From the NCBI RefSeq assembly GCF_018977255.1, contig NW_024704742.1:74216001-74280000 (forward strand): DNA of 64,000 nt. The letters are read 5' to 3'. How positions within the stretch are numbered: position 1 is the stretch's first letter; every line of letters starts with the position of its first letter. Source of the stretch: Callorhinchus milii. Its lineage: Eukaryota. The notes below the pieces were generated by a model that was not told where the DNA came from, did no database searches, and was given only the letters and a program-made list of their open reading frames with translations. A program made the position numbers and the translations under genes. Positions 1 to 64,000 of the stretch are shown piece by piece.

Positions 1-535
1 CTCCTACAAAGCATGTCTTAAGACCCTCCTCTTCGACCGCGCATTTGGCCAACCTTCTACCCCAACCTTCCCTGCCCTCCACCCCCCCTCGATTTGAATC
101 CATGCTCAGGTCCAAATCTCTGACAGTCCAGCGCCTCGGGACGTCCTCCCAACATGAAAGGCGCTATACAAATGTAATTTGTTGTTGTTACCCCAAGCAC
201 ATGACAAACAGGATTGCTATTTGGCTGTGGCACAGTGAATGGGACACGTTTACTCAGTAATGAATGGAGTGACTGCATTATCTAGCAGCCAGCCACTGAC
301 CTCTTTCTTTTGGCTGAGTTTATGGGTTTGTTTGGAGCGTTAAACCGAGGCTCGTCTGTCTGTTCAGGTGGATGTTAAAGACCCCATGGCACTATTCAAA
401 GGGAGAAGGGAGTTTCAGAACATTCAGGAAGATTCAACCTGCACTGAACATTCTTAGGATTAGACAGCTTCAGGCTCACACTTGGTTGGTCTAAAGAGTC
501 TGGTCCTATTAAACTTAGGAAGCAGCTCTGGGGTG

Positions 536-614
536 GAGAATACGTGCTGCCTGTCTGAAGGGATGGAGGGAGAACACAAATGGCTCTCATCTGAGCTGCC
601 CCCTCACGTCCATG
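536..614 (-). repeat. Inverted intronic copy of PRAG1 exonic sequence 1087-1166
   Basis: The reverse complement of 536-614 aligns to 1087-1166 with 4 substitutions and one 1-nt gap (read directly). Confidence 0.95.
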
Positions 615-835
615 CCGCCAAATGTGATCTGGCAGAAGTAGGTGATATAGCACAATAATTCTTCTCTCATTAATAAGAAAGCCATGACTGAGGAATTTAG
701 ACAAGAGGTGAACCCCAAGCTCCTTCGAGACCTGTCAGTAGTTTTCATGGCTACTACATTCACACCTTGCCCACAGTGCTGCAGCACGTGCTTCCTGAAT
801 TGTTGCTAAATTATCTCCTCTTTTGATCCTTGCAG

Positions 836-1581
836 GTCAAGCAGCCGAGATTGTGATCTGTGTAAATGGTTCTCACAGCTGGAGAGATGGTCACCCTGTC
901 TCTGCCAAGTCAATGGATGATGCACTTCCCAGCAGGGGCCAGCCTCCGCCGCTTCCCCTAAAGAAAGTCGGAAATAGAACAACCTCCGCCCCCGACTGCT
1001 CATCTTGGAGGGACTTATCACCGAGGAGAACCAATACGTCTTCCAGCAGCAGCTACCTGAATGTCAGTGTTTCTGATGGTGTCCTCCATGGACATGAGGG
1101 GGGCAGCTCAGATGAGTGCCATTTGTGTTCTCCCTCCAGCCCTTCAGACAGGCAGCATGTATTCTCTTCCTGTGAGTCGCTGGAGAAGTGTGTTCCTGGC
1201 TACATGCACAAAGCTCACAGTTCAGATGACAACTCCAACAGGAATGATCAAAGCCTTCGGTCTGTTTCTTCCAATCAGATCAGCTTAGCTAATCAGAGCT
1301 CCTCAGTCTCGAATCTGCAGCTGCACAGACTCCTCAGTAACATGGACAGTAAGGAAGGGATGCACGCCAAGCTGGGCAGCCTGTACGCAGAGTCCCTCCG
1401 GCGACTGGCAGTCAAGTGTGAAGATTTCTTTATGCGAGGGCAGAAAGCACAACTGCACTTCAATGAAAACAACTGGTCAGATTTCAAGCTGATATGTAAT
1501 CAGCCTTGCTGTGATGCTGGTGATGCTATTTACTATTCAGCAGCCTTTGCCAGGGACCCAGACAACCAATATGCAGTAAAG
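836..1581 (+). CDS. PRAG1: PRAG1 (SGK223/pragmin, PEAK-family pseudokinase), penultimate coding exon; upstream exons lie outside the window
   Basis: Acceptor ttttgatccttgcag|836 (phase 1) and donor AAG|gtatgt at 1581. Encodes a PPPLPLKK proline-rich motif, the N-terminal SHED helix (GMHAKLGSLYAESLRRLAVKCEDFF) and the start of the kinase N-lobe (PCCDAGDAIYY...YAVK). Confidence 0.9.
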
Positions 1582-2873
1582 GTATGTTTATCAGAGTCTA
1601 ATCTGCAGTATTTCTGAATGGATTTCTTAATAAGAAATGTGTAATTATCGAATCTCTAAAACTTTGAATCTATCCTTCAGCACATTTCTAGGTTTTAGAT
1701 ATTCAAAAGTGGCATATTTCTTATTTTATAATAATAATAATCTTTGCATTTGATATAGTGCCTTATCACGTCGTTGCGACGTCTCAAAGCGCTTCACAGA
1801 ACATATTGTAAATTCTGAGATTTGTTAATTTGTTACTTCAAATTAGATCTCATCATTGACATTGCTAATGAGTTAATTAGAGTAAATTCCATGCAATTAA
1901 TCTACAGCGCTTGGGCAAAGACTCAAACGGGACAAATATACACTCAATAAAGAAACGATTGAAGTGGGAGGGCAATTTGTTTATCCGTTATCTGGGATCT
2001 GCAGGATCTTAGTCCCCGAAGATGTGCTCCACATTTGCTGTACCAATAAGCAACCCCCTTGGCAGTGTTAGCTGTACTGCAAAATGAGGTACGTGACATG
2101 ACAGAGAAATCATATACTTCATTGTTGAGAAAGAATGATTACACTGAAAAATTGCTTCTTTGAATCTTCATAACACTTTTCATGATGCTATAATTAAATG
2201 TAATTCCAAAAATAAGTTTAAAAAAGCCGTGAGCTTTTTTTTATACTACTGAACTCTGAATCTATGGAAAATTTGTTAAAATTACTTAATTTTATTGCGA
2301 GGTATACATAAGCCATTGCTCCACTCATTTTATTCCAGCAAATAGTTGACACGCCTGTTACGATATGATAAGAATTATAGAAAGTTTACACTACAGAGGG
2401 CCATTTAGCTCATGGTCTTTGTGCTGGGGCTGCCTCCTTCTCATGAGCTACCCACTCCACTTGCTCCTTCTAAGCCCTTTACGGTTTTTCAGTCATTTGT
2501 CTTTTAAAGCTATTGTGGACTTAGCTTCAAGTTGTGATAAAGGTTTCTAAGAAGCCTATGGTAGAATGTGGATTTTGCCCCTCTTCAGCAATTCAACCCA
2601 TAGACTAGACTACAAATATTAAACAAAAAACCTTGAAGTCTGCTCCAGAGCTTGCAATTTACAATCATTACTTCAGTTAAAGAAAAAAAACAAGGCAATT
2701 GAATCAAAAAAGGGAGAAAGTGTGTGGGGGGTGCGGGGGGGTGGCGTAGTGCCACCTAGTGGTGTTAATTAACACTGAGAATATGTGATACTTCTTCAAC
2801 ATCACTGTTAGCGTGGGGTGGGGTGGGCTGTAGGAATGATTCTCTGGTGTTTTATGTGCATGTTTAATTATCT

Positions 2874-2945
2874 TGTGTGTGTGTGTATGTTTGTGTTTTG
2901 TGTGTGTATGCATGTGTGGATTTCAATGTTTTCTGTGTATGTGTG
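2874..2945. repeat. Imperfect (GT)n microsatellite
   Basis: tgtgtgtgtgtgtatgtttgtgttttgtgtgtgtatg... Confidence 0.7.
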
Positions 2946-3378
2946 GGGTTAGGCACTCAGGTGGAGGAGCAGCATGCATTGCTAACATAATATCTAGCTA
3001 TAATTTCATTATGATTGTCAGAGAACTGTTTGGTTGTTACCATAAAAATGAAACAATAGTAAAAATGACTCACACAACATATGATAATAATAGTAATAAT
3101 AATAACCCTTGCATTTGATATAGCACCTTATCACGTCTTCGAGACATCTCAAAGCGCTTCACAGAATATACTGTAAAGATGCTGCAGACCATTGCAGAGC
3201 TATGCAGAATATACTGCGACTGTATATTTTGTGGGCGAATACTGTGAGCTTATCAGTCATGCCTTCAATGCTCAAAACTGTGTGAAGTCTCAGCTTCCAG
3301 GTCCTGTACTATACCTGGTACTAATTATCAGTTTATTGAATATGGAGAGAATCTTATTTCTGAATTTTTTCCCGACAG

Positions 3379-4479
3379 GTCTGTAAAAACCATGGTCCGG
3401 ATTCTCATCAAGCCCATTTCTACAGTCTCTCTGTGCAGCAGAGCCTCTCAGCCCATTTCAACATCCAACAAGACTGTGGCTATTTTATAGCCTCTGTTCC
3501 TCCGAGCATGCTACCACGTGATGAAGAAGCCACCGCTTTGCAGGATGGGAGGACCGCAGATGGGGATGACCAGGGTAATGCTAACACGAGTCTTGCTGAT
3601 CTGAGCAGCTCAGTGACAGACAGGGTGGTTGTCATAACCCGGGAGGTTCCTCATCAGACAGCAGCTGACTATGCACGGGAGTGGCTGCATCTCCACAGAT
3701 CACAGCCAGACGACTATGAGCGCTGGGTATGTCTGCTTCTACTGCAGCTCTGCAATGGTCTGGAGCATCTGAAAGAGCGTAACGTCACACACTGCGATCT
3801 TTGCCTGGAGAACCTACTGCTGGTTCACTGTAGACCCGGCAAGAGGCACAGTGAGAACAAGAAAGATCGCCTGAGCCAAGTCCGTTTATCCCGGCTTATT
3901 ATAAGCAACTTTTTAAAAGCTAAGCAAAAGCCGGTGGCAAATGACGCTAGGCTCAGACGTGACCAAGCTCGCTTGGCCCCTGAAATCGTGTCTGCATCAC
4001 AGTACAAAAAGTTTGACGAATTTCAGACGGGGATCCTCCTTTATGAACTTTTACACCAGCCAAATCCTTTCGAGGTAAACCCGAAGCTCAGAGAGCAGGA
4101 GTACAATTTGGAGGATCTTCCCTCAATCCCCAGAGCCTCTCTCTACTCCAAGGGTCTACAACATCTAGTCCAACTATTGCTGGAAGCAGATCCCATCAAA
4201 CGCATCCATATCTCAGAGGCCAAACGAATATTGCAGTGTCTACTTTGGGGTCCACGGAAAGACCTCATGGAACAGAAATTAAGGAGCAAAGAGATGGCTT
4301 ATGGTGTTCTACAGAACTGGCTTGATGTGAAGCGAGCGCTGCTTATGATAAAGTTTGCAGAACGTTCGTTGAGCCTTGAGCACAGGGTGGAGCTGGAGGA
4401 CTGGCTCTGTTGCCAATACTTTGCGTTTGCAAGCCCTGACTCCCTGTATCACACAGCACGACTTCTGCATCTTTTGTAA
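3379..4479 (+). CDS. PRAG1: PRAG1 last coding exon (pseudokinase domain and C-terminal SHED helices)
   Basis: Acceptor ttttcccgacag|3379 is in frame with the previous exon (YAVK|VCK). Motifs HFNIQQDCG, VVVITREVPHQT, LQLCNGLEHLKE, IISNFLKAKQK (NFL replaces DFG), ARLAPEIVSASQY, LLEADPIKR, VELEDWLCCQY; ends LLHLL*. These diagnostic segments match remembered PRAG1 better than PEAK1. Confidence 0.9.
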   Translation, partial: VCKNHGPDSHQAHFYSLSVQQSLSAHFNIQQDCGYFIASVPPSMLPRDEEATALQDGRTADGDDQGNANTSLADLSSSVTDRVVVITREVPHQTAADYAREWLHLHRSQPDDYERWVCLLLLQLCNGLEHLKERNVTHCDLCLENLLLVHCRPGKRHSENKKDRLSQVRLSRLIISNFLKAKQKPVANDARLRRDQARLAPEIVSASQYKKFDEFQTGILLYELLHQPNPFEVNPKLREQEYNLEDLPSIPRASLYSKGLQHLVQLLLEADPIKRIHISEAKRILQCLLWGPRKDLMEQKLRSKEMAYGVLQNWLDVKRALLMIKFAERSLSLEHRVELEDWLCCQYFAFASPDSLYHTARLLHLL

Positions 4480-7400
4480 ACCACTGAACAATCAGCTCTG
4501 AACTACTACTTCCATATTCAGCAATGAATTCATTGAAGATTTGCATAGAGGAGCAACCGCAGGCTGACCCCTGGGCATTTTGCAAGCCTGAAACCAGGAC
4601 TTCCCTCTCTGCACTGTATTTGAAAGGTGTATATAGATTCTATATTTGAACAGATGCATACATTTAAATACAAGACTGTTGAATTGTTCAAAAATTCTTG
4701 ATGAGTTATTTAAATTTAAATTAGTTTAAAGGCTAAATAACGGAGGAACATCATACTTTTTAACCTCCAGTCCGTAATGCCACTGCTCGGAGTACCACTT
4801 AGACACACAGACCCAGAGATCGCAGGTTGATGTCTGCTGGTCTGTGCTGGGTTGGTTGATATCAGCCAAGGCTGCAGTTGAGGTACTACAACTGACCTCA
4901 ATGCTACTGGGCTAGAAAAAAGAAAATCAGCCAGGGTTTCTGAGTGCTAGCCAGGCATCCGAACAGTCACTGGGGGCGTGGAATCCTCCCACTCATCTCC
5001 TGTTAACCCTGCAATCCAAAGCTCTAACGGGTAGGTACTAGCTGGACAAGCAGCGGAAAAGCTTGCCACACAGTGATATCAGTGACAAGTTATGTGGTTT
5101 TAGCTGGTTAGACTCCCACAGTTACCCCAATATACACACTGGGGTCCCCAAGCCTTGGCTTTGTCAACCTGCGCCTAACACTTTCCGGAATTAGGAAAGC
5201 AGGATGTGTCCCTCCAGCGAGAGAGTGTCTACATTCTATTCTAGCAATCTATCTCTGGAATTTCCATGTGTAGGTGGGATACATGGAATTCTCAGTTTAG
5301 CTTGGATACACCTAAGCATTGGGATGGGTTTCTGCATGTGTCAGACACCTGGTTGATCAAAACATTATTCAGTCATCCCCTGATAGGTGTGTGAGTGTTG
5401 GGTGAGGACAGGATGGGGCTTGGCTTTCCTCAGTCAAATCACCTGCCGATACATATTCATGTGAGGAACACTCACTTGGACAGTTCTGGGGGTCTGTCAG
5501 TGAAACTGTACCCCAGCCAGATCACAGCCTTCAGGAGACAAGAAAATACACCTCAAATTTACTTGTAAAAAATATACTCCTGTTAAATCTTAAATAATTG
5601 ACTGCTGAATGAAATGACTACCACTTATTTTTTTTTACATCTGATATTTTATTAAATGTGTTATAGTTTAGAAGGGTGAGAAATACTGTATATGGAGAAA
5701 TTTCCTCCCATTAACACTCGAGGTCCTAAATTGTGATCCAAACTTGGGGCCACAACAGGAAGCAGCTGCTAATTCTGTTGGAATGCCCAGTGTGAGAAAT
5801 CCTGGATATCGTGCTAGTGCGTGGAAGTTTGTGCTTTTCAATTTCTGAATTGTCTGAATGGATCTGCTGTGTAACACTACCACACTGTCATTATCCTTCA
5901 TTAACTTCTAATGGCTGTACATTTAAGGATGATCAGAGAATAAAGTGGAAATGACTGAGACATGATTACTGGGCTCCCTCATGCCATCTGGTTAACAGGT
6001 TATTATCTTTCTAACCTGACATGGAATGTGCCAGGAATCCGAGAGCTTGGCAAGGTTTGACATTATTGAATGAATTCACCCGCTTTATGCTTTGATCTTG
6101 AACCTTGCTTCCTTCTGCTGCCGGGCTCAAACTCATGTCCTCACTTCCTTCCTGGCTCCGCACAGCTCCATTCGAGACCACTTCCTCCTGGACTCAATCC
6201 TCTACCTGCTCTCTGAATATCCCAGCCTCCCGAGATAGACTGATCTGCCTCTCAGCCAAACTCTATCAGCAGCAGGAACTTTGGACCTGGCTATTCCAGG
6301 ATCCTAGATGAATGACATCTATATATGCTACCATGGATAGATAAAGAGTGCTGGGGTGCTCCTATAGCAATGCTCAATGTCACTCGGACAAAAGGCTGAA
6401 AAGGCCTTTTCTGTGAAGAGAAAGGAAAGAGAAACATAAAACGGGGCAGGAAGAGACTTGGAAACTGATGTCAATTAGTGGATAAGGATAAAATAATCAG
6501 CCAGGGAGCAAGCAACCAAGAAATTGAATGCATGTTAAGTGGAAGAGTCATACAGCATGACATCAGGAAAAAGATGCAGGTCTGATATTTGACAGTTTAC
6601 ATGTAACTTGGTATTTGATACATGTACAGTACTGTGAGTATACCTATATCTGTTACACATACTGTAATGTACCCTAAATATCTGATAGAAGTATACACAT
6701 TACTCTGATAACTGATGCATATAGAATGTGCACTGATATCTAATACTTTGCAGGATACATATACTCTATAATGTGATGTGCATACATTTTGATATCTAAT
6801 ATGTGTAATTTAATACACCTAGATATTAATGTATTGTACATACACTGTGAAATGTAAGTGCATATAGTGGCACCTGATACACAATGAATGCTATCTGATG
6901 GCTGTGGAATATGTACATGTGAATTTCAAATAAACATTTCTAGTTTAAGACCAGATGGTTTGATATCTAAGTTATGTCAGATAGTCAAACCATCAATAAA
7001 ATCAAAATATAAAAAATCAAAATTCTCCAAGAAATGTTCGAGGATAGATAGGGTTCCTTCTCTTCTTATTTTCTTTGCTTCTCTTTGGTTCATTCATATT
7101 ATTATAAGTTTCTAAAAGATCCATCTGACAACTTTGAGTGGTTCTTCATCCAAAGTCACAGTTTAAGATGTTTGGGCATGTCACACTGTGACAATCAAAG
7201 TCTATTATGACTCATAATATTAAAAGATTGGTTTAGATAAAGAGGTCCTTTAACCCATCTGATCTCATCCTTCCAGAATACCTATCCTACCGTCCTCCCT
7301 TCACAGATTCATGCTGTTTCTTAAATGCTCTTTGGAATTCCATCCCAGAGTCCCTCCAACTTGCTCCCTCCCCTTTTCCAAGGCACGTCTCACACCATAC

Positions 7401-8669
7401 ATCTTTGACCGCGCGTTCAGTCATCTTTCTTTTTTCCAGCTTGGGTGTCCATCCAGCACAAGGTGAAGAGACATCTTCCCAACATGTAAGGCATTACATA
7501 AATGTTTATTATTTTGTAAGTGAGTCCAGTGTCATGGCCTTAAACTACCTGTTCCAGTTGGTGATTACCCTTTGGGTAAAGAAATACTTCCTGGTGTCTG
7601 TCCAGAAATTGTTATTTGCAGCGTTAATCCTTATATCCTATTGTTCTGATGTCTTGGTGCATCTAAAAATATTTTTCGGAGTTCACTTTCCCAATTCCAC
7701 TTAAATTTAATATACCTCATATAAAGAACCCTCTGAGTATGTCTAATCGTTGCTCATCCATGGCTCATAGCTCTAACACTGGGGATGATCTGATAGAAAT
7801 GGTTGCAGCGGTGTGATTTATGGGCTGAGTAAAGGATCAATGTTTACACAAGTCTGACTATTACGAAGGAGGCTCTTGAGGATTGACGTTTCACTCCCCA
7901 AAATTGTATGTAAATGAAATGTAAACATTTGAAACTTATACGCAGGGATGAGTAATATATTTTACATATACAAGAGCTTAAAGGTAATGTTATAATTTGT
8001 TGTAACAGTTCTCCCTTGGCTTGTGAGTGCTCAGTAATGTAAATTGCGATATTTCTTAACAGAATTTCTTAACAAGGACTCTTAATGCTGTGAAGGGAGG
8101 TTCCTTACAATCATAGGAAGTTCATTTTGCTGCCCGATGAGAGCTCTGTTTAAATCTTCTTCCAGAGTAGAGTTTCAACCGGAATTTGGAAATGATTACT
8201 TCATAAGAAATCCCTTTAAGTCTTAAGTATGAAGGCGTTTTTCTGTAAGTTTCCCTTAAAAACCTTTACAGATTTGATTTTTCATATCAAAATAGCCTGA
8301 CGATTGGATGAGGTGGGATTATAGGCCTTCTGTTTGTTCAATGGCCTCAGCAGTCTATATTCTTGGCACTCAAGTGAAAACATGTTTCAAGCGGCAACCC
8401 AGCATAGTTGAAGCAAAATAATGCAGATGCTGGAAATCTGAAAGTGGTCAGAAAGGCCATCGACCTGAAACTCACTTTCCTCTCTCCATAGATGTTGCCT
8501 GACCAGTGTTCTCAGCAACCTCTGTTCTTATTCCAGTATAGTTTAGTATGGTTTAAGCCAACCACTCAAAGGGTGACTTAACATACCGTGGAAGAGCATT
8601 CCTATCTTAAACATTGTTTAGAACTTGCATTGTACAAAAAGATGAAGGATGTTTTAAATAGAATGCCTG

Positions 8670-9080
8670 TTGCCGTGCTGTACACTGTGACTCAATATCA
8701 GTCTCCATTGCCGTGCTGCACACTGTGACTCAATATCAGTCTCCATTGCCGTGCTGCACACTGTGACTCAATATCAGTCTCCATTGCCGTGCTGCACACT
8801 GTGGCTCAGGATCTGTCTCCATTGCCGTGCTGCACACTGTGACTCAATATCAGTCTCCATTGCCGTGCTGTACACTGTGACTCAATATCAGTCTTCATTG
8901 CCGTGCTGCACACTGTGGTTCAGGATCAGTCTCCATTGCCGTGCTGCACACTGTGGCTCAGGATCTGTCTCCATTGCCGTGCTGCACACTGTGGTTCAGG
9001 ATCAGTCTCCATTGCCGTGCTGCACACTGTGGTTCAGGATCAGTCTCCATTGCTGTGCTGCACACTGTGGCTCAGGATCA
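8670..9080. repeat. 38-bp minisatellite, ~11 copies
   Basis: Unit ccattgccgtgctgcacactgtgactcaatatcagtct recurs at 8705, 8743, 8781 and onward, with variant second halves (gtggctcaggatctgtct, gtggttcaggatcagtct). Confidence 0.95.
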
Positions 9081-9134
9081 AGGAGAATGTTTAAACCATA
9101 AGGGAGATCATTGTTGAATGCAAAAACGTAACAT

Positions 9135-9355
9135 ACTGCAGATGCTGGAAATCTGAAACAAAAACAGCAGTCGCTGGGAACAGTCAGCAGATCAGGCTAT
9201 GGATATGGATATGGAAAGTGAGTCAACGTTTTGGGTCCACAATCCGAAACGACAAAGTTCTGATGAAGGGTTGTGGACCCGAAACATTGACTCACTTTCC
9301 TTTCTCCATAGATGCTGCCTGACCTGCTGAGTGTTCCCAGCGACTTCTGTCATTG
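9135..9355. mobile_element. Inverted-repeat element resembling a Penelope-like terminal repeat, with a hammerhead-like core
   Basis: Arms agtcgctgggaaca..gaaagtgagtcaacgttttgggtccacaa and ttgtggacccgaaacattgactcactttc..tgttcccagcgact are complementary; CTGATGA...GAAA at 9260-9284. Degenerate relatives at ~8420-8535 and ~29510-29605. Confidence 0.6.
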
Positions 9356-10754
9356 TTGAATGAACTGACAGATTTGGGAGGGAAAGTACGTGGTTGCTGC
9401 TTTGTGAGTTGCAGTCAGGCAGCACATCACCATGACCATGAAACAGTACCACACCTTCAGCAATTCTGCTTTTCCACTCAGCTTTTGGACTTTTCAGTTC
9501 TAAAGGTTTTCTTAAATGTTTTAATTTCCTCAGTATATAGTACCTGTGCTTAGCATAGTATTTCTGTCTGTGTTTAATAACTACTGTAAATAAAATCATT
9601 TTGGTTAAATTGGAAAAAGGCTGGTATATTGTAATTTTGCCTTCTGAAAGAGCTTGGAGATTGAATAAAATAATAATCCTTACATTTCATATAGAGTATT
9701 TCACGTTGGGAGGACATATCAAAGCGCTTCATAGGATTTACTGGGTCTTATTGTTATTGACGATGCAACAACAATAACAAAATTACATTTGTATAGCGCT
9801 TTCACATCGGGAGGACGTCCCAAGGCCCTGGACAATCAGTGTTTCTGACCCGAACGGAGGGTTGGGATCAGGGAGTGTGGAGGGCAAAGGGGGAAGGATG
9901 GTGATCGAAGGCATGGTTGAAGAGGAGGGTCTTAAAATGGGTCTTGAAGGAGGCAAAGGGAGGGGGCAAGGTGGAGGGACTGTGGGATGGAGTTCCAGAG
10001 GGAGGGGGCAGAGTGGCTGAAGGCCACTATAAATGCACAATTATAATGGGGAAATAATAATGATCCTTGCATTTGATGTAGAACGTTTCATGTTGGAAGT
10101 TTCAAAGAGCTTCACAGGGTTTGATGTAAAGTAGTGTCTGTATTTTGTGGGTTTACATGGCAACGATTTGCACACAGCAATGTTCCACAACCGTCCATGA
10201 AGTGAATGATCAGTTTTTATCTTGAGGATTGTTGGCCAGGACACAAGGAGAAACTCCCTTTTTGAGTAGTGCCTTGCGATCTTTATTTCACATCGACCTG
10301 AACAGACAGAAGGGATCTTGATTTCACATCCCAGCTAAAGGGTGGCACTTCTGACACTGCAGTGATTCACTCACCTAGACTAGAAACTCAAAATTGGTTG
10401 TGGGTTTGACTCAGAGGTGAGAATGCTGTCAACTGAACTAGGCTTACGCCTGGCTACTTGCAGTTTCTGAATTCTTAATATCAACATATTTGGGTAGGTC
10501 TTTGGGATTCAACAACACCCAGCAATCACTACTGAAAAAACTGCAATGCTGAGAACTCTTGAATCATATTGGATTATAACCTGAGCAGGTTTTGTCAACA
10601 AATGTTAATGACCTGGGTGTGGAATTGTCACCCAGCCAGCATTCAGCATAGAGTCGGCACTTCCCTTGCAAAAGAGTGGCTGTTTGTTTTCCCAAAACCT
10701 TTTGCTCAAGCCTCCTCCTTAACACTACAACAACATTGTACTATGTCAGCCTGG

Positions 10755-11160
10755 CACAATGAGTCAGGAAGTTGTGGGTTCAAGCCCCAAGTCGGGACTT
10801 GGAATCACTTAGTCTAAGCTGACACTCCAAGCCTGGGCGAGTGCTGAATTGTTGAAGGTGCTGTCCTTTGGATGAGATGTTAAACTGAGGTCCGATCTGC
10901 CTGTCGGGTGTACGTTAAAGATCCCATGGCACTATTCGAAAAAGGAAAGGTGTTTCTCCTGGTGTCCTGGATCAACAATTTCCCAAATAAATTGGTCACT
11001 CATTTCATGGCTGTTTGTGGAACACTGCTGTACGCATCTGGCTGCCAAGTTTCGCCCTCAAAATTCATAGTCAATCCACTTAACAGTACATCCTGTGAAG
11101 TGCTTTGAGGCATCTCAACGACATGATAAAGTGCTATATCGAATGCAAGGAATATTATTA
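10755..11160 (+). mobile_element. Deu-domain-type SINE with an L2-derived tail
   Basis: ggatgagatgttaaactgaggtcc...taaagatcccatggcactattcgaa...gctgtttgtgg...tgctatatcgaatgcaagg. Related copies at ~330-420, 10057-10450 (-), 32590-32880 and 44460-44690 (-). Confidence 0.65.
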
Positions 11161-11930
11161 TCTCCCGTGTGAGTGTGTGTGTTGGTGGGGGGGGTAGGGT
11201 GGGGGTGCAGGGCAGGTGGGGGGTTTCTGTCATCTCCTTTGGAACTGAGATGGCTCCAAGGGGAATCGAGTCAATCCTCCGTGCAGTCTAGGTAGTCTAG
11301 TTCCTGAGCCAGGTGGGTCTGCAGTAATCCAAGGCCAATTTGGGCACAGCAAGCATTGCCCTACAAAAACAGCCATGAAGTGAATGAATATTTTTATTTA
11401 TGTTGAATTGTTGGCCAAGGTAATGAATTGTTGAATAATGGATACTCCAGGTCACTGCCGATGGCAGACCAGCCATCCTGGCATATTGGTAGACCTGCAG
11501 GAGTAGGCTGGGGCAGAGATTCTTTGCACTGAGCTCCCATTAATCCTGCAAGTCAAAACCCTAAAAGGTGGGATAGACCTACAACAATAATAATCCTTGC
11601 ATTTGATATAGCGCCTTATCATGTCTTTGAGTCACCTCAAAGTGCTTCACAGGATACACTGTAAAGTGACTGTATTTTGTGGGCAAAAGGTGGCAGCCAA
11701 TTGCACACAGCAGTGTCCCACACACAGTTGTGAATTGAGTGACCGAATTATTATTATTTATTATGAAGGAATTTTTATCCCCGGAAAGTGATCTGCCAAT
11801 CAACTAACAAGCGGGTTCCTACTTATTGCTAGGTAAACAGAGGCGTGTGTGTGGAGTAAGGAAACTTGCCTAAGGTGGGAAAACTTGCTGGACAGTGCTA
11901 TCAATGGTAAGCTATGCGATTTTAGCTAGT

Positions 11931-11986
11931 TATAATAATAATAATCCTTGCATTTGATATCAAATGCAAGGTTCATTATTATTATA
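11931..11986. repeat. 56-bp near-perfect palindrome inside a SINE tail
   Basis: Perfect 26-bp core ccttgcatttgatatcaaatgcaagg (11946-11971) with (taa)n/(tta)n arms. Confidence 0.9.
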
Positions 11987-12139
11987 TAGCACCTTATCAC
12001 GTCTTCAAAACGTCTCAAAGCGCTTCACAAAATATACTGTAACGTGAAATAGACTTCATTAGTACCCAACGCACACTCTTGCCAACCTGCACCTTTAATA
12101 ATCTCTGGAATGCAGACACAATTCACGGGTAGCAACAAA

Positions 12140-12145
12140 TTTATT
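12140..12145 (-). promoter_or_regulatory. Candidate MBOAT4 polyadenylation signal (AATAAA on the minus strand)
   Basis: tttatt on the plus strand ~940 nt past the stop, at the end of a repeat-poor AT-rich stretch; unverified. Confidence 0.35.
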
Positions 12146-13080
12146 GAAAAATGATTCAGTCCAGGCACTGAAGAGTTGTAAATCTTGCTTAGACACTGAC
12201 AGCAGTTTACATCACACAAATTGATGTAAATCAGTAGATTCAATTTGTGTGATGTATACAGCAACAAAAACAATAAATTGCATTGACAATAGTGCCTTTC
12301 ACGTCAGGAAGACACCCAAAGACGCTGGACAACTTCAGAAGATTGAATGTCTGAAAACTCCCCCTTGATTCTGAATTGCTAAATGCCACTATTTATTCTT
12401 CTGTAAATATAGAATACAACAAAATTAATTCATGCTGAAGTCCCCAGGCTCTATTTTCAAAGCATTTGTACTCTTTCAAATAATCAGCAATTAAACATTT
12501 TTTTCCAAAATGTTTTGTCCTTGATGTACAAGAGAAATGCGTGTCCTTAACAAGGAATAAAAGAGATGGTTATAACTTAAAAGCTCCACTATATGAAAAC
12601 ACGCATTTTTCAGCTCTTAAATTGATGAGGCATTTGGATTCGGTGAGCAAGAGTAAGCTTTCAGTGTTCTCTGAATTTTGCAGATGCTTTTGGTGGTTGT
12701 ATTACTTTGTTGGAGTATGGTGCTGAATTTTCAGATACTGCTATATAAGTACCAGTTGTTAACAGACACTTTTCCTCTCAGCATTGTATTTTTGCACCTC
12801 ATGTGTCAACATGTGTCTGTCTGGACACAACAAAGATTTGATTAAAGGAACTGCACACGAATATTCACATTTCTACAAATTCGCAGAAGATATCCTCCTG
12901 TAACTGTATATTACACAGAATTAAGCTCAAATGCAAAACATTCCAAAGCAGGAATTGACACTGCCTTGATTGTTTGGCTGAAAAAAATATAGTGTGAACA
13001 AGCTAATAACTTGGGATCTTCACATTCTGAGGAAACCTTCCCCACAAGTTTAAAATGAGGAAAAGTTCCATTCATTGCCT

Positions 13081-14064
13081 TTAATGATGTTGCGACACAA
13101 TGCACATTGCCACCAGCACCAGCATGTACATTACCGGGCTGAGAATACAGGCAGACCTGCACATCATTAGCACGTAAGCCAAAGTTCGGAGCTCCACAGC
13201 TATCAAAATGTATGCAGTTATCAGTCGTGTTTGTATCCATGTGAATACTTTATAGACAATCAGCAGCAGCCTTGATTTCTTGGTGAGTGGCATAATATAA
13301 TGGTGAACATAATAGTCGGCTTTTACACTGCAAGCCCACAAAACAAACCCGAAGACTTGACCAGGGTGAAGGCCATGCCACCATGCTGAGAAGGCAAATG
13401 TTGCTAAAAGAGGATGAACTTTGCTTCGCTGAAACACCATCCTTCTAAGCCAGTCGGCTGTGGTTTTGTTCCACGTTCGAGTGAACTCTGATATCTTATT
13501 AGTTGTCTCCAGGGTCCATATGTCAGCATCTGAGAGAGCACTGCAGACACATCTCTCCTTCTTGGCCTGTCCCTCAAATCCCAGGCCAACTAAGTTATTG
13601 AGAGATTCGCTGAGGAGCCATTGAGAGTAATATGCTAACCTGAACATCAAAGCTGTCATCGATATCAATAAAATATCCTTAGAAACATCACAATACAAGA
13701 CCCTTGATCGATGCCCTCTATGACACGAATACAATTTGTCAGAAACATTCTTAATCTGTCCATTATGAAAACTAATAAGCACTTCTTTAAAAAAGGCCAG
13801 ATGGAATTTGCATTTCTTTTTTGCTGAGACTTTTTAAGATTTTCCATATGGATTTGAAACATTTGGAAGGAACATAGAGGTCCTCCAAGTAGGGCAGGGA
13901 AATATAGTACGTAGCTGATGTGTGGTAATAAGCAACGGAGAAATTCTGAGGAACTGTGATGCCGCTGCATTTTTGCAATTGTGACTTTGCCTTCGTGAAC
14001 ATCCAAGGACACGGACGTTACTCTCTGAATGAGCAGCATAAGTGATGACAGAGCTATCAGGAAC
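13081..14064 (-). CDS. MBOAT4: MBOAT4 coding exon 3, containing one frameshift near 13700 (possible pseudogene or assembly error)
   Basis: Acceptor tttcacatgtag|14064. Frame A: FLIALSSLMLLIQRVTSVSLD...YFPALLGGPLCSF, stop at 13665-13667. Frame B: YYSQW...DADIWTLE...WNKTTADWLRRMVF...FAFSAWWHGLHPGQVFGF, stop at 13081-13083. The exon is 984 nt, and 985 is needed for a single frame. Confidence 0.88.
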
Positions 14065-14699
14065 CTACATGTGAAAGAAAGTATGGGTGTCATTAATTTT
14101 TTTCTCGCAAATTACCAGCAAAATATTGCTCGTTAAAAAATCTATTCACAAAAATCTATGAAGGATGCACTTTATATGACACAATTCTATGCAAATTAAC
14201 ATTTATATCGTGCCTTTAATGTTAGAAGGATGTCCCAAAGCACAAAACACTGCTGGCTGGCCATCCTAGCTGGAGGTCGGAGCTGACGGGGTGGGAAAGG
14301 GAAAGATGACTGAAAGAGAGTATGTCTTGAGAGTGTCAATACTCAATGTCATTATAGAATGTTACTACTTCCAAAATATTTTTCCCCTGCATTCTTCATT
14401 TTCCTGTCTTCCCTGTGAGTTAGCTTACTGAAAGTGGATCCTCAGATCAACTCTGACACAGTTGGGACCTATTGCTATTCAATGTTCAAAATACAGACAT
14501 GGGTCTTGAACCCACAACCTTCCACCTCAGTGCTACCAATTGAGTCAGGCTAACACAAAGAGTGAACTGGTAGAAACCTATAAAATGAATGGCTTGATGG
14601 CCTTCTTAAATTTTTTTTGAGTGATCTGTACAGTACTTCCATATGTGTGTGATTTTTCTTACACATTGACAGAACAATGTACTTCTTATTATAGGATCC

Positions 14700-15270
14700 A
14701 CCATTTCCAGGAGTGCTTGGTTACTTTTTTGATCAACCGAGTGAGTGTGTGACAAATGTATGAACCCATCACCATGCTTAAGAGTATCCAAACCAGACTG
14801 ATAATACAGAAATTTCCCTGTGTTTGGAATACAATGCACACTCTCTCCCCAGAGGGATGCACCCTGCCTACCTAATTCCAGAAGGTATTAGGCAGGTTGT
14901 CAAAAGCCAAGGCTTGGATACCCCAGAGTTGGTGTTGAGGTACTGCAGGAGTTAAGCTGAAACCGCATAGCTTGCCACTGAAAGCACTGGCTGGGAAGTT
15001 TTCTGCTGCTTGTCCAGCTAGGACTATCCTACCAGTTAGAGCTTTGGGTTGCAGGATTAAAGGAGCTGAGAGGGATTCCTCCTTTTCCCAGTGACTGGAC
15101 TTCCCTTCCAGGTCCTACTGAGAGCCAGACTGGCTGTGCTATCATTAACAGTGCCTTGGAATACTGGCTCAGGTACTGGACGACTGAAACTCCTACAGAG
15201 GATTGACTTGATTTTGACAATTCTGTGGACAAGTATGTCACCTTGAAACCAGTTCAGTTCCAAGGAGCTT
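14700..15270 (-). repeat. Unclassified interspersed repeat (~550-600 bp)
   Basis: Shared blocks (agctggacaagcagc, ggggtccccaagcc, ggaattagg.aagcaggatgtg, ggaatttccatgtgtaggtgg) recur on + at ~4965-5362, 38545-38965, 41208-41530, 43460-43630 and 63685-63965. Confidence 0.75.
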
Positions 15271-15821
15271 ATCTCCCCTCCCCCCAAGGAAGATAATCAC
15301 TAGTTGGTCATTTGATAACCGACAAGTGCAGGTTTGAGCCCTCAGTGGGTGGATGGCAGACATTCCCTATGAGCCTCCTGGAAGGATGGTACCTTCAACA
15401 ATGCAGTCTCCTCTACATGTTACCAAAGACTGAGAGGCTTGAATCCCCAACCTTCTGACCCAGAGGAAAAAGTACTCTAAACTGAGCTAGGCTGATTGCG
15501 ATTCTAAATCTATGGTAGAGGAATGATGTCCTAAATATGTAAAAACTATGTGTTGATTGCTAATACTGCCAATCTGTTACGTTTATATTTGGACATCCCA
15601 GCACCAACCACATGAATACATCCATGTGTTTAACATATGGAGTACATACAGGGTCCAATGGCAGCTAGCTGATCCTGGGGATCAATCTGGGACATTGTGT
15701 AGTTACAGCTGGAGATGTGAAAAGTCAGAGGCACAAGATCATCATGTCAAAACCAGGCTATGAACTACGGAACCAGGAGATCACAAGATCAAAAACAGGC
15801 AATTTCCCACTAAGCACTTAC

Positions 15822-16046
15822 TTTGTATCTGTTGGTTCCTGGAGATAATAGTCTTTATAGTGAAGCCAAAGATGACATAGGGACAGCCAACTCATCTGAG
15901 TGAAGAAGATCAATTTGTGAACAGTCATGGCTCTGAGAGAGTGTAGCATCATCACAGAAGAAAGAGCAGGAATGAGTACCAGAGCAGCGTAGGGTCCCAT
16001 GGAAACACACATGACTAGAAGTCCGCCAAACACAAGGAATAAATAC
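15822..16046 (-). CDS. MBOAT4: MBOAT4 coding exon 2
   Basis: tttccag| acceptor, |gtaagt donor, 225 nt; RYLFLVFGG...MGPYAALV...VHKLIFFTQMSWLSLCHLWLHYKDYYLQEP resembles GOAT exon 2. Confidence 0.9.
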
Positions 16047-18519
16047 CTGGAAAGTCATGGAAAATTCTGTTTCATAAATTAAGGAAACACAGATTTTGTG
16101 ATAGATTTAGAATTTCAATGTTCAGGTTGTATTGCATACATTACATTTCAATGTGCTTCGGCTCATAGAACCATAGAAACCTGAGGCATAAAAGAGGGCA
16201 ATTCAGCCCATGTGTCTTTACTGGCTGTTTGAAATATAACTCCATTCAGTCCCATTTGGCTGCTTTTACCCCACACCCTTGTAATTTATTCCTTTTAGGT
16301 ATTGAACAACAATGTCTCAGAGCGCTTGAATTCATATTGTTCCCTCTTGAAAGTCAATTGTTCACTCAGCTTTTTGCAAGCACTGTGCAACCATTGATTC
16401 AGCCTAATCCAGTGCATTAACTGAACATCTGAGCTGCCATCTTCATGGAGAAGTCCTGAGATCAAAGAAACATACAACTTAAATAGAGACAATGGAACCT
16501 TTAGTTTGGAAGAAGCTGAACAACATATACATTTGCCACAGGACTTTTGAGTATTGCCTGGTGAGTTATTTCTTATCATAAAATCTTACATCATAGAAAC
16601 CGGATCCCATCTAGTCTGAGCTGGTATTGTTCTCGACATAAGGCACCCAGTCTATTTCTGCTCTCCTGCTCACTCCTCTTACCCTTTAAAACTATTTTCC
16701 AAGCATCTATCTTCAACAAACATTAATATCATGGATTAGCTCTCTTCTTCAATTATTTGTAGATATTGTCTTTTTGTTTCTCTAGTATTAATTCATGGTC
16801 ATTGTTGTCCAATCTTATTTCATCTATCAGATCCATTTCATTTGTTTTAAACTTCAAATCTGCTGATAATATGTTCTGTTTTCCAAAGTAAGATTGGTGT
16901 TTTAGCAGGAAACTGTTTAATTCAATAACATACATCCATTTCCAGAGTTAATTATAGACCTCTGAGCCACTTACTGTAATGGCTAAGAGAAAATGGCTCA
17001 GTTTGCATATTACAGAAGATATGGTCCGCTTATGGGAACTGTACTCTAGATGAGATTCAAATAGGAATTGATAAAAATGACAAACTAATGCTCTATCCCT
17101 ACCATTGCTTTGTGAATACTCAAAGTCTGGGAATTACTCAGGAAATCCATTGTTATAGTCTGGAAATGTAAAGAAACAAAAACCATTGAATTCAGAATAT
17201 TACATGTTAGCTTCCTCCCAACCATTCGCAATTATAAATAAAGCACTTAGGAGTAGTGAAGAGTGTTACAGTAAACAGCAAGTACCAATATCCGCTGTAC
17301 CACAAAAATACTTTGCAACAGTAACTTCTACTTATATGACTTCTTCCACAGGACAACATCTCACAGCCCTTTGGAGGAATATTATGGAAGTCCAAGCATG
17401 ATGAAAAATAGGGGGAGAGGAGTAGGAGGATGGTGACTGAAGGTGCAGTCAAAGAGGTAGGTTTTTAGAAGGGTTCTGAGGTCAGGGTGCGATGTGGAGG
17501 GAGTTTGGGTGAGATTGGGGTGTAGTAGCTGTTTAAATCCCTCCACAGCCTCACCCGACCCAACCTACGTGACCTCCTTCAACCCTACTGAGCCCGCTGC
17601 TCCATTCATTCAGCAAACACCAGCCTGCTTCATGTTCATCACCTTATCCTCCCTCCAACAGTGGGCAGGCTCTCGGACATTCTTGCTCTCTGGAAATCCA
17701 TCTTAAAGCCCCTCTGACTTGCTTCCTCCCTTCCATGTTCAAGATCTGTCTCAAGATGTACCACTTTAACCTCGCTTTTGGTCATCTTGCCCCTCCCAAG
17801 CCCGTCGGCTCCAACCTGCAGCTTGGTTGCCCAGCCAGCATTGTCAATCGCTTTGAAACTTCCTCCTGATGTGAAATATGCTATATCGCTGTAAATTGTA
17901 TTGTATAAACTGTAAGCTCTGAGTGCCAGGCGACAACAAAACTTCATTTTCAAACTGTGCTACATTTTAATTTAAGTGTAAGCTCACAGTAAAATCCTCA
18001 AGTGCTTTGTTTGAGACTTCTTAGAGATATGATGAGGTGTTATATCAAATGTAATGATTATTATATTTCTAAAGACTATTTCTGGATGGTTATTTTCCAC
18101 CAGATTTTTGGTTCATGTGCCCTTATTTTTAATAGATTGATTTTTACCCTAGATGGATTTACAAATGTAATCTGACTCAAACTATGAAAAAATAGTAATT
18201 TGTGAAGCATTCTGAAACATTATTTTATCTTTGCTTTTGACCCCACAATTTGAGCAGTCAATTCTATGTAAAAACTACACCTCATAATATTCAAACTATA
18301 TTTATTTTGAAAACATTTCAAAGCAATTAGACTTCTCTCATAACAAAGCACACTGTCACTATTTCTAATGCGTTACTTCAATCTACTTCAAAATTATTAA
18401 GAACTATCAAGAACTATTTAATCTACCACATCACTCAATGAAACTTGCTCATGAGATTCAATCTTTACCTAAAACGTGAAAGATCAATCCCTTGTTGGTA
18501 TTGATCATATTAGACTTAC

Positions 18520-18647
18520 CTTGCAGTCAAAGGCAGGTGCCCCTTGATGGAGAGCTGGTAAAACATGAAAGCAAGTGGAACACTCATGAGCTGGTACATG
18601 GTGACTGGGTAAAAGTCCAGCTGAAACTGCAGGAACTCTAAGTCCAT
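18520..18647 (-). CDS. MBOAT4: MBOAT4 (ghrelin O-acyltransferase) coding exon 1
   Basis: ATG at 18647; MDLEFLQFQLDFYPVTMYQLMSVPLAFMFYQLSIKGHLPLTA(R); donor AG|gtaagt; 128 nt; phase 2 fits exon 2. Confidence 0.85.
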
Positions 18648-21079
18648 ACTAGGGACAATCTTTTCAAGTTTAACTGTTGCAAACGAACAAATGCAGTTTT
18701 GTAATAATTAGTTTTTCAAACTGTTAACTAATCTGCTACGGATAGAAATGTGCAGTCTTTCAAATGAAGTGTTGATGTGTGCATCAAACACCAGCACAAA
18801 CTAATGTGCTAGACGCTCATAAATTTATGTACAAGTGAAGCAGGCAAAAAAATACAAAACTAAAAAGTGTTGATTGATAATGGAATATGGAATATGGAAG
18901 GGAAATGCTTGATTAATGCTCTTGTTTCCAGGTAACTGAGGAATAGTGAGAAAGTCCTGCTTAGATCTCTCTGCCTCACATAACCCAGCTCTTTAGAGAC
19001 TGTTATGTATTCATGGTGTACTATTTGAATTGTTGTGTTTGTTGTAAACACATTTTAATAAAAAACAACACATATCAGTTTTATCTCACTACGTTCTGCA
19101 ACTAGCATCTATGTGTATCCAGGGAACCTATTCTCCATCACTAGATCACTAAGTGTCACTAAGAATCCTGAGGCACCAGGGATTAAGAGAATTGAAGTAC
19201 ACTTCAAATGGACTGCATAATGAACAAAATACAATATTTGTAATTCAGTCATTTGGGTAAAAATGACATTCGAAGGCACATACAGTAACTTTGCTGTTGC
19301 TGTATACGACTAGTGAGAAATGTGATTAGTGTCTGACATCACCAAAGATCATGCACTTAACACTGAACGGAATTCTTTTAGTTCTTTTAGAGTCTGCTTC
19401 TAAATAGAGTTATTTTAGAGTCTGGTTTATGAAATGCTGGATTATTTATTCCAGCGCTTTGCGATGTCCTCCCGATGTGAAAGGGGCTCTATAAATGTAA
19501 TTTGGTTGTTGAGTTGTTGTATTTCATCTCTCTGCTTCTATTATAGCGGGGAAGAAAGTAGGGCATCATTTATGTTCATTCTTTATGCCTTAGTAAAGAT
19601 TATTAATGGTAACCTTGCAGCCATGAGGTACTGGTAATTTTCATGGTATTTGTCCCAGGTTGGATCATCCTACCCATTATTACTTTGGATTATTAGTTTT
19701 TGGAGACATAGACAATCTTCGATCAAGAAGCAGACAGGCTGGTCAATGATATCTTGAATTGCAATGGTTTGTCTCCCTGGTTTTGCCAGGTGTGATTCCT
19801 TAGACCCCTTTAAGACATGGTTCTTATTTTCTATAATGTGAAGACCTGAGAGGACCAACGTAAGTGGGGGTGGGGAGTAAAGAGCTGAGAGGATCAGTGT
19901 GTGGGGTGGAGGGCGTAGATGAAGACCTCAACAGAGGACTGGCTTTTGCCCTGATATATTTATCATAATAATCCTTGCATTTGATGTAGCACTTTGTCAC
20001 ATCAAAAAGTTTCAAGAATTTTCTGTAAATTATAATGACTGTATTTCTAGGTAAACTTGTCAGCTAACTTATGCATGACAATATCCCACAAACAACCAAC
20101 AACAACAACAACTTGGATTTATATAGCATCCTCCACGCCGGACGGCGTCTCAGAGCGCATGAAGTGAATAACTAATTTATACCCAAGGGATAAACAACTG
20201 TCTCTTTTTGAATAGAGCCATGTTTACCTGATGAGGCAAACAAGACCTCGTTTTAGTAACTCACCAGACTCCTGGAGCACTGGTTTGGAGTCTCAGCCAA
20301 GATTGTGAACTCAAAGTCCTTTGATTCACAATCTTCTGATTCAGTGCCACCATCTGAGCACAGCTGACTCCGAAGGGATAGCCACCAGCATTCTGGTACT
20401 TTTATCAATGCAATACAAAATTACATTTGTATAGCGCCTTTCACGTCGGGGACTTCCCTAATGACTGTTCAACAACACAGCAACCAACTTCAATATCTGC
20501 TTTGCTATTTGTGATATGAATTTAAAAGTGATTTTCATATTGTCCTACAGCAAAAAAAATTAACAAAGCAATATAGTTTTTGACTTTACAACTATCAAAT
20601 AAACCCCCAAGCTGCTGAATGTTCCACATCTTACAGAAAGGTAAGTCACAATCGCTAGTTACACATGACATGCCAAAGGATGTGGCTAAGTATGCCCTTA
20701 CTCTAATTCTGTAAAGCATTGTTGTATTGAGAAAATGACTTCAACCCTGGATGTACAGATGGAATTGCTAATGCACTTCATGTGAGCCTCTGGGAAATTG
20801 GACTCACAGTGACACCGGGAGAGCTGGCTTCATTATGCATGTACTGGATCTCCCAGCTGATTCCAACTTGCACAGTTTAGATCCAACTTAACATCACTCA
20901 CTGGCAGAGTATCATCTGGGCGATCATCCATCACTGGCAGAATGGGTATCCAACTGTGATTTTCATTGAGGGTGGGGGGGGGGGGGGAAATACCCAATTG
21001 GCCAACAATGGCATTGCAGACAAATGAGACATATCTAGGGCACATAATAATTCCCAGTGATAAATTAAGCGCAGTGGAG

Positions 21080-21575
21080 CTGCTTTTCACCAGGCTATCC
21101 CTATCATCCCCATCCTCACCCAATTCCACTGGCTTCCCATCATACAGAAGGTTCAGCTCAAGATACTGGTCCTTACCTTCAAAGCCGTCCATTGCCTTGC
21201 TCCCCCCTACCTCTGCCACCTCCTAAACCCCTACCATCCTGCTCGCTCCCTCAGCTCAGCGGGCTCTGGCCTGTTTCATGTCCCCCGCTTCGCCTGCCCC
21301 ACCATTGGTGGGTGGGCCTTCTGTCACTCTGCCCCCACCCTCTGGAACTCCATCCGACAGTGCCTCTGCCTACCCCCTACCTTGCCTCCTTCAAGACGTA
21401 TCTCAAGAACCTCCTCTTCGACCATACCTTCGATCTCCCTGCTACAGTCCCCGTCCTCCATCCTCCCCAATCCTGACCCCCAGCTCGGGTCTGAAACACT
21501 GACTGTCCAACGCCTTGGGATGTCCTCCCGACATGAAAGGCGCTATTCAAATGAAATTTTGGTGTTGTTGTTGTT
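21080..21575 (+). mobile_element. L2 3' fragment
   Basis: ccactggcttccc...ctctggaactccatcc...gaaaggcgctattcaaatg...(ttg)n. Similar tails at 1-190 (+), 9770-10025 (-) and 53035-53315 (-). Confidence 0.8.
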
Positions 21576-24500
21576 TATTAGATCTTAGAACCATAGAAAT
21601 TGACAGCACAGAAGAGGCCCATTTGGCCCTTCGTGGGCAGACAAAGATTTGTTTGAAACGAGCTGTTGGAATTTTGATAAAGGCAAAAAGATGTTGAGAA
21701 CTACCGATAGCAGTGACGGGATGAGACTGTCTGTCTCAAAAGATGTTTTTAGTAAACCTAAATCTGGATATCTTTACAAGGTCTAAATGTAAGGATTATT
21801 CTCAACGAAGGCAGAAGAGCAGAGATTTGGATAATGGACTAGCCATCTATAAACAACATCTTAAAACAAGAAAACAAAGAAAGGAGACAACCGTCAACAT
21901 GACAGACGCTCACGAAACAACAATCCTGGTACCAGTCGAAATTCTCAATGAAGGAGAAGAACTGAGTTTGGAGTAATTGCTGAGTTTGGGAATGAAGAGG
22001 CTAAATTCAACCAATCTTGAGGAAAGAGAGATATACTATATCAACATGGATCGACTCACGTTAACAAGTCGATTTCTCCATCAAAACCACTGTATTGATC
22101 CCATCAACTCATTACAGTGAATTTTACTAACCCGTTGTAAGCTTCAATCTGATTACTAACCTGTTGTAAGCATTAATTTGATTTGATGAGATGTATAACT
22201 TTGATAATAATAATAATAATAATAATCCTTGCATTTGATATAGCGCTTTTCACGTCGGGAGGACGTCCCAAAGCGCTTCACAGAACACACTGTAAAGTGA
22301 ATTGACTGTATATTTGTGGGCGAACGCGGCAGCCAATTGCGCACAGCAATGTCCCACAAACAGTCGTAGATTGAAAATGACCAATTTATTATTGTTTTTG
22401 GAGGGATTATTGATATGCATAACTTTGATAATTTTATACTGAATTAAATGTTACTACTTGAAAGAATTTGTATCAGTACATACTTCACTGCAGGGTCACA
22501 AATTTTATCGAACCTTACAGGGGGCAGAATGGCTGAAAGCTCTGGGCAAATCAGGTGGGGGACATAAAGCAGACACTTTGCTGATTCGAGGGAGCAGCCA
22601 GAACAGTAGGGTCGAAGGGGATTGCAGAGGTAGAGTGGGTCAGACCATGAAAGGATTTGAAAATGGAAGCGAATCTTGAATATAATCTACTGCGGGAGCC
22701 AATGGAGGCAAGCTGTGGGTGATGTGTTCGCAAAGCCTAGTACAGGAGAAAAACACTTTTCTTTACAATTTCTTATCTATACGAATCAATCCCTTGGTAT
22801 TAAAAGTCATTTAAAATGATAGTTTTATTGTTCCTAAGTTACAAAAATGTGTACCAAACGTAAACAGTAACCTTTCAAATAAAAAAAATGCTTTCGTAAT
22901 GAGCAGGTGCAAACAAATTGTTGGAAGAGATTATTTAAGACTTTGAAAATAAGTTGATTGTTATATAAACTGTTATAGTAATAAATTGTATATCACAGAT
23001 TTCAAGCGGACACCACAGAATTGTTTACAACCTATTCCATTTACTTTAGATGCTTTGTATTCTTCAAAATATCTGACTTTACCTTCTGTTTTAGTGTTAC
23101 ACATTGCGTGAAGTCTGAAAGGGCTGTGTCTGAGTGGATAGTGTTTCTTCTGTAACAGAGAACTATAAATTGTGGCAATAATAATGTGATGCAGAATTTC
23201 AACAGAGGAGGTACGGTTGAGATAGTCAGAGGTCCAGAGAAGCAGGATACTGTATCAATAATGATAGTTGTGAGGGACGGAGGTGGGGGTATTTTTTCCA
23301 GACAACAAAATTGGCTAGAAAATAAAAGAAAAACTGCAGATGAGTCTTAATCTTAATTAAAGCTAAACACTAAAATTCACAGCAGGCTTATCAGCAACTG
23401 TTAGTCCATCAGTCCATGGGAATCTTTTCTCCCACCCCCACTAGCCCGGACTCAAACACGGAAGAGAACGGACAGGAGAAAACCAGTGAGAAAAGAAAAA
23501 CTTTGCCCTTTATTTTCTCACAGAAAAAACACAGGAGTCATTAAGAAACATAAACCCAAATGCCATCTAATGGATAAAGCTTGAAACAGCCGATGATGGT
23601 TCTGTACATAGGCCAAGCACAGGTTGGAGTTAAGGTGCTTCAATTATTTTTCTATTCACAGCAGCTTTTGGTTTCTACAAAAGGATCTCGAAGGATAGGG
23701 GAGATCTCTGCTATTTTATCACAGAAATAAATCTTAACCCCTTTCCCAACTGACCACACTCCTTGGAAGTTCTACTTGCAGCACCCAGGAACTGTTACCA
23801 TAGAGATAATCTCCACAGTTTGCTTATGTAGTCCTTGGAACTGATCGCTAATAACATTATCATGAAAAATTGATCTCCTCACATCCAGTTATATGCTAAA
23901 CATTTATAGAATGTTAATAAATGTTGATAACCACACAAGAGAAGGAAGCTGGCCACAGCACACACGATGATTTGTCAAATAGAAGAGTTTTGTGAATTAG
24001 TTCTATGTTTATTTTTATTTCAGAATATCACTCTTTAGACAATAATACCAGTAAAAAATCTGTTGGAAAGATTCAACTGCAAAAGATTACATAGAATTAC
24101 AGAGGACATAGGATCCAGATATCAGAAGAAGACGGACAGGAGAGCTAAGCAGAATTTTTTTCACACAGAGTTGGGACGTGGAATGCCTGTAAGTTCAAGG
24201 TATGTTGGTAGAGGCAGAATACATTTGATTTCAAGAGGAAATTAGACAGGTACATTAAAGATAAAGACTTGAAGGTCTATGGGCATAAGGTAAGCAATGG
24301 GACTGAATGGATAGTTTGCTCTGAGACCTGGGGCAGGCTCAATGGCCTCTTTTGAACTGTAAATTTCTATGATTACAAGGTTACAGTACAAAAATAGGCC
24401 ATTTCGCCCAACTAGTCTGCACAACTGCTTATACTCCACTCAAGCCTCCACCCCACCCCCCCATACCCATCCATATACCTCTCTGTTCCCTTCACACACA

Positions 24501-26588
24501 TAATGCACACACACACCACTTTAAAGGATATCCTGTGAACCCCTTTAAAGCATCTCGAGGACAAGATAGATGATATATCAAATGCAAGAATTATTATATA
24601 TGTATGCATCAAGTTTCCTCTTGAAGGTCTATGGGCTTTTTGCTTTAACCACAGCTTGTGGCAGTGAGTTTCATATTCTCACATCCTCTGCATGAAGAAG
24701 TTTCTATTAAATAGGACTATGTCTTCACTGAGGTTAATTCAGCTTCTCACACTGTCAGACTCCACATCTTTTTCCCAACTGTTCATTTTTGGCTATGATA
24801 TGGGATTACAGGAATGATTTGGTACATTTTCTGAAAGGTTATTGCCAGGTGGGAGCTGCAAACCTTCAATAAAATCCAGAACATTTGTCACATTTACATT
24901 ATTTGGCAGAAGACCTCAGACTTGTATTGCTGTACAAATTCAGAAAACCAAAACGATGACATGCTAACCTGATGAGAGAATCTGTCAGTTTAGCCAAAGA
25001 TATAACATGGTTTCATTGATATGAAACATCCTTTCTGCCATATTTACTGCACCATGTTCAGCTTCCCACAGACTTACATCAGACTGAGTTTCAGTTTTGT
25101 TAAAAATATTGTTTAAAGCATGTTAAAACTGTTCTCTAAAAATAATAATTTAGAATAAAGGAATATATTAAAATCAGCTATTTGATTTGGATTTATTCTT
25201 TATTGGATTTGTTTTTGGCAAGTCCTCATCCAACAAATAGTATATCTAAAACAGTTTTGGAACACTCACATTAGAACGCTAGTAGAGATGGCAATACTGT
25301 ATTTACGTCTGAGTGGCCAAAGGCATCTTTGAAGTGGATTTGAGATGGGACTTAAAGACAGAGAGCGGGCAAGACAATTGGTAATGGGAGAGAGTTTCAG
25401 AGGTTTGGAGTGTGGGACTGAAGTTTTGGCAACCGATGGTGCAGAGAAGGCAGGGGACGCGCAACAAACCCAATGAGCTGAGTAGAGAAGGCAAGTGGAC
25501 AAGTAGGGTAAGAGAAGAGAGATAATGAGGTTCCAAGGAGTATATAAAACTACAGGTGAGAATGAGAAGCTCAAATTGATCCACTAGGAGCCAGGAGCCA
25601 ATGAAGACTGGCAAAGAATAGGGTGATGGTGTTGGGCATGTGGAGTTTGATGGGGCTGAAGATGCGGACAGTGGTTTTGAATGACTCTTCCGTTCCTCTT
25701 TCCCATGTACAAATCAAGAATGCTCCTTGTTGGTAGCATTGATAAGAACTCTGAGACATTACCCTGGTTGGAGGGCACTATATAAGTGCAAGTTGTTGTA
25801 ACACAACCTGAAGCAGTAAGATAATTCAGTTTCACTAAAAATTCAACAAAATTATTCTGAGTCTTTTATTTTACTTTATAATAAGAGAGTAAACCTCTAC
25901 TCCTCTGTCTCATCTACCTCTTTGTCTTTAAATCCTGCCTAAAAAACTACCTCTTCAATGTACCTACAATCATCAGGATCATCTCCCCATTCCCACCTTT
26001 CTTCTGTCCTCCTCCCCCTTTCCTTTGCTTGGCATCTGACCCCATTCTTGTGAAGTGTTTCGAGGCATTATCCTACATGAAGAACGCTATATAAATGCAT
26101 GTTATTGTTGAGTAAGTTGAGTAAAAGTACTTCACTCAATTTTTCTTGCCTCTTTAAGTAATTAAAGTAAATTAAAGAAAATTGAAGAAAGTTTACCTTG
26201 ATTATAAACTAAACCAATGTACTGATTTCACATTGACACTTTCCTAGTGACACAAGTTCTGAATTTTCACTGGAACAAAGTTATGATCAAATAAAGATCT
26301 TCTGAAAGATTTTTAGAGGACAGTGAAAGATTACAACTGCTGCTTGGTAAATCAATATCGGGGGTGGGGGTGCGGGGTGGGGGGAGCATATTATACTATT
26401 ACAATTGAGGAATATGCAATTGTAAATTCCATGATACCCTAGAGAGTTCAATAAAGCCAAAGAGTATTTTCTTCAAGAGCAAAGGAGAAATAGAGAATGA
26501 CCCAATTCTGTTTTGAAACTACTGATGTATTGTTCTTGACTTGCATGTGAAAATCTGTAGTACAGGTACAACAACTTAATCTGAAATC

Positions 26589-26837
26589 ATGCCTCCAAAA
26601 TCTAGATCTGCAGCCATTAACCGCAATAAGCTCAGTCTGAAACAGATTGTTAAGTTAATTGAGAGCAGTGAGGGGAAATCGCAGCACATATTTGTAGAGC
26701 TCTATGGATTTGGCAGGATGCAGGTTGCTAGTATTGTAAAGAATATATTTGCAGGCCATGAAGAGAATGAGTTTTCTACCAGGATAGTACTGCCATGGAT
26801 ACTGCTACATGACATGGATTTGTTGTCATTGAAATGA
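26589..26837 (+). mobile_element. Tigger/pogo transposase N-terminal HTH remnant
   Basis: RNKLSLKQIVKLIESSEGKSQ...YGFGRMQVASIVKN resembles the psq/CENP-B-type HTH of pogo transposases; truncated. Confidence 0.55.
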
Positions 26838-26969
26838 TTCTATTGCTCAACAACTCAACAAGTCTGACTTCAAGGCATCCACTGATTGGCTGTGGAGATT
26901 CAAGGGACAACATCAAGGGAGAAAGGGTGACTAGATGGCACTGTAGTACTAGACTTCTTCACCTCAAAG

Positions 26970-28485
26970 ATTGAAAACCAGTCTCAATCCTCAGGTTCTG
27001 CTCCTCACCATCTGAAAAACCGCTGTTATCCCTCCTCAAAAAACCCACCCTCAATCCCTCTAATCTTTCACACTACCATTCCATTTCCAACCTACCCTTC
27101 CTTGCCAAAATCCTGGAACGCATTGTTGCAGATCAACTTCGGTCACACCTCTCCCTCCACTCCCTCCTTGAGTCCCTGCAGTCTGGTTTTCGATCTTCCC
27201 TAGCACAGAAACAGTGCTTGTCAAAGTCACAAACAACATGCTTTATCTGTGACCAGGGATCCCTCTGTCTCCTCATCCTGGATCTCTCTGCCGCATTCAA
27301 CACAGTTGACCACGCCATCGTCCTCCACCGCCTCTCTTCCCTAATCCACCTTAGTGGGACCATGCTCGCATGGTTTGAGTCCTACTTAACCAACCGCCTC
27401 CACTTCATCTCAACAAATGGTTTCTCCTCCACGCCCTGACTGTCACCTATTGGGTACCCCAGGGCTCCATCCTTGGCCTTCTTCTTTTCCTCATCTATTT
27501 GCTCCCTCTGGGCGATGTCATCCACAGACATGGGGTAAATTTCCACACTTATGCAGATGATACACAAATCTGCTTTGCCTCCTCCAGTACCAACTCCAGG
27601 TCCGTTCTATCAGCTTGTCTGGCAGACATCAGGGCCTGGATGAGTGTAAACTTCCTGCAGCTGAATGTGGACAAGATGGAAGCCATACTCTTTGGCTCTC
27701 GTCAACATCTTCACTCCTGAGGATCTGAACTCCTCACCTCCCTGGGCTCTCCGTCAAACTCAGGGAACCAGTGCACAATCTAGGCGTCTGGTTCGAACTC
27801 CAGCTGTCCTTCCTCCCCCATATCCAGTACCTAACCAGGACTGCTTTCCTCCACCTCTGCCACATTGTCCGTCTCCGACCGTACCTTACCCCAAATGCAG
27901 CCGAAACCTTCATGCATGTGCTTATCACCTCCCGCCTGGATTATTCAACGCTCTCATCACCGGTCTCCCCAGCTCCACTATTCAAAAACTCCAGCTCATT
28001 CAGAACTCTGCCGCCTGCATACTGACCCGGACCAAACTCCGTACCCACATCTCACCAGTTCTGGACAGGCTTCACTGGCTCCCCATCATCAAACAGATCG
28101 ACTTCAAGATCCTCACACTCGTGTTCAAATCCATTCACTCCCTGGCACCTCCCTACATCTCCGACCTCCTCACTCCCCAATCTACCACCTGGCGCTTCTG
28201 CTTGACTGGCACCGGCCTCCTGCTCGCCCCTCGCACCCTCCGCCCCACCATTGAAGGTCGTGCTTTCAGCCACTACACCCCAAAACTCTGGAACACTCTC
28301 CCTCAATCCCTCCGCCTTGCCCCCTCTCTCCCCTTTATCAAGTCCCGTCTGAAAACCTTCCTTTTCGATCATGCTCATTTCCCCCCAACCCCCTCGGCTT
28401 GGAGTCAGGCTCTGTCACTGTTAAGTGCTCTGAGATGCTATCCTGTGTGGAGGGCGCTATATAAGTGCAAGTTGTTGCTGTTGTA
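26970..28485 (+). mobile_element. L2-clade LINE, 5'-truncated, decayed reverse transcriptase plus 3' tail
   Basis: LLILDLSAAFNTVDH, PQGSIL, YADDTQI, RLHWLP, KTFLF motifs split by frameshifts; (ttg)n-type tail. Confidence 0.9.
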
Positions 28486-29599
28486 GTGGAAGAGTAGAAG
28501 GAGAAGCTGTGTGGAATCATTGCTGGCTAACAGGCCAGGGTCATTTTCAACAACAACAACAGCAAAATTACATTTGTGTAGTGCCTTTCATGTTGGGAAG
28601 ACGTCTTCAACATGGATGAATGTGTATGTGAAATTTGTCCTGGCTCACAAAACTTCAGCAGTTGGAGGCCAGGATAATAGTGGTGGGAATGGATAAGACA
28701 GCCCAGCCACAGAGTCCGACAGGTTGGCCTTCCCAGCGATAGTGTAGCGCAGCAGTTCAAGGCTGGAAAAACAGATCGAGAGAAAACAGAACCAGAGGAA
28801 CTAGAAGAATCTGAACCTTAACTATGAGCTCACTAACTTTTCTCAGGGTTTGGAGTTAATGGGACAGATGAGGACATTTGTCTTGGAAAAGCCTGGACTT
28901 ATGGGAGACTGCAGCAACTGGGGAACAGTCAAACAGTCAACCTGAATGAGTAATCAAGATTTAAAAAATGCTGCACATATTTCCAATTGAATAATTTGTT
29001 TTTAGTAAGCTATGCAGCTAAAGAAAGATTAACTATTCTGGTAAATTTATTTGCCTTGGAAATGTGATTTTACAGTAAAAGCCAATTTAAGTGCATAAGG
29101 CCAAGGTCAGTAAATTTACAAGGACCAATATTCATGCAATGTTGGCTAAAGTACCATCAAATGGAAAACAACTCCTTTTTTGGCAGGATTTATTGGCAAC
29201 CAAATGGAGAAAAAAATACTATTCATCTGAAAGGCATTTTAACTGGTAAATCAGTTCTTTCTTGATTAGTATTCCAGAATATTTCTTTGCAGCCGAAATT
29301 TAGAATTAATGACTAGTTAAAATAGTGGTCTCAATTCTCTACCAATCTGCTGTAGGACAGCCTGAATTTGCTATACGAATGAGTTGGCAGCTTTGTAAAA
29401 TGCCATCAGAAATGTCATTCACTGTTCTCACCCCCTCCCCTGATTGCGGACTGTTACTCTTTTTGTTCGGTTAAAATGAAACTGTGAAAGCAGGGGGATT
29501 CGGCAAGAAAAAATAAATATGTTGGAAATGCACAATATATCTATCAACATATGAAATACATTAAAAGAAGATTAAAACGTTCCTGTTCTGAACCTTCAT

Positions 29600-30600
29600 C
29601 ACACTGTCAATGTTACTCTAACACTGGCACTGTTGCTCTAACACTATCATTCTTACTCTAACGCCACCACTCTTACTCTAACACTGTCACTGATTCTCTT
29701 ATACAGTAACTATTACTCTATCACTGTTACTCTAACATTGTCACTCTTACTCTAACACTTTCACTGATACTCTAATAGTAATTGTTGGTCTAACCCTTGA
29801 CTCTAACACCAACACTGATACTCTTAATCTTCGAATTCAAGATCCTCATCCTCGCCCACAAGGCCATTCACGGCTTTGCTCCCTCCTACCTCTCCGACCT
29901 ACTATCCCCCTACCTACCTGCCCGTACCCTCCGTTCCTCTGGCTCCGGTCTGCTCCACATCCCCCGCCCCAACCGCCCTACCATCGGTGGTCGGGCCTTC
30001 AGCCTCTCAGCCCCGAGGCTCTGGAACTCCATCCCCCAGTGCCTTCGCCGCCTCCTCCCTTTCCTCCTTCAAGGCCGGTCTCAAGACCTTTCTCTTTGAC
30101 CGTGCCTTCAGCTCCCCTCTCGACTCTCTACCCCTCCTCGCTCCCTCCCATCCCTCCCCTCACCCTGACCATTTCCCACCATTTCCCCCTCCTCGCTCCC
30201 TCCCTTCCCTCCCCTCACCATTTCCCCTTGCTCGGGTCCTGACCCAACTGTACAGCGCTTTGGGACGTCCTCCCGACGTGAAAGGCGCTCTATAAATGGA
30301 ATCTTGTTGTTGTTGTTAACACAACTGTTGCTCTGTCACTGTTACTCTATCATTGCTGCTTGATCACTTTTACAGTCACGGTTACTCGAACAGCAACTGT
30401 TACTGTCACTGATACTCAATAATAATAAATAATACTCAAAACAGCAACTGTTACTCTATCACTATTGCCTTATTACTCTTACTGTCACTTATACACTCAA
30501 AAGGACTATAGCTTCATAACTGTTATTTATCACTGTTACTCTACCACTGTTACTCTTAACACTGCCACTCTGACATAGTAACGATTGCTCTATCATTTTC
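29600..30600. repeat. Degenerate short-period tandem array (actgttactctaac-like), interrupted by L2 insertions
   Basis: Repeated ttactctaac/actgttact motifs at 29600-29825, 30320-30600 and 31125-31190. Confidence 0.7.
29829..30316 (+). mobile_element. Young L2 3' fragment inserted in a degenerate tandem array
   Basis: FKILILAHKAIHG...APRLWNSIP; tail gtgaaaggcgctctataaatggaatc(ttg)n. Confidence 0.88.
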
Positions 30601-30604
30601 ACTC

Positions 30605-31125
30605 AAATGCCCTCTTTGCCCGTCTCCCTAGCTCCAGTATCCACAAAATTTAGTTAATCTAAAACTCCGCCGCCCTCATATTCACCCACACTAAACTCTG
30701 TATCCCCATCACTCTAGTTCTCGACAGGCTCCACTCATTGAATGGATCGATTTCAAGATCCTCACTTGTTTTCAAATCCCTTCATACCGTGGCATCTCCT
30801 TACCTCTCCGACCTGCTTACTCCCCACTCCACTACCTATCGCCTCTTCTGGCCTGGCTCCGGCCTCCTGCTTGTCCCTCGTGCCCTCCGTTGCACCATTG
30901 GTGGTCGCGCTTTCAGCCACTACGACCTAAAACTCTGAAATAAACACCCTCCCTCTACCCCTCCACCTTACACCCTCCTTCCCCATCTTGGGTCCCCAAC
31001 CGAAGACGTCCCTCTTCGACCGTGCCTACGGTCACCTCCGCCCTGCCCTTGGCTCGGCATCGTGCTCCGCCACTGTCAAGTGCATTGGGACGCTATATAA
31101 ATGCAAATTGTTGTTGTGGTTGTTT
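30605..31125 (+). mobile_element. L2 3' fragment
   Basis: PYLSDLL, IGGRAFSHY; (ttg)n tail. Confidence 0.8.
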
Positions 31126-31249
31126 TACCGTTGCTCTAATAGTTGCCCTATCACTGATACTCTCAGGGTAACTGTTGCTCTGTAACTGTGACCAGACACA
31201 GTGTGTACACTAAGTGCTTTTCTTCCCCACCCAAAGGCAGGAGCCCACG

Positions 31250-32400
31250 CCCCGCCCTCCCCGCTCCAATGCTTCACCACCATTGGACAACCAACTTGCC
31301 CCCACATTCCATTCGCAGGCCCCGCCCCCACAGAGCGCAGACGCGGTGGTTGGGTGTCACTTGACGTCCATCAAACCGTTGTCACAGCAGCGAGCCCCGG
31401 TGGGCGGGACCAGCGGGAATGCCCCGCCCTTCACAAGCTTCGGTTAGCCGATTGGTCCGGGGCCGCCGGGCAGCCCCGCCCTGCCGCGTGGGCGGAGAGC
31501 AGCCATTAGACAGGGCGCATGTCAATCACTCAACTTCACCCGTCAGCCCAGTCACCGTGGCGACGCAGCCTGGGTGGAGCGCGACGCCTGTTTACCGCAC
31601 GCGGCTGTGCAGACGGCAGTCGCTGGCCCTCAGTCAGCAATGCCGGCCGCTGGCCAGGGGACGTGGAGCGGGGCGTCCGCAGCACTAGCGGTGGCGCACC
31701 CCTAGTGGGGGCGAGGAGTGTTTACGGCGGGCGGGGCGGGGCGGGGCGGCCGCTCCTGTCTCCCTCTCACACTGACTGACTGACGGGACTGCCGGGCCCG
31801 GCGCTGCCCGTTGCCAAGGAGACGCGGGAGAGAGGATGATGATGATGAGCTCCCGGGTCAGGCCTCAGCCGCCGCCGCCGCTCCCGGGCAGGCTCACCCC
31901 GGCCGCCTCCCGCCTGCAGGGGCAGCAGCAGCAGCAGCAGGAGGAGCAGCTGGAGATGGGCAAGGTGCGGGGCTCGGGGGACGGCCGGCACCAGGCCCGG
32001 GGAGCCGGCCGCCGGGCTCGCGGCAGCGGCGCCTCCTCCTCTTCCACCTCGTCCGCAGCCTCGTCCCGCCAGGCCTGGAGCCGGGCCAACCCCGGCTACG
32101 AGCCCGGGGACGAGGAGCTGGACATGGAGCTGGAGTGGGCAGAAGCGGCCGGGGCGGCGCCCCCTTCGAGCCCCGGGAGGAGGTCAGCGTCCAGCGCCGG
32201 CAGCGGCACCAGCGGCGGCGGCGGCAGCGGCGGGGCTCCGGGGTACAATCCCCGCGGCAATGGCAGGAACAGGGGCCCGTGTCCCACCCCCACCCGGGAG
32301 CTCCAGGCCAGGAGGCCGGGCTGTGCCGGGAAGGTCCTGCAGAAAATCCGAGGTGAGAGCCCCGGGGGGTCCTGTCCGGGTTATACATTTTTGCCCTCTG
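31250..32400. promoter_or_regulatory. CpG island / PKD2 promoter and exon 1
   Basis: Sharp rise in GC and CpG. CCAAT boxes at 31266 (+), 31282 (-) and 31451 (-); CRE-like TGACGTC at 31362; tandem GC boxes at 31726-31749; X-box-like motifs at 31551-31564 and 31810-31823. Confidence 0.85.
31836..32352 (+). CDS. PKD2: PKD2 (polycystin-2/TRPP2) exon 1
   Basis: MMMMSSRVRPQP (N-terminal RVxP ciliary motif), QAWSRANPGYE, ELEW; donor CGAG|gtgaga, phase 1. The start could be any of four tandem ATGs. Confidence 0.88.
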
Positions 32401-33759
32401 CGGTCCCAGCGACTGCTCACTCCAGATTTGATGCATTTCGGACGGGCCGCAAAGGTTTGTTTTTCCCTCGTCCTCACATTGCCAGTGTTTCTGATTAAAC
32501 TGCAGATGTGACGGGAAGAGGGTATATTTTAAAGCACTGCAGCCTCAGAGAGAAGCGGCACACACACACACAGCATGTTGTCTGTCCTCTGTAACTCATA
32601 CCGTGCGGTCTGTCCGACACCAGTGCGGTTACTGGGCCGTGTGCTGCACTATCCCATGTGCTGTCCTTCGGATGAGACTTTAAACTGAGGTCCTTGTTCT
32701 GGTGGACTTTAAAGAGCCACTGCACTACTTGAAAAGCAAGGGAGTTTCTCTTGGTCTGCTGGCCATCAATCGGCCCAAATAATGTTGGTCATTCCCTTCA
32801 TGACTGTTTGTGGAGCTTGTATCAAATAAGTAATGGAGTATGTCTTAAAACATATATGAGTAAAGCACTTGCGGATCGCCTGAGGAGCCATTGATAGCAC
32901 ATCACCAAGGTAGTCTGAGGAACCATTAACTAAAAGCAAAGTTCACCAATGAACAACAGTATAAAATCGCTAATGTTATGGATATACCGCTAAAGATTGC
33001 TGAAATTCAACTTTGAAATTATCAGAATAGTTTTTTCTAGTGCAATCGTTTTGGAGATAGAAATTTGATTGAAGGAAGACTTGCATTTGGTAGCTTTGGT
33101 TGTATTTTTGCAATGTGCATAGTTTGCTATGGCTTTTGGGTCTCATCTGAAGGAGCTGAGATTAATTCTTATAGAAAAAAATGTCCATTCTGTTTAAAAT
33201 GCCCCTCAAATTAAAAGGATCTCATTATTGATTGCCTTCACATTTAAAATAGAAATCCCAGTTTCATGTAGAGTTTGGATCTGTGAAGATGTTACTTATA
33301 GTTTGCTTAGAGGTAGTGAGTGACATTTTGCTGCTCAGGTATTGTAGGTATCGTGGATTTTAACATCCGTATGGTATTCTCACACAAGTGCCTCAATTTA
33401 ACTAGTGGGGGAGTGGGACTAGTTGGATAACTCTTTCAAAGAGTTGGCGCCGGCATGAAGCCCACATTAGACCTTTGAACGTCTGTAGTCCAGGCTGACA
33501 CTCTAACGTAGTGCTGGGGGTTAGACTGCATTGTCAAATGGAAAGTTGTACCAACAATCTTTTTGCTTTCCTAGCATATCGTTACTTTTCTTCTTCAGAG
33601 CCTGAAAAAAATTACAGCCATTCGGGGCACATTCTCCCCTCTCTTTGACTGTGTCTGTGTGTGTCTCTTTCTTTTATTAATGAGAATGTGTGAAAAACAC
33701 AGAAAGCAATGTTTTCCAAACTTTTTCCCCGATGTAATGGGATTGCAAATATGGAATGC

Positions 33760-34650
33760 GGAGTAACATAGAAATGTTCAGTGCAGAAGGAGGCCATTCA
33801 GCACATCAAGCCTGCACCACCTTACAGAACAAGGATATCGCTTCAATCCCACCGTCTGGCATATTCTCTTCAAGCCCCTGTCTTTCATATGCCTGGCTAC
33901 TTCCCTCTTGAAAGGTACACCTCTACTACCCATCTTGGTAGGGCATCTCATACACCAACTACTCATTGGGGAAGACAATTTCTCCTAGGTTCTTTTCACT
34001 CTTGTGGCTGTCTTTTAACTCTGTCCCATAGTTGCTGACTCCCCTATCAATGGAAATAACTTCTCTCTATTTACCCTCATGATTTTGTGCACCTCTATAA
34101 GGTTCCCCCTAAACCTTCTCTGCTCGAATGAAAACAGGTTCTCCAATCTCTTTTCGTAACTATCCCTTTATTCCTGGAATTATTCTTGGTAAAGCTCCTC
34201 TGCACCCTCTCCACCCCCTAACATCTTTCCTGAAGTGAGGTGCTCAGGATTTGATGCACTGCTCCAGCTGCGAACCAATGATTTATACAAGTTTAGGATT
34301 ATTCCTTTACTTTTGTACTCTATGATGCTGTCAATAAAACCTAGGATGTTATTAGCCTTCTTTACAACCTTTGTCGCTGCAGTGTTACTTTCAGTGTCTT
34401 ATGTACCTGCACTACCAAAGCCCTTTGTTCTCCATCTCCTTGCAAGTACCTGCCATGTATATTTCCCTCACTTTTTTTACCAAAATGAATCGCTTCAAGT
34501 TTCCTTCATTGAACTTCATATGCCAACGATCCGCCCATTGCGCTAATCTGTTTAAATCCTCTTGGAATCTCTTGCCATGCTCATCACTGTTCACAATACT
34601 TCCTTGCTTATCATCTGCAGACTTTGTTAAAATACCCCCATATCCAAGTT
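33760..34650 (-). mobile_element. Decayed CR1 LINE 3' region
   Basis: QEDLNRLAQWADRWHMKFN; CR1-like 3' UTR. Confidence 0.75.
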
Positions 34651-36094
34651 GAGGTCATTGGTGTACCTCTTCCTTACACCAAGTGGCCTGTCAACTTTTC
34701 GATATTAAAATACGTTAAGTAATTATCCATGCTATGCTGTTGGATTAATTGTTGCCCAGTTCAAAGAATAGTTTACATTCTGTGCCACTGACCCATTTGC
34801 GAATGGGATAATAGTGACTGTACTTTTTCCTATAAAACGGAGCAGCTGAGAAAGTTATTTCCTTTTCATGCATGCTGCTCTGCCAAATGGGAGGAAAAAA
34901 TGACCTGCGCGTTTGCCAGATAGTCTGGCTTTTGGGTAATAGCATAAAGTTCAGGCAAGGATTTGAAGTAGGAGGACAGCAGAGAATAATCAGTAGTCGT
35001 CAGTGACACTCTGTGTGCAGTGATATTAAATGCTCTAGATACTATAGATATTGGAATTAACAACATAACCCACTTTAGAGCTAATTGTTACACAGATACG
35101 TAGAAAAAATAATGGTATTGGGGACTTTCTCAAGTTCTGCAGTTTGAAGATGGAGAAGTGTGAGATCACTTTATATAAAACTGAAGCCAGATAGACTATG
35201 AGTTTTCCCGTTTCATTGTTATTGCTAATTATTCAGGATTCCAGAGGTTGTGATTTTTTGAGTGGTATTTTGCTGAATTGTGTCAGAATTGTTTTTGGAA
35301 TGTGTGTCTGTGTGGGGGGGGTCCACAACGCATTAACTGATCCAGATGGTTGGTATTTGAAATACAGTCAATTCACTTTACAGTATATGCTGTGAAGTGC
35401 TTTGAGACGTCTCGAAGATGTTAGAAGGCGCTATATCAAATGCAAGTATTATTATACGAATTAGATGATGGAGATGTACCACAGTTCACTTGTCCATTTT
35501 TCTTCCTTAATTTTCTTACTTCCAAACATTGGGGATCATGTATGTGGCTTCTACTCCCAACACTATTACCTCTTCCCTCCCGTCCTATAGCACAGATCAA
35601 GATTCATGCTGGAAAATGAAAGAAAAACTTTACCTTCTTTGATACAGACTATATAGCAGCACAAACCTACCTTGTAGGAATTGCAGCTTTAATGTCTTCC
35701 CAAACAATCCCATTTTGGACCATGATCGCTTGGAGTGCATTAACTACACTGTTTTGCTTATTGTTAACTAACATTCAAAATGATCCAATGTTTTGAAAAT
35801 GTTTTCATATTTACAGCTGTTTGTCATTGATTTAGGTTATCCAGGGAGTTTCACAGCAAAATAAATTCAATGATGAACTTTGAGCATCAACACGATCCAG
35901 GGTCCAATGGAAGAAATAAAACAGCCAAGAAATCTTTTAGTAAGAAATTTTGCAAATAAAGAGGTAGTGTGAAGTAATTACTACAATACAAATATGCTTT
36001 AAAGTAAGAGTTTGGCAAACTTGCAAAAAAAATTAACACAATTGGGAAATGTTCTTTATGCATCTAAAACAATTTATTTAAGTTAATTTACAAC

Positions 36095-37810
36095 ACAACA
36101 ACAAAATTACGTTTGAAAGGTGCCTTTCACGTCGGGAGGACGTCCCAAGGCACTAAACAGTCGGGGATCAGGATCCAAGCATGGTGGGGCAGGGTTGGGA
36201 TGAGAAAGGGCAGCGAGATAGGAGGAGGGCGGCTGAAGACACGGTTGTATAGGAGGGTCTTGAGTCGTGCCTTGAAGGAGGCAAGGGAGGGAGCAAGGCG
36301 AAGGGATTGTGGGATGGAGTTCCAAAGGGTGGGGCAGAGAGGCTGAAAGCCCGCCGCCGATGGTAGGGCGGGTCGGATGGGAGGCATGGAGCAGGCCGGA
36401 GCCTGCTGAGCGGAGGAAGTGAAAAGGTTGATACAGGGTCAGTAGGTCAGAGAGGTAGGAAGTGGCAAGGCCGTCTGGAAAGTGAGAACAAGGATTTTGA
36501 ATTCTATCCTCTGGGGATGGGGAGCCTGTGGAGTCGGGCGAGGGTGGGGGCGATGGGGTCACGGAGCCTGGTGTGGGAGAGGACATGAGCTGTAGAGTTC
36601 TAGATGATCTGCAGCTTGTGGAGGGAAGAGTTGGGAAGGCCGACAAGGAGGGAATTTCCGTAGTCAAGCCTTGAGGTGACAAATGCGTGGGTGAGGTTTT
36701 CAGAGGCCTGTGGTGTGAGGCAGTGGCAGAGTTGGGCAATGTTGAGGAGGTGGGGGAAGGCAGAGCGGGTCATGGCACGGATATGGGAGAGAAAGGACAA
36801 TTGAGTAATCACTAAGACGCCAAGCTTCCTGACTGCTTGGTGAGATGTAGTGCATCCGTGGATGCTGATGCTGCCAGTGCCTGAGGTGCGGAGGTGCTGG
36901 CACAAGCCAATCGGGGGCCTCGGTCTTGCTGACATTTAGCTGTGGAAAGGTGGCTGTCATCTAGGACTTGATGTCTGACAGACAGTCTGTCAAGACAGCA
37001 GTTGTCCTGGAATCAAGGGTGGAGGTAGAGAGATAGAGTTGGGTGTCATCTGCGTACGTGTAAAAATTGACCCTATGTCTGCGGATGATGTCACCGAGGG
37101 GGAGCATGTAGAGGTTTGAAAAGGAGGGGACCGAGAACAGAGCCCTGAGGAACACCGCACAAGACTGTGCGGGGGCTGGAAGAGAAACTGTTGGCGGAGA
37201 CAAATTGGAGACGGTGTGAGAGATAAGACCTGAACCATTCGAGGACAGAACCTTGAAGGTTGAGGTGAGAGGAGAGGCGGTGGAGGAGGATAGAGTGGTC
37301 CACGGTATCGAAGGCAGCAGAGAGGTCGAGCAGGACGAGGGGGCAGAGGGAGCCCTGGTCACAGGTGAATCTTGACCAGAGCAGTTTCTGTGCTGCGAGC
37401 CCGATTGGAGGGCCTCATGATGAGAGTGGTAGGAGACAAAAGAGCGAAGCTGAGAAGCAACGACTCTTTCAAGGACCTTGGAAAGAAAAGGCAGATAGTT
37501 AGAAAGCAGGGATGGGTTCAGGGAAGGTGTTTTCAGGATGGAGGTGATTATAGCTGTTTTTAGGGGGATGGGAACGGTGCCAGGTGATAAGGAGAGATTG
37601 ATGGTTTTGGAGTGTAGAGGGGTGAGGAGGTGGAGCTGGGAGGTAAGGAGAGGGGTGGGGATGGTGTCAAGGGAGCAGGTGGTGTGTTTTGTGCTGGATA
37701 TGGTGGTGATGAGAGAGGAGGGGGAGACAGGTTCGAAAATGTGGAGGGAGGGATGTGTGGGGGGAGATGCGGAGGGAGTGGCGGTTGGGAGGGTGGAGGC
37801 AGCTGAACGG
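36095..37810 (-). mobile_element. L2-clade LINE, decayed reverse transcriptase
   Basis: [43 protein letters not shown]; tail at the left end. Confidence 0.9.
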
Positions 37811-39102
37811 ATCCCCTTGATAACTGAATAACGAATTAGAAGACGAGGGTTAATATTGACATCTATTATTGAACATTTAGTTGAACTGGCTTGAATGAAG
37901 ATTGTTAATTGCATTCCTTGGAGTACCACAGTGTACATGTGTGCCAACCTGGACATGCATGCCCATTCAAAATGTCTATTAGACTAATGGCCCAAATCTG
38001 ACGTTCACTGTTCAGAGTTATTAGAGAGCTCATCTGAAAAGTTTGTCATTGCTTTTGCTGTTTGATTTGAAGGCTTTGATGTTGATTTGATTGAACAGCC
38101 TGAATGTTGAGGTATTTTATCATACTCGGCAGTGATGCTGAATCAAATGCAGTTGCACTGTAGCTGAATTACAGCATTAACACTTTGATGCAGCCACTCC
38201 CAGGTAGGCTTGGCTATTTAAGCGAAACAGTGAAACATCAGCAATGTTGTAATGCACATCTTACATATTACAATTGCTTTTCAGCTGGCTCCGTAAAAAC
38301 AATATAACTGCTATATTGAGAAAACTGATATAATTTATAATATCTGTGGTTATATTCTACCTTGGCTGGTTGTCATAATTTGTTTTTATTGTTTAAGTTG
38401 ATTCACTAGTTTGCAGAGCAAGGATATCACTTTTAAAAGTTATAGAAATGAGCTCCATTTTATATTCTACATGTTAGTTGGCCTCTGTGTTGTGTTGAGC
38501 ATTTTATTTTTCCTCCTTGGGAGAGAGGTAAGCAGCGTTTTCTTGACTGAACTGGCTTCAAGGAATCAAGTCAGTTATTTGGGGTAGTCTTGGTACTGTT
38601 CCTCAGACAGTATTCTAGGACACTGCTGAAGACCAGATATCCTGACTCATCAGCGGGCAAGGATTCTTTCCTCTTGGCTGTTAACCCTGCAAGCCATAGC
38701 CCTAACAGGTAAGTAAGGTATTCCTCCTGCACCAGCAGTGGGAAGCAAACCAGGCAATGTTTGCAGTGACAAACTATGCAGTTTTAGCTGGTTAAACTCC
38801 AGGAATACATGTTGGGGTCCTCTAGCCTTGCTCTCGCCAATCTGTGCCAACACTTTCCAGACAGAGAGTGAGCATTCCATTCCAGCTCAGAGACATTTTT
38901 GTGCATAGGTGGCATGCATATGTGGAACTCTGCTTGTTTTATATGCTTTTAAGCATGGTGATGACTTTCCAAATGGGTCAAACTGTTCAAAGAGGAAAAA
39001 TTGATCATCGTAATTTAAAGTCCAACAGTAGGCTTAACAATATGAATGGAGAGGACGAATTGTGGACTTCCAAAATTTATGATTGTTTTATTCTTTTTTA
39101 AG

Positions 39103-39216
39103 CTTTGTGGGGAACACGGTTGACTGAGAGTCAAGCTACCACGAGAGAGAAATATCTGAAGAACGTGCTGCGAGAGTTGGTGACTTACATCATTTTCATG
39201 GTGATTCTATGTATCT
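39103..39216 (+). CDS. PKD2: PKD2 exon 2
   Basis: 114 nt; LWGTRL...[21 protein letters not shown] acceptor, gtaagt donor. Confidence 0.93.
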
Positions 39217-39584
39217 GTAAGTATCATAGCGAGCTTTTATTGTTGATTCTTCCCTCTCAGACTTTTGCCACCATTAGACAGAGCTATTTGTTTTTCCAAA
39301 CAGACTGAATTACCGGTTAGGGAGACCAGTCAGCATGTATGGGCAGCAGAGACTACATTGTACACTAGTTAACATGAATACTGGATAGTCTTGCTTCTTT
39401 CTGGTTTCTTTGTGTGAGCCTCAATTCTTCTAATTACTAAATTGGTATTAGTGCAAACTCGATTTTGCAACTTTCCCTCTAAATACAGAAATAATCAAAG
39501 GCTCAGTCAAAAAGATAGATCTCAAGATGGGTTTAAAAGATTGGGAGAGCAAGGCAAAGGGACAAAAGATTTTTAACCAACTGC

Positions 39585-40675
39585 TTCCACCATCTTCGCA
39601 AACGGTTTCTCCTCCAGTCCCCACCTGGTCATCTGCGGTGTACCACAGGGCTCCAACCTTGGCCCCCTTATTTTCTTCATCTACATGCTCCCTCTTGGTG
39701 ATATCATCCACAGACACGAGGTAAACTTCCACATGTATGCGGATGATACACAAATCTACTTTGCCTCCTCCAGGACTGCCAATGTTCTATCAGTTTGTCT
39801 GGCAGACATCAGGGCCTGGAGGAGTGCAAACTTCCTGCAGCAGAATGAGGACAAGACAGAAGCCATAATCCTTGGCTCCCCTCAACTTTTTCAGTCCTGT
39901 GGATCTGACCTTCTAAACCTCCACAGCCTTTCCCTCAGCCTCACTGAACTAGTGCGCAATCTAGGCGTCCGATTCAACCCCCAGCTGTTGTTCCTCCCCC
40001 ACAACGGGTCCTTGACCAGGACCACCTTCCTCCACCTCCGCCACATTGCCCGCCTCCGACCGTACCTTACCCCAAATGCAGCTGAAACCCTCGTGCATGT
40101 GTATGTCACCTCCCATCTGGATTACTCAAACGCACACCTCGCCAGTCTCCCCAGCTGCACTGTTCAAAAGATCCAGCTCATTCAGAACTCTGCCGCCCGC
40201 ATACTGACCCAGACCAAACTCTGTGCCACATCTCACCAGTTCTGGCCGAGCTCCACTTGCTCCCCATCACCGAACGGATCGACTTCAAGATCCTCACACT
40301 CATGTTCAAATCCATTTGCTTTCTGGCACCTCATTACCTCTCCGACCTCCTCACTCCCCAATCAACCACCCGGCTCCTCTGCTCGACTGGCACCGACCCC
40401 TTGCTTGTCCCTCACACCCTCCGCTCCAGCACTGAGGGTTGCACTTTCAGCCATTAAGCCCTGAAACTCTGGAATACTCTCCCTCAATCCCTCTCCTTGC
40501 CCCCTTTCACCCCTTTTTCAAGTCCTGCCTGAAAACCTTCCTTTTCGACCATGCTTATGGTCACCTCCCCTTCCCCCCCCTCCTCCCAAGCTCGGAGTCA
40601 GGCTGCGCCACTGTTAAGCGTTCTGATACGCTACCCTACGTGGAAGGTGCTATACAAGTACAAGTTGTTGTTGTT
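39585..40675 (+). mobile_element. L2-clade LINE 3' fragment
   Basis: [23 protein letters not shown]; (ttg)n tail; same subfamily as 26970-28485. Confidence 0.9.
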
Positions 40676-42820
40676 GGATGAAGTTCAAGAGAGTGGGGCC
40701 AGATTGGTTGGGTGGATTGGGTGGAACATAAAGAAGCTCAGTGTTTGCTGAGTAGAGAGCAGCCAGGTCAGTAGGAATCCAGGAGGTTATAGAAGTCCGG
40801 TATGATGAGGCTATGGAGGTAATTAAATTGGAAGATGAGGATCTTTAATCTGTTTCACTGTTCCCTGGAGTCGGAGAGGACATGGACTGCAGAGTTCTGG
40901 ATGGACTGCTCCATGTGTAGCAATCTGGGCATTCGAATAATTGAGCCTTGATGCGATTAAGGCATCGGTGAGAGTCTCACCAATCCAGGGAAAGAGAGCA
41001 GTGGAGGTGAAGAAAGCCCAATATGTAAGAGCCCAGATGTAGGGCTTCAAGGATAGGTGCGAATTGAACAAGGAAAAAAGTTTCCATACAGGCTCTTTGA
41101 GGGAGAAGAAAACAACATGAAAAAATGCAGATAGCATCTTGGAGTGCTTAACATTGATGGACCTGGAAGCTGAGGGGGGAGGAATCTGTATGCTTGGTAA
41201 GCATAACTGAACTTGCTCCAAGATGACATGCCTGGCAATGGAATATCGGAATCGAGCCAGGCTTCCTCGACGGTCTCTAGTCCAGTTCCTGAGTCAGGTG
41301 GGTCCAAAGTATTCCAGGGCACTACTGATGCAGCACAGCCCAGCCTGGCTCATCGGCAGGACCTGGAATGGCAGACCAGTCACTGGGGGCAGGGAATCAT
41401 CCCATTCAGCTTCTGTTAACCCTACAAGCCAAAGCCCTAACAGGTAGGATGGTTCTAGCTGGACAAGCAGTAAGAAAGCTTACCGGACAGCAATATTAAC
41501 GGCAGCTATGCGCTTTTAGCTGCACTTCAGTAGTACCCCAACACACACTCTGAAGCAGCCAAGAGTTTGCTGTCCATTTTAGATATGAAAAAGTCTATGA
41601 TCTCTTTGACTTGGTTTTGGAGATGAGGATTGAGTGAGCTTGAGGGTGTGTGTGGTGTGGGTGATGTGTGGTGGAGTTTGAGATTATTTTTGGCCTCTAG
41701 GATGGGCTGGGAATAGAATGTGATTCTTGGCTTGTGCAACTGAGAGACTATAAGTTCAACGGTGTTATACTGGTGATGCAACTTAAGCAACCATGCAGGT
41801 CAATATAATCAGTGCGTGAAGTGAGAGGCACTGATGGGATTCATGCAGGAGAGCCTTGGTCTTGAAGACTCCCAACAGCTTCCATTTATATAGCACCTTC
41901 ACTGTTGGCCCTTGCAGTTTATCAAATAATAATAATAGTAATCCTTGCATTTGATATAGTGCCTTGTCACATCTTTGAGACATTGCAAAGCTCTTCTTAG
42001 AGTATACTGCAAAGTGAATTGACTGTATATTTTGTGGATGAAATACATTGTAATCTGACCTTGTATAGGATTCAATTATATGACATAATATTCAAACAAT
42101 AAATAACTATTTATAGGGCACATAGAGCATATACTCCACCAAGTCACTTCTGAAAGTTGGAAAAAAAATTGAAAAATATTGTATTTTATGTGCATCTTTT
42201 GTATTCAGCCCTCTTTGATTTTTTTTCAGTTCCAGATCAACATCTTTATAAAGCACTTTAATGATTTAGCAACCATAATATCAAACTGTAAGGAATTTAA
42301 GGAATTTCTTCTCCTGAGCTTAGTGCTGCACTTTGGTCTCTCGGTGCTGCTTAATGCTGCTCAAAATCTAAATATTAACAAATCACTCAAATGAATAATT
42401 GATTTACCTTTTTATGCTCGAGTATAAAAGGACAAGGACACACAAAAAAGTGCAGTTCGTTGACTTTGACATATTGTTAAAATTCTGCATGTCAGTCAAG
42501 TTATGATATCTTATCCTCTAGAGCATTTTTAAATGTAGTCTCTATTATGTAAAATTAGGAATATATACATTTCTATTTGAATTCACTGTGCCTGGGTTTG
42601 TTTTGTAAACTAATTGCTAAGTGATGTATTTGATCAATAAGTTGTTTTTAGCTCATAGACTCTGTAACTTGCGTTTGTACCTCTATAAGATTATCTTGAT
42701 GCTTATGAGAATTTTCCTGTTAATTATTAAGGGAAGCAGGAAAGGGATCAAGCACAATTGTTATGGGTGACTTAAACTTGCCATGGGTAAATTGGAAAGA
42801 TTATAATTGGAATAAAATTG

Positions 42821-42925
42821 CAGTGAACTCCCGATAATAAAACACTGACTTATGTCATCACATGTCTCATATCACCATGCTGTTCATATTCCGGGCACTT
42901 CCCATTTCAAAATGCGAATAAGGGA
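42821..42925 (+). mobile_element. Tigger-like transposon end; second copy at ~44788-44890
   Basis: cagtgaactc(c/t)gataataaaaca...acttcccat..aaaatg.gaataa occurs at both loci. Confidence 0.55.
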
Positions 42926-44117
42926 CTCCCCCCCACCCTCCTCCTTATTTCATCACTCCGCTTAATGTATTAAGTCACATTCTACACATCGCTGTAAGTA
43001 AAATATCAAATATATCATTGAAGTGTACTTATTAATTTCTGAATGTATTAAATCTTATGGTCCCAACTGATACAACATACGTGAGATTTACTTTATTAAT
43101 ACTCTGGGTAGAAAGTGAAGTACTTTAAATTATCTTGCAATCTTTTAAACCAGAATCATACAATTCTGTGGCAGTGCTAAAATCCAACAGTGTTATGCCA
43201 CCCAGAGTGGGTAAATAATTAACTACTCTTGTCTAATAAGAAATCAATTTCTGACACTTCCAAAAAGCACCTTTTTCCCAAACATGCACTGCAAACTTTT
43301 CAGGTGTTCCATAATAACTAAGCAACCTGGTAGAATGGGGCAGTATTGGCAGTATTCACACACATTAGCTCTGCCATTATTACTAACTGCAGTGTTAAGT
43401 GCAATAGCTATGGAGATAGTGGACTTTAAGAGAAGAATTTGACTGATTTAATGAACACATTCTGGGGTCCCCAAGCCTCAGCTCTTGCCAACCTGTGCTT
43501 AATACTCCAGAAGTAGGTAAGGAGGATGTGACACTCCAGGGAGAGTGTTTCCATTCCAATACACAGGAATTACCATGTGTAGGTGGGTTGCATGGAATTC
43601 TGTGTGTGTAGGATACTCTGGTGACGGGGAAAAAAAAGTGGAGCTTAAGAAAGGGAGAATTTGTTTGATATATTTTCGATACAGTAGTTAGTTTCCATTA
43701 AGATTGTTGATCGTAAAATGCTGTACAAGTGTATTATAAAATACATTAATTTATACTGATCAACTTTGTTTCACATACTTCAATGCTCTTGAGATTCTTA
43801 GAAGTTGGTTTAGAACCGATTGAACTGAATATTGAAGAACATTTTGCTCACAATATACAGTCAACTCACTTTACAATATATTCTGTGAAGCGCTATGAGA
43901 CATCTCGAAGACGTGATTAGGCGCTATATCAAATGCAAGGATTATTATTATAATGTACACTTTAGCAATTATATTTATTGTGCCCGATTTTAAACAAGAA
44001 ATCTACAATTCCTCTAAGAAGGAAGTAGCAATAACAATCTGCTTTGTTACATTTGTACATCTAAACAACTTGATTTTTGTCTGACCTGCTTTTGTTTTGT
44101 ATTTATTTCTGTTTCAG

Positions 44118-44251
44118 TAACGTATGGGATGGTCAGCTCCACTATGTATTACTATACCAAAGTCATGTCTGATCTTTTCTTGGACACACCTTTTGCAGCT
44201 AATGAGAAAGCCAATTTCAGGAGTTTATCCAGCATGGACGATTTCTGGAAG
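44118..44251 (+). CDS. PKD2: PKD2 exon 3
   Basis: 134 nt; [24 protein letters not shown]...SSMDDFWK; tttcag| acceptor, |gtactg donor. Confidence 0.93.
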
Positions 44252-45084
44252 GTACTGTTGGACATTAGAATCTAAAATAAATAATCATTGTATTTGATAT
44301 TGCGCTTATCACAAGATATATGTCTCGAGACATCCCTCTTTGACCATAGTTTTGGTCATCTTTACCCTCCTTGCCCCTTCAGATTCCATCCCTAGCTTGG
44401 ATGCAGAGCTAGCAGAATTAAGTGCTTTGAGATGTCACCCCAAAGTGAAATATTTTCACATGATGGAAATACAGGGTATACTGTAAAGTATAGGCGAATG
44501 TGGCAGTCAATTTGCGAACAGCAATGTCCCACAAACAGCCATGAGTGACCATTTTATTAATTTTGGAGATGCTTGACCAGGGTACCAGACAAAACTCCCT
44601 TTTTTCCCCCAAATACTATCATGAAATCTTTAATGTCCACTCGAATAGGTAGATGGGGCTTTGTTTTAACATCTCATCCAAAGGAAGAATGTTATAGATT
44701 TTGAGTTAATGTTTAGTGATTTATCACGCGGGTAAATTTGGAGAGCCAAACAGACATAAATCTAGTGTCATAATTGCAGGGAAAATACAGTGAACTCCTG
44801 ATAATAAAACATTGGCTTATATGATCACTTATCTTATATCGCCATGTTGTGTATCCCATCTACTTCCCATGCAAAATGTGAATAATGGGGTACATAAGTC
44901 ATGACACAGATTGGAAGATTCAATAACTGTTCAGCAAAAATGGTGGGATTTAGCAACATTGCAAAATGCAGTGTTAAAACTTAATTCGCTGAGCATAAAC
45001 ACTTGCTGTAAAATTTACAAATTACGTAAAGCAAGTTACTGATCTGTATTTGCTCCCTTTCAGGATAAGTACAGGATAAGACAT

Positions 45085-45487
45085 AAGTACTCTTACCTCT
45101 GAGTCAAAAGGTTGTGGGCTCAAGTCCCATGTTGGGAGTTGGAATCACATAGTCTCAGATGACACTCCTATGCAGTGCTGGAGGTGTATTGAATTGGTGG
45201 AGGTGCTGTCTTTCAGATAAGACGTTCAACCGAGGTCCTGTCTGCTGGTTCAAGTGGACATTAAAGATCCCTTAGCACTATTCAAAGGGAGATTCTCCCA
45301 GTGTCTTGGTCAACAATCCCTCAAAACAAAATTGGCCACTTACTCCCAAGACTGTTTGTGGGACACTGGCTGCAGAGTTTGCACACAAAATGCACAATCG
45401 ATCCAATTTATAGTATATCCTGTGAAGCTCTTTGAGGTGTCTCAATGGCGTAATATGGCACTCCACCAAATGCAAGGATTATTATGA
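45085..45487 (+). mobile_element. Deu-domain-type SINE, near full length
   Basis: Box-B-like ggctcaagtccc, central aaccgaggtcctgtctg...taaagatccc..gcactattc, and the 3' tail caaatgcaaggattatta. Confidence 0.65.
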
Positions 45488-46135
45488 ATTACCACTGGGT
45501 GGCGTTCTGAGTGTGCAGTTTTGAATTAAGCATTATAAAATCTCACCAGTTGTGCACATTAAATGTATCTCAAAAGGTGCTTGGATTTCTCTGAGGTGGG
45601 ATGTACACTTTAATGGCCTCTTTACCATTGTAGAATTATTATGTAAGAGCCTTACAAAGATATGAACTGTGATGGTTATGTCAGTGACTGCTCATACTGC
45701 TATTTTAATAGCAACAAAATTAAACTGGTACCATAAATATAATAGGTAAAGTTCTTATTTAAAAAGTCTATTTTTAGTGGTACTATATTCCTCTCATCAT
45801 CTAATTTTTCTCTAAAATTCACATTATAGTATTTGGCTCCTTATCATATTGTTTATGAATTTTGCTGCACAAATTACATGCTACATTTTACCATACAATA
45901 TTCACTTATTTTTAAGCAATTATATTTTGATGCATTTTGGGATTTTTTAAATGTGAATGTTATTATTGTTTCCAAACTAATTGATCGTCTTGGGCCTTGT
46001 TCAATAATCTAAACAGTTAAGTAGCTCAATTCTATTACAGCTGCTTTGCATTAAAAATTGAAAATTTTTAGCCTGCATTATAAGATGCTGCAGATGCTAA
46101 TTTTGGTATCAAAATTAAATCGAACTTATCTACTT

Positions 46136-46826
46136 AATGTTTGACCCTCAACTATCCTTTCTACCCCACATCTGCGCCATGACCCACTCTGCCTTCCCCC
46201 ACCTCCACAACATCGCCCGGCTCCGCCACTGTCTCACACCGCAGGCCACCGAAACCCTCATACACACATTCATTACACAGAGGCTTGACTATACAAACTC
46301 ACTGCTTGTTGGCCTCCCCAACTCTTCCTTCCATAGGCTGCAGATCATCCAGAACTCTGCAGCTCGTGTCCTCTCCTGCATCAGGCTCCGTCACCCTATC
46401 ACCCCCATCCTCGTCTGACTCCACTGGCTTAATAACACATAGGATACAGTTCAAGATCCCGATCCTCACCTTCAAAGCTCTCCATGGCCTTGCTCTCCCC
46501 TACCTCTGTGACCTCCTAATCCTCTACCATCCTGCCCGCTCCCTCCGCTTAGCGGGCTCCAACCTGCTTCACTGATCATTAGTGGGTGGGCCTTCTGCCA
46601 CACTTCCCCCACCCTCCAGAACTCCATCCCGCAGTCCCTCTCCTTCACCCCCTCCCTTGCCTCCTTCAAGACCCATCTCAAGAACCTCTTCTTTGACCTG
46701 CTTTCCGCCCTGTCCTCTACCCTCCCCAATCGCGACCCCCAGCTTGGGTCCGAAACGCTGACTGTCCAGCACCTTGGAACATCCTCCCGATGTGAAAGAC
46801 GTTACAAATGTAATTTTGTTGTTGTT
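46136..46826 (+). mobile_element. L2 3' fragment
   Basis: FDPQLSF, RLDYTNSLL, QNSAARVL; (ttg)n tail. Confidence 0.85.
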
Positions 46827-47363
46827 GTACACTCACCTATCTTGACGTGTAAATTCTGCTGATAGGAATAAAAGCAAATAAACCATCCTTGTCTTAAACA
46901 ATACTCTCAAAATAGATCAACAGACTCTTGTTTAGATTAGCTTGAAATAGCACAGCTGCAATTAATTTCAAGCTCAAAATTGTCCATTGAAATTTGTGCT
47001 TTGATTCCGGACAATACAACAGGTAATCTTTACTAGAAGTTTAATTTGGAAAAAAGGCTGCTTTTTTTTTAAATGTGGGTGAGGACCTTGAAATAGATCC
47101 AATGAGAGACTGGGAACTAATGGTGAGGACTGGGGTGATGGACATGCGGAATTTAGTGTGGCCAAGGATGCGGAAGGTGGAGTTTGGGACGAGTTGAAGT
47201 TTATAAACGGTGGAACTAGGGAGAACAGCAAGGAGAAGATTAGACATATCTAACTGATATTTTTCTAAAAAGTCACTATATCAAAAGAAGGATTATTATA
47301 TTAACATTGGTGACTTAACAGGAGTAACCCAATGTACTGCTAAAAAATTAGTTTTCTTTCCAG

Positions 47364-47614
47364 TACACAGATGGCCCTTTACTGAACGGGCTTTATTGGG
47401 ACCTATGGTACAATAATGAAACGATGACTGAGAACAAAAGTTTCATTTACTACGAAAACCTTCTTTTGGGGGTGCCTCGGATGAGACAACTGAAAGTGAA
47501 GAATGAATCCTGTAAAATACACGAAGACTTGAAGGATGAAATCAAAGAATGCTATGATGTCTATTCGTTTGCAAATGAAGATTCTGCACCATTTGGTCCT
47601 AAGGATGGAACTGC
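47364..47614 (+). CDS. PKD2: PKD2 exon 4
   Basis: 251 nt; GLYW...[24 protein letters not shown]...ECYDVYS (TOP domain). Confidence 0.95.
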
Positions 47615-48446
47615 GTATGTGCCTGTGTTTTTATTTATTTTTTAAGTCGAACAGCATTTTACGTCTTTTACCCGGCAAAAAAATTATATTTATTTAAAAA
47701 GGACAGCAAGTATACATGTAGAAGCTCGTTTGATTGTAATTTGTATCATCTAATGTTATAATAGACTCAGAACTGGTGTTTATGTTGTATTTCAAATATA
47801 TCCATTGTGTAAATGGATCACTTAGTTTCTGTTGTATGTTCTAAGTATACTATCGTTAAGCAAATGATCAATTTTGGCTAAGATAAGATTTTTTTAAAAA
47901 AACAATTATAGTCTTCCTGAGAAGGCAAATGACAATGCAAAAAATGCTGCTGCAGAGAAGATATTGTCAATTGGACAACACATGATTTGTATTGTACACT
48001 ATAATGTGTTGCTCAGCATGTGTTTGCAGCACATTTTACGAAGGATGGAAGTCTCAAAAGTGCTTCACATTTGATGGGAGTAAGGAGAGGAAGGAGTATT
48101 TAAGGGCATTGTCCAAACGTTTTTAAGAGGGTTTTCGAGGAAAGGAGTTGGGTTTCAGGGGCAGAATGATGAGATAGAGTCACAGGTTAGGCAATGCTTC
48201 ATTGATGGAAAAAGGCAGTTTTGGTCAGTATAGTTTTTATAATAAAAAAAAGAAGTCTTTTGTTAAAGTAACTGATAAGCGTTTCATGGTATATATGTTA
48301 CAGTAAAGTTGTGAAACCAGGGATTTCACAAAATCTTTTAAAATTTTAAGAAAATTGTGAAACCATGAAATCACTGAAAAGAAGAGTCAGGGATGAAGTG
48401 AAAACGTGATCCTAGCAGTGGACAGGGGTAGAGGGGATCCCAGGAA

Positions 48447-48758
48447 CAGCCTGTAGCTCAGTGGTTAGAGCACTCGCCTTGCAAGCGAGACACCTGGGTT
48501 CAATTCCAGGCAGGGAAAAACCTTGGGCAAGTTTCCTTACTCCACACGATTAATAATAATCCCTCCAAAACAAAAATAAATTGGTCATTTTTAATCCACG
48601 ACTGTTTGTGGGACACTGCTGTGCGCAATTGGCTGCCGTGTTTCGCCCACAAATATACAGTCAATTCACTTTACAGCATATTCCGTGAAGCACTTTGAGA
48701 CGTCTAGAAGACGTGAAAAGCGCTATATCAAATGCAACGATTATTATTTATTATTATT
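48447..48758 (+). mobile_element. tRNA-derived SINE, copy 1 of a tandem pair
   Basis: Box A tagctcagtggttagagc, box B gttcaattcc, tRNA-like head, body gactgtttgtgggacactgctgtgcgcaattggctgcc, and L2-like tail ending (tta)n. Confidence 0.85.
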
Positions 48759-48936
48759 ACAGTATTCAGAGTTTGACAAGCCTCAAGAGTGTCAAACACA
48801 ATGCCAAGGCTATGCACTGGCTCAGTTAGCTGGAACAAGCAACTAAGGAGGAAATAATTTTGTAGGATTGAGAGGCTGGTTGATAAAAGCAAGAGATCTT
48901 ACTTTGGTCACCATTTTCCTTTTATATTGGGATGGG

Positions 48937-49260
48937 TGTCCTGTAGCTCGGTGGTTAGAGCACTCGCCTCACAAGCAAGAGACCTGGGTTCGATTCTCGG
49001 CAGGGCAAAACCTTGGGCAAGTTTCCTCTAACTCCACATGCCTGGTAATAATCCCTCAAAAATAAGAAACAATAATAAATTGGTCACTCAATCCACGACT
49101 GTTTGTGGGACACTGCTGTGTGCAATTGGCTGCCGTGTTTCGCCCTCAAATATATACAGTCAATTCACTTTACAGTATATTCTGTGAAGCACTGTGGGAC
49201 ATCTCGAAGACGTGAAAAGTGCTATATCAAATTCACGGATTTTTATTATTAATACTATTA
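48937..49260 (+). mobile_element. tRNA-derived SINE, copy 2 of a tandem pair
   Basis: Same architecture as copy 1. Tail-only fragments of this family occur at ~1731, 3090, 11581, 22205, 35360, 41925, 43855 and 56728. Confidence 0.85.
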
Positions 49261-49549
49261 TGGGTGTAGAATAATCCAGTAGTACATTTGTATATTCCTC
49301 CTATACTTCAACAGAAATCTAAATGAATAGTGAAATTGGCAGTAGTTTGAAAGTGATGATTTAGTTTGTGATTATAATGCTTTAATTGGGAATTGGGTTG
49401 GCTTTGATGATATTTCATTTTGCTTTGTAGTAGTCCTTTCATCTCCTCTATTTGTGTTATTCATGAATGAATGAGTGGTTCCAGTTGCACAATCAAAGTG
49501 GTGTCCTTGAGTTCATTTACTTCTTTTCAAAATTCTTTTTTTTTTACAG

Positions 49550-49774
49550 CTGGATTTATACACCTGAAAAAGATTTGAAAGCAAACAGATACTGGGGTTT
49601 AATTGCTACTTATAGTGGAGGAGGTTATTCCTTGAATCTGGGAAGACGTAGAGATGAAACGGCGGCAAAATTTAAAGTACTGAAGGAGAATCTCTGGCTT
49701 GATCGAGGGACCAGGGTTGTGTTCATAGATTTCACTGTCTACAATGCAAACATCAATCTGTTTTGTGTGATCAG
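49550..49774 (+). CDS. PKD2: PKD2 exon 5
   Basis: 225 nt; WIYT...YSGGGY...[26 protein letters not shown]. Confidence 0.95.
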
Positions 49775-50727
49775 GTATGACAAACTATCAGAATTGTTCT
49801 GTTGTTGGACCGATGGGGATCCAGAGAAGTGGTGCAGTATTAAAGATCACTTTTAAACTGAATTATGTTCCAACTCATCCAAACTCTGTATTCTTTCCCA
49901 TATCAATCTGCATACCCATTACACTGTTCCTCTCCTAGCTTCTAATACCTCAGTTGATCTCTTAAAGATCTTCCCCTGGACTTTAAACCCTCGGTGATCA
50001 TGCTCTCTTCACATTTTCAATGTCTTTGAAGAGTTCCTACTGGTAAATTGGCCACTCTCCTCAATTTTGTTTGTTAGCAAAACAACTGCTACAAAAATCA
50101 TTACATTTGATGATAATGCTATAAAGTTCTTTGATACTTTTGGCACATAAGGCACTATAAAAATGCAAGTTAATTTTCTCCATCTAGCCCTATTCTCTTG
50201 CCTGTGCCCTCCACTATTCCACCTCTGGCCGTTAAGTCATTGAAAAAAATGCTCATCTTCTTTACTGATCATCTGGTCTCTATTTGAATTGGAATGTATG
50301 CATCTTAATTATTTTGACAACAGTTCTTCATCTGCTATGTAAGCATGTTCTTTTCTGCTTCTATTAAAATATTGAGGCTGCAGCTTACAACACAGAACTA
50401 CAGTGACCAAAACACCTAGGAGACATTTTTGTTCTGAATTTACTTCTGTTAGACACACTTATCCTATTGTGAAGGAAAATGATGACTAAAAAAACTGAAA
50501 TAATAAAGTAAACTGTACCAAATAGAGGTAATTTAACATTAAAAAGCTTGTGTAGTGTAGTAATTGTGCTATTGTTATGTAAACGTGTTTTATATGAATA
50601 TAACTAGTAGCAGGAGGATTAGTTCATTTAGTGCAATCAATCCATATTGTGATTACAGTATTTGCTTCCTGCTTATTCAAGAAGAATTCAAGCACATTTA
50701 AATTGTAGTTTTGTTCACATTGTGCAG

Positions 50728-50956
50728 GTTGGTGGTCGAGTTCCCTGCAACAGGAGGTGCTCTTTCATCGTGGCAGTTCCAGACGGTGAAACTTATTCGT
50801 TATATCTCCAGCTTTGACTTTTTCCTGGCAGCTTGTGAAATTGCTTTCAGTATTTTCATTTTTTACTACATAGTTGAGGAGATTCTGGAGATTTACATTC
50901 ATAGACTACATTACTTCAGAAATCTTTGGAATTGTCTGGACATTGTCATTATCATG
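50728..50956 (+). CDS. PKD2: PKD2 exon 6
   Basis: 229 nt; [10 protein letters not shown]...[17 protein letters not shown]...WNCLD. Confidence 0.95.
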
Positions 50957-51389
50957 GTAAGTGTTGACGTAAATGCCTGTGATAACAATTGTCTTCATAG
51001 TTGGAGAGTCAATGATGGCAATGATAGGAACTTGTCTTCAAAGTTTGGACACAGACTCCGTTTTCTAGTGAAACCCAAGCTCTCTATACGTTCTATCCTG
51101 TCATGTGAACAGTTCCATATGCCATTGCCTACTAAGTGCTTACTTGTTATTGCTGAAATCTTCACAACATGACATTGTCACCTCTACACACTCATTAGTT
51201 TTCTATGTTTCTGTTAATGTTTCTCATGGACTCATCCATTGATGTAGAATTTTTGTAAACTCAGACTATATGCTGCAGACTTTCTCCCTGATGTCTTCTT
51301 GCCTAGAAAAATCCAATTTAATTCTAAAATGTCATTTTGATTTATTTTTTCAAATCAGCAGGGTAGGTTAAGTATAGTGTATATTTTAC

Positions 51390-52705
51390 TATCCTTCTGC
51401 TACCTTGTCTTCGCTTCCCTCCTGGTCTCTGGCACCTAAGCCATGAACGCCAGCCCCTCTCATCCCCCCTTGCCCCCCCACGCTGTCTCCTGTAGCCCAC
51501 AGGCTGATGCTGCCTCGCTGATCACTCGCTCCTGGTCTCTGCATGCGCGTTTTGGCTTCCGAGTTGAGCGGCTCCTAAAAAATTTCCCGCTCCTACCCCC
51601 CACACTCCCCTACTCCCACTCTGTCCTTCTCTCCCACCACCCTCCTTGCCTTCTCTCTCTCCTGGACCCCACCATTACCTCCTCTGCTCTGGCTTGGACA
51701 TCCTCCGCCAGGCCTATCGTGGCTCCTGGCGTTGGCTGTCCCAGACCAGCCACCCCAACTGTCCCATCGCTCACTCTCTTCTCACCAACTGCCTCTGAAA
51801 GGCAAACTTGCCCTCCCTCATCCATACCCTCCGCAACTCTCCCTGCCTCTCAAACTCTACGGTCGTTTCTCCCCCACAACCACAAATTCTCTCTATACCA
51901 CTCCTTACTCCTCTCCCCCCCTCCCCCCACACCAATAAACTTATTTGCATTTCCCTCCAAAATGTCCGCTCCCTCTCCAATTACTCCCTCTCCCTTACTA
52001 TCCTTGACCTCATCCTGGATGTGTAAATCGATATTCGTGGACTTACAGAAACATGGCTCTCCCCCAGTGACCCCGTTCCCCTCATTGAAACCTCCTCTCC
52101 TGGCTGCACTTTTCACTACACCCCCCTCCTCCAACCAACATGGTGGCAGGATGGCCCTCATCTCCCAAGCTTCCCTTGGTCTATCCCCCTATTCCTCTGG
52201 CTGTTTCTCCTCCTTTGAGCACCTAATCCTTTACCATCCCTCCTTTCTCTCCCTCAAAATCCACTTGGTTTACTGTTCCCAAAAACCTCCTGTCTCCTTC
52301 CTCACCGATATCTCTCCTCTCATCCCTGTTCCTCTGCACTGAACACCTGCTCATAATGGGTGATTTCAACCGCCACCTAAATTCCCCTTGCACCACCTTC
52401 TCGGATGTCACTGCCCTCCCCTCCTTCCTAAACCTCACCCTCCACATCAACTCGCCAACCCACAACACCACCCCCTCGACCTCATCATCACACATGGCAT
52501 TTCCAATCTGTCCATCACTGACAAAGCCATCACGGACAAAGCCATTTCGGCCCACTTCCTCATTTCCCTCTCTTCCCGCATCCCCCTCCCCTCTTCCAAG
52601 CCCTCCTGAAGACCTTCTTCTTTGACCGTGCTTATGGCCTCCTCTCTCCCCCCATCCCCCATAGTGCCTATAGTAGAGGGTGCTATATAAGTACATGTTG
52701 TTGTT
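51390..52705 (+). mobile_element. Internally deleted L2 (endonuclease region joined to the 3' tail)
   Basis: APE-endonuclease-like motifs LQNVRSL, MGDFN, PLDLII and ISAHFLI, followed directly by the L2 terminal sequence and ttg tail. Confidence 0.7.
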
Positions 52706-52747
52706 GATTAATGAGAGCGCTAATAAATTTTGTTTCTCCTTTTCCAG

Positions 52748-52918
52748 CTGTCATTGGTAGCAATTTGCATAAATATTTATCGCATGTCAATGGTCAATAC
52801 ATTACTTGGAGAGTTGCTGGAGAAGCAGAATTCATACCACAATTTTGAGTCTCTGGCATACTGGCAGATTCAGTTCAACAGTGTGGCTGCTGTTGTTGTG
52901 TTTTTTGCATGGATTAAG
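52748..52918 (+). CDS. PKD2: PKD2 exon 7
   Basis: 171 nt; [12 protein letters not shown]...[26 protein letters not shown]. Confidence 0.93.
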
Positions 52919-53604
52919 GTAGGTCTTTTACAATATAAAATTGGAGTTTCTTGTCTTGGCTACTTTTTTGATTCAAGCAAGTTTATTGTGTATCAAGCTG
53001 TGCACTAATCATTTGATGGTGGTATTGATTTAAACAACAACAACAAAATTAAATTTTTTAGAGTGCCTTTCACGTCGGGAGGACGTCCCAAAGCGCTGAA
53101 CAGTCAAGGTGTCGGGGCCTGAGCATGGGGGAGGGGTGGTGCAGGGGTGAGGGATGGCCGAGAGGTGGGAGGGCGACCAAAATCACGATCAGAGAGAAGG
53201 GTGTTGAGACCGGCTTTGAAGGAGGCAAGAGAGGAAGCGAGGTGAAGGGACCGTGGGATGGGGTTCCAGAGTGTGGGGGCAGAGGGACTGAAAGCCCGGC
53301 CACCGATAGTAGGCCTTGAAAGTGAGATGTTTTTTAAATGTGCTCGAGGTACATGTTAGTTTTCTTAATCATTATAGTGCAATCATGATGTCAAGTGACT
53401 GTCAGGAAGATGGAAGACGAATTAGATTTCTAATAATCTCTAAGTCTCTTTCACCTAGCAAATTCTTATGTTCTTATGATATTTTGCATAAGTATCTCAC
53501 TTAAGACAGATTGACTAATATTGGACTGGTGTAGTATATGGGTTAAGAACCTATTTAATGCAAATAGAAACTGAAATAGATTTATTGCACTTTTGTTTTC
53601 ACAG

Positions 53605-53786
53605 ATCTTCAAATTTATTAGCTTCAATAAGACCATGATCCAGTTGTCCTCCACCATGTCTCGTTGTGCCAAAGATATCTTGGGCTTTGCCATCATGTTT
53701 TTTATTGTTTTCCTAGCTTATGCTCAGCTGGCTTACCTTGTATTCGGTACCCAGGTCGATGACTTCAGCACTTTCCAAACATGCAT
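53605..53786 (+). CDS. PKD2: PKD2 exon 8
   Basis: 182 nt; [32 protein letters not shown]...[11 protein letters not shown]. Confidence 0.95.
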
Positions 53787-55264
53787 GTAAGTTTTCTGTT
53801 TTAAGGACCATAGGAAGGAAAATTAATATAATAGTTATATATTTTGTGATGCCATAAAATTACACTCGGTGTTATAAATTGGTCTTTGAAAAAATGGCTG
53901 CTCAAGATTGTCAGTTGGTCACTGCTGTTTCTTCCAGCTTCGGGCACAGGCTAGCTGACATCAGCATGCAAGAAGATAGATGGTCAACTGCAACCACTCT
54001 TGCGAACGTTTCTAGGTACTAGAAACATTTCTGAGAGCAGTCCCAGCTGACGAGTTGGCTGCATACACCAACTGGCATGTCAGAAATAAGCCACAGAAGA
54101 CCCACATTACAAGCAAATTCTCTCTTTAGCTGAGACACCTTATAATGGGGTCAATTTGTGAAAAGGGGTAATTCCAAAATAGTCATATTGAATTGAGGCT
54201 TTCATAATTGGACCTTTCTATATGCCTCACTCTTCCCTTTTCTCTCCTCCTGCCCTCCACAGTTTTTCCAACTAATACATAAGTGCAAGAGCCATTTTTT
54301 TCTTTCAGTGAATAACTTGGGCATCCTTGGTAAAGTTTCTATCAATAGTTTCAACAAATCTATCTGCTACTTCTGCTAAAGCATTATTTGGATTTGGATC
54401 CTGTCAGATCGTTTCTGGCAGCTGATCTCTGCCTCATTTCAAGGACATCCGACCTCACCCCAGTTACTAGTTTAGTCTTCAGCGGAGTATGGGTGATTTT
54501 TCTTGGTACATTCTTAAAGATGCATCCTCCATATGCAGCTTTCTCACTCGGGAGTCCCCCTCAGGTCTTGCAGGGAATGTTATAGTTGGCACAGTTTAGG
54601 TGGTTTAAAACAAACTGCTCTTTGATTCGTGTGCATGCGTGTTTAGGAGGTGTGCTATCCTATGTTGAATTGCCTTTTCATTTTGCTCTTCTTTAAATTT
54701 GTTATTTTCTTTTATGCTACTTTTATTTCTTATTGAATTGCTGTTCTTGTCTAATATCTTCTCTGCATTTACTATGCCTCTTGAGTCCCAACTTGTCGAG
54801 AGTTGAGATGATTATAATAAATGTTCACTAAAACTATTAGTTTCAAAGAGTGGGGAGACTGTGATAACTTGTTATATTTCTATTCTCTCCTCTCCACCCA
54901 CCTCACAGTTTTATTTCCTATTCTTTGAGAGCACATTTAGCAGAGATTTAGAATTTATAGAGATTATTACGCAGGAAAATGTTAACCCAAGTGTTGGTTT
55001 GTGTAACCAAATGTGTACAGATAAGAATGTTTGTTATTGCAAGAATTCCCACGTTACACCTTTTGCATTATTCAACATTTATTTTTTGTTTTGGTACGTT
55101 AAATGTGTATGAACACATTATAACTCTAGATTACAAATTTGTTGCTTTTTCCATTGTGAAATGTTTTGTATTCCAATTCCTACTAAATGTGCCCACATGT
55201 AGCAGAATTGTCAAATTAGCAAGCCTTTAGATGTTTTTGATTCACTCCACTATTCCTTTTGTAG

Positions 55265-55385
55265 TTTTACTCAGTTTCGAATCATATTGGGAGACTTCGA
55301 CTTTATCAAAATTGAAGAAGCAAACAGGATTTTGGGACCAATTTACTTTGCCACTTTTGTGTTTTTTATTTTCTTTATTCTGTTG
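55265..55385 (+). CDS. PKD2: PKD2 exon 9 (pore loop and S6)
   Basis: 121 nt; [40 protein letters not shown]. Confidence 0.95.
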
Positions 55386-55662
55386 GTGAGTAATAAATAC
55401 GATTATGGTCCTTGAAAGGAATGTAAATACTTTCAATATAAAATTATTATTCTGTTTCTGTAATCTGTTCTTTGTGGGGAAGCAGTACTGATAATGCGTG
55501 TATGTGTGTATACTTAAACATGTATACTTAGCCAGATTAATAGAGGGAGAATCTGTCCATCGAACCAGAATTTCCAGCTAAGTGCAATTATCAGTTATTC
55601 CCCCAATAATTTACCTCAGTAATTTGAAATTAGCTCCTAAAGTTGCTTATTCACTTTGATTA

Positions 55663-56276
55663 CAGTAAACTCCAGATAACTTGTCACTCCGAGGGAAAAG
55701 AGCCAAGTGACGAGCTATCCAGTGGCAAGTTAGGCATAGGTCCTCCTGGGCCACAAGGGGCGCTCTGATTGATGGAGTCACTTGGTGGAGGTTGGGTGCG
55801 CACGCTCAGATGCATCACAGAGGTCTCTGGTCTATTGGAGGGCCAAGCTGTGGCCTCCAGCCTTATCTTGCTGTAGAGGCCTGTGGTTTATTGGAGGGCG
55901 CGCCATGGCCTCCTGCTCTATCCTGTCACCGGATACGACGAAAGCCATGGCATGGCCTTCCAGTAGATCAGAGGCCTCTGCTCTGTGTCTGAGCATGCAC
56001 GGCCAACCTCCAGTTGCACCCTTACAACGGGTAGATAGAGCGGGAAGCCTCTGCGATAGAAGATGCCATCTTATAGGTCAATTTATCTGATCAATTTTTT
56101 ACATTGTAAGTACTTACACAAATTTCTAGAATGTGACTTGTTACGTGTTAAATGGAGTGACAAGTAAAGCGGAGTGCGTCATTAATAATTTTGTACAGGA
56201 AGCGGTATGTTGACAGCACGGCAACTTAAATGGTGGTCACAAATTAAACCAGTCTCGAGTTATCAGGAGTTTGCTG
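55663..56276. mobile_element. Non-autonomous Tc1/mariner (Tigger/pogo-type) element
   Basis: Terminal inverted repeats cagtaaactccagataact / agttatcaggagtttgctg (17 of 19 positions match), flanked by TA on both sides. Confidence 0.75.
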
Positions 56277-56997
56277 TATATAAATGTCCTGATTAAGCAG
56301 AAATAGCTCTATGCTTAATTACACTAGAAAAAAGTTTATTTGTAACATACTTTCTGCATTTTCCTGAGGTCATTTTACTGTCATTTTATTGCCTTCATTC
56401 GCATCATATCAGCTGTATATACACGGTGTACTTGGTAAGCAGAAACAAAAATAGCCTGTATTTAATGTATAAAGAATAACATAATGAGGTTAAAACTGTG
56501 ATTCAGTCTCTGAATTTTGCTGAAGTGTACTTTGCTTGTGTGATTTATCATCCAATCTGCTCAGCTGAATTATTGTTTTATAAATCACTGTCCCCTACTT
56601 ATGCTCCAATGTGGATTTCTATAATTGGCATGACCTAGATTTATTTAAACATTGCTGTTAGAAATAAGTGAGGTGAAGAATTGTTGTCCAGGATATCATA
56701 AGTTAAATAATTTTGCCCCCCAAAAGTTAGTCAATTCACTTTACAGTATATTCTGTGAAACGCTTTGAGACGTCTCGAAGACGTGATAAGGAGCTATATC
56801 AAATGCAAGGATTATTATTTATAATTTACAAAGCTGGAGGTTTGTGTGATTGCTTATGACCTTTACTAAACTTAAGTAAGGTCTTATACATTTTATTCTT
56901 GAAATATTTTTTCTTTTGAAATCCTATTTTATATGCTAACAAAGATTCAGAATATGAATCACACTGCAGATTGAGTCTGTTTCCTTTGTCTCACCAG

Positions 56998-57096
56998 AAC
57001 ATGTTTTTGGCCATCATCAATGATACCTATTCAGAAGTGAAAGCTGATCTGTCCCACCAAAAGAATGAGATGGAACTAACAGACCTTATCAAGAAG
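56998..57096 (+). CDS. PKD2: PKD2 exon 10
   Basis: 99 nt; [18 protein letters not shown]...DLIKK. Confidence 0.95.
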
Positions 57097-58310
57097 GTAT
57101 TTGAAAATGTTTTCATTGTAATTTTCTTGTCATACACGACATTGAGAAAATGGTTCTGAATCCTTCTAACCCAAATTTGTATAGCTTGTGACAACAAGTA
57201 TTCTTTCAGTGTTTGCAGGCATTTTGTTTGCAGCTATGTTGAGGTGTCTGTGAGTGGGGGGTGAGAGACATGATTTCTGACCACTTCTTATATTAGAGTA
57301 TTATTCTGGCTTGGAGGGGGAAGGGCGATCGGATAAGCAATCTAATTTCCAAAGCAGGTGATTGGCATTCTCAACCATCAATGTAACATTTAATAATGGA
57401 TATGCTGGCAGTATACTGGGAATAGACAAGGCATTGATTGTAGTATCATGCTGCCGCGTTATGCAATTAATTTATAATTTGAATTTTAAAGTGGTATCGG
57501 AGTTGTGGTGGAGTGTTATGCTTTTGAGTGGAAACAAGGGTGCTATAATTTAAAAACTTTCACCATTATCCCCAATGTTAGAGGGAAAATAAGAATCATT
57601 AAATAAGCTAGGGTTCGCCAACCTTGAAAAGAGAACCTACATTTATATGAGGTATATCAGATTCTAAAGGGGAATGAAAAAATCAAAAATACTTTCAGAT
57701 ATGACTGGAAGCAGGTCAAGGGCACAAGTTCAGGGCTATGAAGGGCATTTGGCCTATTTGACCTCATGATATTTCTCACAGTTACTGACTTTGGCAAAGA
57801 CCTAGTCAGCCGATTTGGCTTCTGGTGCTCTTAAAAAGGGCCATCAGGTTGCCATTGATGTCCCCTCTGCTATTACACATGCGCAGCGCACTGGAACTGA
57901 CTTCATTAACGACCTTACGACCCAAAGTCAGTGAGCTGCCCAGCTTCGCACACATAAATAAGCTTTTAAATCTATTGTTGATTCTGAACTATGAGGCACT
58001 TTTTTCAGTGCACAAACGGAATACCTGAATCTAAAAATTCAGAAATCCAGTTTTTGGCAGAATAATTGTCCATGGTTCTCCTTCTGACCAGAGCTGATAC
58101 TTGTGAGTTCCTGGACCCACTTCCCATCTTTTCTAACAGGTAATGATTATTATCAACAATAAATTGGAAACCTAAGTTTGAGAGGAATAAATATATGTAC
58201 ATCGTTAAATACATTTGAAGCAGACTTGAGTTTGAGTCAAATTGCATTGCTACAAGTTAATTTGTCTCAAATGATTACGATTCATCTTAACTTGAAAACT
58301 TGTTTTAAAG

Positions 58311-58432
58311 GGCTGCAGCAAGGCGTTGGTTAAACTTCGTCTCAAGAAGACAACTGTAGATGACATAACTGAGAGTCTGCGCCAAGCTGGAGGAAAACTA
58401 AACTTTGACGAATTACGACAAGATCTGAAAGG
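58311..58432 (+). CDS. PKD2: PKD2 exon 11
   Basis: 122 nt; [13 protein letters not shown]...[17 protein letters not shown] acceptor. Confidence 0.92.
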
Positions 58433-60059
58433 GTATAGTAATAATAGTTTTAAATATTTATAATTGTATAAATATTTATAATATTTCGACAGTATCGCTC
58501 TCTCTCCCTAGCTTGGAATTGAGCCCTGCCACACCTAAGTGCTCTGAGATGCTACCCCGCATGAAAGGCTCTATATGAATGCAAGCTATTGTTGCTGTTT
58601 GGGTTTAAAATAAAAACATAGTGAAAAATAATTTTGCTTCTACCCGCTGGAAAATAATTTTGCTTCTTCCCGCTGGCCCACCCCATTTGCAATGTTTTGT
58701 ATATTTTCTGGTCAAAGTCGGCAGTTTGCTTTTTTAAAAAAACAAAGTCCTACTTTTCCAGTAATATTTATGTTTAGCATTTACCAAACGTACACTAATA
58801 CATTTTAAGTAAATGTTTGTCAACGCCCCCTCAACCATGAGTTTTGTTTAGTTTGGTTTCTGCCTTTTGGTGAAAGAAAACTGAAGAGATTTCAGTAGTG
58901 CTGAGAACAGATGGCAATCATAGCGACTGCTTATGTAACAACTTCACAGATTTATGGTGTTTATATTGTAGGTCTAATTGCACATCTCTTCGCTTTCTAG
59001 CACCACCTCAGTGCCAAACCTGAAGTAGCAATAGGGAATGTGTCTGCATAGGTGTCATGTGACTAGGGCTAGAGGGGGCTCATATGTCAGACCTCATCCA
59101 CAGCTCATCTCTTTAAGGGAGCTGGGAGGGGATAGCCCTGATCCTCCGAGCTGCCCCATCCTGCAGGCCCTCTACCCCTCTCCCAACTTGTCAGCGTCAC
59201 CAGCAGACTTTCTTTTTTTTAAAAAAAGTCTTGATTTGAGTGGGAAATATAAATTGGGCTTCCCATTCCACTTTGCTATTTTACGAAGCAGCTTCACATC
59301 CAGCAGTAAGAAGATCACAGTTAAAGGGAGGCGCTTGGGCATGAAACTGAGTGTGACGACTTTGAAGTTGATCATTTGGGAGAGGGGTAGCCAATGGAGT
59401 CGGCGAGCACTGGGGTGATGGGATACACAGTTTGTTGTGGGTGAAGATATGGGAGGTGGAGTTTTGTATCAACTGGAACTTACAGCTGGTGAAAATAGGG
59501 AGGCCGGTTAGGAAGATGTTGTGAGGTTACAAAGATGTGAATGAGACCAACACTGGAATTCACTAAAACAAGCCAATGAACCAAAGGTCTCATTTAAAAA
59601 CAGATTCCGCTGGAATTCAACCCTCACGATTTTCATTCTATAAAGATGGTTGCTGCAGGTTTCTGTGCATTTACCATAAAAGATTCTGCTTATTGTATCA
59701 GTTTGAAACCCTTTGCTCATTTACTTCTGTGTATCTCTAACTGGAAATGGCAACAAGTCATTGCCTAATATCCTGGAATTCCAGGTCCATTTTAAGATCA
59801 GGCTGGGTATTAAATGTGGTTAAGAGCATAAAACCCTTAAATAAATATTCACCCTAGATAGTTATTCTGGACCCAAAGACCATAGTATTACAGTACTTTA
59901 TTTCTGCTCTTATCAATATTGCTTACCTTGCTTAATCCTTGCTGATTTGCTTCCATGTTGTCAGTAATACGGATGTCTTAAGGATTACTATTACTGAAGT
60001 GTCCTACCACATTATGTTAAGTAGAGCAATATTAAAAGCATGTTTTACACTTTTTGCAG

Positions 60060-60177
60060 GAAGGGTCATACTGATGCTGAGATTGAAGCAATTTTTGCGA
60101 AATACGATCGAGATGGAGATCAGGAACTGACAGAACATGAGCATCAGCAGATGCGGGATGACCTGGAGAAAGAGCGG
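60060..60177 (+). CDS. PKD2: PKD2 exon 12 (EF-hand)
   Basis: 118 nt; [39 protein letters not shown]. Confidence 0.95.
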
Positions 60178-60208
60178 GTAAATTGGACACTCAATTTGTT
60201 CCTTTACT

Positions 60209-62560
60209 TAAGAACATAAGAACATAAGAATCAGGGGCAGGAGTAGGCCATTCGGCCCCTCGAGCCTGCCCCGCCATTTGATAAGATCATGGCTGATCTT
60301 CAGATCTAACTCTAATTACCTGCCCTATCCCCATATTCCCTCATCCCTCTATTTTTTAAAAATCTATCAGTCTCAGCCTTGAAGATATTCAAGGACTGAG
60401 CATCTACAGCCTTCTGGGTAGTGAATTCCATAAATTCACGACCCTCTGAGTGAAGAAATGTTTCCTCAACTCTGTTCTAAAAGGCTGACCCTTAATTTTA
60501 AGACTGTGACCCCTGGTTATAGATTCTCCATCCAGGGGAAACAGACCCTCAGTGTCTACTTTATTCAGCTCTTTAAGAACCTTATGTGTTTCAATAAGAT
60601 CTCCCCTAATTCTTCTGTACTCTAGAGAATATAGCCCTAGTTTACTCAGCCTATTCTCATAGGTCAGTCCCCTCATCCCAGGAACTAACCGAGTGAATCT
60701 ACGCTGTACCCCCTCTAGGGCAAGTATGTCCTTTTTAAATAAGGACCAAAACTGCACACAATACTCTAGGTGCGGTCTCATCAAGGCCCTACACAGTTAC
60801 AGCAGGACTTCCCTACTCTTGAACTCTGAACCTTTTGCAATAAACGCTAACATGCCGTTCGCCTTCTTAGCCGTTTGCCTCTCAAAGCCAGTCAGGAACC
60901 TCGGCGTTCTGTTCGACCCTGAGCTATCCTTTCTTCCTCATATCTGCGCCACAACTGGCACCGCCTTCCATCACCTCCGGAATATCGCCAAGACTACGGC
61001 ACTACCTCACCCCTCACGCTGCTGAAACACTGGTCCACGCCTTTATCATCTCAAGGCTGGACTATGGGAACTCTCTCCTCGCCGGCCTTCCCGGCAGCTC
61101 CCTCCACAAGCTGCAGGTCATCCAGAACTCTGCAGCTCGTGTACTGTCCCGCACCAGGCTTCGCGACCACATCACTCCCACCCTCGCTCGCCTCCACTGG
61201 CTTCCCATCCCCCAGAGGATCGAATTCAAGATGCTCATCCTCACCTACAAGGCCATTCACGGTCTTACTCCCTCCTACCTCTCTGACCTACTATCCCCCT
61301 ACTTACCTGCCCGTACCCTCCGTTCCTCTGGCTCTGGTCTGCTCCACATCCCCCGCCCTAACCGCCCTACCATCGGTGGCCGGACCTTCAGCCTCTCAGC
61401 CCCAAGGCTCTGGAACTCCATCCCCCAGTGCCTTCGCCGCTTCCTCCCTTTCCTCTTTCAAGGCCGGTCTCAAGACCTTTCTCTTTGACCGTGCCTTCAG
61501 CTCCCCTCTCGACTCTCTAAACCCTCCTCACTCCCTCCTTTCCCTCCCCTCACCCTGACGAGACCCTGCTCGGGTCCCGACCCAACTGTCCAGTGCCTTG
61601 GGATGTCCTCCCGACGTGAAAGGCGCTCTATAAATGAAATCTTGTTGTTGTTGTTAGTTGCTTGCTGCACCTGCAAACTAACTTTTTGAGACCGGTGTAC
61701 AAGGACACCCAAATCCCTCTGAACACTAACACTATCTAATCTCTCCTCCTCTAGAAAATAATCTTTGTTTTTCTATTCTTTCTACCTAGGTGAATAACTT
61801 CACACTTCCCCACATTAAATTCCATCTGCCACCTACTCGCCCACTCCCCAGGCCTATCTATATCCAGTTGCAATCTTTTTGCATCATCCTTAGAGCTTAC
61901 TCTCCCACCTAGTTTAGTGTCATCCATGAATTTAGATATGTTACATTCAATGTCCTCGTCTAGATCAATAGCTGAGGCCCAAGCACTGATCCTTGTGGCA
62001 CTCCACCAGTCACATCCTGCCAATTCGAGAATGACCCGTTTATCCCTATTCTCTGTTTTCTACCCGTTAGCCACTCTTCAATCCATGCTAATATGTTCCC
62101 ATTAATCCCGTGGGCTTTAACTTTGTGCAATAGCCTTTGTGGCACTTTGTCAAATGCCTTTTTAAAATCTAAATATACTACATCTACTGGTTCCCCCCTA
62201 TCTAACCTGCTGGATACATCTTCAAAAAACTCTAAAAGATTAGGTAAGCATGACTTCCCTTTTGTAAAGCCATGTTGACTCTGCCTAATCCTGTTATGGT
62301 TTTCCAGGAATCCCATAACGACATCTTTAATTAAGGACTCAAGAATTTTCCCTACCACTGATGTCAGACTAACTGGTCTACAGTTCCCCATCTTTTCTCT
62401 CCCACCTTTCTTAAATAGTGGTGTTACGTTTGCAATCTTCCAGTCAATGGGAACCGTTCCAGAATCCAGAAAATTTTGGAAGATCAAAGACAAGCCATCC
62501 ACTATCTCAGTAGCCACCTCTTTTAAAACCCTAGGATGTAGGCCATCAGGTCCAGGAGAT
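60209..62560 (-). mobile_element. CR1 LINE (reverse transcriptase region), interrupted by a nested L2
   Basis: [66 protein letters not shown]; (ttcttatg)n 3' tail at 60209-60230. Confidence 0.92.
60871..61653 (+). mobile_element. Young L2 inserted antisense into the CR1
   Basis: VRNLGVLFDPELSF...; (ttg)n tail; ttag on both sides (60867-60870 and 61654-61657). Confidence 0.88.
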
Positions 62561-63409
62561 TTTAAGTAGCAGAATCCTTTATCAATTTGAATTACAAGGG
62601 GCAGGGCAAGGTCCCAATCAGGTCCCAAGATCTCTATTCTGCAACATCATTAAGAAATGTATTTCCTTTCTTTGTTCTTTTTCTGACAACGTATTACAGT
62701 GGAGCCTTGTTATAAGGTGGTAGTTGAGGTCCATTAATATCCCAATCCACCTCATAACGAGATCACAATAGCTGTTTTCACTGGGATTTGCATACCGGAA
62801 GCCAAAATGGCAGCTTCTGGGTCATCAAGTCTCCATTGATGTAATTTCTTGTGCACTTGGTATGTGCAGTGTCCAGGAAGTGACTTAGGTGGAGGTCTAT
62901 TGACCCACAAGTTGACCATCTAAAGCACAGGAGCAGGTTGGCATGTGGGAAGTGAGCTGGCTGTACACATGCAGAGTGACTGGGGCCCACACCCCATTTC
63001 TGTTATAAATGAACCAGTCCTATGAAGAAGTAACCTGTGCTATAATACAGTGCAATTTTGTACATTATGAACACCAACCTTGTGCCATACAGAAATCCCT
63101 TACAGTATAGATGCACTTTTCGCCTGCAGAACCACCACTTTAAAGATTGTCTTATTCCAACGTATTGTTCATTTTGACTGAATGTCTTCTAAGCTGTTGG
63201 GTAGAAGGTTTAACAGATGTGCACCAATTATAAAGAACATACAGTTTTTAATCCACTTTCTCATATAGTCTTTACTTCTGAAACTACTTAGACTACCCTG
63301 GGAGTGGTTTTGGGGACTCAAACCTATATCTTGCTATGTACATATTCAGCCATTATGAAGGGTTTCACTACACAGACTATCCTAGAAATACTTGAAATCT
63401 ATTTCACAG

Positions 63410-63573
63410 GATGACCTAGACCTTGATAGGAGCTCATTGCCTCGATCAACTAGTGGGAGAGGCTTTCCAAGGAGCCTGGATGATTCTGAGGATGAGGATG
63501 ATGAGGACAGTGGTCACAGCTCAAGGAGACGGGGTAGCAGCTCCAGTGGTGTGACCTATGAAGAATTTCAAGT
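63410..63573 (+). CDS. PKD2: PKD2 exon 13; the gene continues beyond the window
   Basis: 164 nt; [54 protein letters not shown]; gtaagt donor. Confidence 0.93.
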
Positions 63574-64000
63574 GTAAGTTGTTCAATACCTTACTTCTGC
63601 TTCAGTGCCCCTCAGGGTCCTCCCTTGAAAACCCAGTATGGGAGGGGTGGGGTGGGGGGTGGTTCTCTTTGGAGCTGAAGTGCAATGGCAAGCTTTGTGG
63701 TTTTGGTTAAACTCCAGAAGTACCTCAACACACACCGAGGTCCCCAAACCTTGCCAAACTGGGCCTAATACTGGAATTAGGTAAGCAGGATGTGTCCCTT
63801 AAGGGAGAGTGTACATTCCACTCCAATACACAGGAATTTCCATGTATTGTGAGATGCATGGAGCTCCCAGTTTGGTTTGGATACTCTAATCATGATGATG
63901 GGTTCCGAATGTGTCAGACACCCGGCTGACTAGAAAAAAAAACGGAGAAGCTGCTCAGTAAAATCCACTGGGGCAGAAAACCTTCTGGTATGTCTTCCAA

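Follow-up and report, generated by a model that had tools for sequence, protein, structure and literature searches.

The intron that precedes one of the last coding exons of PRAG1 in Callorhinchus milii contains a 79-nt inverted copy of part of that exon. The copy is most probably (we would put the probability at about 0.7) a neutral templated insertion that incidentally created a potential substrate for ADAR. About 80 nt of the exon's complementary strand, lying about 470 nt downstream, would have been copied into the intron, by a template switch during replication or by snap-back synthesis during the repair of a break. The RNA duplex that results would then be a by-product. ADAR could in principle deaminate it before the intron is removed, and any such editing would be expected to be low-level and without selected function. 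All positions below refer to the window, the whole stretch of 64,000 nt that was analysed (G000:C1:74216001-74280000), and the pertinent features are collected in Table 1.

Table 1. Features of the two inverted pairs and of the PRAG1 gene, in window coordinates (negative positions lie upstream of the window).
Feature	Position	Strand	Context and basis
Intronic arm, 79-nt reverse-complement copy of coding sequence	536..614	+	ends 219 nt before the AG of the 3' splice site; alignment, uniqueness, X1 contig
Exonic arm, 80 nt of PRAG1 coding sequence, HGHEGGSSDECHLCSPSSPSDRQHVFS	1087..1166	+	starts 251 nt into the exon; covered by X1 contig 808-1700 and X5 mRNA contig 835-1587
Loop, 472 nt, with polypyrimidine tract, AG 834-835 and first 251 nt of the exon	615..1086	+	sequence, fold
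Intron stretch of 218 nt with the intron arm; skipped by the species B contig, species C contigs not placed there; flanks unique	429..646	+	joints in X7 and X11
PRAG1 coding exon, residues about 871-1118 of the 1484-aa protein; AG 834-835, donor GT 1582-1583	836..1581	+	spliced X5 contig, tblastn
PRAG1 coding exon	-16813 to -16520		tblastn
PRAG1 coding exon	-13948 to -11798		tblastn
PRAG1 coding exon	-3992 to -3816		tblastn
PRAG1 last coding exon	3379-4476		tblastn
Second intronic inverted copy, 25 nt, inside a SINE copy	3177..3201	+	177 nt upstream of the last exon; SINE alignment
Source of the second copy, coding sequence of the last exon (QLCNGLEHL of the pseudokinase domain)	3746..3770	+	367 nt downstream of the exon start at 3379
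12-nt direct repeat, CAGAATATACTG, of SINE sequence 3162-3173, just after the second inverted copy	3205..3216	+	SINE alignment

Local alignment places the reverse complement of exon 1087-1166 on intron 536-614, with 75 of 80 columns identical (93.75%), four substitutions and a 1-nt indel; exon 1087-1097 aligns to intron 614-604, and exon 1099-1166 to intron 603-536. An earlier note on this DNA had claimed just such a copy, at about 94% identity and with the same number of changes, and had described its ends as abrupt. Both descriptions stand: the edge at 1087/614 is sharp, and past 1166/536 only 8 of the next 15 positions agree. A gapless repeat search gave arms of 521-603 and 1099-1181 at 88%. 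The extension to 521/1181 that a permissive alignment would allow was rejected, its 8 matches in 15 positions being taken as chance. The inverted local score within 1-3000 is 133, whereas 100 mononucleotide shuffles averaged 29.5 and reached 60 at most, so chance is excluded as the source of the repeat itself.

Searches of the organism's own genome, using 520-630 and 400-700 as queries, found the arm sequence at two places only, the query and the exon arm. The earlier claim that there is no further copy of the repeat thus extends from the window to the full 991.5-Mb assembly, in which the many copies that would mark a dispersed repeat or transposon were sought and only these two places found. 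Neither flank (429-535, 615-646) recurs elsewhere in the genome, and within the 64-kb window both match only chance-level 9-14-mers. What is found is therefore what a templated insertion would leave: an inverted, genome-unique copy of sequence that lies close by, its source being 472 nt away.

Amplification or assembly can yield artefactual inverted duplicates, and the earlier note had allowed that the inversion might prove to be an assembly chimera. Two separately assembled contigs of run X1, covering 400-831 and 808-1700, reproduce both arms with 0 differences from the genome. The longest exact block common to the arms, counted from the alignment, is 21 nt, shorter than the 31-letter words (k = 31) used in assembly, and so a 31-mer assembly is not confused by the repeat. 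Furthermore, when 124 words were sampled from 480-1620, each of four runs, drawn from four samples of one study, proved to contain 0.97-0.99 of them, the copy being present in 4/4 DNA-like runs, and a related species has an inverted junction with the same source boundary, 1087 (discussed below). There is next to no probability, then, that the inversion is a chimera or a private variant of the sequenced animal; rather, the copy appears to be fixed or common in C. milii.

The identity of the gene, proposed earlier as PRAG1, is secure on two counts. The best PDB match of the frame 836-1581 is human SgK223/PRAG1 (5ve6, E = 3.5e-38, with PEAK1 at 2.5e-26), and the exon is 100% identical to part of a 1484-aa protein of C. 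milii named PRAG1-like. The boundaries of the exon are drawn from a spliced contig, X5 (4715 nt, depth 59.5), which covers 835-1587 with loose ends on both sides and joins three exons. No run is on record as RNA, and X5 was treated as transcript-derived because of that joining. Its left loose end has one place in the genome, where an exon ends at G000:C1:74212179 and is followed by GTAAGT; the intron upstream of 836-1581 is about 4656 nt long (~4.66 kb). The right loose end falls at 3385-3414, behind cag/GTCTGT, and the next exon starts at 3379. The overrun of X5 to 1587 is the GTCTGT of that next exon lying on the GTATGT of the intron. From these loose ends follow the AG at 834-835, the exon at 836-1581 and the donor GT at 1582-83, in accord with the 3' splice site and the assignment of exon and intron that had been read from the letters. 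A single T/C difference at 3393 indicates that X5 does not come from the assembled individual.

The earlier note went on to predict a stem of ~80 bp whose ~470-nt loop would surround the 3' splice site, and it proposed that 500-1200 be folded. Folding that segment gives an MFE of -308.5 kcal/mol (z = -9.4 against 20 shuffles), and the long stem is present in both the MFE and the centroid structure, with a predicted loop of 472 nt and the AG inside it. The two arms alone have a predicted duplex energy of -153.8 kcal/mol. By duplex energy and by the stem in both structures, then, an exon-intron double strand of the kind associated with ADAR recoding sites is found in silico. The mismatches are also all as they had been described. 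A1094, the second base of CAT (His), lies opposite C607, the copy having CGT (Arg) instead; one extra G in the exon run 1098-1103 is bulged; and the remainder are U1117:U, G1139:A and the wobble U1158:G. According to these predictions, a near-perfect duplex of 79 bp around the 3' splice site can form in the pre-mRNA, and presumably it would do so in vivo.

Two other roles for such a structure were considered and dismissed. A miRNA-like hairpin is ruled out by the 472-nt loop and by the lack of an Rfam match to the pair: cmscan of 1-4000 at E <= 1 gave one chance-level match, elsewhere (2705-2779, E = 0.52). An intron pair promoting circular RNA is ruled out because one arm is exonic.

If the intron arm were a working editing-complementary sequence, nuclear ADAR would act on the duplex before splicing and recode PRAG1, either from His to Arg at A1094 or promiscuously. 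One can say several things for this. The strength of the predicted duplex and its presence in both folds would suit it, as would the C that A1094 faces and the presence of the copy in every DNA-like run. Since transcription reaches the exon arm ahead of the donor of that exon, the duplex could exist before splicing. BLCAP is a known case in which the complementary sequence lies in the upstream intron, according to the pertinent part of PMC10404624. Finally, the organism encodes ADAR-type deaminases insofar as PF02137 (A_deamin) scores above its curated cut-off at five genome loci, a match that does not distinguish ADAR from ADAT or ADAD.

The transcripts, however, speak against it. No A>G is listed for the spliced X5 contig, which differs by one letter in the 753 bases of 835-1587, at the level of a consensus (contigs drop minority variants). 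The sole kind of change listed for X5 is a single G>A; the one other letter is probably the A/C at 1584, in the overrun into the next exon. Of the sampled words, X5 and X6 contain 0.65 each, equal to the exon share of the query (746 of 1141 nt), that is, essentially all of the exon's words in unedited form. The equality, taken with the lack of A>G in X5, indicates that there is no majority editing. The comparison of RNA with genome for A-to-G changes in 1087-1166, and at 1094 in particular, had been put forward as a check on the idea, and at the contig consensus (X5, depth 59.5) it comes out negative. Editing in a minority of transcripts (below roughly half), or in a tissue outside those sampled, would be compatible with the contig data.

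The composition of the exon arm is also unfavorable to editing. It contains 16 adenosines, and 15 of them, including A1094 (CAU), follow a C or a G, a disfavoured 5' neighbour for ADAR. Moreover, an A>G change would be non-synonymous at 12 of these 16 positions, and in an exon whose dN/dS is 0.10, promiscuous editing would be costly. The His codon at 1093-1095 occupies an unconserved column, with Q, Y, T, D, E, R or H among 17 vertebrate PRAG1 orthologues, and at that column of the alignment C. milii has a private insert of four residues (GGSS). Further along the arm, the stretch PSSPxD...FSSxESLEK shows moderate conservation among PRAG1 proteins. To this must be added that the arm does not appear to be cleanly conserved in two related species and that the pattern of mismatches fits neutral decay, both of which are taken up below. 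A literature search found nothing linking PRAG1/SGK223 to RNA editing by ADAR (its match for SGK223 with RNA editing was, by subject, a multi-omics study of CD4+ T cells), and for A-to-I recoding in C. milii it gave matches by title only, on the editing of mammalian AMPA receptors. Taken together, these considerations make it very unlikely that the arm serves as a guide for editing.

The relatives, species B and C, were compared through contigs at 80% or more likeness. Over the exon their contigs share 32 differences from the window, distributed over 23 synonymous and 9 non-synonymous codons (dS = 0.156, dN = 0.016, dN/dS = 0.10). Only two differences, at 1101 and 1122, fall within the exon arm, and both are synonymous. 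B and C are close to each other, nearly all of what sets them apart from the window being common to both. For the intron arm, only the joints within contigs were used as evidence; the lack of any cover by X5 over the intron, or by X7 and X11 over 444-619, was left out of account. The species B contig (X7) joins 428 to 647, skipping 218 nt and with them the intron arm. The species C contig (X11) runs from 1697 down to 647 and there switches to the opposite strand, taking up again at 1087 for 43 letters. This 43-nt piece, which follows without the 32 nt of 615-646, was aligned to the exon arm rather than to the intron arm. Since both its orientation and its source boundary (1087) are those of the window's intron arm, species C has at least part of the same inverted copy.

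The earlier note had suggested that conservation be sought in the introns of relatives, and by these joints the answer is divided. The arm does not appear to be cleanly kept, as the contig of B skips 429-646, a stretch larger than the copy; C has a 43-nt inverted piece of it. The simplest history that the joints would allow has the copy arising once, ahead of the split, and later being lost or truncated in B and C. Most likely, then, the copy arose around or before the time that C. milii split from the two related species.

How the arms have come to differ says something about whether they have been held together by selection. Only one of the five differences preserves pairing (U:G), and the two transitions have produced one wobble and one A:C, matching the 50:50 ratio expected under neutrality. 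Read as codons, the copy has His>Arg, Cys>Ser, Ser>Ile, one synonymous change (1158, CAT to CAC) and one frameshift. In two of the four substitutions, the copy has CpG in place of CA/TG in the exon. Most of the arm changes would thus seem to have fallen on the unconstrained intron copy, which agrees with the finding that B and C share the window's exon states at the sites listed. The opposite course, in which the exon lost an ancestral CGT (Arg), was considered and set aside: B and C have no listed difference at 1094 or 1158, and the distant orthologues are too variable.

The number of differences can also be compared to what neutrality would predict. Neutral divergence between C. milii and species B lies between 0.062 (4 of 65 intron sites, 771-835) and 0.156 (dS). 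For a neutral arm of 79 nt, with about one change in the exon, this leads one to expect 3.4-7.2 arm-to-arm differences since the split, and 5 are observed. As judged from the sequence, this fits an intron arm drifting at about the neutral rate, and we infer that the copy is neutral.

The 80-nt copy does not stand alone. Self-comparison of the gene region brought out a second inverted pair in the next intron, where 3177-3201 is the reverse complement of exon 3746-3770 at 24 of 25 positions, with the arms 544 nt apart. Its predicted duplex energy is -45.4 kcal/mol, and the duplex forms in the MFE fold of 3150-3800. In this case the site of insertion can be compared with three other copies of the SINE that contains it. 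Relative to them, 8-9 nt have been replaced by about 40 nt, consisting, in order, of the 25-nt inverted exon copy, ATG, the 12-nt direct repeat and CG. The insert is absent from all three other copies and hence derived relative to the SINE family. There is possible microhomology at this pair, in the form of a CAG/GCAG overlap. Inverted and direct copies of nearby sequence at one junction are what multi-step template switching, or the templated repair of a break, characteristically leaves.

The two pairs resemble each other in geometry. Their intron arms end 219 and 177 nt upstream of the 3' splice site, their exon arms start 251 and 367 nt downstream of it, and their loops are 472 and 544 nt. 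By analogy with the second copy, the 80-nt copy most likely arose in the same manner, both being inverted, both having a source about 500 nt downstream, and both inserted roughly 200 nt upstream of a 3' splice site. In the literature, inverted repeats and RNA hairpins have been traced to template switching, as described in parts of PMC5453318, PMC8794818 and bioRxiv 10.1101/2023.04.19.537475.

Certain features of the 80-nt copy are less typical of a neutral insertion of this sort. Inspection of the sequence at 535/536 and 614/615 found no detectable microhomology. The copy, 79 nt carried over about 470 nt, is longer than the tens-of-bp events in the pertinent part of PMC5453318. It has also been persistent, judging from its occurrence in 4/4 DNA-like runs and from the piece in species C with the boundary at 1087.

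The proximity of two such pairs raises the question of whether more than chance is involved. Local inverted matches were scanned for at 20 nt or more, 92% or more, and within 3 kb. The 64-kb window has four, the two PRAG1 pairs and two SINE heads. When 200 kb upstream are added to the window (264 kb in all), there are three non-repeat local inverted matches, two of which are the PRAG1 pairs; the third is found some 38 kb upstream and 21 kb ahead of the first PRAG1 coding exon. Within the 24-kb gene region, the two pairs are the only inverted matches that involve an exon, and 1 of 20 shuffles gave a single match at the same score threshold. By a post hoc estimate, events falling at random would place a second one within about 8 kb of the first about 0.06 times, and for it to bracket the adjacent 3' splice site as well is even less probable. 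It is mildly odd to find two pairs around consecutive 3' splice sites of one gene. The clustering could reflect a local hot spot, one complex event, the longer detectability of pairs with a conserved exon arm, or selection. All but the last of these are ordinary explanations; pairs in which one arm is a conserved exon stay above the identity threshold about twice as long.

Selection might come into play if the duplexes controlled splicing. The loop, which takes in the 3' splice site together with the exon's first 251 nt, would then tune how fast the site is used, which site is chosen, or whether the intron is retained, and the second pair would do likewise for the next intron. It is consistent with this idea that both pairs bracket a 3' splice site with similar geometry, that no other inverted match in the 24-kb gene region involves an exon, and that they account for two of the three non-repeat matches in 264 kb. 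On the other hand, the X5 transcript is spliced normally at 835/836 and 1581/3379, and the splice site sits in a large open loop, not within the stem. The second intron arm is an insertion in a SINE and offers only 24 paired bases, while the contig of species B skips the first arm altogether. The clustering statistic, about 0.06, is post hoc and weak, and pairs sourced from an exon, with one arm under selection, are detectable for longer. Control of splicing is therefore an unlikely reason for the existence of the pairs.

One might propose more generally that two complementarities between an exon and its upstream intron, born of template switches at the last two 3' splice sites, were kept because they are functional, either as young, lineage-specific guides for editing or as loops that tune splicing. 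This too is improbable, and what small probability it retains is due to the clustering of the two pairs in one gene. The earlier note had presented the inverted copy as an editing or splicing element or else a neutral duplication. Its premise of a duplex has held up; its working element has found no support. The neutral alternative is better supported, by the lack of A>G, the pattern of decay, the weak conservation and the second event.

If the copy is indeed a neutral templated insertion, it provides a natural example of a known process, in which a single insertion gives a pre-mRNA an 80-bp exon-intron duplex all at once. Such duplexes would be raw material for the later selection of editing-complementary sequences or of hairpin RNAs, and the case cautions against inferring function from a perfect stem. 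If instead the duplex is edited or active in splicing, it would be a young and datable complementary sequence whose origin from the exon itself is still visible, and if the pairs have been retained for a function, they would show that a guide sequence for ADAR can arise in a single mutational step. A limited literature search found no description of a complementary sequence born by inverted duplication of its own exon.

The process itself has precedents in what is known of template switching and of break repair. Template switching's four-point model, the RNA hairpins it gives rise to, and the de novo origin of intronic miRNA hairpins are set out in parts of PMC5453318, PMC8794818 and bioRxiv 10.1101/2023.04.19.537475, respectively. 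The first PRAG1 pair is like these in being a one-step reverse-complement copy of nearby sequence that yields a perfect stem in a transcribed intron, and the second shows a complex pattern, inverted plus direct. The published events, so far as these portions of the sources describe them, differ in being mostly tens of bp and very local, whereas the PRAG1 copy spans 79 nt over about 470 nt, has a coding source and shows no microhomology at its junctions. Synthesis by snap-back and loop-out, attributed to polymerase theta or SD-MMEJ, leads to mixed inverted and direct copies (the relevant parts of PMC5728401, PMC2943611 and PMC9303309). A mixture of this kind is seen at 3177-3216. Typical inserts made by polymerase theta or SD-MMEJ are much shorter than 79 nt. 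Origins in break repair and in replication cannot be distinguished from sequence alone.

As a substrate, the duplex may be compared with several known targets of ADAR. In GRIA2 (Q/R), CAPS1 (E/G) and 5-HT2C, the complementary sequence is in the downstream intron, as related in part of PMC10404624. The PRAG1 pair shares with these the exon-intron duplex as a substrate for ADAR, and they are the class from which the idea of the A:C mismatch was drawn. It differs from them in that their intron arm is downstream and their structures are conserved and imperfect, while the arm in PRAG1 is upstream, apparently poorly conserved, and without A>G at the consensus level. Inverted pairs of SINE or Alu elements are promiscuous ADAR substrates (from the portion of PMC4053975 that treats them). 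They too form long, near-perfect, intramolecular duplexes in pre-mRNA, and the outcome to be expected is clustered A-to-I change of low specificity. The arms in PRAG1, however, are unique, and one is coding, so any editing would recode the protein. The closest architecture is that of BLCAP, whose Y/C and Q/R coding sites depend on complementary sequence supplied by the upstream intron, their editing taking place in the nucleus ahead of splicing (as given in part of PMC10404624). In PRAG1 likewise, the intron just upstream carries sequence complementary to a coding exon, and any action of ADAR would be nuclear and precede splicing. The two differ in that editing has been demonstrated for BLCAP, while the consensus of PRAG1 mRNA lacks A>G, and in that the PRAG1 duplex is much longer, nearly perfect and restricted to a lineage. 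A long, near-perfect duplex favours promiscuous over site-selective editing.

PRAG1 holds a second inverted copy of exon sequence in an upstream intron (3162-3216 together with 3746-3770). Intron positions 3177-3201 are the reverse complement of 3746-3770 in the last exon, identical at 24 of 25 nucleotides, and the pair encloses the next 3' splice site, that of the last exon, which begins at 3379. The intron copy lies within a SINE, as a complex insertion flanked by a 12-nt direct repeat.

Throughout the 264 kb scanned (the window plus 200 kb upstream), most local matches, inverted and direct, are due to copies of a SINE-like repeat, each of which has up to about 90 matches. Apart from the two pairs in PRAG1, this region contains a single non-repeat local inverted match, in L022; it lies about 38 kb before the window start, and the first coding exon of PRAG1 follows it after about 21 kb. 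Its arms (L022:1716-1757 and L022:2096-2137) match over 42 nt at 92.9% and are 339 nt apart. This pair was taken solely as an event bearing on the background rate.

The SINE-like repeat, with the head ...AATAATAATCCTTGCATTTGATATAG..., is present in many copies (see table). A short repeat at 1588-1675 has very high contig depth in every run compared. Farther along, an inverted repeat of 41 nt (9157-9197 and 9317-9357, 88%, spacer 119 nt) lies downstream of an open frame at 8691-9101 in which a unit of about 33 residues is repeated in tandem (LHCRAAHCDSISVSIAVLHTVTQYQSPLPCCTLW...); this is probably a repeat element. Several of the open frames in the table are putative LINE fragments, resembling reverse transcriptase. 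The stretch 31767-32544 is very GC-rich, and each strand carries long open frames with a high content of Ala, Gly, Pro, and Arg; it resembles a CpG island or a neighbouring gene's first exon.

Open frames and SINE-like copies in the window
Feature	Position	Strand
Open frame, hydrophobic, membrane-protein-like	13081-14111	-
Open frame	36961-37983	-
Open frame	39577-40464	+
Open frame, channel-like, transmembrane	50702-51172	+
Open frame	61960-62646	-
SINE-like copies	1-180, 1716-1830, 3076-3250, 10053-10077, 11931-11983, 22219-22242, 24574-24597	

Within the coding exons of PRAG1, position 3393 of the last exon is T in the genome (CCATGG) and C (CCACGG) in the spliced contig of X5, a sequencing run treated as transcript-derived. 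The difference falls at a CpG site and is not an A>G change; its simplest explanation is that the individuals are polymorphic here. In the exon arm (the coding segment 1087-1166, whose inverted copy is at 536-614), the G-rich run includes the code for GGSS (in the region 1093-1110, residues about 956-961), a four-residue insertion private to C. milii when its PRAG1 is compared with the PRAG1 proteins of 16 other vertebrates.
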